This document shows positions 1 to 64,000 of a stretch of DNA of 64,000 nt, in pieces. The first letter of the stretch is position 1. Every line of letters starts with the position of its first letter. Location of the stretch: positions 2,432,001 through 2,496,000 of the forward strand of contig CM000154.2 of NCBI GenBank assembly GCA_000004695.1. Direction: 5' to 3'. Both the position numbers and the translations under genes were made by a program. The stretch comes from Dictyostelium discoideum. Lineage: Eukaryota. The notes beneath the pieces were generated by a model. The model made no database searches. It was not told the origin of the DNA and saw nothing but the letters and a program-made list of their open reading frames with translations.

Positions 1-35
<35 letters not shown>

Positions 36-358
36 AATTAAATAAATATTAATAAGTTATTTATATTTTTGTGTAAGGGAAAAAAAAAAAAATAATGATA
101 ATGATAATAACTATGAAACCCATTCACATAAATGGATTTTTGAAAAATATCTAATTTCTTTTTTTTTAATTTTTTTTTTTTTTTTTTTCAATTTTTGATT
201 TGCGCCACTCTGTTCAGGCAATTATTTTTAAAATATGAGCTTAAAAAAAAAAAATTAAAAAAAAAAAAAAAAAAATTCCCAACTTTCGTCTTTTTTGAAA
301 TTTTTTTTTCTTTTTTTTTTTTTTTCTTTTTCACTGTACATCCTCCAAAACACATAAA

Positions 359-595
359 ATGGATTCAAAATACATTCAAAAGACTCTTTCAGCCATCACT
401 GAACAAATCACCAAAAATGCTGCTGTTCAAAAAGTTTTAGACAATAAATTTGTCAAAGAACACAAATACGCTGCTGCTGCTGCCACCGTTGGTCTTGGTG
501 TTGTTGCTGCTACTACCATCGTTAAAGCAGTTAACTGTGAAGGTAAAAGATATAACTATGATGCTATTCCAGTAAGTAATAATAATAATTTTAAT

Positions 596-647
<52 letters not shown>

Positions 648-2043
648 AAAAATAAAAATATATAAATATTTTAAAAAATAAAATCTAATTTTAAATTTAT
701 TTTTAAAATTTTAAAATTTTTAGAACTTATCATTTGATGATGAATCAATTTATGATGTTGCAACAATTGGTGCTGGTCCATCAGGTTCAGTTTTAGGTTA
801 TTATTTAGCAAGAGAAGGTAGAAAAGTTGCACTTTTAGAAAAGAAAGTTTTCCCAAGAGATAAATATTGTGGTGATGCAGTTGCAACTATGGCTCAAGAT
901 ATTCTCCGTGAAATGGGTGTCATGAAAGAATTAGTCGATGAAGATTTAGGTCATTTCGCTCAAAATGGTGGTTTTGTATCTCCAAATGGTAATTCATTCA
1001 TTGGTAACTCTGCTAAAGAATTAAAACGTGATGCCAAATACAACAGAGGTGCCGTCATTGCCGTTAAACGTATCGTTTTAGATGAAAAAGTTGCCAAAGC
1101 TGCCAAACGTATGGGTGCTGATCTCAAAGAAAACACCACCGTTGAAAACGCCACTTTTGATCGTTCAACCGGTGTTTGGACCATTAACTGTGTCGACTCT
1201 GAAGATAACACCAAGAAAATCGTTTACAGAGCTCGTGTTTTAGTTTGTGCTGATGGTTCACCATCCAACGCTGCCCGTCAATTAGGTTACGTCCACACTG
1301 AACCAAATGGTATCTGTTCAAGAGCCTACGTTAAAAATAACACCACTTTCCGTTACGATGGTGTTGTTTTCTACCCACCATCACTCTTACCAGGTTATTG
1401 CGCCATCATCCGTGAAGCTCGTGATGAACTCAACTATCTCGCCTATATCATTCCAGGTGGTAAAGTTACCAATGACGATTTATCCAAATACCATCACCAA
1501 TATATGACTGAAGATCCATTCATCTCAGCTGCCCTCGGTCCAAACCCAGATATTGAACGTATGAAAGCTGCCCCACTCCGTCTCGGTGGTATTAAGAAAT
1601 CATATGATGATCATTTATTAATTGTTGGTGATGCTGCTGGTTTCATCGATCCATTAACTGGTGAAGGTATCCAATACGCTATGGAAGGTTCAAGATTAGC
1701 TTCACTCGCTTTAATCCAAGCTTTCAACGAACGTGATCTTTCTCACCAATCTCTCAAGAGATATCAAGACTTCTGGATGGCTAAATTCGGTCACGAATTC
1801 TCAATGTCCATGACTATGTCTCTCTTCTTATACAGATTCCCAATCGTTTTAGATGCCGCCGCCTCTTTAATCGAAAAGAGAGGTTCACGTTTCCTTGCTG
1901 AATGGGCTGCCGTTATGACTGGTGTCAAACCAAAGACTTGGTTCCTTCGTCCAGATGTTGGTCCATTAATTGTCTTAGAAATCTTTGGTGAATGTTTCAG
2001 AAGAGTTTTCCAAGGTAAAAAACAAATTAAAAAATTAGATTAA
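359..2043 (+). CDS. FAD-dependent oxidoreductase, geranylgeranyl reductase-like. Two exons: join(359..571,724..2043).
   Basis: Exon 1 ends at a GTAAGT donor (572) and the acceptor AG is at 722-723; exon 2 is in frame with ORF 889..2043. A Rossmann GxGxxG motif (DVATIGAGPSGSVLGYYLAREGRKVALLEKK) sits at the start of exon 2. LIVGDAAGFIDPLTGEGI is typical of the geranylgeranyl reductase/FixC family. Confidence 0.8.
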
Positions 2044-2782
2044 ATTTCTCAAATTATAATTAAAAAATCAAAAAAAACTATAGATCAATTTCAATATGTA
2101 ATAATTTTTTTAAAAAAAAAAACAAAAAAAAACAAAAAGGTAATAATAATAAAAAAAAAAAAAAAAAATTAAATAATAATAATAATAAGTAGTTTCATTA
2201 AAAAATAATCAAAATTTTGTCTTCAATTTACAAATTTCTATCGAGGCATAAATATTGGAAAAAAAAATAATAATTAAAGAACTAAATAAAATATTATTGT
2301 TTGAAAGTTTTTGAAAAAAAAAAAAAAAAAAAATCTTTAATTATCTCTTTCGTGATTAATTTTGATTTTTACAAATTTTTCAACTGGGATTTATCTCGAA
2401 ATAATCTTTTTAAAATGATTTCAATTTACAATTTTATTTTTTTTTTTATTATTTTTTTTTTTTTTCTTAATTATTTGGATTACAATTTAAAAATTTCAGA
2501 TAAAATATATATAGCGTTAACTAAATTAATATTTTTTTTTATGTAATTATTTAACGTTATTTTTTTTTTTTTCTGATAATTTGAGTGTAAAAAAAAAAAA
2601 AAAAAAAAAAAAAGTAAAAAATTTTTTTTTTTTGTCAATCACCCAAAGCCAAAAAAAAAAAAAACTTTTTTTCTTTTTTTTTTTAAACATATTCACGTGC
2701 AGTTGTATGTATTTAAATTTTAGTTATAAAATTGTAAAATTTCTTTGGGAGGAAAAAAATAAATAATAAATAATAAATAATA

Positions 2783-2880
2783 AAAATGAAATGATGACAC
2801 CATACTTTAATCTTTGAGAACTAAAAAGAGTGGGCACATTCTATTAAGCCATGTTGACACAAATTAAAACGTCTGATTTA
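2783..2880 (+). ncRNA. Candidate box C/D snoRNA.
   Basis: An ~95-nt GC-richer island in an AT desert. Box C (aaATGATGAc, ~2789-2796) and box D (TCTGA, ~2871-2875) are flanked by a short terminal complementarity (taaa...ttta). An internal degenerate C' (tgttga) is present. No ORF. Confidence 0.35.
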
Positions 2881-3580
2881 TAATTTTTTATTATTATTAT
2901 TTATTTATTTTTTCCCAAAGGGAAAAAAAAAACAATAAAATAAAAAACTATAAAAAAAAAAATAAAAAATAATCAAATATTAACTTTTTTTTATTTCTTT
3001 TCTTATTTCGAAATAGATATTTGAAGTGCTTTTTTTTTTTTTTTTTTGTTTTCTCTCCCTTTTCCTGAACATTTCATTTTTGAATTTTTTTTTTTTTATT
3101 GTTTCTAAGAATAACTAAAATAAAAAACCATAATAAAATTTATTTAAAATTAATTTATTTCTTTTTCAAAAAAAAAAAAAAAAACATATTCCACATTTAT
3201 TAATACTGCCCCAAAAAAATTGGAAATTGTATTTATTTCTGTTTAAGAATATCCGCATATTTTGTTGTAATTCTTTTTTTTTTTTAACAATGATTTAATG
3301 TCAATTTGGAATATAAAAATAGAGCAATCAAAAATACATAAAATATGTTTAGATACAAGTCCAGCACAGTGCCATAGCTTTCCCATCATTTTTTCCCCAA
3401 AATTTATCTTTTTTTATATCCAACGTTGATCTACTGTACCTGATAAACCTGTTTAAGCTGATGAACCTGAACCGGATAAACCCACTAAAAATGTAAAACC
3501 TGTACCTGTTAAAGCATCATGATGAAACTGTACAGCTTGTACATATGTTACTAAAAAAACAATAAAACAGACCAAGCGAA

Positions 3581-3621
<41 letters not shown>

Positions 3622-3749
3622 AAGTTTTTAAATCAAAAAATCTAATTCTTATATAAAATTTATTACCTGCTCATTGTTTTTTTCAAAATAAAAAAACAAT
3701 TACAAAAAATGAAAGGTAAATTATTTAATTCTAAAAATAAAATATAATC

Positions 3750-3780
<31 letters not shown>

Positions 3781-4010
3781 AAGAATGAAATTTTTTATTT
3801 TTTTATTTTTTTTTATATTTTTTTTTTTTTTATTTGAACATTTTAAAAAAAGAAAAAAACAAAAACAAATACTTTCACAAATAAAAATGGTATATATTTA
3901 ATTATTATAAAAATTGAATTTATTTATATTAATAAACTTAAATTTGTACTAATATATTTTAAAATATTTAGAATGATGAAGAATTTTTTAGCCTTTTAAA
4001 TCAATATCCA

Positions 4011-4407
4011 ATGAGAAGTGATAACCCCTCAACTACTACAGTATGTTTCAGTTTTTATTCATAGATATTCCAATATATATAAAATACAACAAAATTATTA
4101 ATCATTTGTGTATTTTCTTTTCTAAAAAAAAAAAAAAAAAAAACAGACACAAACAAGTAGTCAACCAAATTTGTTTTCAATTTTTAATAATATGATGGGT
4201 GGAATGAATAGAAATCAAAATCAAAATCAAAATCAAGATCAAGATCAAAATCAAAATCAAGATAAAAAGGATAAAGAAAGAGAATTTTTAGTAAAATTAA
4301 AACAATTTTTAGATAATAATGTAAACAATCAAGAAGAAGCAGATTTAATTTTTACCAATTTTAAAAAGAACCATTTAAAATATATTAAAGAAAATAATCT
4401 ACAATAA
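4011..4407 (+). CDS. Hypothetical small N/Q-rich protein. Tentative model join(4011..4040,4147..4407).
   Basis: ATG at 4011 is followed by 10 codons and a GTATGT donor at 4041. The only in-frame acceptor (AG 4145-4146) joins phase 0 to ORF 4171..4407. The track 'M' at 4171 is TTG. No recognizable domain. Confidence 0.35.
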
Positions 4408-4600
4408 ATGTAATATATATAAAATAACAAAATTAATGATACATATTCAACTTTATTTAAAAAAAGAAATAACAGAGGGGGTTTTAATTATAAAATACCA
4501 TTGTTAAAGATTTGGATTATATTTATTTTATTTTATTATTTTATTTTATTTTATTTATTTATTTATTATTACTACAATTGTATTATTATATTTTTTATTT

Positions 4601-5281
4601 TTAAAATTTTGGTTTAATTGGTAAAAATTTAGTATGTGAACCTTTAGCTACAACTAAACCACTATCTTCAGAACCTAAATAAATTGTTGTCTCTGTAAAT
4701 GCGATATTTCTTCCTTGTCTATACATTGATGAAACTATAAAAATTTTAGAACCAACAGGTGCTGCTGTTGAATATTTCGTACTAAGTTCAACTGAAACAC
4801 CTGGATTTATATCATCTAAATTTGTACTTATAATTGCAAATGTTGATATAACATCTATAAAAGTTGTCAGTAAGAACCCAATTAAAAGAAACAAACAAAC
4901 AAATAAATACAATAAAAAATATAATTAATAATACTTACCAATTAGAGTTGCTATACTGCCACCATGTAATGTACTTGAATTAAATAATAATTAAATAATA
5001 ATTAATATAAATAATATATTTTTTTTAATTGTTTTTATTTATTTATTTATTTGTTTATTTATTTATTTATTAAAATTAAAAAATTAGTATTACCCTAAAC
5101 CATTGCAATGTCTTTGCTCTACAACCATTGACATTACAATTCTACCCTTTTCATATGATTCGCAGGTACATATATCTAAAAATTGTGTATCAAATTGTTC
5201 TATTGATGACCATCTTTTAATTATTAATGAGAGTTTTTCACTCAATTCTTTATTTTTTGCTTTAATTATCATCTTTGACAT
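4601..5281 (-). CDS. Hotdog-fold thioesterase (PaaI/4HBT, acyl-CoA thioesterase 13-like). complement(join(4601..4844,4939..4973,5094..5281)).
   Basis: Splicing removes the spurious 'LFVCLFLLIGFLLTTFI' read-through and yields ...HCNGLG|TLHGGSIATLI|DVISTFAII..., the canonical HGG...ATL.D active-site segment. Donors are GTAATA and GTAAGT; acceptors are cAAG and tatAG. Phases are consistent: 2 then 1. Confidence 0.75.
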
Positions 5282-5373
5282 GTCTTGGTATTGTTTTTTT
5301 TAAAAATTAATTAATTTAGTTTCAAAAAATAAAAAATAAAAAAAAAAGGAAATGAAAAAAAAAATTAAAATAA

Positions 5374-5406
<33 letters not shown>

Positions 5407-5451
5407 AAAATAAATAAAATCGAAAATTTTCGTATAAAATGTTTATTAAAT

Positions 5452-5748
5452 TTAAATTAAAGAGGGAATATCCTCTTCATAATTTTTTTGAGCATTTTGA
5501 TCTTTTTCTATAATTATTATTTTATTATCTAAATTATTATTATTTTTAAACTTTTTGAAAAAATGTAATATATTTTTTTTAGATTTTTTATTTTGTTCAC
5601 TAATTATTATATTAACAGGATCAGAAATAATTTCTTCTTTATTTATTTGGGTGGTTGTTGTTGTTATTGTAGGATCATTTTTAAATAGATTTCCAGTTTT
5701 CTTCTTTTTTAATAAATTTGAATATGCTTTGGCTTCGTAAAATTCCAT
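5452..5748 (-). CDS. Hypothetical low-complexity K/N-rich protein (98 aa).
   Basis: ATG-initiated ORF (reverse complement of 'cat' at 5746-5748). No recognizable domain. Composition-driven, so weak. Confidence 0.3.
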   Translation of the reverse strand: MEFYEAKAYSNLLKKKKTGNLFKNDPTITTTTTQINKEEIISDPVNIIISEQNKKSKKNILHFFKKFKNNNNLDNKIIIIEKDQNAQKNYEEDIPSLI

Positions 5749-6034
5749 TTCTTTTTAATTATTATTTTATATATTTTTTATTTTTTAATTATTATTTTTA
5801 TTTTTATTTTTATTTTTATTTTTATTTTTATTTTTTAGTTTATTTATTTATTTATTTATTTATTTATTTTTTTATTCAATTTTTTTTTTAATTTATTGTT
5901 TAGAAAAAAAAATAAAAAATCAATTTATACTTTTTTTTTTCAACTTCGGCATTTTTTGAGAAGTGTTCTTTTTACCAAAACAACCAAAAAATTGGGAAAA
6001 ATCTCAAAAAAAAAAAAAAATAAAAAAAAATTGA

Positions 6035-6070
<36 letters not shown>

Positions 6071-6821
6071 ATAAAAAATAAAAAAAGAACTCATCGAAAA
6101 TTACAACAATTTAAAAAAAAAAATAAAAAAAAAAAAAGAATTATGAGGGGTAATCTATAAATAAATTAAAAAATAAAAAATAAAAAAAAAAAAAAAAAAA
6201 AGAATAGAGAATGAAAAAAAAGAACAATTTAAAAAAAAGAAAAAATAAAAATAAATTAATAAAAGTTATTGTGTGTAAAAGAGATCTATTTTAAAATTGT
6301 TTTTATTTTTTTTTTTATTTTTTATTTTTTTTATTTTTTATTTTTTTTATTTTTTATTTTTTTTATTTTTTATTTTTTTTATTTTTTATTTTTTATTATA
6401 TTAATACAATAACAGTGTTTTTACATTCAAAAAAAAAAAAAAATAAATAATTCAAAAATCATAATGGTTATATTCATTTTTTTATATTTTATATCGTTTT
6501 GTTTGAGTTCTATTTATTAAGGGGAGTCGCATAGAAAATAAAAAATATAAGTAAAAAAAAAAAAAAAGAGGCGACAAACCCACCAGCGCCGCATAAAATT
6601 ACTTTTCACCAGTTTAATGCTTAAATTTTTACATCCGACCACCCTTAATAAATCTTGTTTATTTTTCCTATTTAAAAGAACAGAAATTTAATTTTACGTA
6701 CAATGAGGGTTTGTTAATCACTATTAAATGATTAGCTTTATTTTATTTTATTTTCATATTTTAATTTTAGTGTTTTATTTTTTTTAGAAAAAATAATGAA
6801 CCAAGTTCTATACCTAAATCT

Positions 6822-7145
6822 TTACCAAGTCATAGATTTAGCCTCCATAGATGAAACCTCTTCTTGAAGAATACCAATAGTTTTTAAATTATTTGTTCTG
6901 CCAAGTCTGTTAGAATTTTTTATATAATTTTTAGCTTTTTCTACGGTAATATTCAATTTTTTTGAGAGAGTGATCGCTGTTATATTCTGTAAACCAACTT
7001 CTGCAATGTATTCGGCAAGTATAATTTTTTGTTGCTCTGAGAGTTCCTCTAGTTTAGGTTTTGGAACAGAAAGTGGAGCTAAAGTAACACCAGAGTCGTT
7101 AGCCTCTTTTTTAATATCATTTATTATTTTGTCAAGTGGGTCCAT
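6822..7145 (-). CDS. Hypothetical small protein (~108 aa) with a helix-turn-helix-like segment.
   Basis: The true ATG is at 7145 (MDPLDKIINDIKK...). The upstream poly-F in the track ORF is a translated poly(A) tract. The central segment (SEQQKIILAEYIAEVGLQNITAITLSKKLNITVEKAKNYI) resembles a winged-helix/sigma region-4-like module. Confidence 0.45.
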   Translation of the reverse strand: MDPLDKIINDIKKEANDSGVTLAPLSVPKPKLEELSEQQKIILAEYIAEVGLQNITAITLSKKLNITVEKAKNYIKNSNRLGRTNNLKTIGILQEEVSSMEAKSMTW

Positions 7146-7586
7146 GTTTGGTGTGAAAAAGAAAAAAAAAAAAAAAAAAAATGAAAATAAAAAAAAAAAG
7201 TTTTGCAATTTGGAGAACTCAATTTATAGGTTGTATTGTGCAGGGAGAAAAATGAAAAAAAAAAAAAAAATCAAAATTTCAATTTTTATTGTTAATTTTT
7301 CTTTCAATTAAAACAGTGTTTATAAAATTTACCCATACCTTTTTTGTTTTTATCTATTTTCTTCTCTTTTAATTAATTTTAAACTATTTTGTTTAAAAAT
7401 GAATTATAACCTATTTATTTATTTTTTATTTTTAATTTTTTTAGTTTATTATTTATTTGTATTAATTAGAAAGTTATTCGACTGTTTATAAATGTAAAGT
7501 AATATTTTTTAAATTTAATCTTTTTTTTAATTTGTTTAAAAAATCAAAAGTAAAATTTTAATTGACGAGTTATTTTTTTTTTTTTT

Positions 7587-8335
7587 TTAGTATGTAAGAC
7601 TAACCCAATAAACATTAAATGGATTATTTAAATAACTATTTGAAAAAATTGTTTTCTTTGATTTGAAACCATGATTAAAATCTACCACCTCCAATAAGAA
7701 TTGATTTTCATCGATATAAGTAATAAAAACCAAAGAGGATTTATCTCTTGATAAAAAGTAAGGAGAGAAAGCATAAGGAACAGTACCAATATTATATTTG
7801 AATACACCAAAACATTCCATTAATATAGAATCTACTTCACATACAAAGACATCACCACTATTATCTTGATATACTAAGAATAGATTACCCAATTTATCAG
7901 TGAACATCATTGTAACATCAAAACCTTGAATATTTTTAAGAATACCATAAGTTTCAATAATGTCAGAAGTAGTTTCATTAAATGCCACTAAAACATTATT
8001 ATTTGATGAATTATAACATGCGAATACGTAATCATTCAATTGATCATATGCAACATTTGGTATACTACCAGCGGTTGAAATTTGATTTTCATTTGATATA
8101 TTTACAAATGTACCTTTACCACTTTCAAAATCTAAACGTAATAAACTACTAAGTTCACCACCACCATTAATATCTACCACTGGTTTATACAATACCTTTT
8201 TTTCACTAATAAATACACTTGGTTGAAGCATATCTTCAAATCCTGCTATTGGTGGTGTTATTTTATTAATTAATTTTGATTGTAATGTCTAATAAATAAA
8301 TTAAAAATTAATAAATAAATTAATAAATTAAAAAA

Positions 8336-8402
<67 letters not shown>

Positions 8403-8889
8403 ATTAATAAACAAATACATTTGGGTTAATTGAAATCAATGATTGATTTGTACTTTCAGAATAAACAATAAACTAAAATAAATAAATGAAAAAAAAAAAA
8501 AAAAAAAATTTAGGAAGGTTAGAATATTATTTTTTAAAAAATAAAATGATAATAATAAAAATAAAAATAATTAATTTAATAATTACAGTATTTGATTCTT
8601 CAACAATTAAAATATCATCAATTTCGAAATTAAGTTGTAAAGATTCACTTAAAATTGTATTATTTTCCCAAGGATCAATAATCAAAAATTGTTGTTGTTT
8701 ATAATTTTCAATAACTGCAATTGCATAAATATATTTTGAAGGTGCAGGTGAGGATGAACTTTCGGATGAAGACCATGATGACGAAGACGATGATGATGAT
8801 GAAGACGATGATGATGATGAACTTGCAAATGAAATTGATATAAAAAAAAATGAAATTATAAAAATTAAAATTGTTTTTTTAAATATCAT
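7587..8889 (-). CDS. Secreted Ser-rich hypothetical protein. complement(join(7587..8288,8587..8889)).
   Basis: N-terminal signal peptide (MIFKKTILIFIISFFFISISFA) is followed by a run of ~18 Ser. The GTAATT donor after ...EESNT (8586-8585) and the acceptor ttAG (8290-8289) join phase 0 to TLQSKLINKITPPIAGFEDMLQPS... The intron carries the (AAAT)n microsatellite. Confidence 0.6.
8320..8412. repeat. (AAAT)n microsatellite, ~20 units.
   Basis: A direct aaataaataaat... run. It lies inside the intron of the 7587..8889 gene. Confidence 0.9.
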
Positions 8890-9550
8890 TTTATTTTATT
8901 TTATTTGTATATATTTAGTTACAAAAATATTTTTTATTGTGATAAGTTTTAAAAAAAAGTAAATAAAAAAAAAAAAAAAATAGAACACTGCGATTACAAT
9001 TGTGTTTTATATTGATTTTTTTTTTTTAATTTTTTTTTTAATTTATTATTTTAGAAAAGGTTTATTTTTTGAAAAAAAAAATCAAACACCACACGAAAGA
9101 AAAAAAAAAATCTAAAAGATATTTTTTTTTTGGGATTTTTAGATTTTTATTTTTATTATTTAGGAAATCAAATTTTAATTTTATTAATTTATGTAATCAA
9201 TAAAATGCGACATAATTTTTAGATAAAAAACTTACATTATATTATTGTTTTAATTAACTTAATTTTTTTTTTTCTTAATCCAGAAAAAAAGAATTTCATT
9301 CTTTTTGATTATTTTAATATCTTTTTTTTTTTTTTTTTTTTTTTTAAAAATCAATGTATTGTAATGATAATTCAAGTTTGCCCAATTTTGTAATTTAGGA
9401 TATTTTTAAATTGGGAAATCATAAAAAAATAATTTTCAAATTTCGAAAAGTGTGCAAACTTGAATGATTGTTACAATATTTAGATTATTTTTATTTTTAT
9501 TTTTTTTTTTTTATTATAATTTTTTTTTTATTTTTTTTTTTTTTAAACAA

Positions 9551-10522
9551 TCAATATAATTTTGGAATTTCAATATTTGATTGTTTATCTTTATCTAAAT
9601 CAGTAGAATTTGAAAGATTTGACCATTTTTCATTCTCTTTTAAATGAGACTGTAAAAGATTTGTACATTGATTTAAAGAATCTGAACCTAAAAATAAATG
9701 AGTTGGAATTTCATTCATACTTGGTAATTGAATTATAACATTTGCAGCTTTTTCAGGATCACCAATTGCAATTGGAGAATATTTATAAAACCTTTGAATT
9801 AATTCATTTGTTTTATATTCATCAATCATATTATTTGGTATTTGAAAATTACAAAAATAACCGTCATTATCATTCTCATTTTTATCTTTGTAACCAATTA
9901 CAAACCCAGTTCTGAATCCACCAGGACAAACTAAAATTACATTTACATTGAATGGTTTTAATTCTTTTTGAGCAGAGAATGTAATTGAATTGACAGCATG
10001 TTTAGTTGAAGAATATGCTGAATAGCATTTCATAGTACCCCAACCTAATGTTGAAGAAATGTTAATGATAGTACCAGACCTTTGTTTTCTAAGATATGGT
10101 GTTGAATGTCTTAGTAAATTTAAAACACCAAATACATTTACATCATAAATCTTTCGAAATTCAGTATCGGTTAATTCTTCAATTGACCCAACTAATCCAT
10201 ATCCTGCATTATTTATTACAATATCAATTCTTTGGAATTTCTTTATTGTTAACTCTATTGATTCTTTAACTGATTGATCATTAGTAATATCAGTTTTAAT
10301 AATTAATAAATTCTCTTTCTTATAATCAATTAGCTTTAATTGATTCTCTAATTTTTCTGGTGTACGAGTTAATGCTGAAATTAAATTTCCATTTTCTAAT
10401 AAATTTTTTACAATTATTAATCCAAAACCACTTGATGATCCACTTATTAACCAAACTTTTTCTTTATTATTAGTAAAATCATTATTAATATTATTATTAT
10501 GATTTTTATTATTTAATTCCAT
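9551..10522 (-). CDS. Short-chain dehydrogenase/reductase (SDR).
   Basis: Single exon. N-terminal TGxxxGxG-type Rossmann motif (LISGSSSGFGLIIVKNLL), an NNAGYG motif and a catalytic YxxxK (YSSTKHAVNS). Confidence 0.85.
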   Translation of the reverse strand: MELNNKNHNNNINNDFTNNKEKVWLISGSSSGFGLIIVKNLLENGNLISALTRTPEKLENQLKLIDYKKENLLIIKTDITNDQSVKESIELTIKKFQRIDIVINNAGYGLVGSIEELTDTEFRKIYDVNVFGVLNLLRHSTPYLRKQRSGTIINISSTLGWGTMKCYSAYSSTKHAVNSITFSAQKELKPFNVNVILVCPGGFRTGFVIGYKDKNENDNDGYFCNFQIPNNMIDEYKTNELIQRFYKYSPIAIGDPEKAANVIIQLPSMNEIPTHLFLGSDSLNQCTNLLQSHLKENEKWSNLSNSTDLDKDKQSNIEIPKLY

Positions 10523-10799
10523 TATATTATATCATAATAATTATAATAACCCCTTTTAAAAAAAATAAAATTATTATTTCTTAAATTTAATTTTTTTTTT
10601 TTTTATTTTTTAAATTATTTTTATTTTATTTATATTTTATTATTTTTTTTTTTAAAAGACTCATTTTCACCCTATTAGTATTAGTACAAAAATTCCATTA
10701 TAATATAAATTAAATGACCCCTTTTAAATAAAGAAAAATTAGTATTTCTTAAATTTAATTTTTTTATTTTTTTTTTTTAAATTTTTTTTATTTTTTTTT

Positions 10800-11600
10800 T
10801 ATTATGTGAAATACAGCAAGGTGGTAATATGGAGAATTACCAAATAAAATTATGAATATCATTATTCAGTAATTTTAGCTTTTTTCTTGAGGTTCAGAAT
10901 CTTTTGTTTGATTCAGCTAACATTTTGATTCTTCTCTGATTTAAGGGAATAAATGATGTAGGCTAGTGATTCTGTATCAAATTCTTTCATTAAGTCTAGA
11001 ATTCACCACCTAATTATATTCTATTGAATTGATAAATGGNNNNNNNNNNNNNNNNNNNNNNNNNNNNNNNNNNNNNNNNNNNNNNNNNNNNNNNNNNNNN
11101 NNNNNNNNNNNNNNNNNNNNNNNNNNNNNNNNNNNNNNNCTCGTTCTTGCGTCTATTTTTTGAATGTTATGGACTTTTTAATATTTCATCTTAGCCATTT
11201 ATCAATTCTAACCTTGATGTGTAATGTCATGTCATTAAAGGGTTTGAGGCTTTCTGTCTTGATTCTTTTCGGCTACATTCTCTTTCTTCCTTCAAATTGC
11301 AATCAAAGTAACAAATTGTATCTGTCAAACTTAATTAAGTTGTTTGTTTACCAACTTTGTAATCTTTCAATCCATATTCTAATTTTTACGGTTTAATGCA
11401 ATAGAATATTATTAGCTTTGCCAATTGATTTCTATCAAAAAACGATACAATTGAATATTAAATCAGATAACATAGTGGAGTCTATTGTTAAATTTTTCTT
11501 GGAAATTGAAAAATCCAATAATCTTGTTAAAACTTTTTGATCATTATTTTCAATTATATAATATATTGGACTTTTTCCATATGAATCTTTCAATTTATAA
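10800..11600. mobile_element. Probable transposable-element/LTR-like repeat fragment spanning an assembly gap.
   Basis: Base composition and k-mer texture differ from the surroundings (GC ~30%, no homopolymers). There is no long ORF. It is interrupted by a 100-N scaffold gap at 11040-11139, which is typical of repeat-induced assembly breaks. The element family is not identifiable by eye. Confidence 0.35.
11040..11139. other. Assembly gap (100 N).
   Basis: A run of exactly 100 N characters. Confidence 1.
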
Positions 11601-11859
11601 AAAAAAAAAAAAAAGTTAGCAACTAAATAAAATTTAAATATTAATAAAAGTACCTACACATTTATTAATTTTTGTGTTCCTTTTTTAGTTTTTATCCCAT
11701 ACAAAAAAAAGGTGAAAAAAAAAATAATTATTATATATTATTTTTAATTCCATTTTGTAAAAAAAATAAAATTATTATTATATAATATTTTTTTATTATT
11801 TTTAAAAAAAAAAAAAAAAAAAATTATTTAAAAAAGTATTAAATATTGTGGATTAAAAA

Positions 11860-12085
11860 AAAAATTATTAAAAAAAAAAAAATAACAATATTGGTGACCA
11901 AAAAAAAAAATCACAATATTGGTGACCAAAAAAAAAAATAATATAAAATCACAGGATTGGTGATCAAAAAAAAAAATTAATAAAAAATCATAGGATTGGT
12001 GATAAAAAAATCACAATATTGGTGGTCAAAAAAAAAATTATATAAAAAAAAAAAAATCACAGGATTGGTGATGAAAAAAAAAAAT
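11860..12085. repeat. Degenerate tandem repeat (~30-40 bp unit, ~6 copies) with a palindromic core.
   Basis: Repeated units of A-run + 'aatcacaatattggtgac' / 'aatcacaggattggtgat'. The core TCAC-AATATT-GGTGA is a near-perfect inverted repeat. It lies 60-280 bp upstream of the WD40 gene's ATG. Confidence 0.8.
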
Positions 12086-12139
12086 TATTAAAAAAAAAAA
12101 AAAAAAAAAGTCAATTTCAAAAAAAAACTGCAATGTGAA

Positions 12140-13479
12140 ATGAATAAAGAAGCCAGTAATAATAATAATAGTGCACCAGACCCATATTATATATTAAGAG
12201 GACATAAATTTAATGTAAACTCAGTTTTATTTGATAAAGTCAATCCAAACTTACTGTATTCTGGGTATGAAATTGAAAAAACACACACACATTCATATTT
12301 AAGAAAACAATAAATTTATTTAAAAGGTATCACTAACAAATATAAAAACAAAACAAAAATTATTAACATTAACAATAATAACATTAAAAATAATATTAAT
12401 TATTATTACTATTATTATTATTATTATTTTTATAAAAATAGATCAGGAGATGGTGAATTAAAATTATGGAATATTGAAGAAAAGAAATGTATATCAACAC
12501 AAATAGCACATTCAGAAGGTATTGGAGGTGGTGTATTATCATTACAATGGTTATCAAATGATAATAATAATGAAAATAATAATAATAATGATGAAATTTG
12601 TGGTAATATATTAAGTCAAGGTAGAGATGGAGTTATTAAAATATGGAGTATAATTGATAATTGTACATTTAAAAACACATATAGATTAGAAACCAATTCA
12701 TTATCATTAGGTAAATGTTCAAGTTTATCATCTAATCTACTATCAATATCAGGTAGTGCTATTGATCCAACATCATCAACATCACAAGTTGAAATTTGGG
12801 ATTTAAAGAATAAACAAGTTATAAATAAATTAAAACCAAATAATCAACAATTATTTGAAAAATTAGGTTTACCAATGTCTTTAAAATTATATTATGAAAA
12901 TGAAAATAATGATAATAGCAATCAATCAAATGATCAAATTAGATTATGTACTGGTTATGAAAATGGTGAATTATTAATATGGGATTTAAGAAATACTTCA
13001 ATACCATTAGTATCTTCAAAATTACATAATGAACCAATCTTATCATTTGCATTATCAAATAATTCAACTAAAGGTATATCAGGTTCTGGTGATACAAATA
13101 TTATTGAATTTAATATAAATTATGAATCTGTAAATATTATTATTACAAAAATAAATTTATTATTATTTTTAATATTAATACTAATTTTATGTATATATTA
13201 ATAAAAAAATAGAAACAATTTAATATTACAAAAACTCATAAATTAAATAATGGTGGTATTTCAGAAATTAAAATTAGAAATGATGAAAAAATTTATGCAA
13301 CTGCTGGATGGGATAAAAGAATTAGAATTTTTAATTTTAAAAAGCAAACACCATTAGCAATTTTAAAATATCATACAGAAAGTGTTTATTCAATTGATTT
13401 TAATTCAAATAATATTTTAGCATCAGGTTCAAAAGATTGCAAAATAGCATTATGGGATATTTATACTACAAAGAAATAA
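12140..13479 (+). CDS. WD40-repeat protein. join(12140..12264,12442..13129,13213..13479).
   Basis: GTATGA donor at 12265 and acceptor AG at 12440-12441. GTAAAT donor at 13130 and acceptor AG at 13211-13212. The product has multiple WD signatures ([52 protein letters not shown]). Confidence 0.8.
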
Positions 13480-13520
13480 TAAACATATAAATAAATATAT
13501 TTATTTTTTATTTTTATTTT

Positions 13521-13532
13521 TTAAATAATATT

Positions 13533-13585
<53 letters not shown>

Positions 13586-15671
13586 TAAAATTTTTATTTT
13601 GACTATGAATAATCCTTTCATTACCATCATAATTCTTTTTTATATAAACTTGAATTGAAAATAAAGCTGAAGGTGTTATACCAGAGATTTTTGAAGCAGA
13701 AGAGAAATTTGTTGGACGAGCTTTTGATAGAATTTGTTTTGATTCTGTTGATAATTGAGAAATATCCCAATAGTTTAAAGATGGTGGTATTAATTGATTC
13801 TCTCTTTTACGTAGATTATTGAATTCAATAACATGTTTATCTACATAATTTGAATATTTACATTCACTATCAATGATTGATATATATAGTGGTGGTATTT
13901 TCTCCAAGAGATCAGTTGGTAAATAACGTTTAATCAAATTGAAATCAACATGTGGTCTTCTTAGAATTTCAAATAGTGATTTCTTTTCATGTACATTTTC
14001 AATACCACATTGGGTTAAATATTCTGATGGTGATTTTTTAATTTCTTTTAATTTACTGTAAACTTGATCTAGCAATGATTGTTTCTCTTTTAACGCTTGC
14101 AATTGGTGATTTGAGGCACTACCAAATTCAAATGCCTTTTCGGTTAATCTTTGGTCGGAATTATGAGCACGTAATGATATACGATACTCTGAACGACTTG
14201 TAAACATTCTATAAGGTTCAGTTACGCCCAATGTCACCAAATCATCGATTAATACGCCAATGTACCCCTCGGATCTGCTAATGATCATTGGGGGACGATT
14301 TTGATGGGAGAGACTTGCATTTATACCCGCGACAATACCTTGAGCACCTGCTTCCTCGTAACCAGTGGTACCGTTGATTTGACCGGCTAAAAACAGACCA
14401 CTGATTTTTTTAGTCTCCAATGTATGATTGAGTTCCCTTGGGTCTATATAATCATACTCTACGGCGTAGCCTGGTTTTAACATTTTCACATTCTCCAAGC
14501 CTGGTATGGTTTTTAAAAATTTCATTTGTACATCCTCTGGTAGGGAAATCGAGATACCGTTTGGGTAGATCACATCGGTGGTGTACCCCTCGGGCTCTAT
14601 CCACACTTGGTGGGTCTTGCCTTGGAATCGCTCGATCTTTGTCTCAATCGATGGGCAATAACGTGGGCCTAAACCTTTACCATCTTCACCCGACTCTAAT
14701 GCGGGTCTACTTGAAAGATTATCAATGATGATTTGATGAGACTCTTCAGTGGTTCTCGTCATAAAACATTTCAATTGTCTTTGATCATTCTTTACCTTAC
14801 TATTACTAAATGAGAATGGTAATGGTATCTCATCACCAACTTGCTCAACCATCACACTATAATCAATTGACTTACCATCCAATCTTGGTGGTGTACCAGT
14901 CTTTAATCTCCCCAATTCAAACCCTATCCTATTCAATGTCAATGATAATGCAGTGGCAGCTTTATCTCCCATTCTACCAGATGGTATTCGTTTATTACCA
15001 ATATGAATTATACCACCTAAAAATGTACCTGTAGTAATCACAACTTTCTTACATTTTATAATTTCACCATTATCCAAAATTATACCTTTAATTGTTTTTT
15101 TATTTTTACCATTGTCCCCTTCCTCTCCTCCTTCTTCTTCATCTAAAATTATATCTTCAACCATACCTTCTTTAATTGATAAATTACCACCATTGTCTTG
15201 AGTGATTTTCCATAATAAATTATGAATTGATTCTCTATATAATTCACGATCGATTTGAGCACGTGGACCATGTACTGCACTACCTTTACTTTGATTTAAA
15301 ACTTTAAATTGACAACCACTTTCATCAGCTGCCAAACCCATTATACCACCGATTGCATCGATCTCTCTAACTAAATTACCTTTACCAACACCACCAATAG
15401 ATGGATTACATGACATTACACCAATAGTATCAATACTTTGAGTTATCAATAATGTTTTACTACCAACTCTTGCTGAGGCTGCTGATGCTTCTGTACCTGC
15501 ATGTCCACCACCAATTACAATCACATCAAATTCTTTAATTTCATTTTCATTCTTTAATGGTGATTTAAATAATTTTTCATTAATTTTATTATTATTATTA
15601 TTATCATTATTATTGCTTTCTTCTTTTAAAATATTTGTTGAAAATAATCTTTTATTATTATTTATTATTGA

Positions 15672-15728
<57 letters not shown>

Positions 15729-15857
15729 TATTATTAAATTATTATTATTATAATAATTAATTATATTTTTATTAAAATAATAATTATTTAATAATATTTT
15801 ATTTTTATTTAATTTTAATGATTCTTTGAATATGTTTTTATTTAAACATTTTAACAT
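13521..15857 (-). CDS. Mitochondrial tRNA uridine 5-carboxymethylaminomethyl modification enzyme MnmG/GidA (MTO1 homolog).
   Basis: The 778-aa single exon has an FAD-binding N-terminus ([30 protein letters not shown]) and the conserved GidA core ([12 protein letters not shown]..., [27 protein letters not shown]). It carries an N-rich mitochondrial-type leader and a poly-Q C-terminus. Confidence 0.9.
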
Positions 15858-16282
15858 TTTTTCGTAAATTAATTAAAAAAAAAAAGTAAAAAAAAAAAAA
15901 TCACACTTGTCAGGTGTGGTGAATCGATTTTTCAAAGTATTTATTTTTTTTTTTTTAAATTTTTTTTTTTTTTTTTTTAATTTTTTTTAATTTTTTTTTT
16001 TTTTTTTTTTTTTTTTTCATTTTTAATTTAATATATTACAAATTCCATCTACATCCAAATTAACACATAAAAAAAATATAAAATAATAATAAAAAAAAAA
16101 CAATAATTTTATAAGCAATAAATATTTATTTACATATGTTTTATTATTAATATTATAATTTTTTATTTATATATATATATATTTTTTTTTTTAATGAACC
16201 AAAGTAAATAAAAAAAGTGTATATGACATTTTTTTTTTTTTTTAATAGATATATTAATATATATCAAATAAATAAATAAATA

Positions 16283-16856
16283 ATGTCATCACCATCAAAT
16301 TCATCACCTATTAAAATTGATTCTACAACGACAGCAGCAACAACAACAACACAAGGAAGTGGTAGTACAATTAATATTGAAACAGCAAATAAAAATGAAT
16401 TAATCGAATTTATAAAGAAACAAGCAATTCATATTAAAAAATATGAAAATAAATATTCAACAGTGATTGAAACTTATAAGAAATTAAAGAATGAAAATTT
16501 GGAATTAATTAAAAAGCAACAAAATCAAGAAGAAGAAATTTCATTATCAAAACAAACTTCAAATTCAATCATTGAATCATTACAATCTGAAATCAATAAA
16601 TTATCATCATCTTCAAATACTCTACAAAAAATGAAAGAACAAATTGAAGAGAATCTACAAAATAGATTTCAACATGAGAAATCATTATTTCAAGATGAAA
16701 TTAAATCATTACAATCTCAAAAACAAGATTTACAATTAAAATTACAAAATATTGAACAACAACATCAATTAGAATTACAACAACAACATCAAAAAATTCA
16801 ACAAGAATTTCAACAAGAAATTATAAAACAAAAACAAGATTTTGAAAATTTAATTC

Positions 16857-16906
<50 letters not shown>

Positions 16907-18566
16907 GATTTAAAACAAGAAGATCAACAACCAAAACAATTAAATAAACAATTAAATTATGATAGTGACTATTTAGAAAGTTTACCATTGGAGAAAAAGA
17001 TTAATATAATATTAGAAGAAGAAATAACAGAAGAAGATGAAGAAAAAGAAAATAAGAATAAAGAGGAAAAAAATATAAATAATTTAGTTGAAGCTGAAGA
17101 AGAAGAAGAAATTAATAATAGTGATAGTAATAATAATACAAAAGAATTTTATGAAAAATTTATAAATGAAAAAGAAAAAACAATTGAATTTTTAAATAAA
17201 CAAAAACAAGAGATTGAAGAAATGGTATTGGAATTTAAAGATGAAATTCAAAGTTTAAAGAAATTAAATCAAGATAAAGATATTGAATTGGAACAAGTTA
17301 AAGAGAATCTACAACAGATCGTTGAAAAGAATAATGTAACTAAAACTGAAATCATTAATAATAATGTACAAGCTGAAGAAGAGTTTACAATTCAAATCAA
17401 AAAGTTGGAGAATGAATTAGCTGAAAATAAATCTCTTTTAGAATTAAAGAATGATCAAATTGCAAAATTGAATACATATAGTGATGAGAAAATGGCGAAA
17501 TTAAAATCACTTTTACTTGGTGCTCAAAAACATGTTTCAGAACAAAAGAAACAAATCAATGACAAGTCCAATGAAATCTCACAATTGAAAGAAACAATTG
17601 AAAATTTAGATAAGAATCAATCAGAAAATGAATTACTTTCAAATGAATATGATGAAATGAAAAATAATTATGAATATAATTCTCAAAGAATTAAATTATT
17701 AGAATCTCAACTATCACAAACAAATCAATCATTATTATCAATTCAAAATGAATATAATGATTATAAAATTAAAGTTCATTATGCAATTAAAAAGAATCAA
17801 TTTGATGATGATGATAATGATGATGATGATGATGACGACGATGATAATAATAATAATAATAACAAAAATGATAAAGATAAAATAAATCAAGATGATAATA
17901 ATCAAAAAGAAAATGATAATTTAGAAAATAATAATGATCAAAATGATGAAAATTTAAATAATTTAGAAAATGACAATCTAAAAAATATCAACAATAATCA
18001 AATCATTGAAAATTTAAAGAATACATTTGAAATTGAAAAGAATCAGTTAAATGAAACCATTCAATCATTATCAGATCAAGAGAAACTATATAAAAAAGAG
18101 ATTTCAAAGATTACTGATCAATATGAAGATTCAAAAGATAATATAATAATTTTAAATTCAAAGATTCAAAATTTAAATCAAATTATTGAAACTTTAAAAG
18201 ATGATTTAAGTCAACAACAACAACAGCAACAACAACAAATAACACAAACAAAACAAGATCAACCAATAGAAAATAATAATAAAATTAATAATAACAATAA
18301 TAACGATAGTGATAATAATAATAATAATGATAATAATAATAATAAGGTTGAACAAATTAAATTAACATATGAAAATGAAATTAAATTAAAAGAAGAGAAA
18401 TATATTGAATTACAATCACAAATGAATTTATTTAAAAAAACAAATAATTCTGTTTTGAGAGAAAAAGATAAACAATTACAAGATCAAAAGAAACAAATCG
18501 AATCTTTAATAGAGGATTTGGAATCATTTAAAAATAGTAATAATAATAATAATAGTAATATTAACA

Positions 18567-18604
<38 letters not shown>

Positions 18605-19363
18605 TTAACAACAACCACAACTACAACTACAACATCTACCATTAGTCCAGTTACTAGTGAAAACTATAATAAATTATCACCATATTCATTATCAAATGAA
18701 AATGAAGTTTTTAATAATGATAGTGATAATGAAAAAATTGATGATATTAATAAATTTAATCTTGAAAATTTAATTAATTTTAATTCAACAAATAATTCAA
18801 TTTATAATAATAATAGTAATAATAATAATAATAGTAATAATAATAATAATAACAATAATAGTGGTAATAGATATATAAATAAAATTAGAAAACCAATTAA
18901 TTATATGGGTAATAATACAGATAATAATAATAATAATGATTTAAATGGTATAATTGAAATGGTGAAATCTGATAAAACTCCAACAGAAGTTGAGAATCTT
19001 TTACAAAATTTTGCAAGTAAACAAGCTGGAAGGGATGAGGAATTAAGAAAATGTCAAATTGAAATCAATAAATTAAAATACCTATTAGAAGAAAGTGAAT
19101 CAAATGAACAAAGACATCTTGAACAAGAGAAAGTATTAAAAGAAGAAATTAGAAGTTTAGAAAGAAACGTTAACTTGGGTAACCTTCAACCAATGTATTT
19201 AAAGAATATATTATTAAAATTCATCGAAACTGATGATAGTGATTCTTTATTACCCGTATTAACAACTGTTATGCAATTCACTCCTGATGAAGTTAAACGT
19301 GCCACTGACGCTGTGAAAGCTAGGAAAAAAGATAATAATTATTGGAAAGTTAAATTATTTTAA
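16283..19363 (+). CDS. GRIP-domain coiled-coil golgin (1026 aa).
   Basis: Long heptad-rich, poly-Q/N/D body. The C-terminus matches the GRIP domain: ...LQPMYLKNILLKFIETDDSDSLLPVLTTVMQFTPDEVK... with an invariant Tyr. Confidence 0.8.
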
Positions 19364-19918
19364 AAATAATAAAAACAAAAATATTTATATACATTATAAA
19401 TTATTTATATTAAAATAAATAATTATTGTCTGTTTTTTTTTTTTTTTTTTTTTAAACCACTAAATCGGTCCCCGAGTATTAATTTAAAATAAATTTAATT
19501 TTGGTGTTATCAACACTTAATAAAATATAAATAATTATTTATGTTTTTAATTTAAAAAAAATCTATTTTTATTTTGTATTTTTAAATTTTTTATTATTAT
19601 TATCTGTTTTTTATTTTTTTTTTATTTTTTAATTCCAAAAATAATAGATACAGATATTTGATCACTCAAATTTTTATTATTTTTTATTTTTATTTTTTTT
19701 TATATTTATTTTTTTTATTTTATTTTCATACCAAATTTGTTAATTAATTTTATTTAATTTCATATTTTATTTTTTTTTTTTTTTCCAACAGATTCACTAG
19801 TTAAAATAAAACAAAATAAAAAAAATATTAAAGATTAACAAAATAAATTTTCATTAATTATTTTCTTTTTATTCAACATTAATTATTTTAAAAATTGTTT
19901 AAATAATATATTATAAAA

Positions 19919-20870
19919 ATGGTAAAAGGAAAGAGTAAAAAAGTAGTAACCTCAACGATTCAAGAAGAAAATGTCTCAAAAGAACCATTGGCTCCAATTG
20001 TCCCAATTGTTCCTGACATTTTAAGGAATGAAGAAGAATTGGTTTTTATTGAAATAGAGAAAAGAGATAAAAATGAAATAGTTAATGTTCCAATAACACA
20101 AACAAATCCAGTTGTTCAAACAAATAACAAAACCAATAATAAAAATAATATTAATAATAACAATAATAATAATAATAACAATAATAATAATAATATTAAT
20201 AATAATAATAAAAATAATAAAGTAAAGAAAACAACCACAACAACAAAAAAAAATAACGAAAAATCAAATGAAAAACAAAAGAGTGTAAAATTTGCAAATA
20301 AAATAAATGAGTCTCGTTCAGCTCGTGCTGATTTAACATTTCCAGTTTCTCGTATTGAAAAAATGATTAGAGAAGGAAGATTTGTATGTATATATTTATA
20401 TATATTCCCATAAAAAAAATAAATATTTTTCAATTTTAATACTAATTTATTTTAATTTTCTATATATATTTCAGACCAAACGTTGTTCATCAGATGCTCC
20501 TGTATTTTTAGCAGCTGTTTTAGAATATTTAACTTTGGAAATATTAGAACTTTCAATTACATATGCAAATCAAAAAAATAAAACAAGAATTACACCACAA
20601 CATATTCATTTATCGATTTGTTGTGATGCAGAATTGAATGATTTATTAAAAAGTAAGTTTTTTTTTATTTAATATATTTTCTTAATGTTTACTAACTAAA
20701 TTAATATTATAATCAATAAATTTTAAATAGATGTTACAATTGCCAATGGTGGTGTTCCAAAATTTATTCATCCTATTTTATTGGACACACCTAAAAAAAA
20801 AGGTCATCAACAAAATATGAATGAAAATGATATTTCAAAAGAAAAAGATATAAAATCAAGTAAAAATTAA
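19919..20870 (+). CDS. Histone H2A variant with an N-rich N-terminal extension. join(19919..20383,20475..20652,20731..20870).
   Basis: The spliced core reads [51 protein letters not shown]...NKTRITPQHIHLSICCDAELNDLLK|N VTIANGGVPKFIHPILL. This aligns with the canonical H2A fold ([14 protein letters not shown]...[12 protein letters not shown]...[32 protein letters not shown]). Donors are GTATGT and GTAAGT. Confidence 0.8.
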
Positions 20871-21089
20871 ACCACCATCTAAATAGATTTATCATATATT
20901 TTTTCTTTTTTTTTTTTTTTATGTAAATAATTTTTAAAAAACAAATAAAATAAACAAAAAAATTAAAATTTTTTAAAAAAAAAACCTATTATTTTATTAT
21001 GTACATTGTTATAAAATATATTATTATTATTACTATTATTATTATTATATATTTAGTTGATTATTATTTATTATTATTTATTAATAAAA

Positions 21090-21879
21090 TTATTTTTTAA
21101 ATTCTTTAATTAAATATTTAATAGTTTGAGAAGATGACATATCAATTGGAGTTTTACTATCTTTATTTTCAATTGTTGTATCAGCACCATGTTTCAATAA
21201 ACATTCAACAACATCCTCATGATTGTATTCAGCAGCAATATGTAATGGTGTATCACCTTCATTATTTGTTGAATTTATATTTGCTTCACCTTTTAATAAT
21301 CTTTCAACTGTTGCAACTGAACCATTTGATGAAGCTCTATGAATTGGTGCTGATCCTGTATCATCTTTTCTATTCTTTGCTCCATGTGTTAATAATAAAT
21401 CAACAATATCTGATCTACCTTTTGATGATGCCTAAAAATAATAAATAAAAATTAATAAAATAAAATAAAATAAAATAAAATAAAATAAAATAAATAAAAT
21501 AAATAAATAGATAGATACATACATAATGTAATGGAGTTCTTTTTGAATCATTTACAGTGTTTGGATCAGCACCAAATTCTAATAATAATTTAACCATATG
21601 AGTATGACCAGCAGAGGTAGCACTGGTAAGAGGTGTCCAACCACCATCATCATTTGTATTTGGTGAACATTTACAATTATCCATTAAATATTGAGCTACT
21701 GATATTTGACCTTTTGCAGCTGCCCAATGTAATGGTGTTCTTTCATCTTCATCCTTACAATCTGCTTTAACACCTTGATTCTCGATTAAATCTTTAACTT
21801 CTAATAATTTACCAACTTTAACAAATTCTAATAAATCATCCTCTTTTGTACCACCAGTTCTAAATTTTGTTCCTGACAT
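21090..21879 (-). CDS. Ankyrin-repeat protein, gankyrin/PSMD10-like (~232 aa). complement(join(21090..21431,21523..21879)).
   Basis: GTATGT donor after ...TPLHY (21522-21521) and acceptor ttAG (21433-21432). The product has 6-7 ankyrin repeats (TPLHWAAAKGQ..., GWTPLTSATSAGH..., TPLHYASSKGRSDIVDLLL..., APIHRASSNGSVATVERLL..., DTPLHIAAEYNHEDVVECLL...). Confidence 0.75.
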
Positions 21880-22070
21880 TTTATTAATTATTTATTATTT
21901 AAATATATATTTATCTATTTATTTATTTATGTGTGTGGGTATTTAAATTAAAATAATAATAAAAAAAAAAAAAAAAAAAAAGTTATGTTCATTTTTTTTT
22001 TTTTTTTTTTTTTTTTTTCTAATTTTTTTTTTTTTTTTTTTAATTTTTAAATTTTAAAAAACAAAAGAAT

Positions 22071-23111
<1,041 letters not shown>

Positions 23112-23466
23112 ATAGAAAAAAAAAAAAAAAAAAGAAAAAAACTGATCACCTTCAATTCCTTTTTAAAATATCTGTAATAAAAAAAAAAACTACTAAATTA
23201 TTAATTTATTCTCCAAATCAAACTCTTTCTTTTTTTTTTTTTTTTTCAAACCTCCAATAAAAACTTCACTTTTATTGGAAAAAAAAAAAAAAACCAATAA
23301 ATAAAAATAAAAATAAAAATAAATCAAAAATAAAATAAAAAAAAAAAAAATGTAACTTCCTTTTTTTTTTATTTTTTTTTTATTTTATCTTTATCAATCA
23401 AAAACTTAAACACAATTTAAAAATAAAAAAAAAAAAATAAAAATAAAAATAAAAAAAAAAAAAAAA

Positions 23467-24419
23467 ATGAAAAGCAATGGTCATCCCTCAAATAATTCTA
23501 TAAACGAACCAATAAAGCAACAAGAAACAAAACAAAACAATAAATCCAGTCATAAAACTCCACATAAGCCACCATATTTAGCCCGAGCAAAATTTCAACC
23601 AAAAACATCCTCTTTTTCAAATTCTTCATTTCAATCATCAACTCCACCCAAACCACAGATTGCATTAAAATCCCCATCACCATCACCATCTCAACCAAAA
23701 ACATCCTCATCTTCATATTCTTCATTGTCATCCCCATCACCATCTCAACCAAAAACATCCTCTCCTTCATTACCATCATCAACTCCACCCAAACCACGAC
23801 AAATTGCATTAAAATCCCCATCATCATCATCATCATCTCAACCAAAAACATCCTCTTCTTCATATTCTTCATTACCATCATCGACTCCACCCAAACCACA
23901 GCATATTGAATTAAAATCCCCATCAACTGTTAAGAAATCACCAATTGTAAAGAAAACTAACTCCCCAAAAGGATCTAAATTTAAAAAAACAATTCGTTCA
24001 AGTCGTTCTACTCGTGCAGGGTTAACAATTTCAGTTTCCAGAGTTGAGAAATTATTACGAGGAAGAAGATACGTAAGTATTTATTATTTTTATTATTTTT
24101 TTATTTATTATTATATTAACTTTAATTTTTTTTTTTTTAAAATCAATCTCATAAATATTATAAGAGTAAAAGAGTTAGTCCAACTTCATGTGTTTTTTTA
24201 GCAGCTGTTTTGGAATATATGGTACTTGAATTATTGGAGTTATCTCTAAATGAACTTAGTCTTTCCAAAAAATCAAGAAGGATTAAGAATAGACATATTA
24301 ACCTTTCTATTTTAAAAGACGTTGAGCTCAGTGCTCTATTAAATGACGTTATAATTTGTAGTGGTGGTGTTTTATCCTCTATTCATCCAAGTTTACTAAA
24401 ACTAAAAAAAGATCAATAA
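23467..24419 (+). CDS. Histone H2A-fold variant with a long Ser/Pro/Lys-rich N-terminal tail. join(23467..24072,24165..24419).
   Basis: GTAAGT donor after ...LLRGRRY (24073) and acceptor AG 24163-24164. The core reads [52 protein letters not shown]...RRIKNRHINLSILKDVELSALLNDVIICSGGV. The first ~175 aa consist of repeated units KSPSPSPSQPKTSSSSYSSL(S/P)SSTPPKP(Q/R). Confidence 0.75.
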
Positions 24420-24762
24420 ACATCAATAATGATAAAAAATAATTTTTCTGGAAAATGAATGTTCATTTAAGTATAACTTTTTTTTTTCAGAAAAAAAAAA
24501 AAAAGTAAATTCTGTAAAGTATTCAAAATAATAATAATAATAATAATAATAATGATAAAAATAAAACATATGAAGATATTTCAAATAAAAAAAATGGTGG
24601 GGTCAATGTTTTTTCAATAATTATTTTAATTTCTGTGTGGTTTGAAGATAGTAAAATAATTTTTTTTTTTTTTTATTTCATTCTATTTTTATCTTTTTTT
24701 TTTTTTTTTTAATTAAAAAAAATAAAATATATAATAAATTAATTAAAATTAATTTTTATAAT

Positions 24763-25653
24763 ATGGATAAAGAAAAAACAATTAGAATTTTATATCCTCA
24801 ATGGCAAGGAGGAAATAATAGATTATATCCACTTGGATCAAAATTATTAGAATGGTTAGCACCAGAAAGTAAATTAAAATTAATAACTATTCCAGTAAAG
24901 GAACCACCAATATCAGAAAAAGAATTTAAACAAGTTAAATTAGAGAATGGTATTGTTTATAGAAAGGATATAATTGAATCAATGATAGAAGCAAGAAAAA
25001 TTATTGAAAATGAAAATCCTGATAAAATAGTTGTTTTTGGTGGTGATTGTTTAGTTAGTCAAATTCCATTTGATTGGATAAATGAAAAATATAATAATAA
25101 TGTTGGTATTTTATGGCTTGATACACATCCAGATGTTAAAACACCAAATGATTATACAAATTCACATGCAATGGTACTCGGTAATATATTAGGCGAAGGT
25201 GATAAAGAATTGTCATCTTTAATGAAATCAAAATTCTCTCCAAAAAAGGTAATGTATGGTGGATTAGTTGAAAAAGGTTTAACAGATCAAGAGATTGATG
25301 TAATTAATAGATTTAAATTAAGAATTGCTTCACCTGAATCTTTAAAAGATAATAGTGAATTAATTGAAAATTGGATAAAAGATGAAAATATTACAAATAT
25401 TGCAATTCATTTAGATTTAGATGTTTTAAATCCAGATTTATTTAGAGCTTTATTATTTGCTGATCCAATGCCGGAATTTAATTGGAGAGAAAATGTTCCA
25501 TTTGGTAAAATGACTCTAAATCAAATTTCAAGAGTAATTAATGATGTTTCTTCAAAATCAAATGTGGTTTGTCTATCAATATGTGAACATTTACCATATG
25601 ATGCTTCTAATCTTCAAAAAATGTTGGCATCAATTCCAATTTTAAATGAATAA
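24763..25653 (+). CDS. Arginase-family ureohydrolase (arginase/agmatinase/formimidoylglutamase superfamily).
   Basis: The single exon carries the three Mn-binding motifs of the family: GGDCLVS (GGDHS-type), LWLDTHPD (DAHxD-type) and IHLDLDVLNPD (SxDxDxxDP-type). Confidence 0.8.
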   Translation: MDKEKTIRILYPQWQGGNNRLYPLGSKLLEWLAPESKLKLITIPVKEPPISEKEFKQVKLENGIVYRKDIIESMIEARKIIENENPDKIVVFGGDCLVSQIPFDWINEKYNNNVGILWLDTHPDVKTPNDYTNSHAMVLGNILGEGDKELSSLMKSKFSPKKVMYGGLVEKGLTDQEIDVINRFKLRIASPESLKDNSELIENWIKDENITNIAIHLDLDVLNPDLFRALLFADPMPEFNWRENVPFGKMTLNQISRVINDVSSKSNVVCLSICEHLPYDASNLQKMLASIPILNE

Positions 25654-25889
25654 TTTAATTATTTTTTTTTTCTTTTTATATATAAAAAGTAAAAAAAAAA
25701 AAACCAAATGTAGTAAATAAAAATAATTTTAAAAATAATTATTTGAATTTATTCTTATTTTTTATTTATATTAATTTATTGTTTTTTATTTATTTTATTT
25801 TTTTTAGTATAAATTATGAAAATAAAAAAAATAAATTTAGTTTTTTAAAATTAAAAAAAAAAAAAAAAGAAAGAAAGAAAAGAAATAAA

Positions 25890-26267
25890 ATGAAAAGAAA
25901 TAATAATTTAATAATACCACTACTAAAGATTAAAAAACTTTTAAAAAGAAAAGGATGTAAACGTATTCAAAATTCTGCATTAGTATTCTTTTCAAAAGTA
26001 TTACAATATTTAATTGAAGAGCTATTAGAGATTAGTATGAATGTTTCAATTTTAAATAAAACAAAGAAATATAGAATTAAACCAAAAGATATAAGTTGGA
26101 GTATTCAATCTGATCCAGAATTTAATTTATTATTTAGAAATATTATAATTCCATCATCAGGAAGAATTTCAAATAAATTGAATAGAATTATACAAAGATC
26201 ATTTAAATTTAAATCATTCAAATTTGATGACTATGAAAAATCAGATTATTCTTCAAAAACATTTTAA
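25890..26267 (+). CDS. Divergent H2A-like histone-fold protein (~125 aa).
   Basis: IPLLKIKKLLKRKGCKRIQNSALVFFSKVLQYLIEELLEISMNVSILNKTKKYRIKPKDISWSIQSDPEFNLLF is collinear with the H2A core ([73 protein letters not shown]). The real ATG is at 25890 within track ORF 25743..26267. Confidence 0.55.
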   Translation: MKRNNNLIIPLLKIKKLLKRKGCKRIQNSALVFFSKVLQYLIEELLEISMNVSILNKTKKYRIKPKDISWSIQSDPEFNLLFRNIIIPSSGRISNKLNRIIQRSFKFKSFKFDDYEKSDYSSKTF

Positions 26268-26396
26268 ATTAATTAATTTATAAATAAACAATTGATTTTA
26301 TTTATTTATTTATTTTTTAGTTATAAATTTAATTGTTATTATCTTCTTTTTTTTTTTTTTTCTTTTTTTTTTCTTTTTTTTTTTTAATGATTTTTA

Positions 26397-28455
<2,059 letters not shown>

Positions 28456-28642
28456 TACACTATCTAATGAAAATGTTGATTTAATTGATGTTGATTGTAA
28501 TTTACTTTAAATTTTTTTTTTTTTTTTTTTTTTTTATTATTATTATTTGGGTCCAATGGTTGATTGAGGTAATAACGAAAATGGTTGATTGAGGTGAAGA
28601 TGGTAATTGTGATAATTTTAAAAAATAAAAACAATAATATTT

Positions 28643-28673
<31 letters not shown>

Positions 28674-28933
28674 GAAAATAAAAATATTAATAACCCAAAA
28701 AAAAAAAAAAAAACCAAATATATTGTGTAATTTATTTATATTTATTTTATTTATATATATATTTATTTATTTATTTATTTATTCAAAAAAAATGAAATTT
28801 AATTATTACCCATGTTGACTTTGGTCAATGTCACCTAAGATTGATGATAATGGATCATCATCTTGTTTACTTTTTTTATTTGGCCCATTCGAATCATTAT
28901 TTGAACGTTTCATTGAATTTTATTGTTCTTTTA

Positions 28934-28964
<31 letters not shown>

Positions 28965-29602
28965 GCTATTTATATTTTATTTATGTGATTCGCTATGTTG
29001 CTTTTGTTATTTATTAATATTATTTGTTTGGTATTTTTTTATTTTCTTTCTTTTTTTTTTTTTTTAATAAATAATTCTAACCCAATAATAAAACAAAATA
29101 TTTGTAATTAATTAGGAGAGAGCAAGTAAAATGCAAACAAATACACACACCAAACAGATATTTAAAAATAATAAAAATGAATTTTTAAAAAATTCCTAAA
29201 AATTTAAAACAAAAAAAAAAAAAAAAAAAAATTGAAAAAATAAAAAAAAATAAAAAAAATAAAATAGTAAAAAAAAAAAAAACTATATTTATCTATAAAA
29301 TTTTTTGTTTATTATTTATTTATTAATAAAAGAGCTATTTATTGTTTGATCACTTTATGGTGTTTTTTTTTTCTTATACCAAATAAAAAAAAAAAATAAA
29401 AAATAAAAAATAAAAAAAAATAAAAAATAGAAAATAAATAAATTAATTTTGTGCATCAATTGTTTAAGCCAAAAAAAAGACTAAAAATAAATAATGATAA
29501 AGAAGTTTTAATTTTTTTTTTATTTTTTTAAATTTTTTTTTATTTTTTTTTTTTTTATTTTTTTTATTAATATTTATATATAAAAAATTTTAATTAATAA
29601 AT

Positions 29603-30705
29603 TTAATTAATTAATGGATCTTTTTCATCTTCTGGATTCAAATCTTTAACACGTTGTTTCATTTTAGCGGAAGGAATATTAACCCAACGATTTTTAATAT
29701 CGACAAGGATGATAATAATTTGAACAACAAAACATAAACAAGCGAGACCGAAAAAGACAAGTTCAGCAACGTGATAAGCATTTGGTGATGCGTATTTTGG
29801 TATTGGAATACATGAACTTGAGCCTGCTGTGGAGTTTGTATCTATATGATGTGAAGTGGAGCTTAATAAAGTATGATTTGATGGTGATGGTGATGGTGAT
29901 GAATGATGATCAGAAGAGGTTGCTGGTTCACATGATCCACTTGAATCTGAGGAGACTGGATTGGTGTTAAAGTGAGCAATGATTGCATTAATGATTAAAC
30001 CAAATGAGGCAACGGCTGCATTTTGACAAGCAAAAGCCAAACCATAGGCAGAACCTAAACTCTTGCTTGGTACTAAACATGGAATGGTAACCCAAATAGA
30101 AGCGGCCATAAAGGCATAACTTCCACCTAAAAATATGGCACCAGCCCAAACGTTGATATCACTGAATGCGAACAAACCATGAGCAACAACCAAGAGGGCT
30201 GATGCAAATGTGGTGAATGCAATATTGTGACCAGTACGATCAACGATGAAACCAATGATTGGTGATGAAACTGCTGCATAATAAGGTACTGATGCGATCG
30301 ATGTTGCTAAATCTGCTGAAATACCATATTTACTTTGGAAGAAATCTGCACAAATTGAAACGAAAACAAATAATGGTACATAAAATAATACGACTGATAA
30401 ATTGATTAACCAAAGAGTACCTGGGAAATGGAAAACATCTTTAAATGATCTTAAGATATCCATAAATGATGATGCTGTTGTTGTGTTTGGATCATCTTTA
30501 TCTTTTTTACCTCTAATAACATCAAGTACAACTAAAATAATACATGATGCAAATGAAATACCACAAACAATTGCACCAACCCAAATTGCTGCTGGTACTC
30601 TACTAACTTCATTATTTTCAATTTTTGGTGAGATTTGGAAATTAATTGCACTACCCTAAATTATTATTATTATTATTAAAAATGAATAAAATTAAATTAG
30701 TAAAT

Positions 30706-30784
<79 letters not shown>

Positions 30785-31352
30785 GATATTTACAATTCTT
30801 GAAAATGCAAGAGTAATTGCAAATGCAAAATTAATATCACCTCTACCTTTGAACCAAGTTGCACAAAAAGTTGATTGAGCAACACTAAGTGATTCACCAC
30901 CAAGACTATATAATTAAAAAAAAAAAATTTGTTAATGATTCCCTTTTCTCTATCTCTTCAATAATTGAATAATTAAGCACAATAACTAAAAACCAATACA
31001 AATATATAGATATATATATAAAATACATACCCAAAAATGGTTCTACCAACTAAAGCTAACCAAAATAATTTTAAGTTTGATGAAACTGAGAAAATGATTT
31101 GACCGGCCATAACTAAACAACAAAAAATGATTGCACCTTTTTTAAGACCAAAAACGTTATCAATAAAATAACCACCAAAAAATACAATAATCATATTTGG
31201 AAAACTGTATACTGAATATAAAAGATTCCATTTAACATTATCTACTTTATATAACTAAAAATAAAATGAAAAAAAAAAATTATTATTATTATTTTTATTA
31301 TTATTAGAAAAAAAAAAAAAAAAAAAAATGTTATTATTTATTATTTAATTTT

Positions 31353-31419
<67 letters not shown>

Positions 31420-31570
31420 TAATAGTTATAATACATACTGTTTCAATACCTGTTTGTAAAGCAGCTGGAATATCATAAATATAATAGCTACCTAATGTGA
31501 TTAAACAAATAAAAAGCAAACCGAAATAACGGAATGCATGTCCGAAAAAACTTGTCTTGTTTTCACTCAT
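29603..31570 (-). CDS. Major facilitator superfamily transporter (MFSD1-like). complement(join(29603..30607,30794..30905,31031..31254,31439..31570)). The 30607 boundary is uncertain.
   Basis: Exon 1 ends ...QTGIET at a GTATGT donor. Exon 2 reads LYKVDNVKWNLLYSVYSFPNMIIVFFGGYFIDNVFGLKKG...GRTIFG (phase 2), exon 3 LGGESLSVAQSTFCATWFKGRGDINFAFAITLAFSRI (GTAAAT donor), and exon 4 ...VGVPAAIWVGAIVCGISF... through 12 TM-like segments to the stop. Intron 1 contains an ~85-nt poly(A) and intron 3 an (AAT)n. The last acceptor was chosen as the only in-frame phase-0 AG, at 30609-30608. Confidence 0.65.
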
Positions 31571-32365
31571 TTTATTTGTATATATAAATATTGTTATATA
31601 TATAAATAATTAATGTGTGTGTAGGGAAAAAAAAAAAAAAAAAATGAAAATTAAAAAAAAAAAAAAATAGATAAAAAAATTGAGACCCCTGGGATGATAA
31701 AAATTTCGTTTTTTTTTATTATTTTAAAAATTCAAAAAATTAATTTGAAAAAAAAAAAATAAAATAATTAAAATTAAATTTGATGAGAAATATCTAAAAA
31801 CCTTTCAAATATTCCAAAAGAGGACAGGATTGTAGTTAAATGATTTTAGAATAATCGATGCGACCTCATTCTTTTTTTATAATTTTAAAAGAATTAAATA
31901 ATTATTAGTTTAATAACCACTTATAGTCTTTTTTTCAAATTTTTCTACATATGGGCATAAAAATAAAAATAAAAAAAAAAATTAAAAAAAATAAAAAAAA
32001 ATATTAACTAAAAAAATAAAAATAAAAAAACAAAATTTAATTTGTTGTGACATTTTAAAATTTTTTTTTTTTTTTTTCACTAAAATTATTTCACAAAATT
32101 TAATTAAATCAGTAAATGAAAAAAAAAGTATAAATAAAAATATGTATTTTAAGTTTTTAGACACCAATAATTTCAATTTTCAAACACCATACATAAAAAT
32201 AGGATGCAAAGTTTAAATAATAATAATAATAATAACCAAAAAAAAAAGGAAAAACATAAAAAAAAAAAAAAGAATTTGAAATTATAATTTTTAAATTATT
32301 TCTTAAACCAAAAAAAAAAAAGAAAAAAAAAACATATTTTCACAAAAAAAAAAAAAAAAAAACAA

Positions 32366-32398
<33 letters not shown>

Positions 32399-32401
32399 TT
32401 T

Positions 32402-32434
<33 letters not shown>

Positions 32435-32467
32435 CATTTTCGTCAATTATAAAAAAAGAATATCAAA

Positions 32468-33096
32468 ATGAGTAAAAATAATAATAATAATAATGGTGGT
32501 GAAAGAATCCAACCAATTGAAAACAATGATAATATTCATATGTATAGTTTACCATCAACACAAATTAATGAAGATAAAGTAAAACCAACTGGAATTATTG
32601 ATGGTTTATTAAATATTAATGTTTCAGAAATACCATGTTTTAAATCATCAATGCTATATGCAGTTGGTGGTGCTATGGGTGTATTAGCAGTAACCTCACT
32701 TATTCCATCTTTAAGAACAAGTAATTATTAATTTTTATTTTCTTTTTTTTTTTATTTTTTTTTTTAATTTCTTACTTACATTTTTTTACCTGAAAATTAC
32801 AGAAAGATTTGGACCAGCAGATTATGGTGTTTGGACATTTTTAGGTATTGCAAGTTTATCTTGGTAAATATATTGATTTATTTTTTTTTTTTTTTTTTCA
32901 ATATCATGATTATATAAAATTTTCTAATAATAATTATAATTATAATAATAATAATTTTTATTTTAGGCCAATTTGTGATTATAACCACAAATTACACAAT
33001 AAAAGGGTTAAATTATTAATGGATGCACAAGTAGCTGAAATGAATAGAAAGATGAGTGAGAAGATTGAAACAGAAAAAGAGGATCAAAAAAAATAA
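32468..33096 (+). CDS. Cytochrome c oxidase assembly factor COX20 homolog. join(32468..32720,32803..32863,32967..33096).
   Basis: The spliced product ...IPCFKSSMLYAVGGAMGVLAVTSLIPSLRTKRFGPADYGVWTFLGIASLSWPICDYNHKLHNKRVKLL... is collinear with human COX20 (NTPCARHSILYGSLGSVVAGFGHFLFTSRIRRSCDVGVGGFILVTLGCWFHCRYNYAKQRIQ). Donors are GTAATT and GTAAAT; phases are 1 and 2. Confidence 0.65.
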
Positions 33097-33169
33097 TATA
33101 ATTTAATAGTTTTTATATTGAAAAAAAAAGAAAAAAAGAAAAAAAGCACAGATGATTTTAAAATATTTT

Positions 33170-33232
33170 ATTATGGCGGATTCAAAATTAATGTGGCGGA
33201 TTCAAAATTAATGTGGCGAATTCAAATATTAA
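33170..33232. repeat. Tandem 20-mer repeat (ATGTGGCGGATTCAAAATTA x ~2.7).
   Basis: Direct repeat 'tggcggattcaaaattaatg tggcggattcaaaattaatg tggcgaattcaaatatta'. It is GC-containing, lies in an intergenic AT desert, and encodes no ORF. Confidence 0.6.
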
Positions 33233-34604
33233 ATACTTGGCTATTTAAATAAATTTTCCCCGAAAAGAAGAAAAAAAAAAAAGAAAGGGAAAGAAAATAA
33301 TTTTGCCCCTTTGGTGTTTTTTTTTGGTTTTTTTTTTTTTTTATTTTTTAAAATTTTAATGTTAATTTTATTTAATTCTATTTTTTTAATTTTATTTTTA
33401 TAAAATATAAATAATTTTTATTTATTTTCATTTTTAATTTTATTTTTAATTTTATTTTTAATTTTATTTTTAATTTTATTTTTAATTTCATTTTAATTCC
33501 AACCATCAAAAATAATTATATTTACAAGGTGGTCCACCTGCCAAGCATCAATTGATATCATTGAACAAATAAAGCTTCATGCCAGTGTTTACATTCAAAT
33601 AAGAAAATTTTAAATAGATCAATCAATTTAGGTGACGGTCATGTGTTGACAACTAATGAATAAAATAATACCCAAAAATTTTTGAAAGTATTAAAATGGC
33701 TCATGGAGCATTGGGTTTATTGAACCATTATAAAATAAAAAGAAAAAAAAGAATAAAAAAACAAAAATAAAATAAAATTTTGAAAAAAAAAATAACTTTC
33801 AGACTAAACGCATTGCATCCAATGAAATCGAAAATAAAAAAAATAAAAAAAATAAAAAATACCACACACCAAAATGATCATGTCAGTTTTTTATTTTTTT
33901 TTTCATTTTATTTTTTTCAAAAATATAATTTTTTTTTTTTTTTTTTTATTTTTTTTTTAAATAGTAATCAAAAAAAAAAAAAAAAGATATTTTCGAAAAA
34001 TTCAACTAATCAAACTTTGATTAAAAAAAAAAAAGTGAAAAAAAAAAAGTGTTTAGAAAAAAAATGAAAAAAAAAATGAAAAAGATCTAGATCAAAATCT
34101 TTTTTTTTTTTTATTTATATTTTTTTTTTGTTATTATTTTTAATTAAAATAAAAAATTAAGAAATAAAATAAAAATTGTAAAATGAATTATTGTTTGAAA
34201 AATTGGAAAAGAATACTCGCTCTCATATTACCTTGTACAATTAATATTAAAAAAAAAAAAATATTTTTAATAAAAAAAAGTTATTTTTAGTTTAAAATTG
34301 ATGAGAACCAAAATCAAACATTTGATATGGAGGATTTTTAACCACGCACTATCAAAAAAAAAAAAAATATCAACCAAAAGGTTAGGTTTTTTGAAAATTT
34401 TTTTTTTTACGAAAAGCATTCAACTGTAACAAAAAAAAAAATGGTTCACATAAAAAAATTTAAAAATATCTAGCCCAACGAGTTGATTGTATTCGAAATG
34501 ATTTGATTGGTTGCATATAATTTAAAAATAAGTTTTTATAAAAAATAAAAAAAAAATTACAAAGTGAATAAAAAAAAAAAAAAATTAAAAAATTAAAAAT
34601 AGCA

Positions 34605-34649
<45 letters not shown>

Positions 34650-35249
34650 ATCAATTAGTTTTTGTGTTGTAAACTTGTGGATGAAGTTGTTTTGAAGAGA
34701 AAGAGATTGTGTGTATTTTCAATATAGATTTTATCAAAATATCAAAAAAAAGTTATCATTATCAAATTTTTTTTTGAAAGTAAGTAAAAATTATTTTTTC
34801 AGCAAACTCAGTTTCAACGAACACTTCTGAAAATGTTGCCCAACATCTCAAAATCAAATATGAAAAACAAATTAGATTTTAGCTATTAACCCAAAACCTT
34901 TTTTTTTTTTTTAACCATTTTCTTTTATTTTTTTTTTATTTATTTTTTTATTTACCTTTTTTTTTCATTTTTTTATTTTTTTTTTTCTATACATTTTATT
35001 TATTCATTTAAAAAAAAAAAAAAAAAAAATAGATCATCACACAAATATATTATTTATATATTTTTTTTTAAATATATATTATATAAATAATTATTTGTAA
35101 TCTATTAATTCTAATTTGTTTTTTATATATATCACATTTTAGAACACACAATCATATTTAAAATTCTTTTTATTATTTATTATTATTAATTTTTGTATAA
35201 TTAAAATCATAAACAAACACACATACACACATAAAATTATTTTCACAAA

Positions 35250-35617
35250 ATGAGTTCTCACAAAACCTCATCAAAGTCCTCATCATCAAATAGCTCAATG
35301 AGTATGATATTGGGATTTTCTAAATCATTAGAGAAAGGTAAAATATTAGACAATTAAATATAAATAATTATTTCAATTAATAATATTAATGTAAACACTT
35401 TTTTTTATTCTTTTTTATTTTAATTTTTTATTTAGGGTCTTTTGGTGTTTTGTATGCTATGATCAAAGGAAACACATTCCCAAGAATATTGACCATCTTA
35501 AGTTTGTTGATAGAGTTTTGTCGTATGTATAAAATAAAAATAACCGCGGGGTTGATGTTATTGATTTTTTTTTTATTTTTATTTTTATTTTTTTTTTTTT
35601 TTGTGATTTCCAAAATA

Positions 35618-35654
<37 letters not shown>

Positions 35655-38600
35655 CCCAAAATTTTTCATTTTCCAAAAGTCACATGCCCACTGACAAATT
35701 TTAATTAATTAACCCCTTAATCTGTTTCTATTTTAACCAATCACAATTTTCCAAAAAAAAATAAACCCAAACCCAAAAAAAAAAAAAAAAAAAAAATAAT
35801 AAAAAATTAATAATAAAATAATAAATAAAAAAATAATAATAAAAAATTTAATAAAAAATTAAATAATAATAATAAATAAAAATAAAATTACAATGAATAG
35901 AATTATCATCTTTTGGTTTTAAACATCAATATCCATGGGGTGGTGATGCTGGATAGTAAGTTTTTAATTTATTGTTATACCAAAATAATTAAATAGCTTT
36001 TTAACAAATTTTTTATTATATTATTATTATAATTATTATTACTTTTAAAAAATTATTAGTTATTTAAAAAAAATTATGTCACCAATTAGTCATCCATCAG
36101 ATGTTATTGGGTATACTGGTTTTACAATCTTTTTTTGGATTGTCATTGGTTTGATGTTATTAGGTTTTTTAAATATTTGGTATGTTGCATATCAATTTTA
36201 TCGTGGTAAAATTGCAAATATTTGGATTATTAGAACTCTTCGTTGGTTTGTTAGTACTACTGTAGCAGTTTTATTTATTCCAATCATTTCCTTACTTTTA
36301 ATTGGTTTGGATTGTGAGTACACAAGTAAAGGTGCTTTTCTTAGAAAGTTTGGTGGTGAAAATATTTATTGTTATAAAGGTGCAAACTTACCAATTGCAA
36401 TTATTTCAATTATTTTTATTATTTTTTTCAGTCAAGTTGGTTTTACATCAAGTGCAACCTATTATGAATATGATCCAAATGTTAAATCAAGATTTGCTAA
36501 ACCACATGCAAGAGTAAGATATTTTCTTTTTATTTTGTTTTATTTTTAAACTTTTTACTAATTTTTATTTTTTATTTTTATTATTAAATTATTTAGTTAG
36601 ATGTTATTATTTTATTAGTAAAACTTATTCTTGCATTATTAAATTCATTAGTTGATTTTTCACCATGGACAACATCAATTGTATTTTTTATTTTATCATT
36701 AGCATTAGTACTTGGATCAATTTTAGTTTTACCATATAATAATCAAAGATTAAATCAAATAAAGAGTGGATTTTATGCAACAGTATTTTGGGTATCATTT
36801 ATGACATTGGTAAATATGGGCATTAATGATGAAACATCACCAGCTACATGTTATGTTACAATTGTTGGTGTATTCTTTGCTTTTCCAGTTGGTTACTTTT
36901 CCAATAGATTATTTTATAAATTTTTATGTTCAAAGATTAACCAATTAAGAATTCCATCAACTTTATCAACTATGGATCTTCATGAAAATAAAGATAAAGA
37001 AAATGATAAATATGAAACTCATACTTCAAGAGTAACATGGGGTAGACAACCAGTAACATTGGGTAGTAAAAGACAAATTATACTTCCATTTTTCGGTAGT
37101 AAATTTGCATTTCCATTCTTTGTTGAAATCATGGCAAGAAAATTATTAAGAGGTAGTAATGAAGGTGTTTCAAGTAGTCCAATTGAATCAATTGAACGTG
37201 CAAATAATCTTTATCAATGTGGTTTACAATATTTCCCAAATTCAGATATATTATGGATGGCATATTGTAACTTTTTATTCACAGTTAGAAAAGATAGACA
37301 TATCGGTTATGCTGCATTAGAAAAACTTAGAAGAATGAATCCTTCTTTCGATGTTCGTTTCTTCATTTATCAACGTGATAAAGAAAGAGAACAAATTATG
37401 GATTCAGATTTACGTGGTCCAGAACATACAGGTAAAATTCAAGATTTCGTCAGTTACATGGAATTTAAAAAACTTTATTATGGTGCTAAAAGACATCATG
37501 TTAAATGTTTAACATATATTAAAAAGTTTTGGGGTTTATTATTACATGAAACAGTTGATCTTCATCGTTTATCAGATTTATCAGGTCGTATTGCAACAAC
37601 TGAAAATAAAGCAAATGAAAGTTATGAACGTTTGTTAGCACTCAATCCAAATTCAGTTAGAGTACTTCGTGATTATTCTCAATTCCTTGAAGAAGTTGTA
37701 AGAGATAAAGAATCATCATATAAATTACAAAAGAAAGCAGAAGCAATCGAAGACATCATGAGTAAAAGTCAAACAACTGATTTTAAAACAATTGATATTA
37801 AAAATTTAGAAGACTCTGATACAGAAGTTGATCAAGTATTAAAACAAGAACCAAATGCAATTCAATTGGCAAAGATTGATGCAGATATTGAAAAATCAGG
37901 ATCAAAATCAGGATCATCAAAATCAAAAGATGATTCATCAGAATCAAGTAGTTCATCAAAAGGTAGAAGTAATAAATATAAGGAATTCCAACAAAGTAAT
38001 GCAATTAACAAACTTTCATGGTTAATGATTGGTACAACTGCATGTTGTGTTATTTATTTAATTATTGTTTTGGTTGTATTCAGAGGATTGGCAGTTAAAC
38101 ACACCAATGCATATCAAGGTATTTTATCAATTACAGATTGTGCAACTGAAGCAGTTTCAATTGCAATCAATTTAAATACTATGCAAGCATATGCATTAGG
38201 TGCTGGCTTAAGTTTCCCAATTGAGGCAGCTGTTGAACAAATTAATATTTTAAAAGCTCAAAACGATAGAAGTTTAATTATAATGAAAAATATCCATGAT
38301 GCAATTTATTGGGGTGAAGGTAATCCAGCTGCATATGTTGGTGATAATTTATCCAAATTAAAAGATAGAAATGGTATTGATGTTTTCGATATTGGTTCAA
38401 CCATTTTCACATTTGATCAATTCAATCGTTCAAACACCGTTTTAGAAAATAAAAGAATGATTCAAATTTATAGTGAACCATCAGTCAATATGTCAATTTT
38501 GGTTGCACCAAAAGGGACCAATACAACTACTCATTATTCTCAAACTTATAACGCTTGGAAAGCTGGCAATGCTTTCATTGAAAGTGCAATCATAGCCAAT

Positions 38601-40115
38601 AAATTATCAGTTTATGATTTCATAAATGGTTCCACAAATCCAGATTTGAAGTTTGTAATTTTAAATGCACCAAGCAATATTCCAGATATTTATTTAAAAA
38701 TACAACAAGCTTATATAGATTCTTTGGTTGACAATATTATGAACACTTTGAATACGATCCTTTACGTTTGGTTGGCCATTTTTGGTTTTCTTGTTGTTAT
38801 TGGTGCTGTTTTATTCCGTCCAATTGTTAGAAAGATTTCTCGTGAAAAGATTCGTACACTTGTATTATTTTCATTGGCACCAAGAGATGTGGTAATTAAA
38901 CTTTCAACAAAGAAAATTAAAATGGTTAGTTTAGATAGTGGTAGTGAACGTGATAATCTTTTCGATACAACTGACGATGATGATGGACGTGATGATCACG
39001 AACATCTTCACCATGATAGTGATAATACCCCCACAGGAGAAAGAAAAAAGAACGACGATATTGTATCAATTAATGTTACTGATCCAACTGGTGCAACTCT
39101 CTCTTTATCTCCATCCAATCCAAGAAAACATTCTCAATCCTCAGATAATGAAGCAGAAAACCGTTCATCCAACAAAAGCAACAATCAATTTGGTGATCGT
39201 CGTCCATTAATGGATTCAACTGGTGTTTTAGCATCGACAACTTTAAATAATAGAAAATCCAATGAAGAAAAACCAAAATCAGAAGAAGAAAGCAGAGATG
39301 AATATAATAAGAAATATGGTTGGGATGGAAAGACTAAAAGAAATTTAAATAAGAAATCACTCAGATCAGTATTGAGACGTCTTCATTGGTCTTATGTTTT
39401 AGCAATCTTTTTATTATTTGGTTTTATTACAATGGGTATTTGGGTATCATTTACAGTTGTATTTAATAACTCACAATCTGGCTATACCTTGGGTAAAAGT
39501 AGTACAAGAGCATTAAACAGTCGTATCATTAATTTCTATGTAGCTGAACTATATACATTTGATAATGACGCAAACGAACAAAAAGCAATGGACGCTGTAA
39601 CCCATTTACAAGAGAACCATCAATCATTACCATACCTTGAAGAGGTTAGACCATTGATGGAAGGCTCCTATGGTTGTTGGATGCTTAATAAAAGTGATTG
39701 TCTTACAAGAGATTCAATTTATTATTCTGATGTCAGTGTTGGTCTTGACTGGTTAATCGATCAATATGCAAAACACTGTGTATCTCTATTCAACACTGAT
39801 TCTGCAACTCTTGGAACAAGTCCAGAGTTGGCCTGGTTACAAGCAATTGGCTCAAACGTAATGTTCCAAGGCTTGGATACTGCAACTTTTACTTATTTCG
39901 AATACTACCTCTCACTACAAGATTGGGCCACAAAAGTTTTGACTTCAGTTTTAGCTGTTAGTTGTGTTTTATTAGTAATTATATATCTTGTATTATTTAG
40001 ACCATTTATGAATCATCTTAGGATTCAACATATTCATACTTTGGCCTTATTACGTTTAGCTCCTGACGATATTAGATTCATGGAAGTTAGTGATAAAGTT
40101 ATTGACGAAGATTAA
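35250..40115 (+). CDS. Large multipass membrane protein with a cytosolic TPR/HAT-like module, paralog A. Core exons join(36076..36513,36597..40115); probable 5' exons 35250..35337, 35436..35522, 35901..35955, joined via acceptor 36060.
   Basis: The core has a 4-TM N-terminus, then a GTAAGA donor at 36514 and acceptor AG 36595-36596 that splices in frame to LDVIILLVKLILALLNSLVDFSPW... It continues through a TPR-like block (LYQCGLQYFPNSDILWMAYCNFLFTV...), a TM, a ~550-aa luminal/extracellular region and C-terminal TMs. Three short upstream exons are conserved in paralog B while the intervening introns are not. The third ends ...GGDAG at 'ta|GTAAGT', and an in-frame 5-codon linker (YLKKI) reaches the core ATG. 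Confidence 0.6.
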
Positions 40116-40300
40116 AAAAAATTAAAATGAAAAAGAAAAGGATTTTTTTGTGTATATTAAAAAAAAAAGAAAAAAAAAAAAAAGAAAAAGAAAAAAAAAA
40201 ACTACAACTTTGTAAAGTAAAAAAAAAAAAAAAAACCTTTAATAAAAATCTAAAACATTTCTATTTATTTAATATTTTTTGTTGAGGTTGATAATTTGAG

Positions 40301-40332
<32 letters not shown>

Positions 40333-40596
40333 CAACCCCTATTTTTACAAATCTGATTTTTAAATTCCTCTTCGGAAATTTAAAAACATTTTTTTTTTTT
40401 TTAGTTGGAGTTAAAAATCTTTTTGATTTTCATGAAATTAAAAAAAAAAAACTGTTTAAAACTTAAACAGTTTCAATTTCATGAAATATTTACTATCAAA
40501 AAATTTTATTTTTAAATTATTAATCATGTTGCGCAATAGTGACGGATATGTCATTGAAAAAAAAAATTTTTAACAAAAATAAGTATTTTGGGTTTA

Positions 40597-40634
<38 letters not shown>

Positions 40635-41125
40635 AAAATAAAAATTTAATCAGTAAATTTTAAAAATATTAAAATTGTCACCATTAAAATGCCAAAAGGC
40701 CAAAGTTTTTCAGCTAATTAATTACCATGTACAAAAAAAAAAAAAATGTTTACACCCAATCAGTCAAAATAAAATTTCTCATATTTCACTTACCGATTCG
40801 AAAACAGTTATTTTAAAAACCATGACAAAAAAAAAAAATTTCAAAAAAAAAAAATTAAAAAAAAACTGTAGATATTTTTTTGATGCCCAACCAAATCTCA
40901 TTCTCAACTTATCTATAAAAAACCACTATCGTCTTTAATGTTTTATTTTTTTTTTTATTTTATTTTTAATTTTTTCTTTTTTTCTTTTTTTTTTTTTTTT
41001 AAAAAAAAATATACCTATAAATTTCTTTTTTTTAATTTTTTTTATTTTTAACAAATCAAAACTATATTTTACCTTTGACACGGTTCTTATATATAATATA
41101 TAATATTCTACTCATTGTTGGGTTT

Positions 41126-41186
<61 letters not shown>

Positions 41187-41230
41187 ATTTGATTAGGAGA
41201 TAATATCTCTTTTCAAAAAAAAAGAAAAAA

Positions 41231-41347
41231 ATGTCATCAACTAAATCAGGTTCCTCAAAATACTCATCTGGAAGTTCCATTAGTTTAATAATGGGTTTTT
41301 CCAGATCATTAGAAAAAGGTAATAATTAGTTTTTAAGAGGGAAGTTC

Positions 41348-41403
<56 letters not shown>

Positions 41404-44400
41404 AAATTACTAAAACCAAAAAAATATTTATTAAAAAAAAAAAAAAAATACAGGATCATTTGGTGTTTTGTATGCAATGATCAAAGGAAATACATTCCCA
41501 AGAATATTAACTATCTTAAGTATGCTAATTGAGTTTTGCCGTATGTATAAATATAATTTTAATTTTTTTTTTTTTTTCTTTTTCACTTTTTTTTTAGTTT
41601 TCAATTTTTTTTTTTTTTTTTCAATGTTAGAGTTTTAATGAATAAAATTATTTAACTCTTTTAAATTTTATATCAATGAAATAGAATTATCATCATTTGG
41701 TTTTAAACATCAATATCCATGGGGTGGAGATGCTGGATAGTAAGTATTAATTTTTTTTTTATTATTATTTTAAAAAGAAAAATATTAATACTAACATTGT
41801 ATTAATTTTAAAAAGTTATTTAAAAAGAATTATGTCACCAGTAAGCCATCCATCAGATGTATTTGGTTACTTGGGATTTACAATTTTATTTTGGATTGCT
41901 GTTGGTTTATTGATTTTGGGTTTTTTAAATATTTGGTATGTTGCATATCAATTTTATCGTGGTAAAATTGCAAATATTTGGATTATTAGAACTCTTCGTT
42001 GGTTTGTAAGTTTCTCAGTGGCTGTATTATTTATTCCAATCATTTCCTTACTTTTAATTGGTTTGGATTGTGAAGGATCAAGTGAAGGTACCATCTTAAG
42101 AAAGTTTGACAATGAAACCATTCAATGCTTTAGAGGTGCAAATTTACCAATTGCCGTAATTTCAATTATTTTAATTGTAGTTTTCAGTATTGTTGCCTTT
42201 ACATCTAGTGCAACCTATTATGAATATGATACAAATGTTAAATCAAGATTTTCAAAACCACATGCAAGAGTAAGAAATATTATTATTATTATTATTATTT
42301 CTTTTTTAAATAATTTTATTAATTTTTATATATTTTTTTTTTTTTTTATAAAAAATATTTTTTAGTTTGATGTAACAGTTTTATTTGCAAAATTTGTGTT
42401 TGCATTTTTCAATTCATTAGTCGATTTTGTACCATGGTTAACATCAATAACATTTTTTGTTTTTATGGTGATATTAACTTTTGGATCAATTATTGTTTTA
42501 CCATATAATAATCAAAGATTAAATCAAGTTAGAAGTGGATTCTATACAGTTGTTCTTTGGGTATCATTTATGACATTGGTAACTATGGGTATTAATGATG
42601 AAACATCACCAGCTACATGTTATATTACAATTGTTGGTGTATTCTTTGCTTTTCCAATTGGATTTTTCTCAAATATGTTTTATTTCAAATGGTTATCATC
42701 AAAAGTTTCCGATATTCAAATTTTAAATCAAAGTCCAAGTATGGATCTTAAAGATGCCAATAAAAAAGGTAAACGTAATAGTGTTGAAAAAGAATCATCA
42801 CCAACATCAAAAGTAACATGGGGTAAACAACCAATTACATTGGGTAGTAAAAGACAAATCATTTTCCCATTCTTTAAAAAGAAGTTTGTAATGTCATTCT
42901 TTGTTGAAATCATGGCAAGATCAATATTAAATAATAACAATGAAGGTGTTTCAAGTAGTTCAAATGAGTCAATTGAACGTGCAAATAATCTTTATCAATG
43001 TGGTCTTCAATATTTCCCAAATTCAGATTTATTATGGATGGCATATTGTAACTTTTTATTCACAGTTAGAAAAGATAGACATATTGGTTATGCTGCATTA
43101 GAAAAACTTAGAAGAATGAAACCATCATTCGATGTTCGTTTCTTCATTTATCAACGTGATAAAGAAAGAGAACAAATTATGGATTCAGATTTACGTGGTC
43201 CAGAACATACAGGTAAAATTCAAGATTTTGTCAGTTACATGGAATTTAAAAAACTTTATTATGGTGCTAAAAGACATCATGTTAAATGTTTAAATTATAT
43301 TAAAAGATTTTGGGGTCATTTATTACATGAAACAGTTGATCTTCATCGTTTATCAGATTTATCAGGTCGTATTGCAACAACTGAAAATAAAGCAAATGAA
43401 AGTTATGAACGTTTGTTAGCACTCAATCCAAATTCAGTTAGAGTACTTCGTGATTATTCTCAATTCCTTGAAGAAGTTGTAAAAGATAAAGAATCATCAT
43501 ATAAATTACAAAAGAAAGCAGAAGCAATCGAAGATATCATGAGTAAAAGTCAAACAACTGATTTTAAAATTAGTGATATTAAAGCAATTGATTCCGATGA
43601 GGATGATATTGAAAAAACTCTTCAAGAACCAACAGCAATTCAATTGGCAAAGATTGATGCAGATATTGAAAAATCAGGATCAAAATCAGGATCATCAAAA
43701 TCAAAAGATGATTCATCAGAATCAAGTAGTTCATCAAAAGGTAGAAGAGGCAAATATAAGGAATTCCAACAAAGTAATGCAATTAACAAACTTTCATGGT
43801 TAATGATTGGTACAACATGTTGTTGTATTATATTTTTAATTGTTGTATTGGTTGTATTCAGAGGATTAGAAGTTAAACATACCAATGCATATCAAGGTAT
43901 CATTTCAATCACAGATTGTGCCAATGAAGCAGTTCAAATGGGTATGCATTTAAATGCAATGCAAGCATATGCTTTGGTTGCTGGTGTTGGTAATAATACA
44001 GTTGAAGCATCATTAATTGAAATTGCTAGAAGAAGAGCTTTGGTTAAAAGAGGCATTATCATTATGAAGAATATTCATGATGCAATTTATTGGGGTGAAG
44101 GTAATCCAGTTAGTTATGTTGGTGATAATTTATCCCAATTGAAAGCAAGAGATGGTTATGATATTTTCGATATTGGTTCAGTAATTTTCACATTTGATCA
44201 ATTCAATCGTTCAAGTACTTTATTGGATAATAAACAAATGATTGAACTTTACAGTCAGCCATCAGTCAATATGTCGGTTTTAGTTGCACCACCAGGTTCT
44301 AATACAACTTCACTCTATACTCAAACTTATAACGCTTGGAAAGCTGGTAATGCTTTCATTGAAAGTGCAATGCTTGCTAGTGATGTTACATTTGATGAGC

Positions 44401-44820
44401 TTAGATACTCTGTCAACCAAAATCCAAATTTCAAATTTGTAACAATTAACGCCCCAGTAATTATGCCAGATATTTATAATAAGGTTCAAACAGCTTATAT
44501 CGATTCATTGGTTTCCGATATCACTGGTACATTAGATGCAATTCTCTATACTTGGTGTGGTATTTTCGCTGTACTCTTTTTAATTTGTGCCGTTTTATTC
44601 CGTCCAATTGTTAGAAAGATTTCTCGTGAAAAGATTCGTACACTTGTATTATTTTCATTGGCACCAAAAGATGTTGTTGTTAAACTTTCAACAAAGAAAA
44701 TTAAAATGGTTAGTTTAGATAGTGGTAGTGAACGTGATAATCTTTTCGATACAACAGATGATGATGGACGTGATGATCATCTTGGAGAAGATGACAACAA
44801 TATTCAAACCCCAGTTGGTG

Positions 44821-44854
<34 letters not shown>

Positions 44855-45932
44855 TAACAATAATAATGGTTCAATATCATCAAACGTTACAAAATCAGAT
44901 GGAGAAATTGGTTCAGATGGTGTTCGTAGTAGTAGTGGTAGTAATGTTTTAAATACATCATCACCATATAGAGATAGACGTCCATTAATGGATTCAACTA
45001 GTGTTTTGGCATCAACAGCAACATTAAATAATAGAAATGTAAGATTACAAGCTAAAGATGAAGAAATAACTAATGGTGGTGGTGAAAGAAAAGGTAGTGA
45101 TGCAACAAGAACAGCTCTTTCAGAGGATAAAAAATATGGTTGGGATGGAAAGAGTAAAAGAAATTTAAATAAGAAATCACTTAAATCAATTTTAGGTCGT
45201 CTTCATTGGAGTTATATCCTTGCTACATTCTTATTGTTTGGTTTCATCACTATGGGCATTTGGGTAACATTCACTGTCGTATTTAATAATTCTCAATCTG
45301 GTTATACATTGGGTAAAAGTTGTTCAAGATCATTGAATAGTCGTGTCATCAATTATTATGTTGCCGAATTGTATACCTATAGTCAATATGTAAGTACTCA
45401 AAATATGGTTGATGCAATCACAGAATTACAAAGCAGTCATCAATCATTGCCATACCTTGAAGAGGTTAGACCATTGATGGAAGGTTCATACGGTTGTTGG
45501 GCACTTAATAAAAGTACTTGTCTTCCACCATCCTCTATGTACTATGAAGAAGTTAATAGTGGATTGGATAGAGTTGTTGACAGTTTGGCAAAGAAAGCAA
45601 TTAATTTGGCTTATACCGATCAAGCTGCCTTATTAGATAGTCCAGATTTACAATGGTTCTTAGCACTCATCGATTATATTTTCATTGGTCTTGACACTGC
45701 AACCTTCACTTATTTCGACTATTTCTTAGAAAAACAAGAATGGGCAAATACAGTTTTAACCGCTATTCTATCTGTTAGTTGTGTTATTCTATTGGTAGTT
45801 CATGTAGTATTATTTAGACCATTTATGAATCATCTTAGAATTCAACATATTCATACTTTAGCCTTATTACGTTTAGCTCCTGATGATATTAGATATATGG
45901 AAGTTAGTGATAAAGTTATTGATGAAGATTAA
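41231..45932 (+). CDS. Large multipass membrane protein, paralog B (tandem duplicate of 35250..40115). Core join(41832..42269,42366..45932); probable 5' exons 41231..41318, 41454..41540, 41685..41739, joined via acceptor 41816.
   Basis: Same architecture and splice positions as paralog A: GTAAGA donor after ...KPHAR, and acceptor tttAG|TTTGATGTAACAGTT giving FDVTVLFAKFVFAFFNSLVDFVPW. The upstream mini-exons encode MSSTKSGSSKYSSGSSISLIMGFSRSLEKG / SFGVLYAMIKGNTFPRILTILSMLIEFC / QLSSFGFKHQYPWGGDAG, almost identical to copy A. Confidence 0.6.
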
Positions 45933-46123
45933 AAAAAAAAAAAAAAAAATAATATATTAAAAAAAAAAAAAAAAAATGTATATATAAAATTTTAATAAAA
46001 AAAAAAAAACAAAATAAAAATGTATAGAATCTTTTTGTAAAAATTAATTATATTATTTATTTTAATTACTTTTTTTTATTTGTTTTTTTTATTTTATTTT
46101 TTATTTTTTATTTTTTTTTATCT

Positions 46124-47050
46124 TTAATAATTAAAAAATAAAAATGAAGGGTCACAATAAAAAACTAAACAACCATTTGGATACGAGGGTATTGAAGTTA
46201 AACTATAACCCTTTGGACAACTTGGGGCAATTGAAGAACTACATTTTTCTGGTGATATTGGAGCGCATTCAAAGAAAATATAACAATGATTAAAACTTCT
46301 GACATATGTTGCAATTAAACCAGATACACATCTAATTTCTTGAATTTTCTTTGGACAGTTATTTGAATTTGTTAAACTAATAAATAAATTATCAATATTA
46401 TATTCATATTTTGGTTTCCAATCTACATTTTTTATAATTTCATAATTTTCATCATAATATTCAGAGTTTGTTTCATTATTTGTTATGGTTACTGAATTTA
46501 CAGTAAATACGGAATTTCCAGTATTAATTAAATATTCCATCCAATTTGTTTGAATATTTTTAACATTTTTTGGATAATCTTGATATACAAGTGTTTTAAA
46601 TCTATTTTTTTCATCATTTTCATTTAATTGAGGTACTAATAAATTATGAGGATTACCCAAAGTATAAAATTGGGTATCTTTTGTTAAATTGAAAGTTTTA
46701 CCAGGCATTGGCATTAATCTATAGATATTGTGAGCTTCTGCAGTATCAACATCGTTTTGATAATCTCTATTTAAAATACCTCTAAAAACTATATGATAAG
46801 GTGGAGCATTTCTAATTTTATTTTCATTTACAACACCAATATCATCTTGTTGATTAATTTCTGAAACATAAATTTCCATCTCTTCTTTACCTGTATTTAA
46901 TTCCTTTACAAAATAACCACCACATCCAGGTTTTTCATAATTATCACATCTTCTTGTATCAGTTCTTGCTGCATAGTATTTAAAATCATCATTACATTTA
47001 ATTTTAAATATTAAATTAAATAAAATTAAAATAATAAATTTTATTTTCAT
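46124..47050 (-). CDS. Secreted Cys-containing hypothetical protein (308 aa).
   Basis: Single exon starting at ATG 47050. N-terminal signal peptide (MKIKFIILILFNLIFKIKC), multiple Cys, no recognizable domain. Confidence 0.55.
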   Translation of the reverse strand: MKIKFIILILFNLIFKIKCNDDFKYYAARTDTRRCDNYEKPGCGGYFVKELNTGKEEMEIYVSEINQQDDIGVVNENKIRNAPPYHIVFRGILNRDYQNDVDTAEAHNIYRLMPMPGKTFNLTKDTQFYTLGNPHNLLVPQLNENDEKNRFKTLVYQDYPKNVKNIQTNWMEYLINTGNSVFTVNSVTITNNETNSEYYDENYEIIKNVDWKPKYEYNIDNLFISLTNSNNCPKKIQEIRCVSGLIATYVRSFNHCYIFFECAPISPEKCSSSIAPSCPKGYSLTSIPSYPNGCLVFYCDPSFLFFNY

Positions 47051-47409
47051 CTTTTCAAATCATTTGAAAATTTAAAAAAATAATAATTTAAAAAAATTGG
47101 ATATAAAGACAATAAAAAAAAAAAAATAAAATAATAAAAAAATAAAATAAAATAACAATTATTTATTTCAAATAAAATCAACCATCTATGAAAGATTTAT
47201 ATATCATTTTTTTTTTCCAAAATGTTGTATAATAAATTACCCCCACGAACACACACTTTTCATACCCAATCTTTTTTTTTTTTTTTTTTTCTAATTATTT
47301 AATTATTTATTTATTTAATTATTTAATTATTAATTATTTATTTTGTAGATTTTTTTTTTTTTTTTTTTTTTTTTAATTATTTAATTTTTTAATTATTTAA
47401 TTTTTTAAT

Positions 47410-50400
47410 TTATTTTGTAAATTGTTTAATTTTTTCTTGTAAGGAATTAATTTGTAGCGAGAGAGAAGGAGTTAAATTTAATTCTTTTTGTAATAATATA
47501 TCAGATAAACTGAAATTTTTTAAATTAAATTGAACAACAGCAGAATAAAAATTAGTTAAGGATAGTTTTGAATTAATGGTTGATGATTCCTCTAATAAAT
47601 TTAAAGCATTCTTCATATCATTTGTGAATTGTTTTAAATTATTATTTGTTAATTTACTTGAACCAATAATTAGAATACCTTTTAATAATTTTATAACTGG
47701 ATTATCTAAATAATTATTATTATTTAAATTTTCTTCTAATAATTTTAATGAATCTTTAAATTTCTTTTGAATACAATAAATTCTAATAATTTTCGATATT
47801 GTTGTTAAAATTAAACCATTATTATTATTATTATTATAATTATTGTTATTGGTTGTTTGTTGTTTTAATACTAAAAGTGATCTATTTAAACAAAGTAAAG
47901 AAGCATCTAATTGATCATTACTTTGATAAATATCACAAAGATTATGATAGATTGGAATTGAATTTGGTTCTAATTTTAATGCATCCTTTAAAATTGATAA
48001 TGCTTTAACTTTATCGCCTTGTTTTAAAAATTTCTTTGCTTCTAGTGATAATAATACAGATTTCTTTTCATTTGTATAATTTGTTTGTTTTTGATAATTT
48101 GAAATTAGTTTATCAAATTCAGCAATATCATCAGTGGTACCACTATCACCTTCACTTGTAATTGAAAGTGCTAATTTAAATTCAAGTTCAATTAAAATTT
48201 GTTGAAATTTAAATTCTTCTGTTATTGTTGTTGTTGTTGTTGTTGTTTTTGTTAACAAATATTGTACAACATTCCAACATGATTTAGTTGATTCCCAATC
48301 CTCTTTATTATCAGTATAAAGTGAACGCCAATAAAGTAAATTTTGAAGATGAACCCAAGGTTGAATATTATTATTAGTAGTTGATAATGGATTTGAATGA
48401 ATGATACGTTTGATTATAACAATGGCATTATCTAAACATTTTGTCCAAGGTGATTGTAAATCATAAAGATTTGCTTTTGCAATGATTTCCAATTCTTTAA
48501 TAGTTGGTGGTTGTAATACTTTGTGATCAGGACCAACACTTAATTGACCCATACCAGAATATTCTTGACTTTGTTTCTTATTTAATGAATGATTTAATAA
48601 TGATAATGGTAAATTACATGGATCATTATTTTCACTATTACTATTACTATTACTATTATTAATGAAATATTTCATTTCTAAATCAGCTAAACTTGTCCAA
48701 CCAATTGGCTCTAATGGGAATAAATGAATTAATTTTTGTAATTGTTTTCTGGCTTCTTCAATTTCATTATTTAATAAATGAATTTTTGATAATAATAAAT
48801 AGCTATTGGATTCCAATTGTTCAACTGTTGTTTGTAATTTAATTAAAACATTCTTTGCTAAATCATTTTTACCACAATCAATATAGATTGCAGCTAAATA
48901 ATACCATGATTTATAGAATCTTTTGTCAATTGTTATAATTGCTTCTAAAGTTTTAACAATTGTATCAATTTGTTGTTTTTTACCACTATTATTATTATTA
49001 TTACAAGTATATTGAATCTTTGCTAATGTAAATAATAAATTTTGTTTTCTAATGGTTGCAGTTTCTAATGATTTTGGAATTTGTGAAATTGATTTCTTCA
49101 TTGCATCAATTGATTCATTTAATTTATTTAATTTACAATAAATTAATGAAACCAATTCAAATAATATACTATTTGATAATGATGGTTCTGTTGTTTGAGT
49201 TGTTGTAATATATGGTTTAATTGTTTCTAATGCTTCATCAAATTTACCTAAATAATATTGAGTTCTTGATAAATTAATTTTAACATATTTTAATTTTTCA
49301 TCATTTGAAAATTCAATACCATCATTTAATGGTTTATCAGAGAATAATATTGAACCAATTGAACAACTTGAATTATTATTATTTAATGTAATCTTTGATT
49401 CATTATCATTATCATTATTTTTAATGATGGTTTTACTACTGTTGCTACTATTTGATAATAAATTTAAAGCAGATTTAAAATATTTTTCAGAATTTTCATA
49501 ATCATTTTGATGGCTGTAAACTAAAGCTAATGAATTATTTCCTTCAATTGAATTTGGATTTAATTCAACGTATTTGTATAATACTGAATAACTAGTTTCA
49601 CTATAACCTTCTAATAATGATGTTATACCATAACCTAATAACCCTTGACCAATTGGTGATGATTCTAATGCATTATCAATATAATTATAATCTTCTCTAC
49701 CTGTTGAATTATTATTATTATTATCATTATTATTATTATTATTAATATTTTTATTACTTGATTTAACTTCATTAATTAAACCTTGCAAAGACCAAGAAAT
49801 AACAGAATCAATATTATTATTTTTGGCAATCATTAAAGATTTATCAGATTGTTCAATGAAACCATATTCAAAATATAATAAAGTTAAATTATTATATGGT
49901 TCAGATTTTGAAGAATCTAATTGAATCGATCTAATTAGGGCATGTTGACTTTGGGCAGGGAATTTGTCCATTAAAACAACACCTAATAAATTCCATAACA
50001 TTGGGTCTGATGGTGATAAATTTAAAGCTTCAACAACACATTTAATTGATGATTTTAATAAATTCTCTGTTTCTTCTTTTGTAACTTTTAAATTTTTCTC
50101 TTGTTGTTGCTTTCCTTGTTGTTTTAAATAATTTTTAAAAATAATATATTGATTATAATAACCAATTGATAAATCTTGTAATGAATGGGAATTTGAATGA
50201 ATTCTAACACAATTAAAATATGCATTTGAAGATTGTTTTGATTTTTCAATTAAATAATCATAATTATTATTATTATTACTATTACTATTGTTATTATTAT
50301 TATTTGGTAAATTTAAGAAATAACTTGAAATATCAGCATATAATCTCCATAATGAATGAAAATTATTTTCTTTTTCTAATGCAATTTTAATTGAAGATTC

Positions 50401-53114
50401 AGCTAATTCGAGATGAATTAAAGATTGACGAAAATTTCTAAATTTATATTGTTCAATAGATAATTGTAATAAACATTCAGCTTTACCTTTTAATGAAGGA
50501 ACATTATTTTCCAATTGTTTTAAAACTCTATCATATTCATTGATAGCATCATCATAGAGACCTAAAGTTTTTGATAATGTTGCAATTTGAAAATTGATAT
50601 CAGTTGCAATACGATTTTCATTATCTAAAATCTCTTCTGCCTTTTTCAAAGATTTTAAAGCTGCAACATATTTGAATTGTCTACGATATGCTTCGGCCAA
50701 TGTACGCCAATAACTCTCATTCAAAGGCTCACCCTTAATTGCATTCAATAGGGATACTACGGAATTATGTATATCTTTATTATCCATTTGATAGATTGCA
50801 AGTCTATAGAATGCCCATGAACATTTTATAACATTAATTGGGAATCTTTTAATTTGTTTAGCTGATAAACAAAAATCGGTAATCTCTTTATACAATGACA
50901 TCACCAATGAAGTTTGACCACTCTCTGCATAGATTTCACCCAACTCAAATCCTGCTTCACCATTTAAAATATCCAATTGTAAACTTTTTTGATAACATTT
51001 CTTTGATCTCTCTTTTTGACCAATCATTTTATAAAGTGTACCTAATTTTGCAAACGTATCAGAATGATTTGAATTTAATTTTGCTGATTTTAAAAATTGT
51101 TGAATTATAAATGAACAATTATCATTATTATTATCATTATTATTATTATTTTCAATTTTATTTAATTCCATTAAAACTAAACCATAAACATAATAATTTA
51201 AATAATTATTAGCAGTTTCACCATTTAATTCAATTATTTCTTTTAAATTATCTTTACTTTTAATTAATGATTCTTTTGATTCTTTTAATAAAATATCAAT
51301 CCAAATTAAATAAATTTTTGATAATTCAATAATTTTCTTATTTTGATTATTATTTTGATTATTATTTTGATTATTATTAATAATTAATTGAAATAATTCT
51401 TTTGATTTTTTATAATCTTTAATTGAATAAAAATTTAATTTACTTTGTGAAAATGTTAAATAATTAAAATGAATTGGGAATTTATTAATTAATGATTCTA
51501 ATAATGATGATGCCAATTCAAAATTACAATTGAATGATAATGATTCAACTAAAATCAATTGAAGTTTAATGAAAATATTATTAAAATAATTGGCACCACC
51601 AACTGATCTTTGTTTTTGCTCATAGACAATCATTGACTTTTTAACTATATCTCTAACACGTTCATGATTTTCAACTTTTAAATACCATTTTGATAATGCT
51701 AAATAACCTAATAATGATTCGGTACTACCTGAATTTGAAAATCCTTTCTCTATTAATTGTTTACTTTGTTCACTATAATCTTTTAATTTAAAAACTTTAT
51801 AAAATCCTAACCCTATCCAACCTAATCCCCTATTTGCATATTTATTTGTTAAAATATTTGAAATTTCATTAATTTTTTCATATAATTCATTATTATTCTT
51901 TGATTCTTGATCATCATCTTCATCATCATCATCATCATTAAAATTAAATTCTTCTTCTAATAAATTTATTAAATTTTCTAATGAATAAATTGGTGTTGAT
52001 AACATTTCATTCATTCTTTCACAATTTTCATAAATTTCTTTATAAAGTTGTTTTTGTTTTTCTTCATCTTTATTCTCTTCATTACTATAAATTCTTCTTT
52101 TACCAATTAATATTTGAATGAAATGAGTATAAATTCTTATCATTTGTTCATTTGTTAAAATATTTAAATTTATTTTTGTTAATAATTCTTCATAAACTTT
52201 TAACTATATATATATATAGTTATAAAAAATAAATAAATTAATATTAATATTACTCTATATATATATATATTGGTTTTTAATTTTTTTGGAAAAAAAAAAA
52301 AAAAATCAAATACAAACATTAAAATTATTAATTAATGATTTATTTAATTCAAATTCAATTTTATCTCTTTCTTGTTTTTGTTCAGGTGTATGTTGAATTG
52401 CACCTAATACATGTAATTTTGAGTAATCTACAATTGGTATATTCTTCTCACGTAATTTTTCATCGATTTTAGTTTTTAAAGTGTTTAAATAGTATTGATA
52501 ATTTGCATCTTCAAATTTTTCTAATAATTTAATTCTATCTATTTTTGATGATTCACTATCATTTTCTCCATCATCACTACTTTTTTCATTTTCAAATAAA
52601 ATTGGTGAAATCAAATCAATTGTAGTTTTATAATCTTTTAAAAAGTAACTAATTTCAATTAATCTAAATACCAATTCTTTTTTTTTTTGTTTATCTGTTG
52701 TTAATGGAATTAATTCTTTTAATGTGTTTGATAATTTATCATTTTCATTTGTTTTATTATATAATTCTAGTAAACCCTAATTTATTTTATTTTATTTTAT
52801 TTTATTTTATTTTAAATTTTAATATTTATAAGTTTATTTTGTTTCAAAGAAAAAAGGAAAAAGAAAAAAAAAAAAATTTAACTAATTACCCTTAATGGAA
52901 CTGGTGAATTCTGTATTTTTAATGCAGCAATATATGATTTTTCAGCAGCAGCTAAATTATTTAAATTAAAATTTGAAACACCTAAAAAAAGATGAATCAT
53001 GAAATTTTGATCATCATATTGTACTATCTCATTACAATTTTCTAATGCTGTCTTATAATCTTTTTTATCAATAGCCTCCCTTGTCTCTTTTAATTTACTT
53101 TTAATATAGTCCAT
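47410..53114 (-). CDS. TPR-repeat protein, Ski3/TTC37-like (superkiller complex scaffold), ~1825 aa. complement(join(47410..52203,52318..52776,52890..53114)).
   Basis: Exon 1 (MDYIKSKLKETREAIDKKDYKTALENCNEIVQYDDQNFMIHLFLGVSNF...) is a TPR-like N-terminus typical of Ski3. It has a GTAATT donor after ...SPVPLR and acceptor ttAG 52778-52777. Exon 2 has an in-frame open extension upstream of the track ORF (its 'M' is TTG). The weak GTTTGT donor after ...LINNFN and acceptor tatAG 52205-52204 join to LKVYEELLTK...MIRIY... Exon 3 is ~4.8 kb of TPR/helical repeats. Confidence 0.65.
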
Positions 53115-53180
53115 TATGGATGTATAAATAAATTATTAATTTTTTTAAAAAAAAAAAAAAAAAAAAAAGGTGGTTTGTGG

Positions 53181-53218
<38 letters not shown>

Positions 53219-53426
53219 TGATCATTGAGAAAAAATTAAAAAAAAAAAAAAAAAATAAAAAAAAAAAAAAAATAAAAAATAAAAAACAAAAAATTAATAA
53301 TAATTATGAATCATGGCCCTCAGTAAATCTACAAGCTTAGAAAGAAAAATCCAAAGTGGATAAGTGGAATTGAAAAATTGGAAGCATTTCATTTTAATGT
53401 TTATAAAAGGAAATTATAATAATTAT

Positions 53427-53465
<39 letters not shown>

Positions 53466-53942
53466 ATAATAGTAAAAATAATAAAAATAATAAAAAATAA
53501 CAACAAAATAACAATAGTTGTAAAAAAACAAATAACAATACTATTAAAAACCTAATTATCACAATAATTAAAAAAAATAACAAATATTAATTTCAAACAC
53601 TTAATTTAAATTTCTTAGTTTTTTATTAAAAAAAAAAAAAAAAAAATTAAAAAGGTAATACATTTAAGGAAAGAAAGATTAATTGTAAAAAACTCATATT
53701 TTTTTTATTTATTTTTGAAAAAAAACAAAAAAAATAATAAAAGAGTTCGTTGAAAAAACATTTTTTTATTTTTATTATTATTTTTATTTAAAAAAAAAAA
53801 AAAAAAAAATCGATTGCATATTCTTTTAAAATTCTGAAAAAAATATCTTTTTTTTTTTTGGTTTTTAAAAGTTTTTTTTTTTTTTTTTTTTAATAACACA
53901 CAAAAAATTATTTTGTAATAATAAAATTATTTGTACAATAAA

Positions 53943-55524
53943 ATGACTCAATTTATTGATAGAAATCAATCATATAAATTAAGAAACTCTACATTATTTC
54001 CACACGATATAACAATTGAAGATTGTCGTGAAGGTAAGCATTTTTTTTATTTTTTTTTATTTTTATTATTTGAAAACCTCAACATATTAATATTTTTCTT
54101 TTTTTTTTTTCTTTTATAGCCATAAAAGATGCAGCTGGATTCAGAGAAACAACAAAAAATGGATTAATTTGTTTTAATTATGATTTTTGTTTTAAAGATT
54201 CATTCCCAAATCCAGATATTGAACCAGATGATAAAAAAGCATTCCTTTATAAAGTAAGAAGAGAATGTAGAGGTTTAATTTTCAATGAAGCAACAAGTGA
54301 AATTGTTTGTAGAAAATTACATAAATTCTTTAACATAAATGAACAACAAGAAACAAAAGAAGTAAGTTTTATTTTATTTATTTTATTTATTTAAATAATA
54401 ATATTAATTTATTTTTTTTTTTTTTATTTTTTATATTTTTTATAATTTTTTTTTAAAAAAAAAAGGAATTAATTAAATTAGATGAGAATTTCATTGTATT
54501 AGAAAAATTAGATGGTTCATTAATTGCACCAATTTTAATTAATGGTAAAGCAGCATGGGGATCAAAGAGTGGTATTACAGATTTAACAATTAAAGTTGAA
54601 AAACATATTCAATTAAAATTAAAAGATAATAATATTAGATATGATGATTTCGCATTAGAATGGATGTTAAAAGGTTATACACCATTATTTGAATGGTGTT
54701 CAGAATCAAATCAAATCGTATTATATTATGCAATTGATAATTTAAATTTAATAGCCATGAGAAATATGAAAACTGGTGAATATTTAACTCATGATGAGAT
54801 GGTAAAGATTACAGCACCATTCAATGTACCAGTGGTAACATGTGTTGATTTAAAATCACATACACATTTCTCAAAGCTTTATAGTGAATTAAATGGTGCT
54901 GATAAGAGCATCACCACCACCTCTGAAGAATTTATAAATACAGGCGCATCAAAATTATTGAAAATTGTATTAGGCTTAGAGAATTGTGAAGGTTATATAT
55001 TAAAATTCGATTCAGGTAAGACCTATAAGATGAAGAGTAATTGGTATTTCGAGTACCATTCAATTGCACCAAATATTAAATATGTTTTAGAAAAGGATGT
55101 TTTCTATTTAATTTTAAATGATGGTTTAGGTGGTATCGATGATATTATTGCAAAGATCACTGCTTCAGGACCTGTACCACAAAGATATTACCAAATTCAA
55201 GAGTTTGGTAAAGAATTATTACAAAAACTTGAAGATTTATCTATTAGAGTCATTCAATTCATTAAAGAATCAAAATCACAAGGAAAATTAAGAAAACATA
55301 TCTCCTCTGATAATTCGGTTTCAAATGCTTTCAAAAACTTTGTTTTTAGATTTTATGATTCAGTTGAAGCAAATGATAAAGTTACAAAACATATTGGTGA
55401 TGTTTCAAAACATATAATGGAAAAATTAAAACTTCTTTGCACTAATTCTTCTAAATTAGAAGAATGTAGAATTATTCTTGGTGGTATTAAATTTACTGAA
55501 GATAAGCCAAAATTATCTGATTAA
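53943..55524 (+). CDS. ATP-dependent RNA ligase, T4 Rnl-like nucleotidyltransferase. join(53943..54033,54120..54361,54466..55524).
   Basis: GTAAGC donor at 54034 and acceptor AG 54118-54119. GTAAGT donor at 54362 and acceptor AG 54464-54465. Exon 3 begins ELIKLDENFIVLEKLDGSLIAPIL, i.e. covalent-nucleotidyltransferase motif I (K-x-D-G-S-L, as in T4 Rnl1 KEDGSL). RGLIF and ILKFDSGKTYKMK further downstream are compatible with motifs III-V. The first track 'M' (53931) is TTG; the real ATG is at 53943. Confidence 0.6.
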
Positions 55525-55551
55525 TTAAAAAAAAAAATAAATAAAAATAAT

Positions 55552-55628
<77 letters not shown>

Positions 55629-55833
55629 TAAAATGAAAAAATAAAAAAAAAAAAAAACAAAAACAAATAAAATGTTTTAAAAAAAAAACTTTTTTTTTTT
55701 TTTAAAAAATAATTAACAAAAAATTAAAATGTTAAATTATTTTTTTTTTAGATATAAAAATTTTCATTTGATATTTTTAGTGCAATTGGGCGGACTTGGT
55801 GATGAGTTGGGTGTTGGAAAATTTTTCTGATTC

Positions 55834-55872
<39 letters not shown>

Positions 55873-55903
55873 AAAATTTTAGTTATTATCAATAAATTGA
55901 AAA

Positions 55904-56857
55904 ATGAGTAACATCGATGAAAGTAAAAAAAAAGATAAAAATATTAATAATGAAGAAACTTCATTAAATCAAATAACATCATCACTTTCAATGATTTCTT
56001 TAACTCCATCAATACCTCCATCAACACCACCATCAACACCAAATAATAACAATAAAAATAAAACATTTAATAACAGTGGTAGTGCAATTAAAAATAATTT
56101 TAATAATAATGGATCAATTATAGGAGAAAGAGCAGTTCAATATTTTGGATATTTAGTATTATCACAAGGTCATATATGGAGAGCCACGACATCAAATGAT
56201 ATTGGTATTGATGGTCAAATTGAATTTGTTAATAATTTTTCAAGAAAAGGTAGTAAAGCTATAATTTGTGGAGTTCAATTAAAAGCAACGGTTGTAGATA
56301 AAAATGCTTCAATTAATATTGAATCTGTAAATTATTGGATTAAATATCCATTACCAGTTATAGTAGTTCAAATTTATTTTAAACAACCAATTAATTCATT
56401 ACCAACTTGTTTATTCTTAACAAAAGAACAAGTTCAAAGTTATATAAATTCAACAACTTTAAATACACCTAATAAAAATTCATCTTCATCATCTTCAACT
56501 TTTTCTTATTTTTCACCTGTTCAATCACCATCACCATCACCATCATCATCATCGAATTCCTTAATGACAATGGTTATTGAGTCAAGAGTATTTGATAAAA
56601 ACAAAGCAAAGGATTTCTCATGTGATGCAGTTCAAGAATATTGTATTGAATATATGAGAAATAATTATGTAAATTTTATTGATAATAGATTTCAAGATTA
56701 TTTAAAAATTCAAGAATATTCAAAAATGAAAGCTGATCAAATTTGGAAAGATTTAGTTCATAAATTTTTAAAACTAAAACCAACTTATAATTTAAAAGAA
56801 GTTATAGTTTTTAATTTAAATAATATTAATAACAATAATAACAATAATAATGATGAA

Positions 56858-56921
<64 letters not shown>

Positions 56922-57496
56922 GTTTTAATGATGATGATTATGAAAATGATGACAATGAAACTTTTTTAATAAATATTCAAAATTTATTCGAATTCCCATT
57001 TTCAATAATTCAAGATAATCATAGAGATTATTTAAAAGAACAATTAATTGAATTTGGATATGACCATAATGTATCACTAAGAAATATTTGTGATCAAATT
57101 TACCATTTATATAACAATAATAATAATAATAATAATAATAATGAATTTATTAATTTATCAAAATGGTTTAGTTATTTATATTGTATTTTAAATATTGATC
57201 CAATTAAATCAATTGAAAATGATATTTTAGAGATTAATTTAAATTCATCAATTAAAAAAGATATTATTTACATAGAGATTTTAATTTTAGAAATTTGTGA
57301 TTTCATATTACCAAATTATTATAAAGAAATTATTACAACTCAAACAACTGCAAAATTAATAATTATTAAAAATATTATAAATCTTTCAAAAACTAGTAGT
57401 AGAGGTGGTGGTGGTACTGATGGCGGTAGTGACGGTGGTGTTAATGAATTATTAAATAATTCCATAAATTTATTAAAAAAACAAATAAATAAATAA
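55904..57496 (+). CDS. N-rich hypothetical protein (530 aa) with a PD-(D/E)xK-like (DUF4365-like) core.
   Basis: Single exon. The region GERAVQYFGYLVLSQGHIWRATTSNDIGIDGQIEFVNN...GSKAIICGVQLKAT has the D...(D/E)xK arrangement and the 'NDxGIDGxIE...VQxK' pattern of restriction-endonuclease-fold DUF4365 proteins. It is flanked by poly-N/poly-S low complexity. Confidence 0.55.
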
Positions 57497-57573
57497 AATA
57501 CAAATAAATAAATAAAATACAAATAAATAGGTTTATAATTTTTTTATTTTTATTTTTATTTTTATTTTTTTGA

Positions 57574-59100
57574 TTAAATTCTATTATTATCATGTAATAA
57601 TCTTAATAATGAATCAGTTACTGAATTATCTCTTGATTCTTTAATTGAATTTGATATACCATAACCAAGTATTATAGGTTTACTATTATTATTATTATTA
57701 TTATGATTTTTATTATTGATTGAATTTGAATCATTATTCTCAACAGTTAAAACATGTAAATATAATGAACTATCAGTACCTCTATTAATTTCTTTAACTA
57801 AATGAATTTGACCAGGTCTTTTTGAATGTTGATTTAAAACGGTTTGTAATCTACCAATATGAGAGAACCCAACACAATCATGTAAAATTAATGTTGAAAA
57901 CCAAGCTGGTACATTATTTTTAGAGGTTTGATATACATCAGCTCCTAATTGTTTTTTATAATATTCCCAAATTGAACTTGGATTTTTATAAAGATGTAAA
58001 TCTTGATTTTCAATTGGTGCTTGATATGATTGATTTTTCATCATTAAATTTGATGATGATGTTGATGTTGATGTTGTTGATGGATCTGATTTATTATTTT
58101 CATTTTCTTTATATATATTTTGTTGTTGTTGTTGATTTTGATTTTGATTTTGATTTTGATTTTGATTTTGATTTTGATTTTGATTTTCTATAGTATTAAT
58201 TTTTATTTTTTTTTTTAATAAAAATTTTTTATAATTCGCAAATAAATGATCAAATTCATATTGTGATAATGAATCTAAATATTCAGTGAATAAAGGTAAA
58301 ATTTTGTCTTCAATAGCTGATTCACCTTGATCTAGATAAACTGAACCAATGAATGACATGAATGTGACGTAATATAATTGTTCATATTTTTGATTTGGTA
58401 ATTTATTTGATAACTTTTTGATGTATCCTTGAAGATTTAAATATTGAAAAGTATTGGCAATGACAACATGGGATATAAAGAATGAGTTTATAGGTATTAC
58501 ATAGTTATTGGTGACATTTGGGTATCGTTTAAATAGATATTTACAAACTACTAATGGAAATATCTTTGATGCTTCTGCGAAATATTTACCAGTGATTAAT
58601 GTTTTATTATCTTTTGAAAAGGTTACCGCTGTTGAAAATGAATTGGAAAGTAATTGATTATCGTTGAATTTCAATCCATTGAATGTATTCTCTATCTTTT
58701 TAATTAAAATATTTTTACTTATAACATTTGGTACAATTTCTTCGGAAAATTTATTCTTACAAAATTGACTATTACCAATATGTGTTGAATCTAATAAATT
58801 TTCATTTTCATCTTTAAAACTATATGATTCATTATTATTTTCATTATTATTATTATTATTATATTTATTATTATTATTTAAATTATTATTATTATTATCA
58901 TTATCATTATTATTTAAATTATTATTATCACTATCATTTATTTTAAATTTTATAAAATTTGGATTATTTTTGGAAAAATATAATTTATTTGAAATTGTAA
59001 AATTTAAATTTAATTTATTATAACTATTTAAATTTGAAATAATATTGGTTATAAATTTTTTATTGGTATTTACACATAATCTATTTGTTAAAGATATCAT
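57574..59100 (-). CDS. RNase III-like domain plus dsRBD protein (mitochondrial ribosomal protein L44/Mrpl3-like), 508 aa.
   Basis: Single exon starting at ATG 59100. N-terminal N-rich leader, a central degenerate RNase III-like helical domain (LLSNSFSTAV...FMSFIGSVYLDQGES) and a C-terminal dsRBD-like segment (PGQIHLVKEINRGTDSSLYLHVLTV...PIILGYGISNSIKESRDNSVTDSLLRLL). Contains a (QN)8 tract. Confidence 0.55.
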   Translation of the reverse strand: MISLTNRLCVNTNKKFITNIISNLNSYNKLNLNFTISNKLYFSKNNPNFIKFKINDSDNNNLNNNDNDNNNNNLNNNNKYNNNNNNENNNESYSFKDENENLLDSTHIGNSQFCKNKFSEEIVPNVISKNILIKKIENTFNGLKFNDNQLLSNSFSTAVTFSKDNKTLITGKYFAEASKIFPLVVCKYLFKRYPNVTNNYVIPINSFFISHVVIANTFQYLNLQGYIKKLSNKLPNQKYEQLYYVTFMSFIGSVYLDQGESAIEDKILPLFTEYLDSLSQYEFDHLFANYKKFLLKKKIKINTIENQNQNQNQNQNQNQNQNQQQQQNIYKENENNKSDPSTTSTSTSSSNLMMKNQSYQAPIENQDLHLYKNPSSIWEYYKKQLGADVYQTSKNNVPAWFSTLILHDCVGFSHIGRLQTVLNQHSKRPGQIHLVKEINRGTDSSLYLHVLTVENNDSNSINNKNHNNNNNNSKPIILGYGISNSIKESRDNSVTDSLLRLLHDNNRI

Positions 59101-59400
59101 GTTTTTTAATTATTTAATCCGTAACAAATTTGATCCATTCAAATTGTCGTTTTTTGAAAAAAAAAAATAAAAAAAATTAAAATAAAAATAAAAAAAAATA
59201 AAAATAATTTTTTTTTTTTTTTTTTTTTTTTTTCACTTTTTTTTTTTTTTTCACCCCAACCCAAAAAAAAGAACCCCTTTTTTTTTTTTTTAATTTTTTA
59301 ATTTTTTAATTTTTTTATTTTAAATTAAAGTTTATTATAATAATAATAATAAATAAAACTTTAGAAAGAATATTTAAAGTGTTATTATTCTTTAAATAAA

Positions 59401-59685
59401 ATGTCAAATAATAGTAATAAAAGTAAAGAAGTTTCAATATTTTTATATAGAAATTTAGTAAGACAATGTTCAAAGATTGATAAGAACCCACAATACAAAC
59501 AATACTTTGTTACACCAAAATCATTAAGACCAGGTTTACCAACATTCTTTTTACCAAGTGTATCTTTTTTACAAAAATTAAAAATTAAGTTTAGAGAAAG
59601 TTGCAATGAAAATTTAAAAACAAATGATATTGTTGTATGTATTATAATTATAATTATAATAATAAATAGAATGATTAATTATTAA
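59401..59685 (+). CDS. Small LYR-motif-like protein. The 3' end is uncertain; it may splice at 59634 into the downstream AlgH gene.
   Basis: ATG at 59401. Reads MSNNSNKSKEVSIFLYRNLVRQCSKIDKNPQYKQYF... (L-Y-R ... K ... F signature of the LYRM/Complex1_LYR family). A GTATGT donor in phase 0 sits at 59635, right before the I-run that ends the unspliced ORF. Confidence 0.4.
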   Translation: MSNNSNKSKEVSIFLYRNLVRQCSKIDKNPQYKQYFVTPKSLRPGLPTFFLPSVSFLQKLKIKFRESCNENLKTNDIVVCIIIIIIIINRMINY

Positions 59686-59717
59686 TGATTCATATATATA
59701 AACTAATAATAAATAAA

Positions 59718-59749
<32 letters not shown>

Positions 59750-59843
59750 GAGAATAAATTCATCAATCAGCGACGGTTTTGCTGTTTTAAAGAATATAAA
59801 TTTATCAAAATATGCAAACTATGAATCGAATCAAGAACAAATT

Positions 59844-60824
59844 ATGTCGCAGATGAAAAATTTTTATAATAGGATAGGTGGTTTAAATAATGAGCATGAA
59901 ATTGATCCAACTATACCTCAAAAATCAAGACCACTAAATTCCCAAATAAATAATAATAATATAAATAATAATATAAATAATAATAATAATACCACAATAA
60001 ATACTAAAGAAATTAAAAATAAAGAAGAATCAAAAGTAGAACCAAAAATAACATCATCAACCTCACCAACCTCACCAACAACTCCAACAACAGAAACAGC
60101 AACTTCATCATCATCATCATCAACAACATCAGAAGATTCATTTAAAGGAAGTAAATTAACAAAAAGAGAACAAATAAAATTACAAAAACAACAATTATTA
60201 GAGAAACAAAAAGAAGTTAAAGATAGAAAATTTTGGCCAATCAAAAATAATATTGAAGAAATTGGTGAAGGGGAAGAGGAGGAAGAAGAAGGAGAACAAG
60301 AAAAAGGACAAGAAAATGGTGTAGTTAGATATAGTTCAATTAAACCTGGTACAATTTTAATCTCTCATCCATCATTAGGTGAACATTTGAATAAAAAGGT
60401 TGTATTGATCACTCATTCAATTGGTGGTCATCATTATGGTTTCTTTATTAATACTCCAATTCAAACTGGTGCAGCATTATCATACATTGATTTCGAAATG
60501 AAAACACACTACGACAGAGCAGCAGTAGAAGCCAATCGTTCTAAAAACTTTTCAAGACTCTTTATATACGCATTGAAAAGACCAATTGGTCCATTAAAAA
60601 CTTTAAATTGGAATTTAGGTGGTCTTCAATCAATTACTGATCATTCTGTTTTATCACGTGGTTTTGATGGTTTAAATTGTACTCAAATCGTTCATCCTTA
60701 TTCAAATTTATCTGGTTCTAAAAAAATTAGAGATGGTTTATATATTGGTGGCAAATTAAAAGAAGTTGGGTAAGTTATTATTATTATTATAATTATTAAA
60801 AAAAATAATCAAAACAAGAATTAA

Positions 60825-60875
<51 letters not shown>

Positions 60876-61112
60876 AAAAATAGAGATAAAATTAGAAATA
60901 AAGAAATTGATAAAAATAAATTATTAATGTTTGTAGGTTGTTCTACATGGAATCCAGGACAACTTGAAAAAGAAATTAAAGAAGGTGCTTGGTTTAGAGC
61001 AGATTGTAGTAACGAAACAATTCTTAAACAATTAAAACCAAAAAATTTTTGGGCTGAAGCATTGGAATCAATGGGTGGTGATTATAGCGATTTAGTTAAA
61101 ACTCATTTTTAA
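59844..61112 (+). CDS. AlgH/YqgE (DUF179, UPF0301) family protein. join(59844..60769,60884..61112); the 5' end is possibly extended.
   Basis: After a low-complexity N-terminus comes the DUF179 core: GTILISHPSLGEHLNKKVVLITHSIGGHHYGFFINTPI... The C-terminal exon encodes ...LLMFVGCSTWNPGQLEKEIKEGAWF..., the signature 'F-G-Y-(A/S)-G-W-x-x-G-Q-L-E-x-E' of the family. GTAAGT donor at 60770 (phase 2). The acceptor is AG 60882-60883; AG 60894-60895 is an equally phased alternative. Confidence 0.65.
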
Positions 61113-61170
61113 AATAATAAATTTAATCTTTTTTTTTTTTTTTAATAAATAATAATCCATGTTTAAAGGT

Positions 61171-61211
<41 letters not shown>

Positions 61212-61462
61212 AATAAATAAAAAAAATTAATAAATAAAATCTTTATTTAAATCTATCTTTAAAATGAAAATAAATTGGTTTGGATGAATGTTTTTCAAAT
61301 TGTATTTTTGTGATTGTAATAGTTGATAAGAGGAGATTGGTGAGTTTAAAATTGTAACGACGTAAAGATATAAATACCAATTCACGTAATTCATTTTGTG
61401 TAAGTATACCATTTCTAAAATTATCATTTGAGTTTGATTTTGATTTTGAATCTGTTTTCTTT

Positions 61463-62029
61463 TTAAAGATATACATATGGTTTGATAAAAGATATTCTAA
61501 TGTGAAAATTTGTTGTTGGGAAACTGCAATTATTAAACAATTCTATATCACTATATTCTAAATTCTCTAATAGTTTATCACCACCACCAATCGTTATTAT
61601 ATATTTCAACATTTTTAAACTTTTATAATTAAAAACTTTAAAATTATCATTAAATTTATTAATTTTATTTTTGTTTTTTTTATATATTAATTTGATAAAT
61701 GATTTTAATGCTACTAAATTTGATGATTGAATAATTTTAATAAATAATTCATTAAGATTAAAGTTTTTTGAATAATATTCATTATTACCAAATAATTGAT
61801 TATAAAATAGTTCATCCTTTTTAATTAGTTCTAAGATCAAATTTGGGAATGTTTCTCTAATAATACCTGTAATTTTAATTTCAAAAAATAAATATTGATT
61901 ATTTTTGACTTTATCTTTTAAAATTTCAATACCATTTGTATATTTAGATAAAATTTCTGAAACATTATATAATCTATCATATGAATAAATATTTGAAAAT
62001 TCAAAATTTGAATATATAATTTTATTCAA
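61463..62029 (-). CDS. Hypothetical protein fragment/exon; the ORF is open further upstream and no ATG was identified.
   Basis: A 188-codon open frame whose track 'M' is a TTG. The reading frame stays open upstream to ~62090. No recognizable domain. It overlaps another minus-strand ORF (61243..61476) in a different frame. Confidence 0.25.
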   Translation of the reverse strand: MNKIIYSNFEFSNIYSYDRLYNVSEILSKYTNGIEILKDKVKNNQYLFFEIKITGIIRETFPNLILELIKKDELFYNQLFGNNEYYSKNFNLNELFIKIIQSSNLVALKSFIKLIYKKNKNKINKFNDNFKVFNYKSLKMLKYIITIGGGDKLLENLEYSDIELFNNCSFPTTNFHIRISFIKPYVYL

Positions 62030-62618
62030 AAATTTATTTCTATAAAATTTCCAAAGTTTATTTCTATTTTTAAAAAAAAAAAAAAAAAATAATATAAAAA
62101 AATAAAAAAAAAATTTTCATTCACAAAACAAGTAAGCCCATCTTTTTCTTAAAAAAAAAATGAAAATATATTTATTTTTTTTAGTGGAGCAACAACACTT
62201 TTTTCTCTTTTAAAAATTAGCGATCCCTTTTTTTTTTTTTTTATCGTATGGAGAAGTGGACTTGATGCTAATGAAGTAATGGGGTACCAATAAAAAAAAA
62301 TTGTTGCATTTCTCAACACAATTTTTTTTTCGTGACACCTCCTTGCATTTTTTTTTGCTCGTGCCCGTTCGATATTTTGTGATAAAAAAAAAAAAAAACA
62401 AACGAAAATTTTTTTAATTTGTATCTCGAAAAATGATCTCTTCAAAATCAAAAAAACATTACGAAAATAATTCTTTTTTTTTTTTTAAGTTTAAAATTTT
62501 GATTTTGACGCAAATTGATTGTAATTTTTTTTTTTTTCTCAACCATACTCTTTTTTTTTTATATATAAAAATAATTTTTTTTTTTTTATATTAAAATAAA
62601 TAAAACAAAAATAATAAC

Positions 62619-64000
62619 ATGAGAAATAAATATATAATATTTTTATATTTATTTGTAATAATATCACAGATTTATTGTAGTGATCCTCCAAAATGTAAAA
62701 CAACAAAAAATGTTTACAAGGATAGTCAGGTATTTGGAGATGGAGATTCTAAAGAAAAGAATGTGGAATGGTGGTTTTTAGAGCAATTGAGTCACAGTAA
62801 AGGTGCTATTTATACTGATAGCACATTAAAAGAAATGAATTCAGAGATTAATGAAATAGTTGATTTTAATATTAGAGATCCAAATACAACAAAACCAAAC
62901 CCGATTACATCAACATACAAACAGAGTTTACCAAATGAATCTGGTGCTATTTTATTTAATAGTTTATCTTATAATGATCAACCCAGTCATGGTGATAATA
63001 GTGTTTGTGTTAATTATTTTATCTTTTTTTTTTTTTTTTTTTTTTTTTTGATTATTATTTTGTTGTTAATAGTTTTCTAATATTTTTATTTTATTTTTAT
63101 TTTTTTTATTTATTTATTTATCTAAAAAAAGGCACATGCAAAAGGATTTTTCATTTGGAATGAAAATGGGGGAATTCATGTAATTCACAGTGTTCCAAAA
63201 TCTCCAGAAACAGGATATGAACCTCTTTTTAATTTCAATGAAAATACTTTAAATAATCAACATGCTCAACATTCAATTTGTATAACTTTGTCAAAAGAAG
63301 AACTTTATATTATTCCAAAGTATATTATTTATAGTAATTTAAATATTCAAACCATTAATACAGTTTCAACAGTAAATGGTAATAAAAAGGTATCATCAGC
63401 CAATTATTATTCCGAAAATCTCCAAACAAAGGTTGAAAGGATAAGCACAGGAGTCATTAAGTTGGAAAAAATTAATAGTACAATTTTAGCATCACAAATT
63501 CCCAAAACTTTTAAAGAATTGGATAGTCTAATGAGTGAATATATTTTTGTTGGAAAAAATAATGATGGTGATCCTGATATATGGGATGGAATTATTTATT
63601 TAAATAAATGGTCACAATTGGTAAGTAATTTTAATTATAAATTTGTGTTAATAAATCATCAAACTTACATTCTTAAAATAGGCAGATTTAATTCTAGACA
63701 AAGATATTACATCATCAGATACAGCTCAAAATCCTCTTGAAACAAATGTTCACTATAATAAAATTTATGAGAGTAAAAATAAAGGGGATTACTTCATTCA
63801 AACAACAAATAAATACCTCTATAAAGAGTATAATGAAAAAATTGAGGAAAATATTAAATTTTTAATAATTTGGCATTATATAGATAATTTTAAAAATGGT
63901 AATAATTTTAAAACAATGGTCCATACTCAAACAAAGGTTTCAAAAAGTAAAAATGCAATTTCTCAAGCAGTTGAATCAATTTATCTTTCTTACAGATTCG
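62619..64000 (+). CDS. Deoxyribonuclease II (acid DNase), 5' partial at the window end. join(62619..63008,63132..63620,63682..>64000).
   Basis: Signal peptide MRNKYIIFLYLFVIISQIYC. VEWWFLEQLSHSKGAIYTDS is equivalent to VDWFVVYKLP...YKYLDE. With a donor at 63009 the junction reads LSYNDQPSHGDNSVC|AHAKGFFIWNENGGIHVIHSVPKSP, aligning residue-for-residue with human [50 protein letters not shown] donor at 63621 and acceptor AG 63680-63681. Confidence 0.8.

Follow-up and report, generated by a model that had tools for sequence, protein, structure and literature searches.

Concerted evolution confined to a single domain is reported for mammalian gene pairs subject to long-lasting conversion (PMC2720389), and divergence islands are reported to persist under conversion in the GOT1 paralogs (PMC3728101). 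The closest described proteins to those studied here are TmcB and TmcC of the "tiny macrocysts" family. PMC12750705, citing Muramoto et al. 2005, describes tmcB as regulating both the formation of macrocysts and cAMP signalling, with a phenotype in macrocyst size. Our literature searches on 'tiny macrocysts' and tmcB returned almost nothing relevant, and searches under DDB_G identifiers matched solely unrelated TMCC papers.

Here we describe two tandem genes, g1 and g2, in a 64,000-nt stretch of the Dictyostelium discoideum genome (the window). They are very probably ancient TmcB/TmcC-family duplicates in which a ~0.6-kb stretch coding for a TPR domain has been overwritten recurrently by interlocus gene conversion. 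Together with tmcC, which is itself a conversion partner, they add one more instance, solid but textbook, of a known process to a family already described. Like the converted mammalian pairs and GOT1 as reported, the locus has paralogs that resemble each other more than their orthologs within a delimited tract, incongruent trees for tract and flanks, a tract that is the most constrained coding segment and a divergence island inside it. Unlike those reported cases, it comprises three paralogs, one now ~40 genes away, and combines parallel conversion in three species with between-strain polymorphism, a very AT-rich genome and no GC-biased signature.

Two intact TmcB/TmcC-family genes

g1 and g2 lie head-to-tail and share one exon-intron structure, as the initial annotation had proposed with exact coordinates. 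Their reading frames run from ATG starts at 35250 and 41231 to stop codons ending at 40115 and 45932. Both have five exons with identical phases and GT..AG introns.

35250-40115, plus strand: g1 (DDB_G0289205), TmcB/TmcC-family gene, 5 exons, 1400 aa
35250-35337, 35436-35522, 35901-35955, 36060-36513, 36597-40115, plus strand: exons of g1
40116-41230, no strand: g1/g2 intergenic spacer, rich in A/T homopolymers, without homology to the g1 upstream region
41231-45932, plus strand: g2, tandem paralog of g1, 5 exons, 1416 aa, intact
41231-41318, 41454-41540, 41685-41739, 41816-42269, 42366-45932, plus strand: exons of g2

Both models hold up against independent records. Spliced g1 has zero internal stops and matches XP_636336.1 (Q54HV3, DDB_G0289205) at every residue; that record is annotated just as a hypothetical protein, unlike TmcB and TmcC. 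The exact g2 protein had no D. discoideum entry in the protein collection searched. D. citrinum ACTFIU_002855 is 95% identical to g2 and shares its exon structure. The proteins, first put at ~1300 aa, are thus 1400 and 1416 aa long.

The two genes are old and constrained. Overall identity is 73% at the amino acid and 79% at the nucleotide level, with homology confined to about 35250-40176 versus 41231-45976. Against shuffled sequence as a baseline, introns 1 and 3 and the 5' flank show no excess similarity, and introns 2 and 4 together with the 3' flank exceed that baseline just slightly, in agreement with the intron divergence noted at the outset. Comparison with D. citrinum orthologs gave dN/dS of 0.08 for g1 outside the tract defined below and 0.10 for g2, values that indicate constraint on both genes. 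Both genes remain intact and functional, and their duplication within the family is ancient. A tRNA scan for landmarks of rearrangement or retroelements found no such landmark.

Profile matches and full-length alignment place both genes in the TmcB/TmcC family, defined by Pfam PF25474 (TPR_TmcB), where the initial annotation had recognized no family. Residues 496-618 of g1 match this profile with 155.8 bits (cut-off 27; E = 6.5e-46), and the domain is present in 31/31 homologs. Both proteins show full-length collinearity with TmcC (Q5FBC4) and with 30 further dictyostelid homologs. Identity to TmcC ranges from 68% (g2, across 99% of its length) to 79% (last exon of g1 versus tmcC), and the three are alike in length (~1400 aa), in the order of transmembrane (TM), TPR and ectodomain segments and in a near-identical TPR block. 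No record named TmcB was found among the homologs or in protein-cluster look-ups. The TPR part of the proposed "TPR/HAT-like" block is borne out by PF25474; its HAT part is not. A HAT-repeat protein of the PRP39/Syf1 type was rejected because HAT_PRP39_N scored 20.2 bits against a cut-off of 27.7 and HAT_Syf1 15.3 against 27. The label 'HAT repeat-containing' on TmcC is annotation only.

A mosaic of near-identical and diverged segments

Identity between g1 and g2 is concentrated in short, sharply bounded segments. We measured similarity on codon alignments, a generic repeat finder having been swamped by poly-A/T low complexity. For each segment we also counted informative quartet sites that group sequences by species versus by orthology (species:orthology; three counts per segment). 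All segments are on the plus strand.

g1 36777-36866, g2 42546-42635, plus strand: candidate short tract in the TM7 region; 90% identity; quartets 7:4, 5:3, 4:2
g1 37161-37751, g2 42942-43532, plus strand: whole tract, made up of A1, island and A2
g1 37161-37499, g2 42942-43280, plus strand: tract A1; 96.8% identity; quartets 11:4, 9:3, 17:3
g1 37500-37571, g2 43281-43352, plus strand: paralog-specific 72-nt island; 90% identity; quartets 0:6, 1:5, 0:5
g1 37572-37751, g2 43353-43532, plus strand: tract A2; 179/180 identical (99.4%); quartets 10:0, 4:0, 12:0
g1 37752-37880, g2 43533-43658, plus strand: diverged acidic linker, 129 nt; 77% identity; quartets 2:22, 2:18, 3:19 (orthology)
g1 37881-38063, g2 43659-43841, plus strand: tract B; 94% identity; quartets mixed, 7:6, 4:3, 8:4
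g1 39990-40112, g2 45807-45929, plus strand: C-terminal tail; 117/123 identical (95%); quartets 1:0, 2:0, 5:0

The near-identical internal block described earlier is real, and it is interrupted by the 90% island and the 77% spacer rather than continuous. Its longest perfect run between g1 and g2 is 163 nt (37539-37701 = 43320-43482), starting in the island and lying mostly in A2; across 2000 permutations of the differences, the longest run never exceeded 63 nt. Synonymous codons are identical at 167/172 positions in the tract versus 487/619 outside (Fisher p = 2e-10). A1 codes for the first half of the cytosolic TPR block, where paralogs cluster by species, and A2 for the second half of the TPR_TmcB domain, where quartets also favour species grouping. 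The island between them keeps the orthology pattern despite its position, with residues T..K..L in g1 and tmcC and N..R..H in g2. Homogenization is therefore incomplete, and either selection or patchy events are needed to explain the island. GC3 in the D. discoideum g1 and g2 tract shows no enrichment (0.11-0.12 versus 0.18 outside), so the tract lacks the GC bias frequently seen with conversion.

Evidence from the remaining segments is graded. Tract B, a Ser-rich linker with the start of TM9, contains a 113-nt perfect run; its tree is unresolved, and it appears partly homogenized, with too few informative sites to tell conversion from plain conservation. The C-terminal tail, whose near-identity had been noted for the last ~120 nt and holds for the final 123, carries the second LFRP..LAP motif and ..MEVSDKVIDED. 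All its informative sites favour species grouping, and they are too few to make conversion certain. The TM7-region segment is only suggestive of a conversion tract, given its few informative sites. No conversion signal was clearly seen in exon 4, whose conserved middle part has few informative sites.

Paralogs group by species inside the tract and by orthology outside it

We compared the last exon of all three paralogs, g1, g2 and tmcC, across D. discoideum, D. citrinum and D. firmibasis, and found opposite histories inside and outside the tract. The D. discoideum tmcC DNA came from an assembly other than AX4. In neighbour-joining (NJ) trees of the tract, species clades received 84-100% bootstrap support and orthology clades 0%; outside the tract, orthology clades received 97-100% and species clades 0%. 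Third codon positions alone reproduced the species topology in the tract (86-98%). Quartet patterns shifted from about 0:20-38 outside to 5:0, 7:0 and 10:0 inside. Over most of their length, the paralogs have diverged freely since before D. discoideum, D. citrinum and D. firmibasis split, with dS near 0.7 and randomised introns.

Sequence distances tell the same story. In sliding windows, divergence between paralogs of one genome was 0-3% at places where orthologs differed by 5-8%. For dS in the tract, paralogs within a genome gave 0.061, 0.040 and 0.020, compared with 0.16-0.26 between orthologs over the same codons, a 3-9-fold difference, and with 0.70 between paralogs outside the tract. Over the 552-nt tract, differences number 5-17 nt between paralogs that share a genome, and between orthologs 26-31 nt (D. 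discoideum-D. citrinum) or 17-27 nt (D. discoideum-D. firmibasis). The margin is narrowest for g2, at 17 nt between D. discoideum and D. firmibasis versus 14-16 nt between D. discoideum paralogs. The longest identical runs measure 143-314 nt inside a genome and never exceed 83 nt between orthologs; paralogs have species-specific and even strain-specific synonymous substitutions in common. The distant paralogs L007 and DDB_G0276733 (chromosome 2) differ at 44-64/552 nt and are not homogenized.

These comparisons establish the recurrent gene conversion that the initial annotation had proposed from the mosaic of the two genes, and with it the bounds and recency of the process. The trees further indicate that homogenization occurred independently in D. 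discoideum, D. citrinum and D. firmibasis. The two D. purpureum copies pair together in 59-100% of bootstraps, a pattern that fits either independent duplication or wider conversion. This pair can be placed in either way relative to g1/g2, so the age of the duplication has a lower bound only.

tmcC is a third, strain-polymorphic partner

g1, g2 and tmcC once formed a three-gene tandem array from which tmcC has since separated in D. discoideum. The order in D. citrinum is tmcC - PLAC8 - g1 - g2, and in D. firmibasis tmcC, g1 and g2 stand in tandem. In D. discoideum the tmcC and PLAC8 pair lies elsewhere, about 40 genes from g1/g2. The D. discoideum copies are mosaic: identical stretches join g2 to tmcC (314 nt, within g2 42942-43532), g1 to tmcC (182 nt) and g1 to g2 (163 nt). 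These runs fall in different sub-segments. Neither tmcC as a third partner nor the independence of the process in at least three species featured in the initial annotation.

A g2-to-tmcC conversion is polymorphic between two D. citrinum strains. In strain 2, the tmcC tract differs from its own g2 tract at 2/600 nt and carries the g2-type island, whereas tmcC of strain 1 has kept the tmcC-type island. Within the last exon of tmcC, 14/80 differences between the strains fall in one 150-nt window at the island. This difference in the tract implies that conversion is recent and ongoing. Mosaic runs, independent species and strain polymorphism together imply at least about five events.

Alternatives to recurrent conversion

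Selection, a single exchange and assembly error were each considered as the source of this pattern. Purifying selection alone, acting on the protein and maybe on synonymous sites via codon usage or mRNA structure, or a locally low mutation rate, could preserve the block with no DNA exchange. The TPR block is indeed the most conserved protein segment family-wide, with a consensus almost invariant across dictyostelids; between D. discoideum and D. purpureum, dN is 0.06-0.07 in the tract versus 0.28 elsewhere, and ortholog dS is somewhat lower in the tract (0.23-0.26) than outside it (0.31-0.39). Selection, however, leaves tree topology unchanged, and family assignment with purifying selection does not explain why tract paralogs cluster by species. 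Divergence is strongly non-uniform along the alignment, paralogs have species- and strain-specific synonymous changes in common, and dS over the same codons is 3-9 times higher between orthologs. The signal is present at synonymous sites, beyond what protein-level selection explains, and selection alone is highly improbable. One exchange, whether an unequal crossover or an old conversion that made a chimeric gene, is very unlikely. It would suffice for the mosaic if only the window's two sequences were considered, but homogenization is independent in three species and differs between the D. citrinum strains, and the D. discoideum copies match in different sub-segments. Unchanged copy number and flanks argue against unequal crossover.

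Short-read assemblers can also homogenize near-identical tracts of this type (0.2-0.6 kb, 5.8 kb apart) by collapsing or mixing paralog reads. Yet six independent assemblies, covering four species and in five cases with Mb-scale contigs, all show the pattern; paralog-specific island sites survive within the tract; and AX4 and a separate assembly of D. discoideum encode identical g1 proteins. We consider such an artefact extremely improbable, the least credible of these alternatives.

A proposed self-perpetuating tract

Recurrent conversion would be sustained by the conservation of the domain itself. The ~0.6-kb TPR_TmcB stretch is copied repeatedly between paralogs by non-reciprocal homologous recombination. 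Very strong purifying selection on the protein may preserve perfect DNA matches in the TPR block, 143-314 nt long between copies of one genome, which would make strand invasion possible, and sharply diverged flanks would stop heteroduplex extension. A tract of this kind would perpetuate itself, and its limits would coincide with the domain edges.

The tract has practical consequences. Probes, primers, guide RNAs and short reads aimed at the TPR block cannot distinguish g1, g2 and tmcC, and a knock-in construct whose homology arms lie in the tract may recombine with the wrong copy. Whole-gene trees or dS values will misdate the g1/g2 duplication. The locus also provides a clean case of concerted evolution restricted to one domain, seen in several species and polymorphic between strains, in an extremely AT-rich genome; its tract could serve as a natural assay of ectopic recombination rates in social amoebae.

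Predicted receptor-like architecture

g1 and g2 most likely encode receptor-like proteins, in which the models show eight TM helices as a core, a TPR scaffold on the cytosolic side and two four-helix-bundle modules outside the cell. Hydropathy, with N-glycosylation sequons mapped alongside, indicates about 8 + 4 TM segments. AlphaFold2 models (mean pLDDT 74-75) place eight N-terminal TM helices before TPR helices at 402-622, followed by two TM-bundle-TM modules. From ectodomain 1 (~220 aa) onward, the predicted order is a TM segment, a cytosolic conserved motif with a disordered linker, a further TM segment, ectodomain 2 (~160 aa) and a final TM segment. This corrects the four N-terminal TM segments proposed earlier to about eight, and resolves a supposed 550-aa extracellular segment into two ectodomains split by TM segments and the cytosolic motif and linker. 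The two TM-flanked ectodomains are probably four-helix bundles, each followed by a conserved juxtamembrane LFRP..LAP motif; an internal repeat in the protein consists of a TM helix plus this motif (E = 6e-7).

Bacterial TM-flanked periplasmic four-helix-bundle sensors (NarX/NarQ, NasR NIT, McpN, PcaY, PilJ, Tar/Tsr) offer the nearest comparison for these ectodomains. Pfam gave no match at E <= 1 to the bacterial four-helix-bundle sensor families 4HB_MCP, NIT or PilJ, and Foldseek found no significant match in the PDB for either half-protein model. By analogy with tmcB, the g1 and g2 proteins may modulate cAMP signalling in sexual development. The corrected architecture is that of an uncharacterised family, some of whose members may be receptors in sexual development.

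More speculatively, and in our view improbably, conversion may be maintained or tolerated in order to keep an interchangeable TPR module among the three array members as their ectodomains diversify. If so, the module would serve a common partner or hetero-oligomerization and the ectodomains different ligands, giving a protist receptor family a 'constant region / variable region' design. The T/N-K/R-L/H island would then mark the only site at which the identity of each paralog is, as a rule, protected.

The TPR_TmcB module also occurs in other protein contexts. Remote eukaryotic relatives of 1.5-3 kaa, drawn from transcriptomes and metagenomes, have N-terminal TM segments and TPR_TmcB at the same position (residues ~400-640), and one to five cytosolic PAS domains replace the two TM-ectodomain-TM modules of g1/g2. 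A homolog search with the PAS-containing relative P0042 matched P0042 itself and bacterial PAS proteins only. One remote relative combining TM segments, TPR_TmcB and PAS domains comes from a EukProt transcriptome.

Gene models and family

Homogenisation of the TPR-coding block of three paralogs, g1, g2 and tmcC, has been non-reciprocal, confined to that block, recurrent and recent. Two of them, g1 and its head-to-tail paralog g2, are the only copies that tblastn detects in the window. We modelled both by reading the three forward frames and placing GT..AG boundaries, which gave the same intron phases throughout:

g1 (DDB_G0289205): exons 35250-35337, 35436-35522, 35901-35955, 36060-36513, 36597-40115; + strand; 1400 aa
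g2: exons 41231-41318, 41454-41540, 41685-41739, 41816-42269, 42366-45932; + strand; 1416 aa

These lengths replace the ~1300 aa of the initial annotation. The D. discoideum AX4 protein (XP_636336.1, DDB_G0289205, Q54HV3) matches the g1 model at every residue, and an annotated D. citrinum protein of equal gene structure is 95% identical to g2. The g2 sequence was absent among the D. discoideum proteins of the collection searched (AX4 and newer strain assemblies); orthologs are annotated in D. citrinum, D. cf. discoideum, D. dimigraforme and D. firmibasis. Two explanations are possible: the D. discoideum annotation lacks g2 or models it wrongly, or g2 is the gene already named tmcB. The g2 gene (41231-45932) is intact, ortholog dN/dS is 0.08-0.10 for g1 and g2 (Nei-Gojobori), and purifying selection acts on both.

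The proteins, initially assigned to no recognised family, belong to TmcB/TmcC. Pfam returned PF25474 ('TmcB, TPR repeats', E = 6.5e-46), and HAT-repeat profiles scored under the Pfam threshold. A homolog search recovered 31 dictyostelid proteins, TmcC (Tiny macrocysts protein C, Q5FBC4) among them, with PF25474 in 31/31. PMC12750705, citing Muramoto et al. (2005, Mech Dev 122:733), describes tmcB as acting in sexual development, where it regulates the cAMP pathway and the formation of macrocysts. Exhaustive HMMER searching found 840 remote relatives. The few inspected all combine TM helices with TPR_TmcB, followed in three by cytosolic PAS domains, which points to a putative signalling role.

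Uneven similarity of g1 and g2

Homology between the genes is confined to ~35250-40176 versus 41231-45976 and is highly uneven, at 73% aa and 79% nt identity overall. Exons are 74-96% identical, and 746 of 3474 aligned nt differ in the last exon. The 5' flank and introns 1 and 3 gave alignments at the level of shuffled sequence, and the scores of introns 2 and 4 and of the 3' flank were only a little higher. The near-identical block reported initially does exist, although not as a continuous stretch.

Identity of g1 and g2 by segment (g1 coordinates, + strand)
37161-37499: tract A1, 96.8%
37500-37571: island, 90%
37572-37751: tract A2, 99.4%
37752-37880: diverged spacer, 77%
37881-38063: tract B, 94%
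39990-40112: C-terminal tail, 95%

The tract formed by A1, island and A2 encodes the TPR_TmcB domain; the island is usually paralog-specific, reading T..K..L in g1 and tmcC and N..R..H in g2. The longest perfect run spans 163 nt (37539-37701 = 43320-43482), against a maximum of 63 nt in 2000 permutations. Identical amino acids share the same codon at 167/172 positions in the tract versus 487/619 elsewhere (p = 2e-10).

Conversion rather than conservation

Across the whole family, the protein sequence of the TPR block hardly varies, so protein identity alone is no proof of conversion. We therefore rely on a codon alignment of 11 last exons from loci in several Dictyostelium genomes. In sliding windows over codon columns ~216-400, paralogs within a genome differ by 0-3% and orthologs by 5-8%. 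Outside the tract, nearly all quartet site patterns follow orthology (e.g. 0:38:0); inside, they are purely of the species-grouping type (5:0:0, 7:0:0, 10:0:0). Neighbour-joining of the tract groups the copies of D. discoideum (bootstrap 84-87%), D. citrinum (98-100%) and D. firmibasis (90-100%), and third codon positions alone give the same topology. Orthology clades receive 0% in the tract and 97-100% outside.

Synonymous divergence (Nei-Gojobori) rules out both a mutational cold spot at this locus and constraint on synonymous sites. Within the tract, paralogs from the same genome have dS values of 0.061, 0.040 and 0.020, whereas orthologs reach 0.16-0.26 in the same codons; outside the tract, dS between paralogs is 0.70. 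Identical runs extend to 143-314 nt within a genome, and each of these longest runs lies in the tract; between orthologs none exceeds 83 nt. GC3 is not elevated in the tract. Species clades, dS and quartets together support the earlier proposal of gene conversion between the tandem paralogs and extend it to tmcC. Neither the gene family nor the evolutionary process is new; this instance is apparently unreported in the literature searched, and the three genes offer a clean, practical example of gene conversion.

Array history, partners and recency

The tandem order is tmcC - PLAC8 - g1 - g2 in D. citrinum; tmcC, g1 and g2 also stand in tandem in D. firmibasis, and D. purpureum has one tandem pair. 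In D. discoideum, tmcC and its PLAC8 neighbour lie ~40 genes from g1/g2. Orthologs pair clearly by protein identity (g1 90-94%, g2 89-95%, tmcC 87-92%), so the triplication is older than the split of D. discoideum, D. citrinum and D. firmibasis.

Synteny breaks at 30700-35250, compared with 6923-10000 and 6001-11075 of loci L002 and L006 from other Dictyostelium assemblies. Directly upstream of g1 lies tmcC in D. citrinum and D. firmibasis (PLAC8 adjoining in D. citrinum); the nearest upstream neighbour in D. discoideum is an MFS-transporter gene (29606-30655, -). Downstream synteny is kept (DUF6748, 46127-47059; RNA ligase, 54457-55521). Despite the break, g2 and the relocated tmcC have a 314-nt identical run in common.

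Conversion is polymorphic within a species. Between two D. citrinum assemblies, tmcC differs mainly around the island, with 14/80 last-exon differences in one 150-nt window. Strain 1 tmcC retains T..K..L; strain 2 tmcC carries the g2-type N..R..H island, and its tract shows 2 differences/600 nt from its own g2, a conversion event segregating between strains. D. discoideum is a mosaic in which g2 = tmcC over 314 nt, g1 = tmcC over 182 nt and g1 = g2 over 163 nt, in differing sub-segments. Accounting for all these patterns takes a minimum of about five separate events.

Two further D. discoideum paralogs, L007 (strain GCA_054859355.1) and DDB_G0276733 (chromosome 2), are not homogenised, at 44-64/552 nt from g1, g2 and tmcC. 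L007 holds ACTFIW_007840, a fourth chromosome-5 TmcB-family paralog with a 1-nt indel in the TPR tract, an insertion relative to g1 at 3302-3303. Its long ORF restarts mid TPR block, so the annotated 1419-aa product must skip 3302-3303; the locus may be a pseudogene or contain an extra intron, or the insertion may be a sequencing error.

The last exons of the two D. purpureum copies (L004) are 100% identical over their initial 195 nt, which encode TM5-6 (5173-5367 and 11132-11326). This region is 23% diverged in D. discoideum, so conversion tracts are placed differently in D. purpureum.

Proposed mechanism

Protein constraint may itself sustain the exchange. Strong constraint would retain long identical DNA runs open to homologous strand invasion, and the sharp loss of identity at both edges (variable linkers, 71-77%) would limit heteroduplex extension. 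Identity kept inside and lost at the edges would make the tract self-sustaining and domain-shaped. The island is either a junction of separate events or under mild selective protection, and since one D. citrinum strain has had it replaced, it is not inviolable.

Protein architecture

Hydropathy and two AlphaFold2 models (aa 1-662, pLDDT 75; aa 690-1400, pLDDT 74; alignments of 22-23 sequences) correct the initial topology of four TM helices, TPR-like block, TM helix, one extracellular segment and further TM helices. The predicted layout, from the N terminus, is:

eight TM helices, with a small Cys-containing beta-hairpin loop
disordered linker
cytosolic TPR block, helices 402-622
Ser-rich linker
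two TM - helical-bundle ectodomain - TM modules, each followed by an LFRP..LAP motif

A predicted disordered cytosolic linker of ~130 aa separates the two modules, whose ectodomains carry five and two N-glycosylation sequons, respectively. The predicted extracellular parts are residues ~726-945 and ~1181-1340, and the ectodomain-coding DNA includes diverged stretches such as 38150-38750 in g1 versus 43930-44540 in g2. Foldseek against the PDB gave no significant match for either model. In each module the final TM helix is followed by the juxtamembrane motif LFRP(I/F)..(K/H)I...I.TL.L..LAP.D, an internal repeat detected by BLASTP (E = 6e-7; 38757-38936 and 39990-40112). The motif hardly varies among dictyostelids and may serve as a functional or trafficking signal.

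Genomic setting

The window has ~20% G+C and homopolymer-rich spacers, as is usual for Dictyostelium. A or T homopolymers of 30-56 nt (41129-41185, 41349-41400, 40301-40330, 35614-35652) occur between g1 and g2 and within introns 1-2 of each gene, and g2 intron 1 is almost entirely poly(A). Neighbouring genes encode an MnmG/GidA tRNA-modification enzyme homolog (13524-15872, -; E = 6.5e-154) and a 1027-aa GRIP-domain coiled-coil, golgin-like protein (16280-19363, +), neither related to the conversion finding. An ORF segment at 724-2040 (+) matches FAD_binding_3/Trp_halogenase-type flavoprotein monooxygenases and, at 40%, has roughly double the mean G+C of the window; this composition, odd for Dictyostelium, possibly marks a highly expressed or horizontally acquired gene.

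Follow-up and report, generated by a model that had tools for sequence, protein, structure and literature searches.

Three conserved mini-exons upstream of two tandem paralogs in Dictyostelium discoideum as the probable first exons of five-exon TmcB/TmcC-family genes

The window analyzed here, a stretch of 64,000 nucleotides of Dictyostelium discoideum DNA, carries two tandem paralogs, which we call copy A and copy B. Three short conserved pieces lie upstream of the long open reading frame of each, as the earlier note had described, and we found them in both copies at the positions given there. A tblastn search of the rest of the window turned up no additional copy of the gene or of its mini-exons, and an Rfam scan of the whole window gave no match. 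The structure of copy A is the following.

35250-35337, + strand: exon 1, 88 nt, ending in phase 1; start context AAAATG, donor G/GTAAAA
35338-35435, + strand: intron 1, 98 nt, GT...AG, 9% G+C
35436-35522, + strand: exon 2, 87 nt, product GSFGVLYAMIKGNTFPRILTILSLLIEFC, start of the family-wide homology
35523-35900, + strand: intron 2, 378 nt, GTATGT...AG, phase 1
35901-35955, + strand: exon 3, 55 nt, product QLSSFGFKHQYPWGGDAG followed by TA, bases 1-2 of a Tyr codon
35956-36059, + strand: intron 3, 104 nt, GTAAGT...AG, phase 2
36060-36513, + strand: exon 4, exact match to XP_636336.1, mostly coding for transmembrane helices
36514-36596, + strand: intron 4, 83 nt, GTAAGA...AG, phase 0
36597-40115, + strand: exon 5, rest of the membrane domain, TPR_TmcB domain and C-terminal region, to the stop codon

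Joining copy A at 35337/35436, 35522/35901, 35955/36060 and 36513/36597 yields a protein of 1400 aa that is identical at every residue to XP_636336.1 / EAL62836.1 (UniProt Q54HV3, UniRef100_Q54HV3), the product of DDB_G0289205, annotated in D. discoideum AX4 as a 'TmcB/TmcC TPR repeats domain-containing protein', from which spliced copy A does not differ. The three junctions put forward in the earlier note, those up to 35955/36060, were all accurate to the base. The product of exon 1 is the Ser-rich N-terminus MSSHKTSSKSSSSNSSMSMILGFSKSLEK+G, which lies inside the exact match to the reference. Exon 4 opens with 16 nt (T TAT TTA AAA AAA ATT) that complete YYLKKI before an internal Met, Met83, whose codon at 36076 is the ATG of the big ORF. 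The mini-exons of copy A are thus exons 1-3 of a gene that is already annotated and already known: the description of the extension as unannotated was wrong for this copy, whose reference model has the mini-exons and therefore shows an ordinary gene structure with no hidden micro-protein. The orthologous models of four more assemblies, two of D. discoideum and two of D. citrinum, have the same N-terminus.

Copy B, the next gene downstream of DDB_G0289205 on chromosome 5, is built in the same way.

41231-41318, + strand: exon 1, product MSSTKSGSSKYSSGSSISLIMGFSRSLEK+G
41319-41453, + strand: intron 1, 135 nt
41454-41540, + strand: exon 2, product GSFGVLYAMIKGNTFPRILTILSMLIEFC
41541-41684, + strand: intron 2, 144 nt
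41685-41739, + strand: exon 3, product QLSSFGFKHQYPWGGDAG followed by TA
41740-41815, + strand: intron 3, 76 nt, GTAAGT...AG
41816-42269, + strand: exon 4, starting T TAT TTA AAA AGA ATT ATG..., product YYLKRIMSPVSH...
42270-42365, + strand: intron 4, 96 nt
42366-45932, + strand: exon 5, ending at the stop codon

For copy B, whose big ORF has its ATG at 41832, the five-exon model gives 1416 aa. The distance from the end of gene A to the start of gene B is 1115 nt both in the window and between the genes called in a second D. discoideum assembly. In that assembly and in D. citrinum the B ortholog is called from the exon-1 ATG, with products of 1418 and 1441 aa respectively, the lengths of the five-exon model. 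Exact protein look-up gave no match for the 1416-aa product of copy B or for the forms of A and B starting at Met83; the B orthologs of D. citrinum and of the second D. discoideum strain were also unmatched, even though genes of equal length are called there. We read these missing B-type matches as a gap in the protein collection rather than as evidence about annotation, and that a long poly-Asn run causes the gap is only a guess.

All spacers between the pieces in A and B begin with GT, end with AG, contain 4-16% G+C and leave the frame open over every junction; canonical ends and a preserved frame are likewise found in five further gene copies. Across gene copies the donors are GTAAGT, GTATGT, GTGAGT, GTAGGT and GTAA(A/T). 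The junctions are unchanged in the six Dictyostelium gene copies examined and in the Cavenderia ortholog, with intron lengths that vary freely over the same copies (77-135 nt for intron 1, 144-378 nt for intron 2, 64-104 nt for intron 3). A different D. discoideum strain has an intron 2 of 291 nt in copy B. The spacer of about 100-105 nt previously proposed before the big ORF is intron 3; this length fits copy A but not copy B. Intron 3 of copy B also contains a branch-point-like ACTAAC motif 26 nt 5' of the 3' splice site.

The exon/intron pattern of conservation suggested in the earlier note is borne out by nucleotide identity between A and B, which reaches 67% in exon 1, 87% in exon 2, 96% in exon 3 and 85% in exon 4, against 33-57% in introns 1-3 (40% in intron 1, 57% in intron 3), about the level that AT-rich sequence of this kind reaches in a global alignment anyway. 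The conservation of the mini-exons is far above chance. It is also of a coding kind: over codons 30-82 read in the spliced frame, 12 of the 14 differences between A and B are synonymous (10 of 11 in exon 2, both of the two in exon 3), with pS 0.365 and pN 0.016 (pN/pS about 0.04), while pN does not fall below pS in either of the remaining frames, where 2-6 stops appear. The same purifying pattern, in frame 0 only, was obtained in 15/15 pairwise comparisons among six gene copies.

Orthologs provide an independent view of the junctions. The N-terminal architecture of copies A and B is common to Cavenderia fasciculata DFA_09050, Heterostelium album PPL_08805, D. firmibasis RB653_008876 and D. citrinum ACTFIV_008667/008669, all of which follow the pattern MSS...Ser-rich...GxxGVLYAMxKxNTFPxxLTI...EFxQLxSFGFK...PWGG..GY.L..I. 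In Cavenderia the intron positions are those of copies A and B, and intron 3 is kept with the same GGATA/GTAAGT donor. Heterostelium retains the position of intron 2, as does Cavenderia, but is devoid of introns 1 and 3, and its coding sequence is contiguous over junctions 1 and 3, which amounts to an intron-less check of both. Over junction 3 the Heterostelium genome reads ...CCATGGGGAGGAGAAACCGGTTATTGGTTAACACGTATTATTGCACCATTTTCACATCCA (PWGGETGYWLTRIIAPFSHP) without interruption and with no stop. Both species lack the internal Met. Exon 4 of Cavenderia begins with TTATTTAAAAAGAATTGTATCACC and hence has Val (GTA) in place of Met83; the codon is ATT (Ile) in Heterostelium, and in more distant homologs the position is occupied by Y, N, L or F, differing from Met in all of them. 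Together, the loss of introns in Heterostelium and of the internal Met in Cavenderia prove the five-exon model on comparative grounds.

At the level of the family, the TPR_TmcB domain (Pfam PF25474, gathering cut-off 27 bits) was detected in copy A with 156.7 bits (E = 3.3e-46) and in copy B with 163.1 bits (E = 3.4e-48), and no Pfam family covers the N-terminal 338 aa. The association of PF25474 with an N-terminal multi-pass membrane domain is what both copies have in common with the TmcB/TmcC 'tiny macrocysts' family. According to PMC12750705, which cites Muramoto et al. (2005, Mech Dev 122:733), tmcB regulates cAMP signalling when macrocysts form. Copy A bears the name of neither tmcB nor tmcC, being named only as a hypothetical member of the TmcB/TmcC family; our literature search returned nothing on DDB_G0289205 or under 'tiny macrocysts'.

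We searched exhaustively with HMMER, using the spliced N-terminus as query, and recovered 443 homologs, most of which align without a break over residues 25 to 330 or thereabouts. A word-indexed protein search with the spliced 338-aa N-terminus had given no match, which we attribute to a limit of that search, given the homologs found later by the exhaustive one; with the TPR region of copy B it returned one short Logan protein only, whose contigs do not include the N-terminus. Among the retrieved sequences, close orthologs included, 121 of the 146 alignments longer than 200 residues begin at or before residue 35, that is, inside or before the exon-2 peptide. Among these 121 are the alignments to a Diphylleia rotans ORF taken from a Trinity transcript and to a 1386-aa ORF that runs uninterrupted on a Logan contig of 4262 nt, both of which add to the validation of the junctions. 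Several full-length homologs carry PF25474. The homology reaches Diphylleia, Chromosphaera and many other eukaryotes. Y36, M38 and K40 of exon 2 are nearly invariant in 11 homologs, and F63 and W71 of exon 3 are invariant across homologs. As judged from these alignments, the N-terminal multi-pass membrane domain of the family begins with the exon-2/3 peptide and is contiguous with the mini-exons.

We therefore hold it to be nearly certain that D. discoideum has here two five-exon TmcB/TmcC-family genes related by tandem duplication, with the pieces as their exons 1-3. The exon coordinates, the identity with the reference, the purifying selection in the spliced frame, the contiguity in orthologs and the family-wide homology are all observed. 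From the same sequences, splicing at these junctions would be expected in D. discoideum RNA. Of the two possibilities left open by the earlier note, the evidence from the reference protein, selection, orthologs and homology agrees on an N-terminal extension of the membrane protein, although not one of four exons: it consists of three upstream exons plus 16 nt on exon 4, adding 82 aa.

The other possibility was a separate, duplicated gene, in which exons 1-3 would encode a micro-protein ending at the TAG (76 aa up to that codon, and not 77 as first counted) and the large protein would start from the ATG at 36076 or 41832. All Dictyostelium copies, and Cavenderia as well, do close exon 3 with an in-frame TAG, an ATG follows it 120 nt downstream in copy A and 92 nt downstream in copy B, and the automated annotation of D. 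cf. discoideum GCA_054859205.1 splits the locus into an 83-aa gene and a truncated large gene of 1294 aa. But neither the stop nor the initiator is conserved where the model needs them, Heterostelium being contiguous and without a stop at the junction, and the ATG being replaced by GTA in Cavenderia and by ATT in Heterostelium; eukaryotic homologs align across the junction in a single stretch, and it is the fused form that constitutes the reference model. The intervening 64-104 nt have canonical GTAAGT/GTGAGT/GTATGT...AG ends, AATAAA is absent from intron 3 of A and of B, and neither 76-aa sequence was found in the protein collection by exact look-up. The TAG itself is fully accounted for by the split Tyr codon: an intron in phase 2, which must begin with G, interrupts the conserved codon as TA/T and creates the stop at the end of exon 3. 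For this reason we also reject a special signalling role for the TAG and the perfect donor that overlaps it, an arrangement that follows automatically from the codon split. We consider a separate micro-protein extremely improbable, and the 83-aa gene of GCA_054859205.1 an annotation artefact; the five-exon model is fully open at that locus (1402 aa).

A subtler alternative is that both products exist, splicing leading to the full-length protein and regulated retention of intron 3 to a 76-aa fragment composed of the first helix and the tail that precedes it. All the sequence data can be reconciled with this, and the stop lies at the first base of the intron in every Dictyostelium copy and in Cavenderia. 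Here too the stop is incidental, a Tyr codon being split by a phase-2 intron, and the sequence of the intron is not conserved (the 57% identity being that of AT-rich DNA). Heterostelium, lacking intron 3, cannot make the retention product, and an intron-retained mRNA is an expected target of nonsense-mediated decay. We regard the coexistence of both products as very unlikely, and give just as little credit to retention as a regulated switch, for instance in sexual development, that would produce the N-terminal fragment or shut off the full-length protein. Finally, the pieces could be non-coding regulatory elements that outlasted the duplication as part of a promoter or 5' UTR, their open frame being coincidental. 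Their position upstream of the long ORF and their AT-rich sequence would suit such elements, but the bias toward synonymous substitutions in one frame and a protein homology that extends across eukaryotes refute this reading, to which we assign a practically negligible probability.

The five-exon model also makes sense structurally. An AlphaFold2 model of residues 1-338, calculated from an alignment that did not contain the row of spliced copy B, reached a pLDDT of 86.3 and a pTM of 0.83, and predicts helices at 46-65 and 73-87 that span the exon 2/3 and exon 3/4 junctions with pLDDT of 80-93. Members of the TmcB/TmcC family are large multi-pass membrane proteins whose TPR/HAT-like domain is cytosolic, and GT-AG splicing would join the three mini-exons to the large ORF, providing the 82 additional N-terminal residues. 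Exon 1 would then contribute a Ser-rich, poorly conserved tail, and the membrane domain would have its conserved start in exons 2 and 3 together with the initial 16 nt of exon 4. This start would comprise an amphipathic helix, the helix 46-65 across the exon 2/3 junction, and the short helix 73-87 across the exon 3/4 junction, which would hold the Met taken as the start of the big ORF. With a mean Kyte-Doolittle value of 1.35, helix 46-65 is no more than moderately hydrophobic, so that we would call it transmembrane only tentatively, and the membrane topology of both proteins is likewise a prediction.

The biological weight of these results is small, as the exons are re-derived and the curated AX4 model DDB_G0289205 already has them. 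Their use is rather practical. At least one recent public annotation, GCA_054859205.1, can be flagged as containing a spurious small gene and an N-terminally truncated large one. Also, about 55 residues of the TmcB family's conserved N-terminal membrane domain precede the first Met of the long ORF, which matters for N-terminal tagging or knock-in. D. citrinum has three tandem copies of the gene, as compared with the two in the D. discoideum window. In both of the latter the exon 3/4 junction is crossed by the same tryptic peptide, HQYPWGGDAGYYLK, identical in A and B.

The window, with about 20% G+C, homopolymer-rich intergenic DNA and poly-Asn tracts, carries two long ORFs in tandem on the + strand, at 36801-40115 (copy A) and 42396-45932 (copy B), that both match the Pfam family PF25474 'TmcB, TPR repeats' (E = 3e-46 and 3e-48, respectively). 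A tblastn search with the whole gene as query found no further copy in the window. Combining the junctions proposed in the earlier note with one evident downstream intron, we obtained a five-exon model for each paralog, in which exons 1-3 are short conserved pieces (mini-exons) upstream of the big ORF:

35250-35337, 35436-35522, 35901-35955, 36060-36513, 36597-40115, + strand: five-exon CDS of copy A, open, 1400 codons
41231-41318, 41454-41540, 41685-41739, 41816-42269, 42366-45932, + strand: five-exon CDS of copy B, 1416 codons

All introns of both copies have GT...AG ends and a G+C content of 4-16%. Each element that had been described was found in its place, and the pieces and junctions stand as proposed; two details were off, since the reading frame to the TAG at the end of exon 3 comprises 76 aa instead of 77, and the spacer of copy B (intron 3) measures 76 nt instead of some 100-105.

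The conservation of the upstream pieces is confirmed as real and far above chance. Identity between A and B is 67%, 87%, 96% and 85% for exons 1-4, and 33-57% for introns 1-3. Over codons 30-82, 12 of the 14 differences between copies are synonymous (pS 0.365, pN 0.016), while the two other frames show pN equal to or above pS and contain stops. When six gene copies of three genomes are compared in pairs, this pattern of selection on the spliced frame recurs in all 15 comparisons.

The introns vary considerably. Intron 2 is 378 nt long in copy A; in copy B (41541-41684) it spans 144 nt in the window and 291 nt in a different strain of D. discoideum (L005 16319-16609), so that large intron indel polymorphisms adjoin perfectly conserved exons. 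Cavenderia (L007 1501-2827) shares introns 1 and 3 with the D. discoideum group, and Heterostelium (L008 1501-2315) lacks both; intron 2, in phase 1, is common to all three. In several copies, intron 3 contains a branch-point-like ACTAAC/ACTAAT motif 25-28 nt upstream of the 3' splice site, and none was seen in intron 3 of copy A:

41740-41815: intron 3 of copy B, with the motif
L005 16665-16748: intron 3 in the other D. discoideum strain, with the motif
L001 2370-2433: intron 3 in D. citrinum, with the motif

The mini-exons had been proposed to encode either an N-terminal extension of the large membrane protein or a separate micro-protein ending at the TAG. Four independent lines, drawn from comparative sequence and structure prediction, favour the extension as the correct reading: intron loss, the absence from orthologs of Met83 (the first Met of the big ORF, ATG at 36076 in copy A), family-wide homology and predicted structure. 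In Heterostelium album PPL_08805, the exon 1/2 and exon 3/4 junctions are contiguous in the genome (...PWGGETGYWLTRIIAPFSHP...), with neither stop nor intron, and the sole intron kept is intron 2, at the same position and phase. Cavenderia fasciculata DFA_09050 retains intron 3 with its donor GGATA|GTAAGT unchanged, and its exon 4 starts TTATTTAAAAAGAATT-GTA-TCACC, placing a Val where D. discoideum has Met83; this position is Ile in Heterostelium and Y, N, L or F in more distant homologs. With the spliced N-terminal 338 aa as query, exhaustive HMMER searching (E <= 0.001) retrieved 443 homologous proteins, and 121 of 146 long alignments to retrieved sequences start at or before residue 35, in or ahead of the exon-2 peptide. 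Matches include a Diphylleia rotans Trinity transcript ORF, Synstelium and Chromosphaera proteins, and an ORF of 1386 aa that runs uninterrupted on a Logan contig of 4262 nt. In an 11-sequence alignment the exon-3 residues F63 and W71 are invariant, and Y36, M38 and K40 of exon 2 nearly so. In an AlphaFold2 model built from a 29-sequence alignment (pLDDT 86.3, pTM 0.83), predicted helices 46-65 and 73-87 (local pLDDT 80-93) span the exon 2/3 and exon 3/4 junctions, respectively, helix 73-87 including Met83. The micro-protein is thus not supported, given a homology that spans the junctions and a Heterostelium gene that reads through without a stop.

The TAG itself has a simpler origin. Exon 3 ends in GGA TA, which together with the T of the next exon forms a split Tyr codon that is conserved (TAT in Heterostelium). 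Because introns begin with G and this phase-2 intron splits TA|T, a TAG at the donor is forced and thus uninformative in itself. Likewise, coding explains the conservation of the 16 nt preceding the ATG (TTATTTAAAAARAATT), of which even Cavenderia has a nearly identical version: they specify YLK(K/R)I in preferred AT-rich codons. The extension hence consists of three exons plus these 16 nt of exon 4, not of four exons as suggested.

Ordinary splicing would yield a large protein, about 1400 aa in length, in which exon 1 would contribute a Ser-rich tail, of low model confidence (pLDDT < 50 for residues 1-11), and exons 2 and 3 an amphipathic helix followed by a moderately hydrophobic one (mean Kyte-Doolittle 1.35, residues 46-64). 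The latter is probably the first helix embedded in the membrane, within a domain that has about eight more helices, and the TPR_TmcB domain would come next. No Pfam model matched the N-terminal membrane domain, and a search for solved structural relatives gave no convincing match. Functional knowledge of the TmcB family comes solely from tmcB, to which PMC12750705 (citing Muramoto et al., 2005) attributes a role in regulating cAMP signalling in macrocyst formation.

The mini-exons had been thought to be unannotated, which is wrong for copy A, where they are an already known feature of the annotated gene: by exact-sequence look-up, the spliced protein is XP_636336.1 / EAL62836.1 / UniRef100_Q54HV3, 'hypothetical protein DDB_G0289205 [Dictyostelium discoideum AX4]'. 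Clustered with it at 90% identity are orthologs modelled with the same N-terminus in two further D. discoideum assemblies and in two of D. citrinum. The Met83-start versions and both 76-aa peptides had no exact match in the protein collection; nor did the copy B protein and B-type orthologs, though their genes are called in other assemblies. In D. discoideum GCA_054859385.1, 1115 nt separate the end of gene A from the start of the called B gene, the same distance as to the exon-1 ATG in the window, and the 1418-aa product of that B gene has the exact length of the five-exon model there. The D. citrinum B ortholog as called (L001 15805-20611, 1441 aa) has the start, end and length that the five-exon model gives, and for the third copy of that species (L001 1782-6581) the model and KAN0024265.1 correspond exactly.

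D. cf. discoideum GCA_054859205.1 shows how readily these small exons escape annotation. Its copy A locus is annotated as two genes, one of 83 aa (L009 7120-7936) and, after it, one of 1294 aa starting at an internal Met (L009 8001-11984), and its copy B locus as a 59-aa gene (L009 13081-13684) and a 1299-aa gene (L009 13799-17945). The copy A DNA is intact there, with the five-exon model open over 1402 aa; the split into a small and a truncated gene arises from the annotation and has no biological basis. KAM9987934.1, from a sister assembly, has the same N-terminal truncation.

Tandem TmcB-family copies number two in the D. discoideum window, with an extra one in D. citrinum: KAN0024265.1, of 1418 aa and with the same three mini-exons, lies in tandem upstream of the A ortholog, and its nearest relative is the D. 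firmibasis protein KAK5579197.1. The poly-Asn tract of copy B (44823-44867) varies in length, with 16 Asn in the window, 20 in another strain of D. discoideum and 33 in D. citrinum.

Follow-up and report, generated by a model that had tools for sequence, protein, structure and literature searches.

Structure of the DDB_G0289211 locus

The window, i.e., the whole 64-kb stretch of Dictyostelium discoideum DNA that was analyzed, has a GC content of 22% and contains long homopolymer and (AAT)n tracts, as is typical of Dictyostelium. Joining of three exons of the forward strand (53943 to 54033, 54120 to 54361, and 54466 to 55524) afforded a 1,392-nt open frame coding for 463 amino acids followed by a stop codon. 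The neighbors of this gene in the window encode a large TPR protein, a DUF4365 protein, and a weak RNase III-like protein. The exons and introns of the gene are as follows.

53943 to 54033, + strand: exon 1 (91 nt), from Met1 to the first base of codon 31
54034 to 54119, + strand: intron 1 (86 nt, phase 1, GTAAGC..ATAG), with GT..AG ends, at the same position in D. firmibasis
54120 to 54361, + strand: exon 2 (242 nt), from the rest of codon 31 to codon 111, coding for most of the Rnl1-type N-terminal subdomain (R81, K99, and F101)
54362 to 54465, + strand: intron 2 (104 nt, phase 0, GTAAGT..AAAG), with GT..AG ends, after codon 111, as in D. firmibasis and D. purpureum
54466 to 55524, + strand: exon 3, codons 112 to 463 and TAA, coding for the core nucleotidyltransferase and the C-terminal helical domain

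An exact-sequence look-up revealed that the spliced product is identical, residue for residue, to XP_636340.1/EAL62839.1 of D. discoideum AX4 (DDB_G0289211), indicating that the gene model of an earlier note on this DNA is the reference model. The splice junctions proposed in that note (54033/54120 and 54361/54466) were exact, since the deposited protein, the alignments of orthologs, and the introns of D. firmibasis all agreed with them. Both junctions were spanned by an unbroken alignment in nine dictyostelid orthologs (...EDCRE|AIK... and ...ETKE|ELIKL...), and the D. firmibasis gene contains both introns at identical positions, with a first exon of 91 nt and a second exon of 242 nt. The D. 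purpureum gene has a single intron, located after codon 111, and its intron 1 site is read through (...EDCREAIKG...). The ortholog from Polysphondylium violaceum is intronless and displays the same sequence, ...EDCREAIKG..., at the intron 1 site. D. citrinum, D. firmibasis, and D. purpureum share the start codon and the N terminus MTQFIDRNQ. The GC content was 26 to 27% for the exons, 13% for intron 1, and 3% for intron 2. Together, these results confirmed that DDB_G0289211 is a real, intact, three-exon gene of D. discoideum.

The XP_636340.1 record is entitled "hypothetical protein DDB_G0289211," and the corresponding UniProt entry, Q54HU9, is entitled "T4 RNA ligase 1-like N-terminal domain-containing protein." The identification at the domain level is therefore already public through Q54HU9, and the value of the gene is that of a lead rather than of a discovery. 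A literature search on DDB_G0289211, DDB_G0286041, Q54HU9, and Q54MC4 did not retrieve any paper. Added here are the assignment to the T4 type rather than to the Trl1 type, the catalytic nature proposed for the N terminus, the prediction of a C domain, and the indications of an old origin, a duplication, and selective constraint of the gene in Amoebozoa.

Assignment to the T4 RNA ligase 1 family

Comparison with profile libraries identified Pfam RNA_lig_T4_1 (PF09511) as the best profile for the product of DDB_G0289211 (residues 79 to 308; 143.4 bits for a cutoff of 28.3), with an E value of 1.3e-41 that excludes a chance match. The Pfam RNA_ligase profile (PF09414) gave a weak, subthreshold match (E = 3.7e-4), and neither a DNA ligase nor a capping enzyme was the best match. 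The NCBIfam profile of the T4 RnlA family (TIGR02308) aligned residues 79 to 431 with positions 51 to 364 of its 373 positions (E = 7e-28). The score of 97.8 bits is far below the equivalog cutoff of 242.25, so that the protein qualifies as a family member but its functional equivalence with T4 Rnl1 is not established. Among all PDB sequences, the sole matches were the T4 Rnl1 entries 2c5u, 5tt6, and 9do4 (E of ~4e-18), and chains of Trl1, DNA ligases, or capping enzymes were not matched even at E values of up to 1. These analyses bear out the earlier proposal that the gene encodes an RNA ligase.

The 463-residue protein contains no further Pfam domain: OB, BRCT, Trl1 kinase, and CPD domains were all absent. 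The gene ends at position 55524 and does not run into the next one. The ligase was rightly described as a stand-alone enzyme lacking an OB or BRCT context, and the results support its assignment to the T4 RNA ligase 1 (Rnl1) clade.

Active site

The earlier note had also pointed to motif I (VLEKLDGSLI) and to downstream motifs, and motifs III (FEW), IV (EGYIL), and V (KMKSNWY) were indeed found. The active-site features are located as follows.

54496 to 54525, + strand: motif I, VLEKLDGSLI (residues 122 to 131), in which D127 and G128 correspond to D101 and G102 of T4 Rnl1
54505 to 54507, + strand: K125, the predicted AMP-accepting lysine, corresponding to T4 K99
54682 to 54702, + strand: motif III region, PLFEWCS, in which E187 corresponds to T4 E159
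54988 to 55002, + strand: motif IV, EGYIL, in which E286 and G287 correspond to T4 E227 and G228
55021 to 55047, + strand: motif V, TYKMKSNWY, in which K299, K301, and Y305 correspond to T4 K240, K242, and Y246

The essentiality of T4 Rnl1 residues other than Arg54 and Lys75 was reportedly established by Wang et al. (in JBC in 2003 and in RNA in 2006). Pairwise alignment revealed that all 18 T4 Rnl1 positions that were checked are identical in the Dictyostelium protein. Ahead of and within motif I, T4 residues Y37, R54, K75, F77, K99, D101, G102, S103, and L104 are matched by Y51, R81, K99, F101, K125, D127, G128, S129, and L130, respectively. Further downstream, T4 residues K119, E159, E227, G228, K240, K242, Y246, and D272/D273 are matched by K145, E187, E286, G287, K299, K301, Y305, and D336/D337, respectively. 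Across 95 homologs, 14 of the 18 columns were invariant, including those of K125, D127, G128, E187, E286, G287, K299, K301, and Y305, and two additional columns were at least 90% conserved, the equivalents of F77 and L104 being the only checked columns that vary more.

N-terminal subdomain

As anticipated, exons 1 and 2 account for the first 111 codons, i.e., for the residues located ahead of exon 3. The additional suggestion that this N-terminal region of ~110 residues is a targeting or regulatory region did not hold, since the region aligns with the N-terminal subdomain of T4 Rnl1, carries the equivalents of ATP contacts, and was modeled with pLDDT values of >90. The subdomain is located as follows.

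53997 to 54486, + strand (both introns within): Rnl1-type N-terminal subdomain, residues 19 to 118, aligned with T4 Rnl1 residues ~4 to 92

Residues 19 to 118 matched the N termini of phage, bacterial, and viral homologs, most matches beginning at residue 19, and were modeled as a β-sheet and a helix. In this subdomain, R81, K99, and F101 correspond to the T4 ATP contacts Arg54, Lys75, and Phe77. In T4 Rnl1, Arg54 and Lys75 contact the γ-phosphate of ATP and are essential (PMC6379707). The extension beyond the Rnl1 subdomain comprises only ~18 residues. These observations argue for an N terminus that belongs to the catalytic unit, as an Rnl1 N-terminal subdomain with predicted ATP contacts. 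A targeting peptide was also considered at the N terminus and rejected, based on the alignment with the Rnl1 subdomain and on an argument from charge: the first 30 residues include 4 basic and 5 acidic residues, for a net charge of −1, and do not resemble a mitochondrial presequence.

C-terminal domain and fold comparison

What defines an RNA ligase clade is the domain attached to the nucleotidyltransferase (NTase) core (PMC6379707). In the predicted structure of the Dictyostelium protein, and by transitive alignment, the core is followed by a helical domain homologous to T4 Rnl1 residues ~255 to 374.

55060 to 55521, + strand: all-helical C-terminal domain, residues 310 to 463, counterpart of the T4 Rnl1 C domain, including D336 and D337 (T4 D272 and D273)

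The sequence evidence for this domain is weak, and its homology thus relies on the structure model, the span of the TIGR02308 alignment, and the transitive homologs. The Pfam T4_Rnl1_C profile did not match the product of DDB_G0289211 at E values of up to 1, and alignment of the amoebozoan C domains with the single T4 C-domain sequence by hhalign gave an E value of 0.013 and a probability of 3%. The T4_Rnl1_C domain is carried by 62 of the 95 full-length homologs that align end to end with the Dictyostelium protein.

In the fold comparison, T4 Rnl1 aligned over 344 of 367 residues. This near-complete superposition necessarily takes in the ~120-residue T4 C domain and therefore places the protein in the Rnl1 clade proper. 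The figures in the same comparison were 15.2 for archaeal Rnl3, 14.5 for Naegleria Rnl5, 13.1 for T4 Rnl2, at most 10 for DNA ligases, and at most 8 for capping enzymes. No OB-fold was found after the NTase core, and the best match was to DNA ligases or capping enzymes neither by profile nor by fold. The model thus predicts the whole T4 Rnl1 architecture, C domain included.

The Dictyostelium protein displays 24 to 25% identity with T4 Rnl1 (gp63; PDB 2C5U, 5TT6, and 9DO4) and is ~90 residues longer. It differs from the phage enzyme by the N-terminal extension of ~18 residues, an insertion of ~13 residues in the N-terminal subdomain, a low-complexity insertion of ~32 residues before motif IV, and a larger and more divergent C domain, in which Pfam T4_Rnl1_C is not detected. 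In addition, the Dictyostelium gene is nuclear and contains introns, and no Pnkp or anticodon nuclease gene is adjacent to it.

Comparison with Trl1 and predicted catalytic competence

Eukaryotic tRNA ligases of the Trl1 type (Rnl6) are found in fungi, plants, and kinetoplastids and include the "sealing-only" enzymes of Mucorales and the RNL of Branchiostoma. They display a KxNG motif I, a YRxxR 2'-PO4 site, and a C domain that differs from the T4 type. Trl1 reads the 2'-PO4 via N150 of KxNG, H227, R334, and R337 (PMC10946435). The gene could encode a sealing-only ligase for tRNA splicing and the UPR, joining 3'-OH,2'-PO4 and 5'-PO4 ends after separate healing, as in Mucorales and Branchiostoma. 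We consider this reading improbable, since none of the three marks of Trl1 was found in the Dictyostelium protein. Its motif I reads KLDG rather than KxNG, and no RxxR was detected downstream of motif V, the only RxxR (RECR, residue 78) belonging to the N-terminal subdomain. The superposition on the Trl1 ligase domain (Trl1-LIG; 6n0t) extended over 265 residues only, which is consistent with the adenylyltransferase domain alone, versus the 344 of 367 residues obtained with T4 Rnl1. The sequence search did not detect any Trl1 chain, as mentioned above, and Dictyostelium is reported to possess RtcB. Finally, classical Trl1 is fused to polynucleotide kinase and cyclic phosphodiesterase domains, which is not the case for the Dictyostelium protein. 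The earlier preference for the Rnl family over the Trl1 type was thus well founded, based on the KLDG motif I and the lack of both the YRxxR sequence and the kinase and CPD domains.

Phage homologs are annotated as "RNA ligase and tail fiber attachment catalyst," and the Dictyostelium protein could by analogy be a catalytically idle protein with a moonlighting function, e.g., a role in assembly comparable to that of T4 gp63 in tail-fiber attachment, or the product of a decaying gene. This appears very unlikely: all the catalytic residues that were checked are intact and are conserved across Dictyostelia and the 95 homologs, the open frame is intact, the introns are conserved, and the dN/dS ratio is low (see below). 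Amoebae, moreover, have no tail fibers.

Evolution and genomic setting

Orthologs were found in every dictyostelid group sampled, namely, in D. citrinum, D. firmibasis, D. purpureum, Polysphondylium, Acytostelium, Tieghemostelium, and Heterostelium, and additional homologs were found in Balamuthia, Physarum, and Acanthamoeba. Comparison with D. firmibasis gave a dN/dS ratio of 0.14 (dN of 0.064 and dS of 0.46), indicating that the gene is constrained and under purifying selection. A paralog group of dictyostelids includes DDB_G0286041 (443 residues; 38% identity). In a simple neighbor-joining tree, the amoebozoan sequences and four unidentified metagenome proteins formed one clade apart from the bacterial and phage sequences, and the two dictyostelid paralog groups were sisters with a bootstrap of 97%, a value that pertains to this pair, the all-Amoebozoa node holding the four metagenome sequences carrying no support figure. 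The gene dates far back in Amoebozoa, and its duplication took place at the base of Dictyostelia. The earlier statement that such enzymes are sporadic in eukaryotes needs a qualifier, since within Amoebozoa the gene is widespread and, according to the neighbor-joining tree, looks vertically inherited.

The nearest non-amoebozoan relatives are the phage and prophage Rnl1 ligases of Alphaproteobacteria, Legionella, and other bacteria, as well as those of environmental viral contigs, in fair agreement with the "viral or bacterial flavour" noted previously. Exemplified by gp252 of Sinorhizobium phage phiM19, these relatives display 28 to 38% identity and align over residues 19 to 454 of the Dictyostelium protein, i.e., over nearly its full length. 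Most of them carry T4_Rnl1_C, and they lack the insertions and introns of Dictyostelium. At the loci of several phage and bacterial relatives, the ligase gene lies beside HAD_PNKP phosphatase and AAA_33 kinase genes, in phage-like surroundings. In a Legionella MAG, HAD_PNKP phosphatase and AAA_33 kinase open reading frames are located by the ligase (locus L006), and an AAA_33 kinase was found at locus L018. At the locus assigned as Sinorhizobium (L024), a fused HAD_PNKP-AAA_33 open reading frame stops at the start codon of the ligase. Judging from their gene content, these Pnkp-type cassettes correspond to the classical heal-and-seal arrangement of T4.

The identity of these closest outside relatives would fit a recent horizontal gain of the Dictyostelium gene from a phage or a bacterium, and assembly contamination may also be envisaged. 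Both were rejected, and we assign them a very small probability. The gene contains two spliceosomal introns and has a host-like base composition, the synteny of the upstream gene for the large TPR protein extends to D. purpureum and D. firmibasis, orthologs occur throughout Dictyostelia under a dN/dS ratio of 0.14, and the homologs from Physarum, Balamuthia, and Acanthamoeba belong to the same clade. Synteny, the spread of the orthologs, and the amoebozoan clade therefore exclude contamination and recent transfer. The gene may, in the distant past, have passed between phages or bacteria and an ancestral amoebozoan. Practically negligible is the probability of another covalent nucleotidyltransferase (DNA ligase, mRNA capping enzyme, Rnl2, Rnl3, or Rnl5), a reading that would account for the shared core NTase fold and for the weak PF09414 match but that fails the profile and fold comparisons.

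A functional link to the neighboring genes was considered and discarded. The downstream gene encoding the DUF4365 protein adjoins the ligase gene in D. discoideum and D. firmibasis but not in D. purpureum or P. violaceum, so that this adjacency is not conserved. No kinase or phosphatase gene adjoins the ligase gene in the window, and the 64 kb contain no tRNA gene.

Taken jointly, the data are probably best explained by a functional nuclear gene encoding an enzyme with Rnl1-type chemistry and a predicted RNA break-sealing activity, the gene being an ancient amoebozoan one that was duplicated in Dictyostelia.

Proposed chemistry and role

The conserved residues and the predicted fold lead us to infer, with high confidence, that the protein follows the three-step pathway of ATP-dependent ligases via a K125-AMP intermediate. 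In the first step, K125 would attack ATP to form the ligase-AMP adduct, R81, K99, and F101 of the N-terminal subdomain holding the γ-phosphate and the adenine of ATP and E187, E286, and D127 holding the metals. The AMP would then be passed to the 5'-phosphate end of the RNA, and attack by the 3'-OH (2'-OH) end would seal the break. The combination of a KxDG motif I, a T4-type helical C domain, and the lack of the 2'-phosphate site of Trl1 implies that plain 3'-OH/5'-PO4 breaks should be sealed. We therefore propose, with moderate confidence, that the substrates are 3'-OH/5'-PO4 breaks in stem-loop RNAs, for instance in the anticodon loops of tRNAs, and that the enzyme performs the "seal" of a heal-and-seal process. 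The end-healing enzymes would be encoded elsewhere in the genome. Dd-Clp1 and Dd-Nol9 are listed as RNA 5'-kinases of D. discoideum (PMC10598085). Dictyostelium is also stated to possess RtcB (PMC13247085), and the halves of spliced tRNAs are probably ligated by that enzyme.

The ligase may have a more specific role. In T4 Rnl1, the C domain gives specificity for tRNA anticodon loops (PMC6379707). Amoebozoa may conceivably have kept, and Dictyostelia duplicated, a phage-style ligase for the repair of tRNA breaks introduced by anticodon nucleases or other ribotoxins, a proposal that we regard as tentative and rather doubtful. If it were true, the ribotoxins could be those of the bacterial food, of intracellular pathogens, Legionella among them, or of competitors, and the ligase would act beside RtcB and separate healing enzymes. 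The system would then be an example of eukaryotic RNA-repair immunity based on an Rnl1 whose C domain is specific for tRNA.

T4 Rnl1 is the textbook example of a tRNA-repair ligase in phage-host conflict. The presence of two constrained full-length Rnl1 copies per Dictyostelium genome, besides the reported RtcB and Rnl5 homolog, points to a broad RNA-repair toolkit in some free-living eukaryotes, and the social amoeba offers a tractable model for asking what cellular Rnl1 ligases repair. Shuman and colleagues described seven Rnl1-family genes, which are uncharacterized, in Naegleria gruberi, as well as the Rnl5 homolog of Dictyostelium. Like Dictyostelium, N. gruberi (Rnl1 paralogs; NgrRnl, an Rnl5) is a free-living amoeboid protist with several phage-like ATP-dependent RNA ligases. 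The activity predicted for the Dictyostelium protein also resembles that of human RLIG1 (C12orf29), a eukaryotic ATP-dependent 5'-PO4/3'-OH RNA ligase. RLIG1 ligates tRNAs in vitro, and a possible role in tRNA ligation was proposed by the authors (PMC11494293).

Low-complexity loop

The core of the Dictyostelium protein is interrupted by a surface loop, which is located as follows.

54886 to 54942, + strand: low-complexity surface loop ELNGADKSITTTSEEFINT, inserted between motifs IIIa and IV and specific to Dictyostelium

The loop was modeled with lower pLDDT values (66 to 77) and is missing from T4 Rnl1 and from the bacterial homologs. Strains of D. discoideum differ in the length and composition of the loop (T, S, and N runs), the proteins comprising 461 to 475 residues.

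Genomic context of prokaryotic homologues of the ligase

ORFs encoding a Pnkp-type HAD phosphatase and an AAA_33 kinase were found to adjoin homologues of the Dictyostelium discoideum RNA ligase (DDB_G0289211) in loci L006 (Legionella MAG), L018 (another bacterial or prophage locus), and L024 (assigned to Sinorhizobium). Inspection by eye revealed dCMP deaminase-like ORFs in both L006 and L018 and a ThyX-like ORF in L018. On the basis of these surroundings, the "bacterial" copies of the ligase in the three loci look like prophage RNA-repair cassettes. In a Candidatus Saccharibacteria MAG contig (L061, positions 4001 to 5774), the homologue was present as two pieces in different frames, which matched residues 19 to 222 and 275 to 454 of the query and were separated by ~685 nt, and this gene appears to be interrupted by an insertion, a mobile element, an intron, or a frameshift.

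Fusions of the Rnl1-type ligase were also detected among the protein homologues. In P0072 and P0098 (701 residues; putatively metagenome or MAG derived), the ligase is fused to a PF08843 domain, a family of AbiEii-type nucleotidyltransferase toxins. The eukprot entry P0009, in which a fragment of a Ras/Roc GTPase is joined to the ligase, is probably a merged gene model.

Neighbours of the ligase gene and its variable loop

The following features of the window were considered:

46124-47050, minus strand, 308-residue ORF matching DUF6748 (PF20533, E = 2.5e-7)
47410-52143 plus upstream exons to ~53114, minus strand, very large TPR-repeat protein gene
54886-54942, low-complexity loop of the ligase (residues ~252 to 270), between motifs IIIa and IV
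55904-57496, plus strand, gene for a 530-residue Asn-rich protein, next downstream of the ligase
57574-59100, minus strand, 508-residue ORF

DUF4365, a mostly prokaryotic, nuclease-like domain, spans residues 77 to 156 of the 530-residue protein (PF14280, E = 1e-10). Adjacency of the ligase and DUF4365 genes was conserved in D. firmibasis (75% identity) and was not found in D. purpureum or P. violaceum. Judging from weak, sub-threshold Ribonuclease III matches (PF00636, E = 0.002; PF14622, E = 0.01), the 508-residue ORF may encode a degenerate RNase III-like protein. Upstream, the divergent TPR-repeat gene, which encodes at least 1,577 residues within one ORF, has syntenic equivalents in D. 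purpureum (1,775 residues) and D. firmibasis (1,815 residues). The N terminus of the DUF6748 ORF is hydrophobic and signal peptide-like.

The loop differs in length and composition among D. discoideum isolates, with variants including [36 protein letters not shown] as well as [22 protein letters not shown]. The ligase of these isolates accordingly ranges from 461 to 475 residues. The low-pLDDT stretch of the predicted structure coincides with this loop. An (AAT)n microsatellite of ~25 units (~55551-55625) lies directly 3' of the ligase stop codon.
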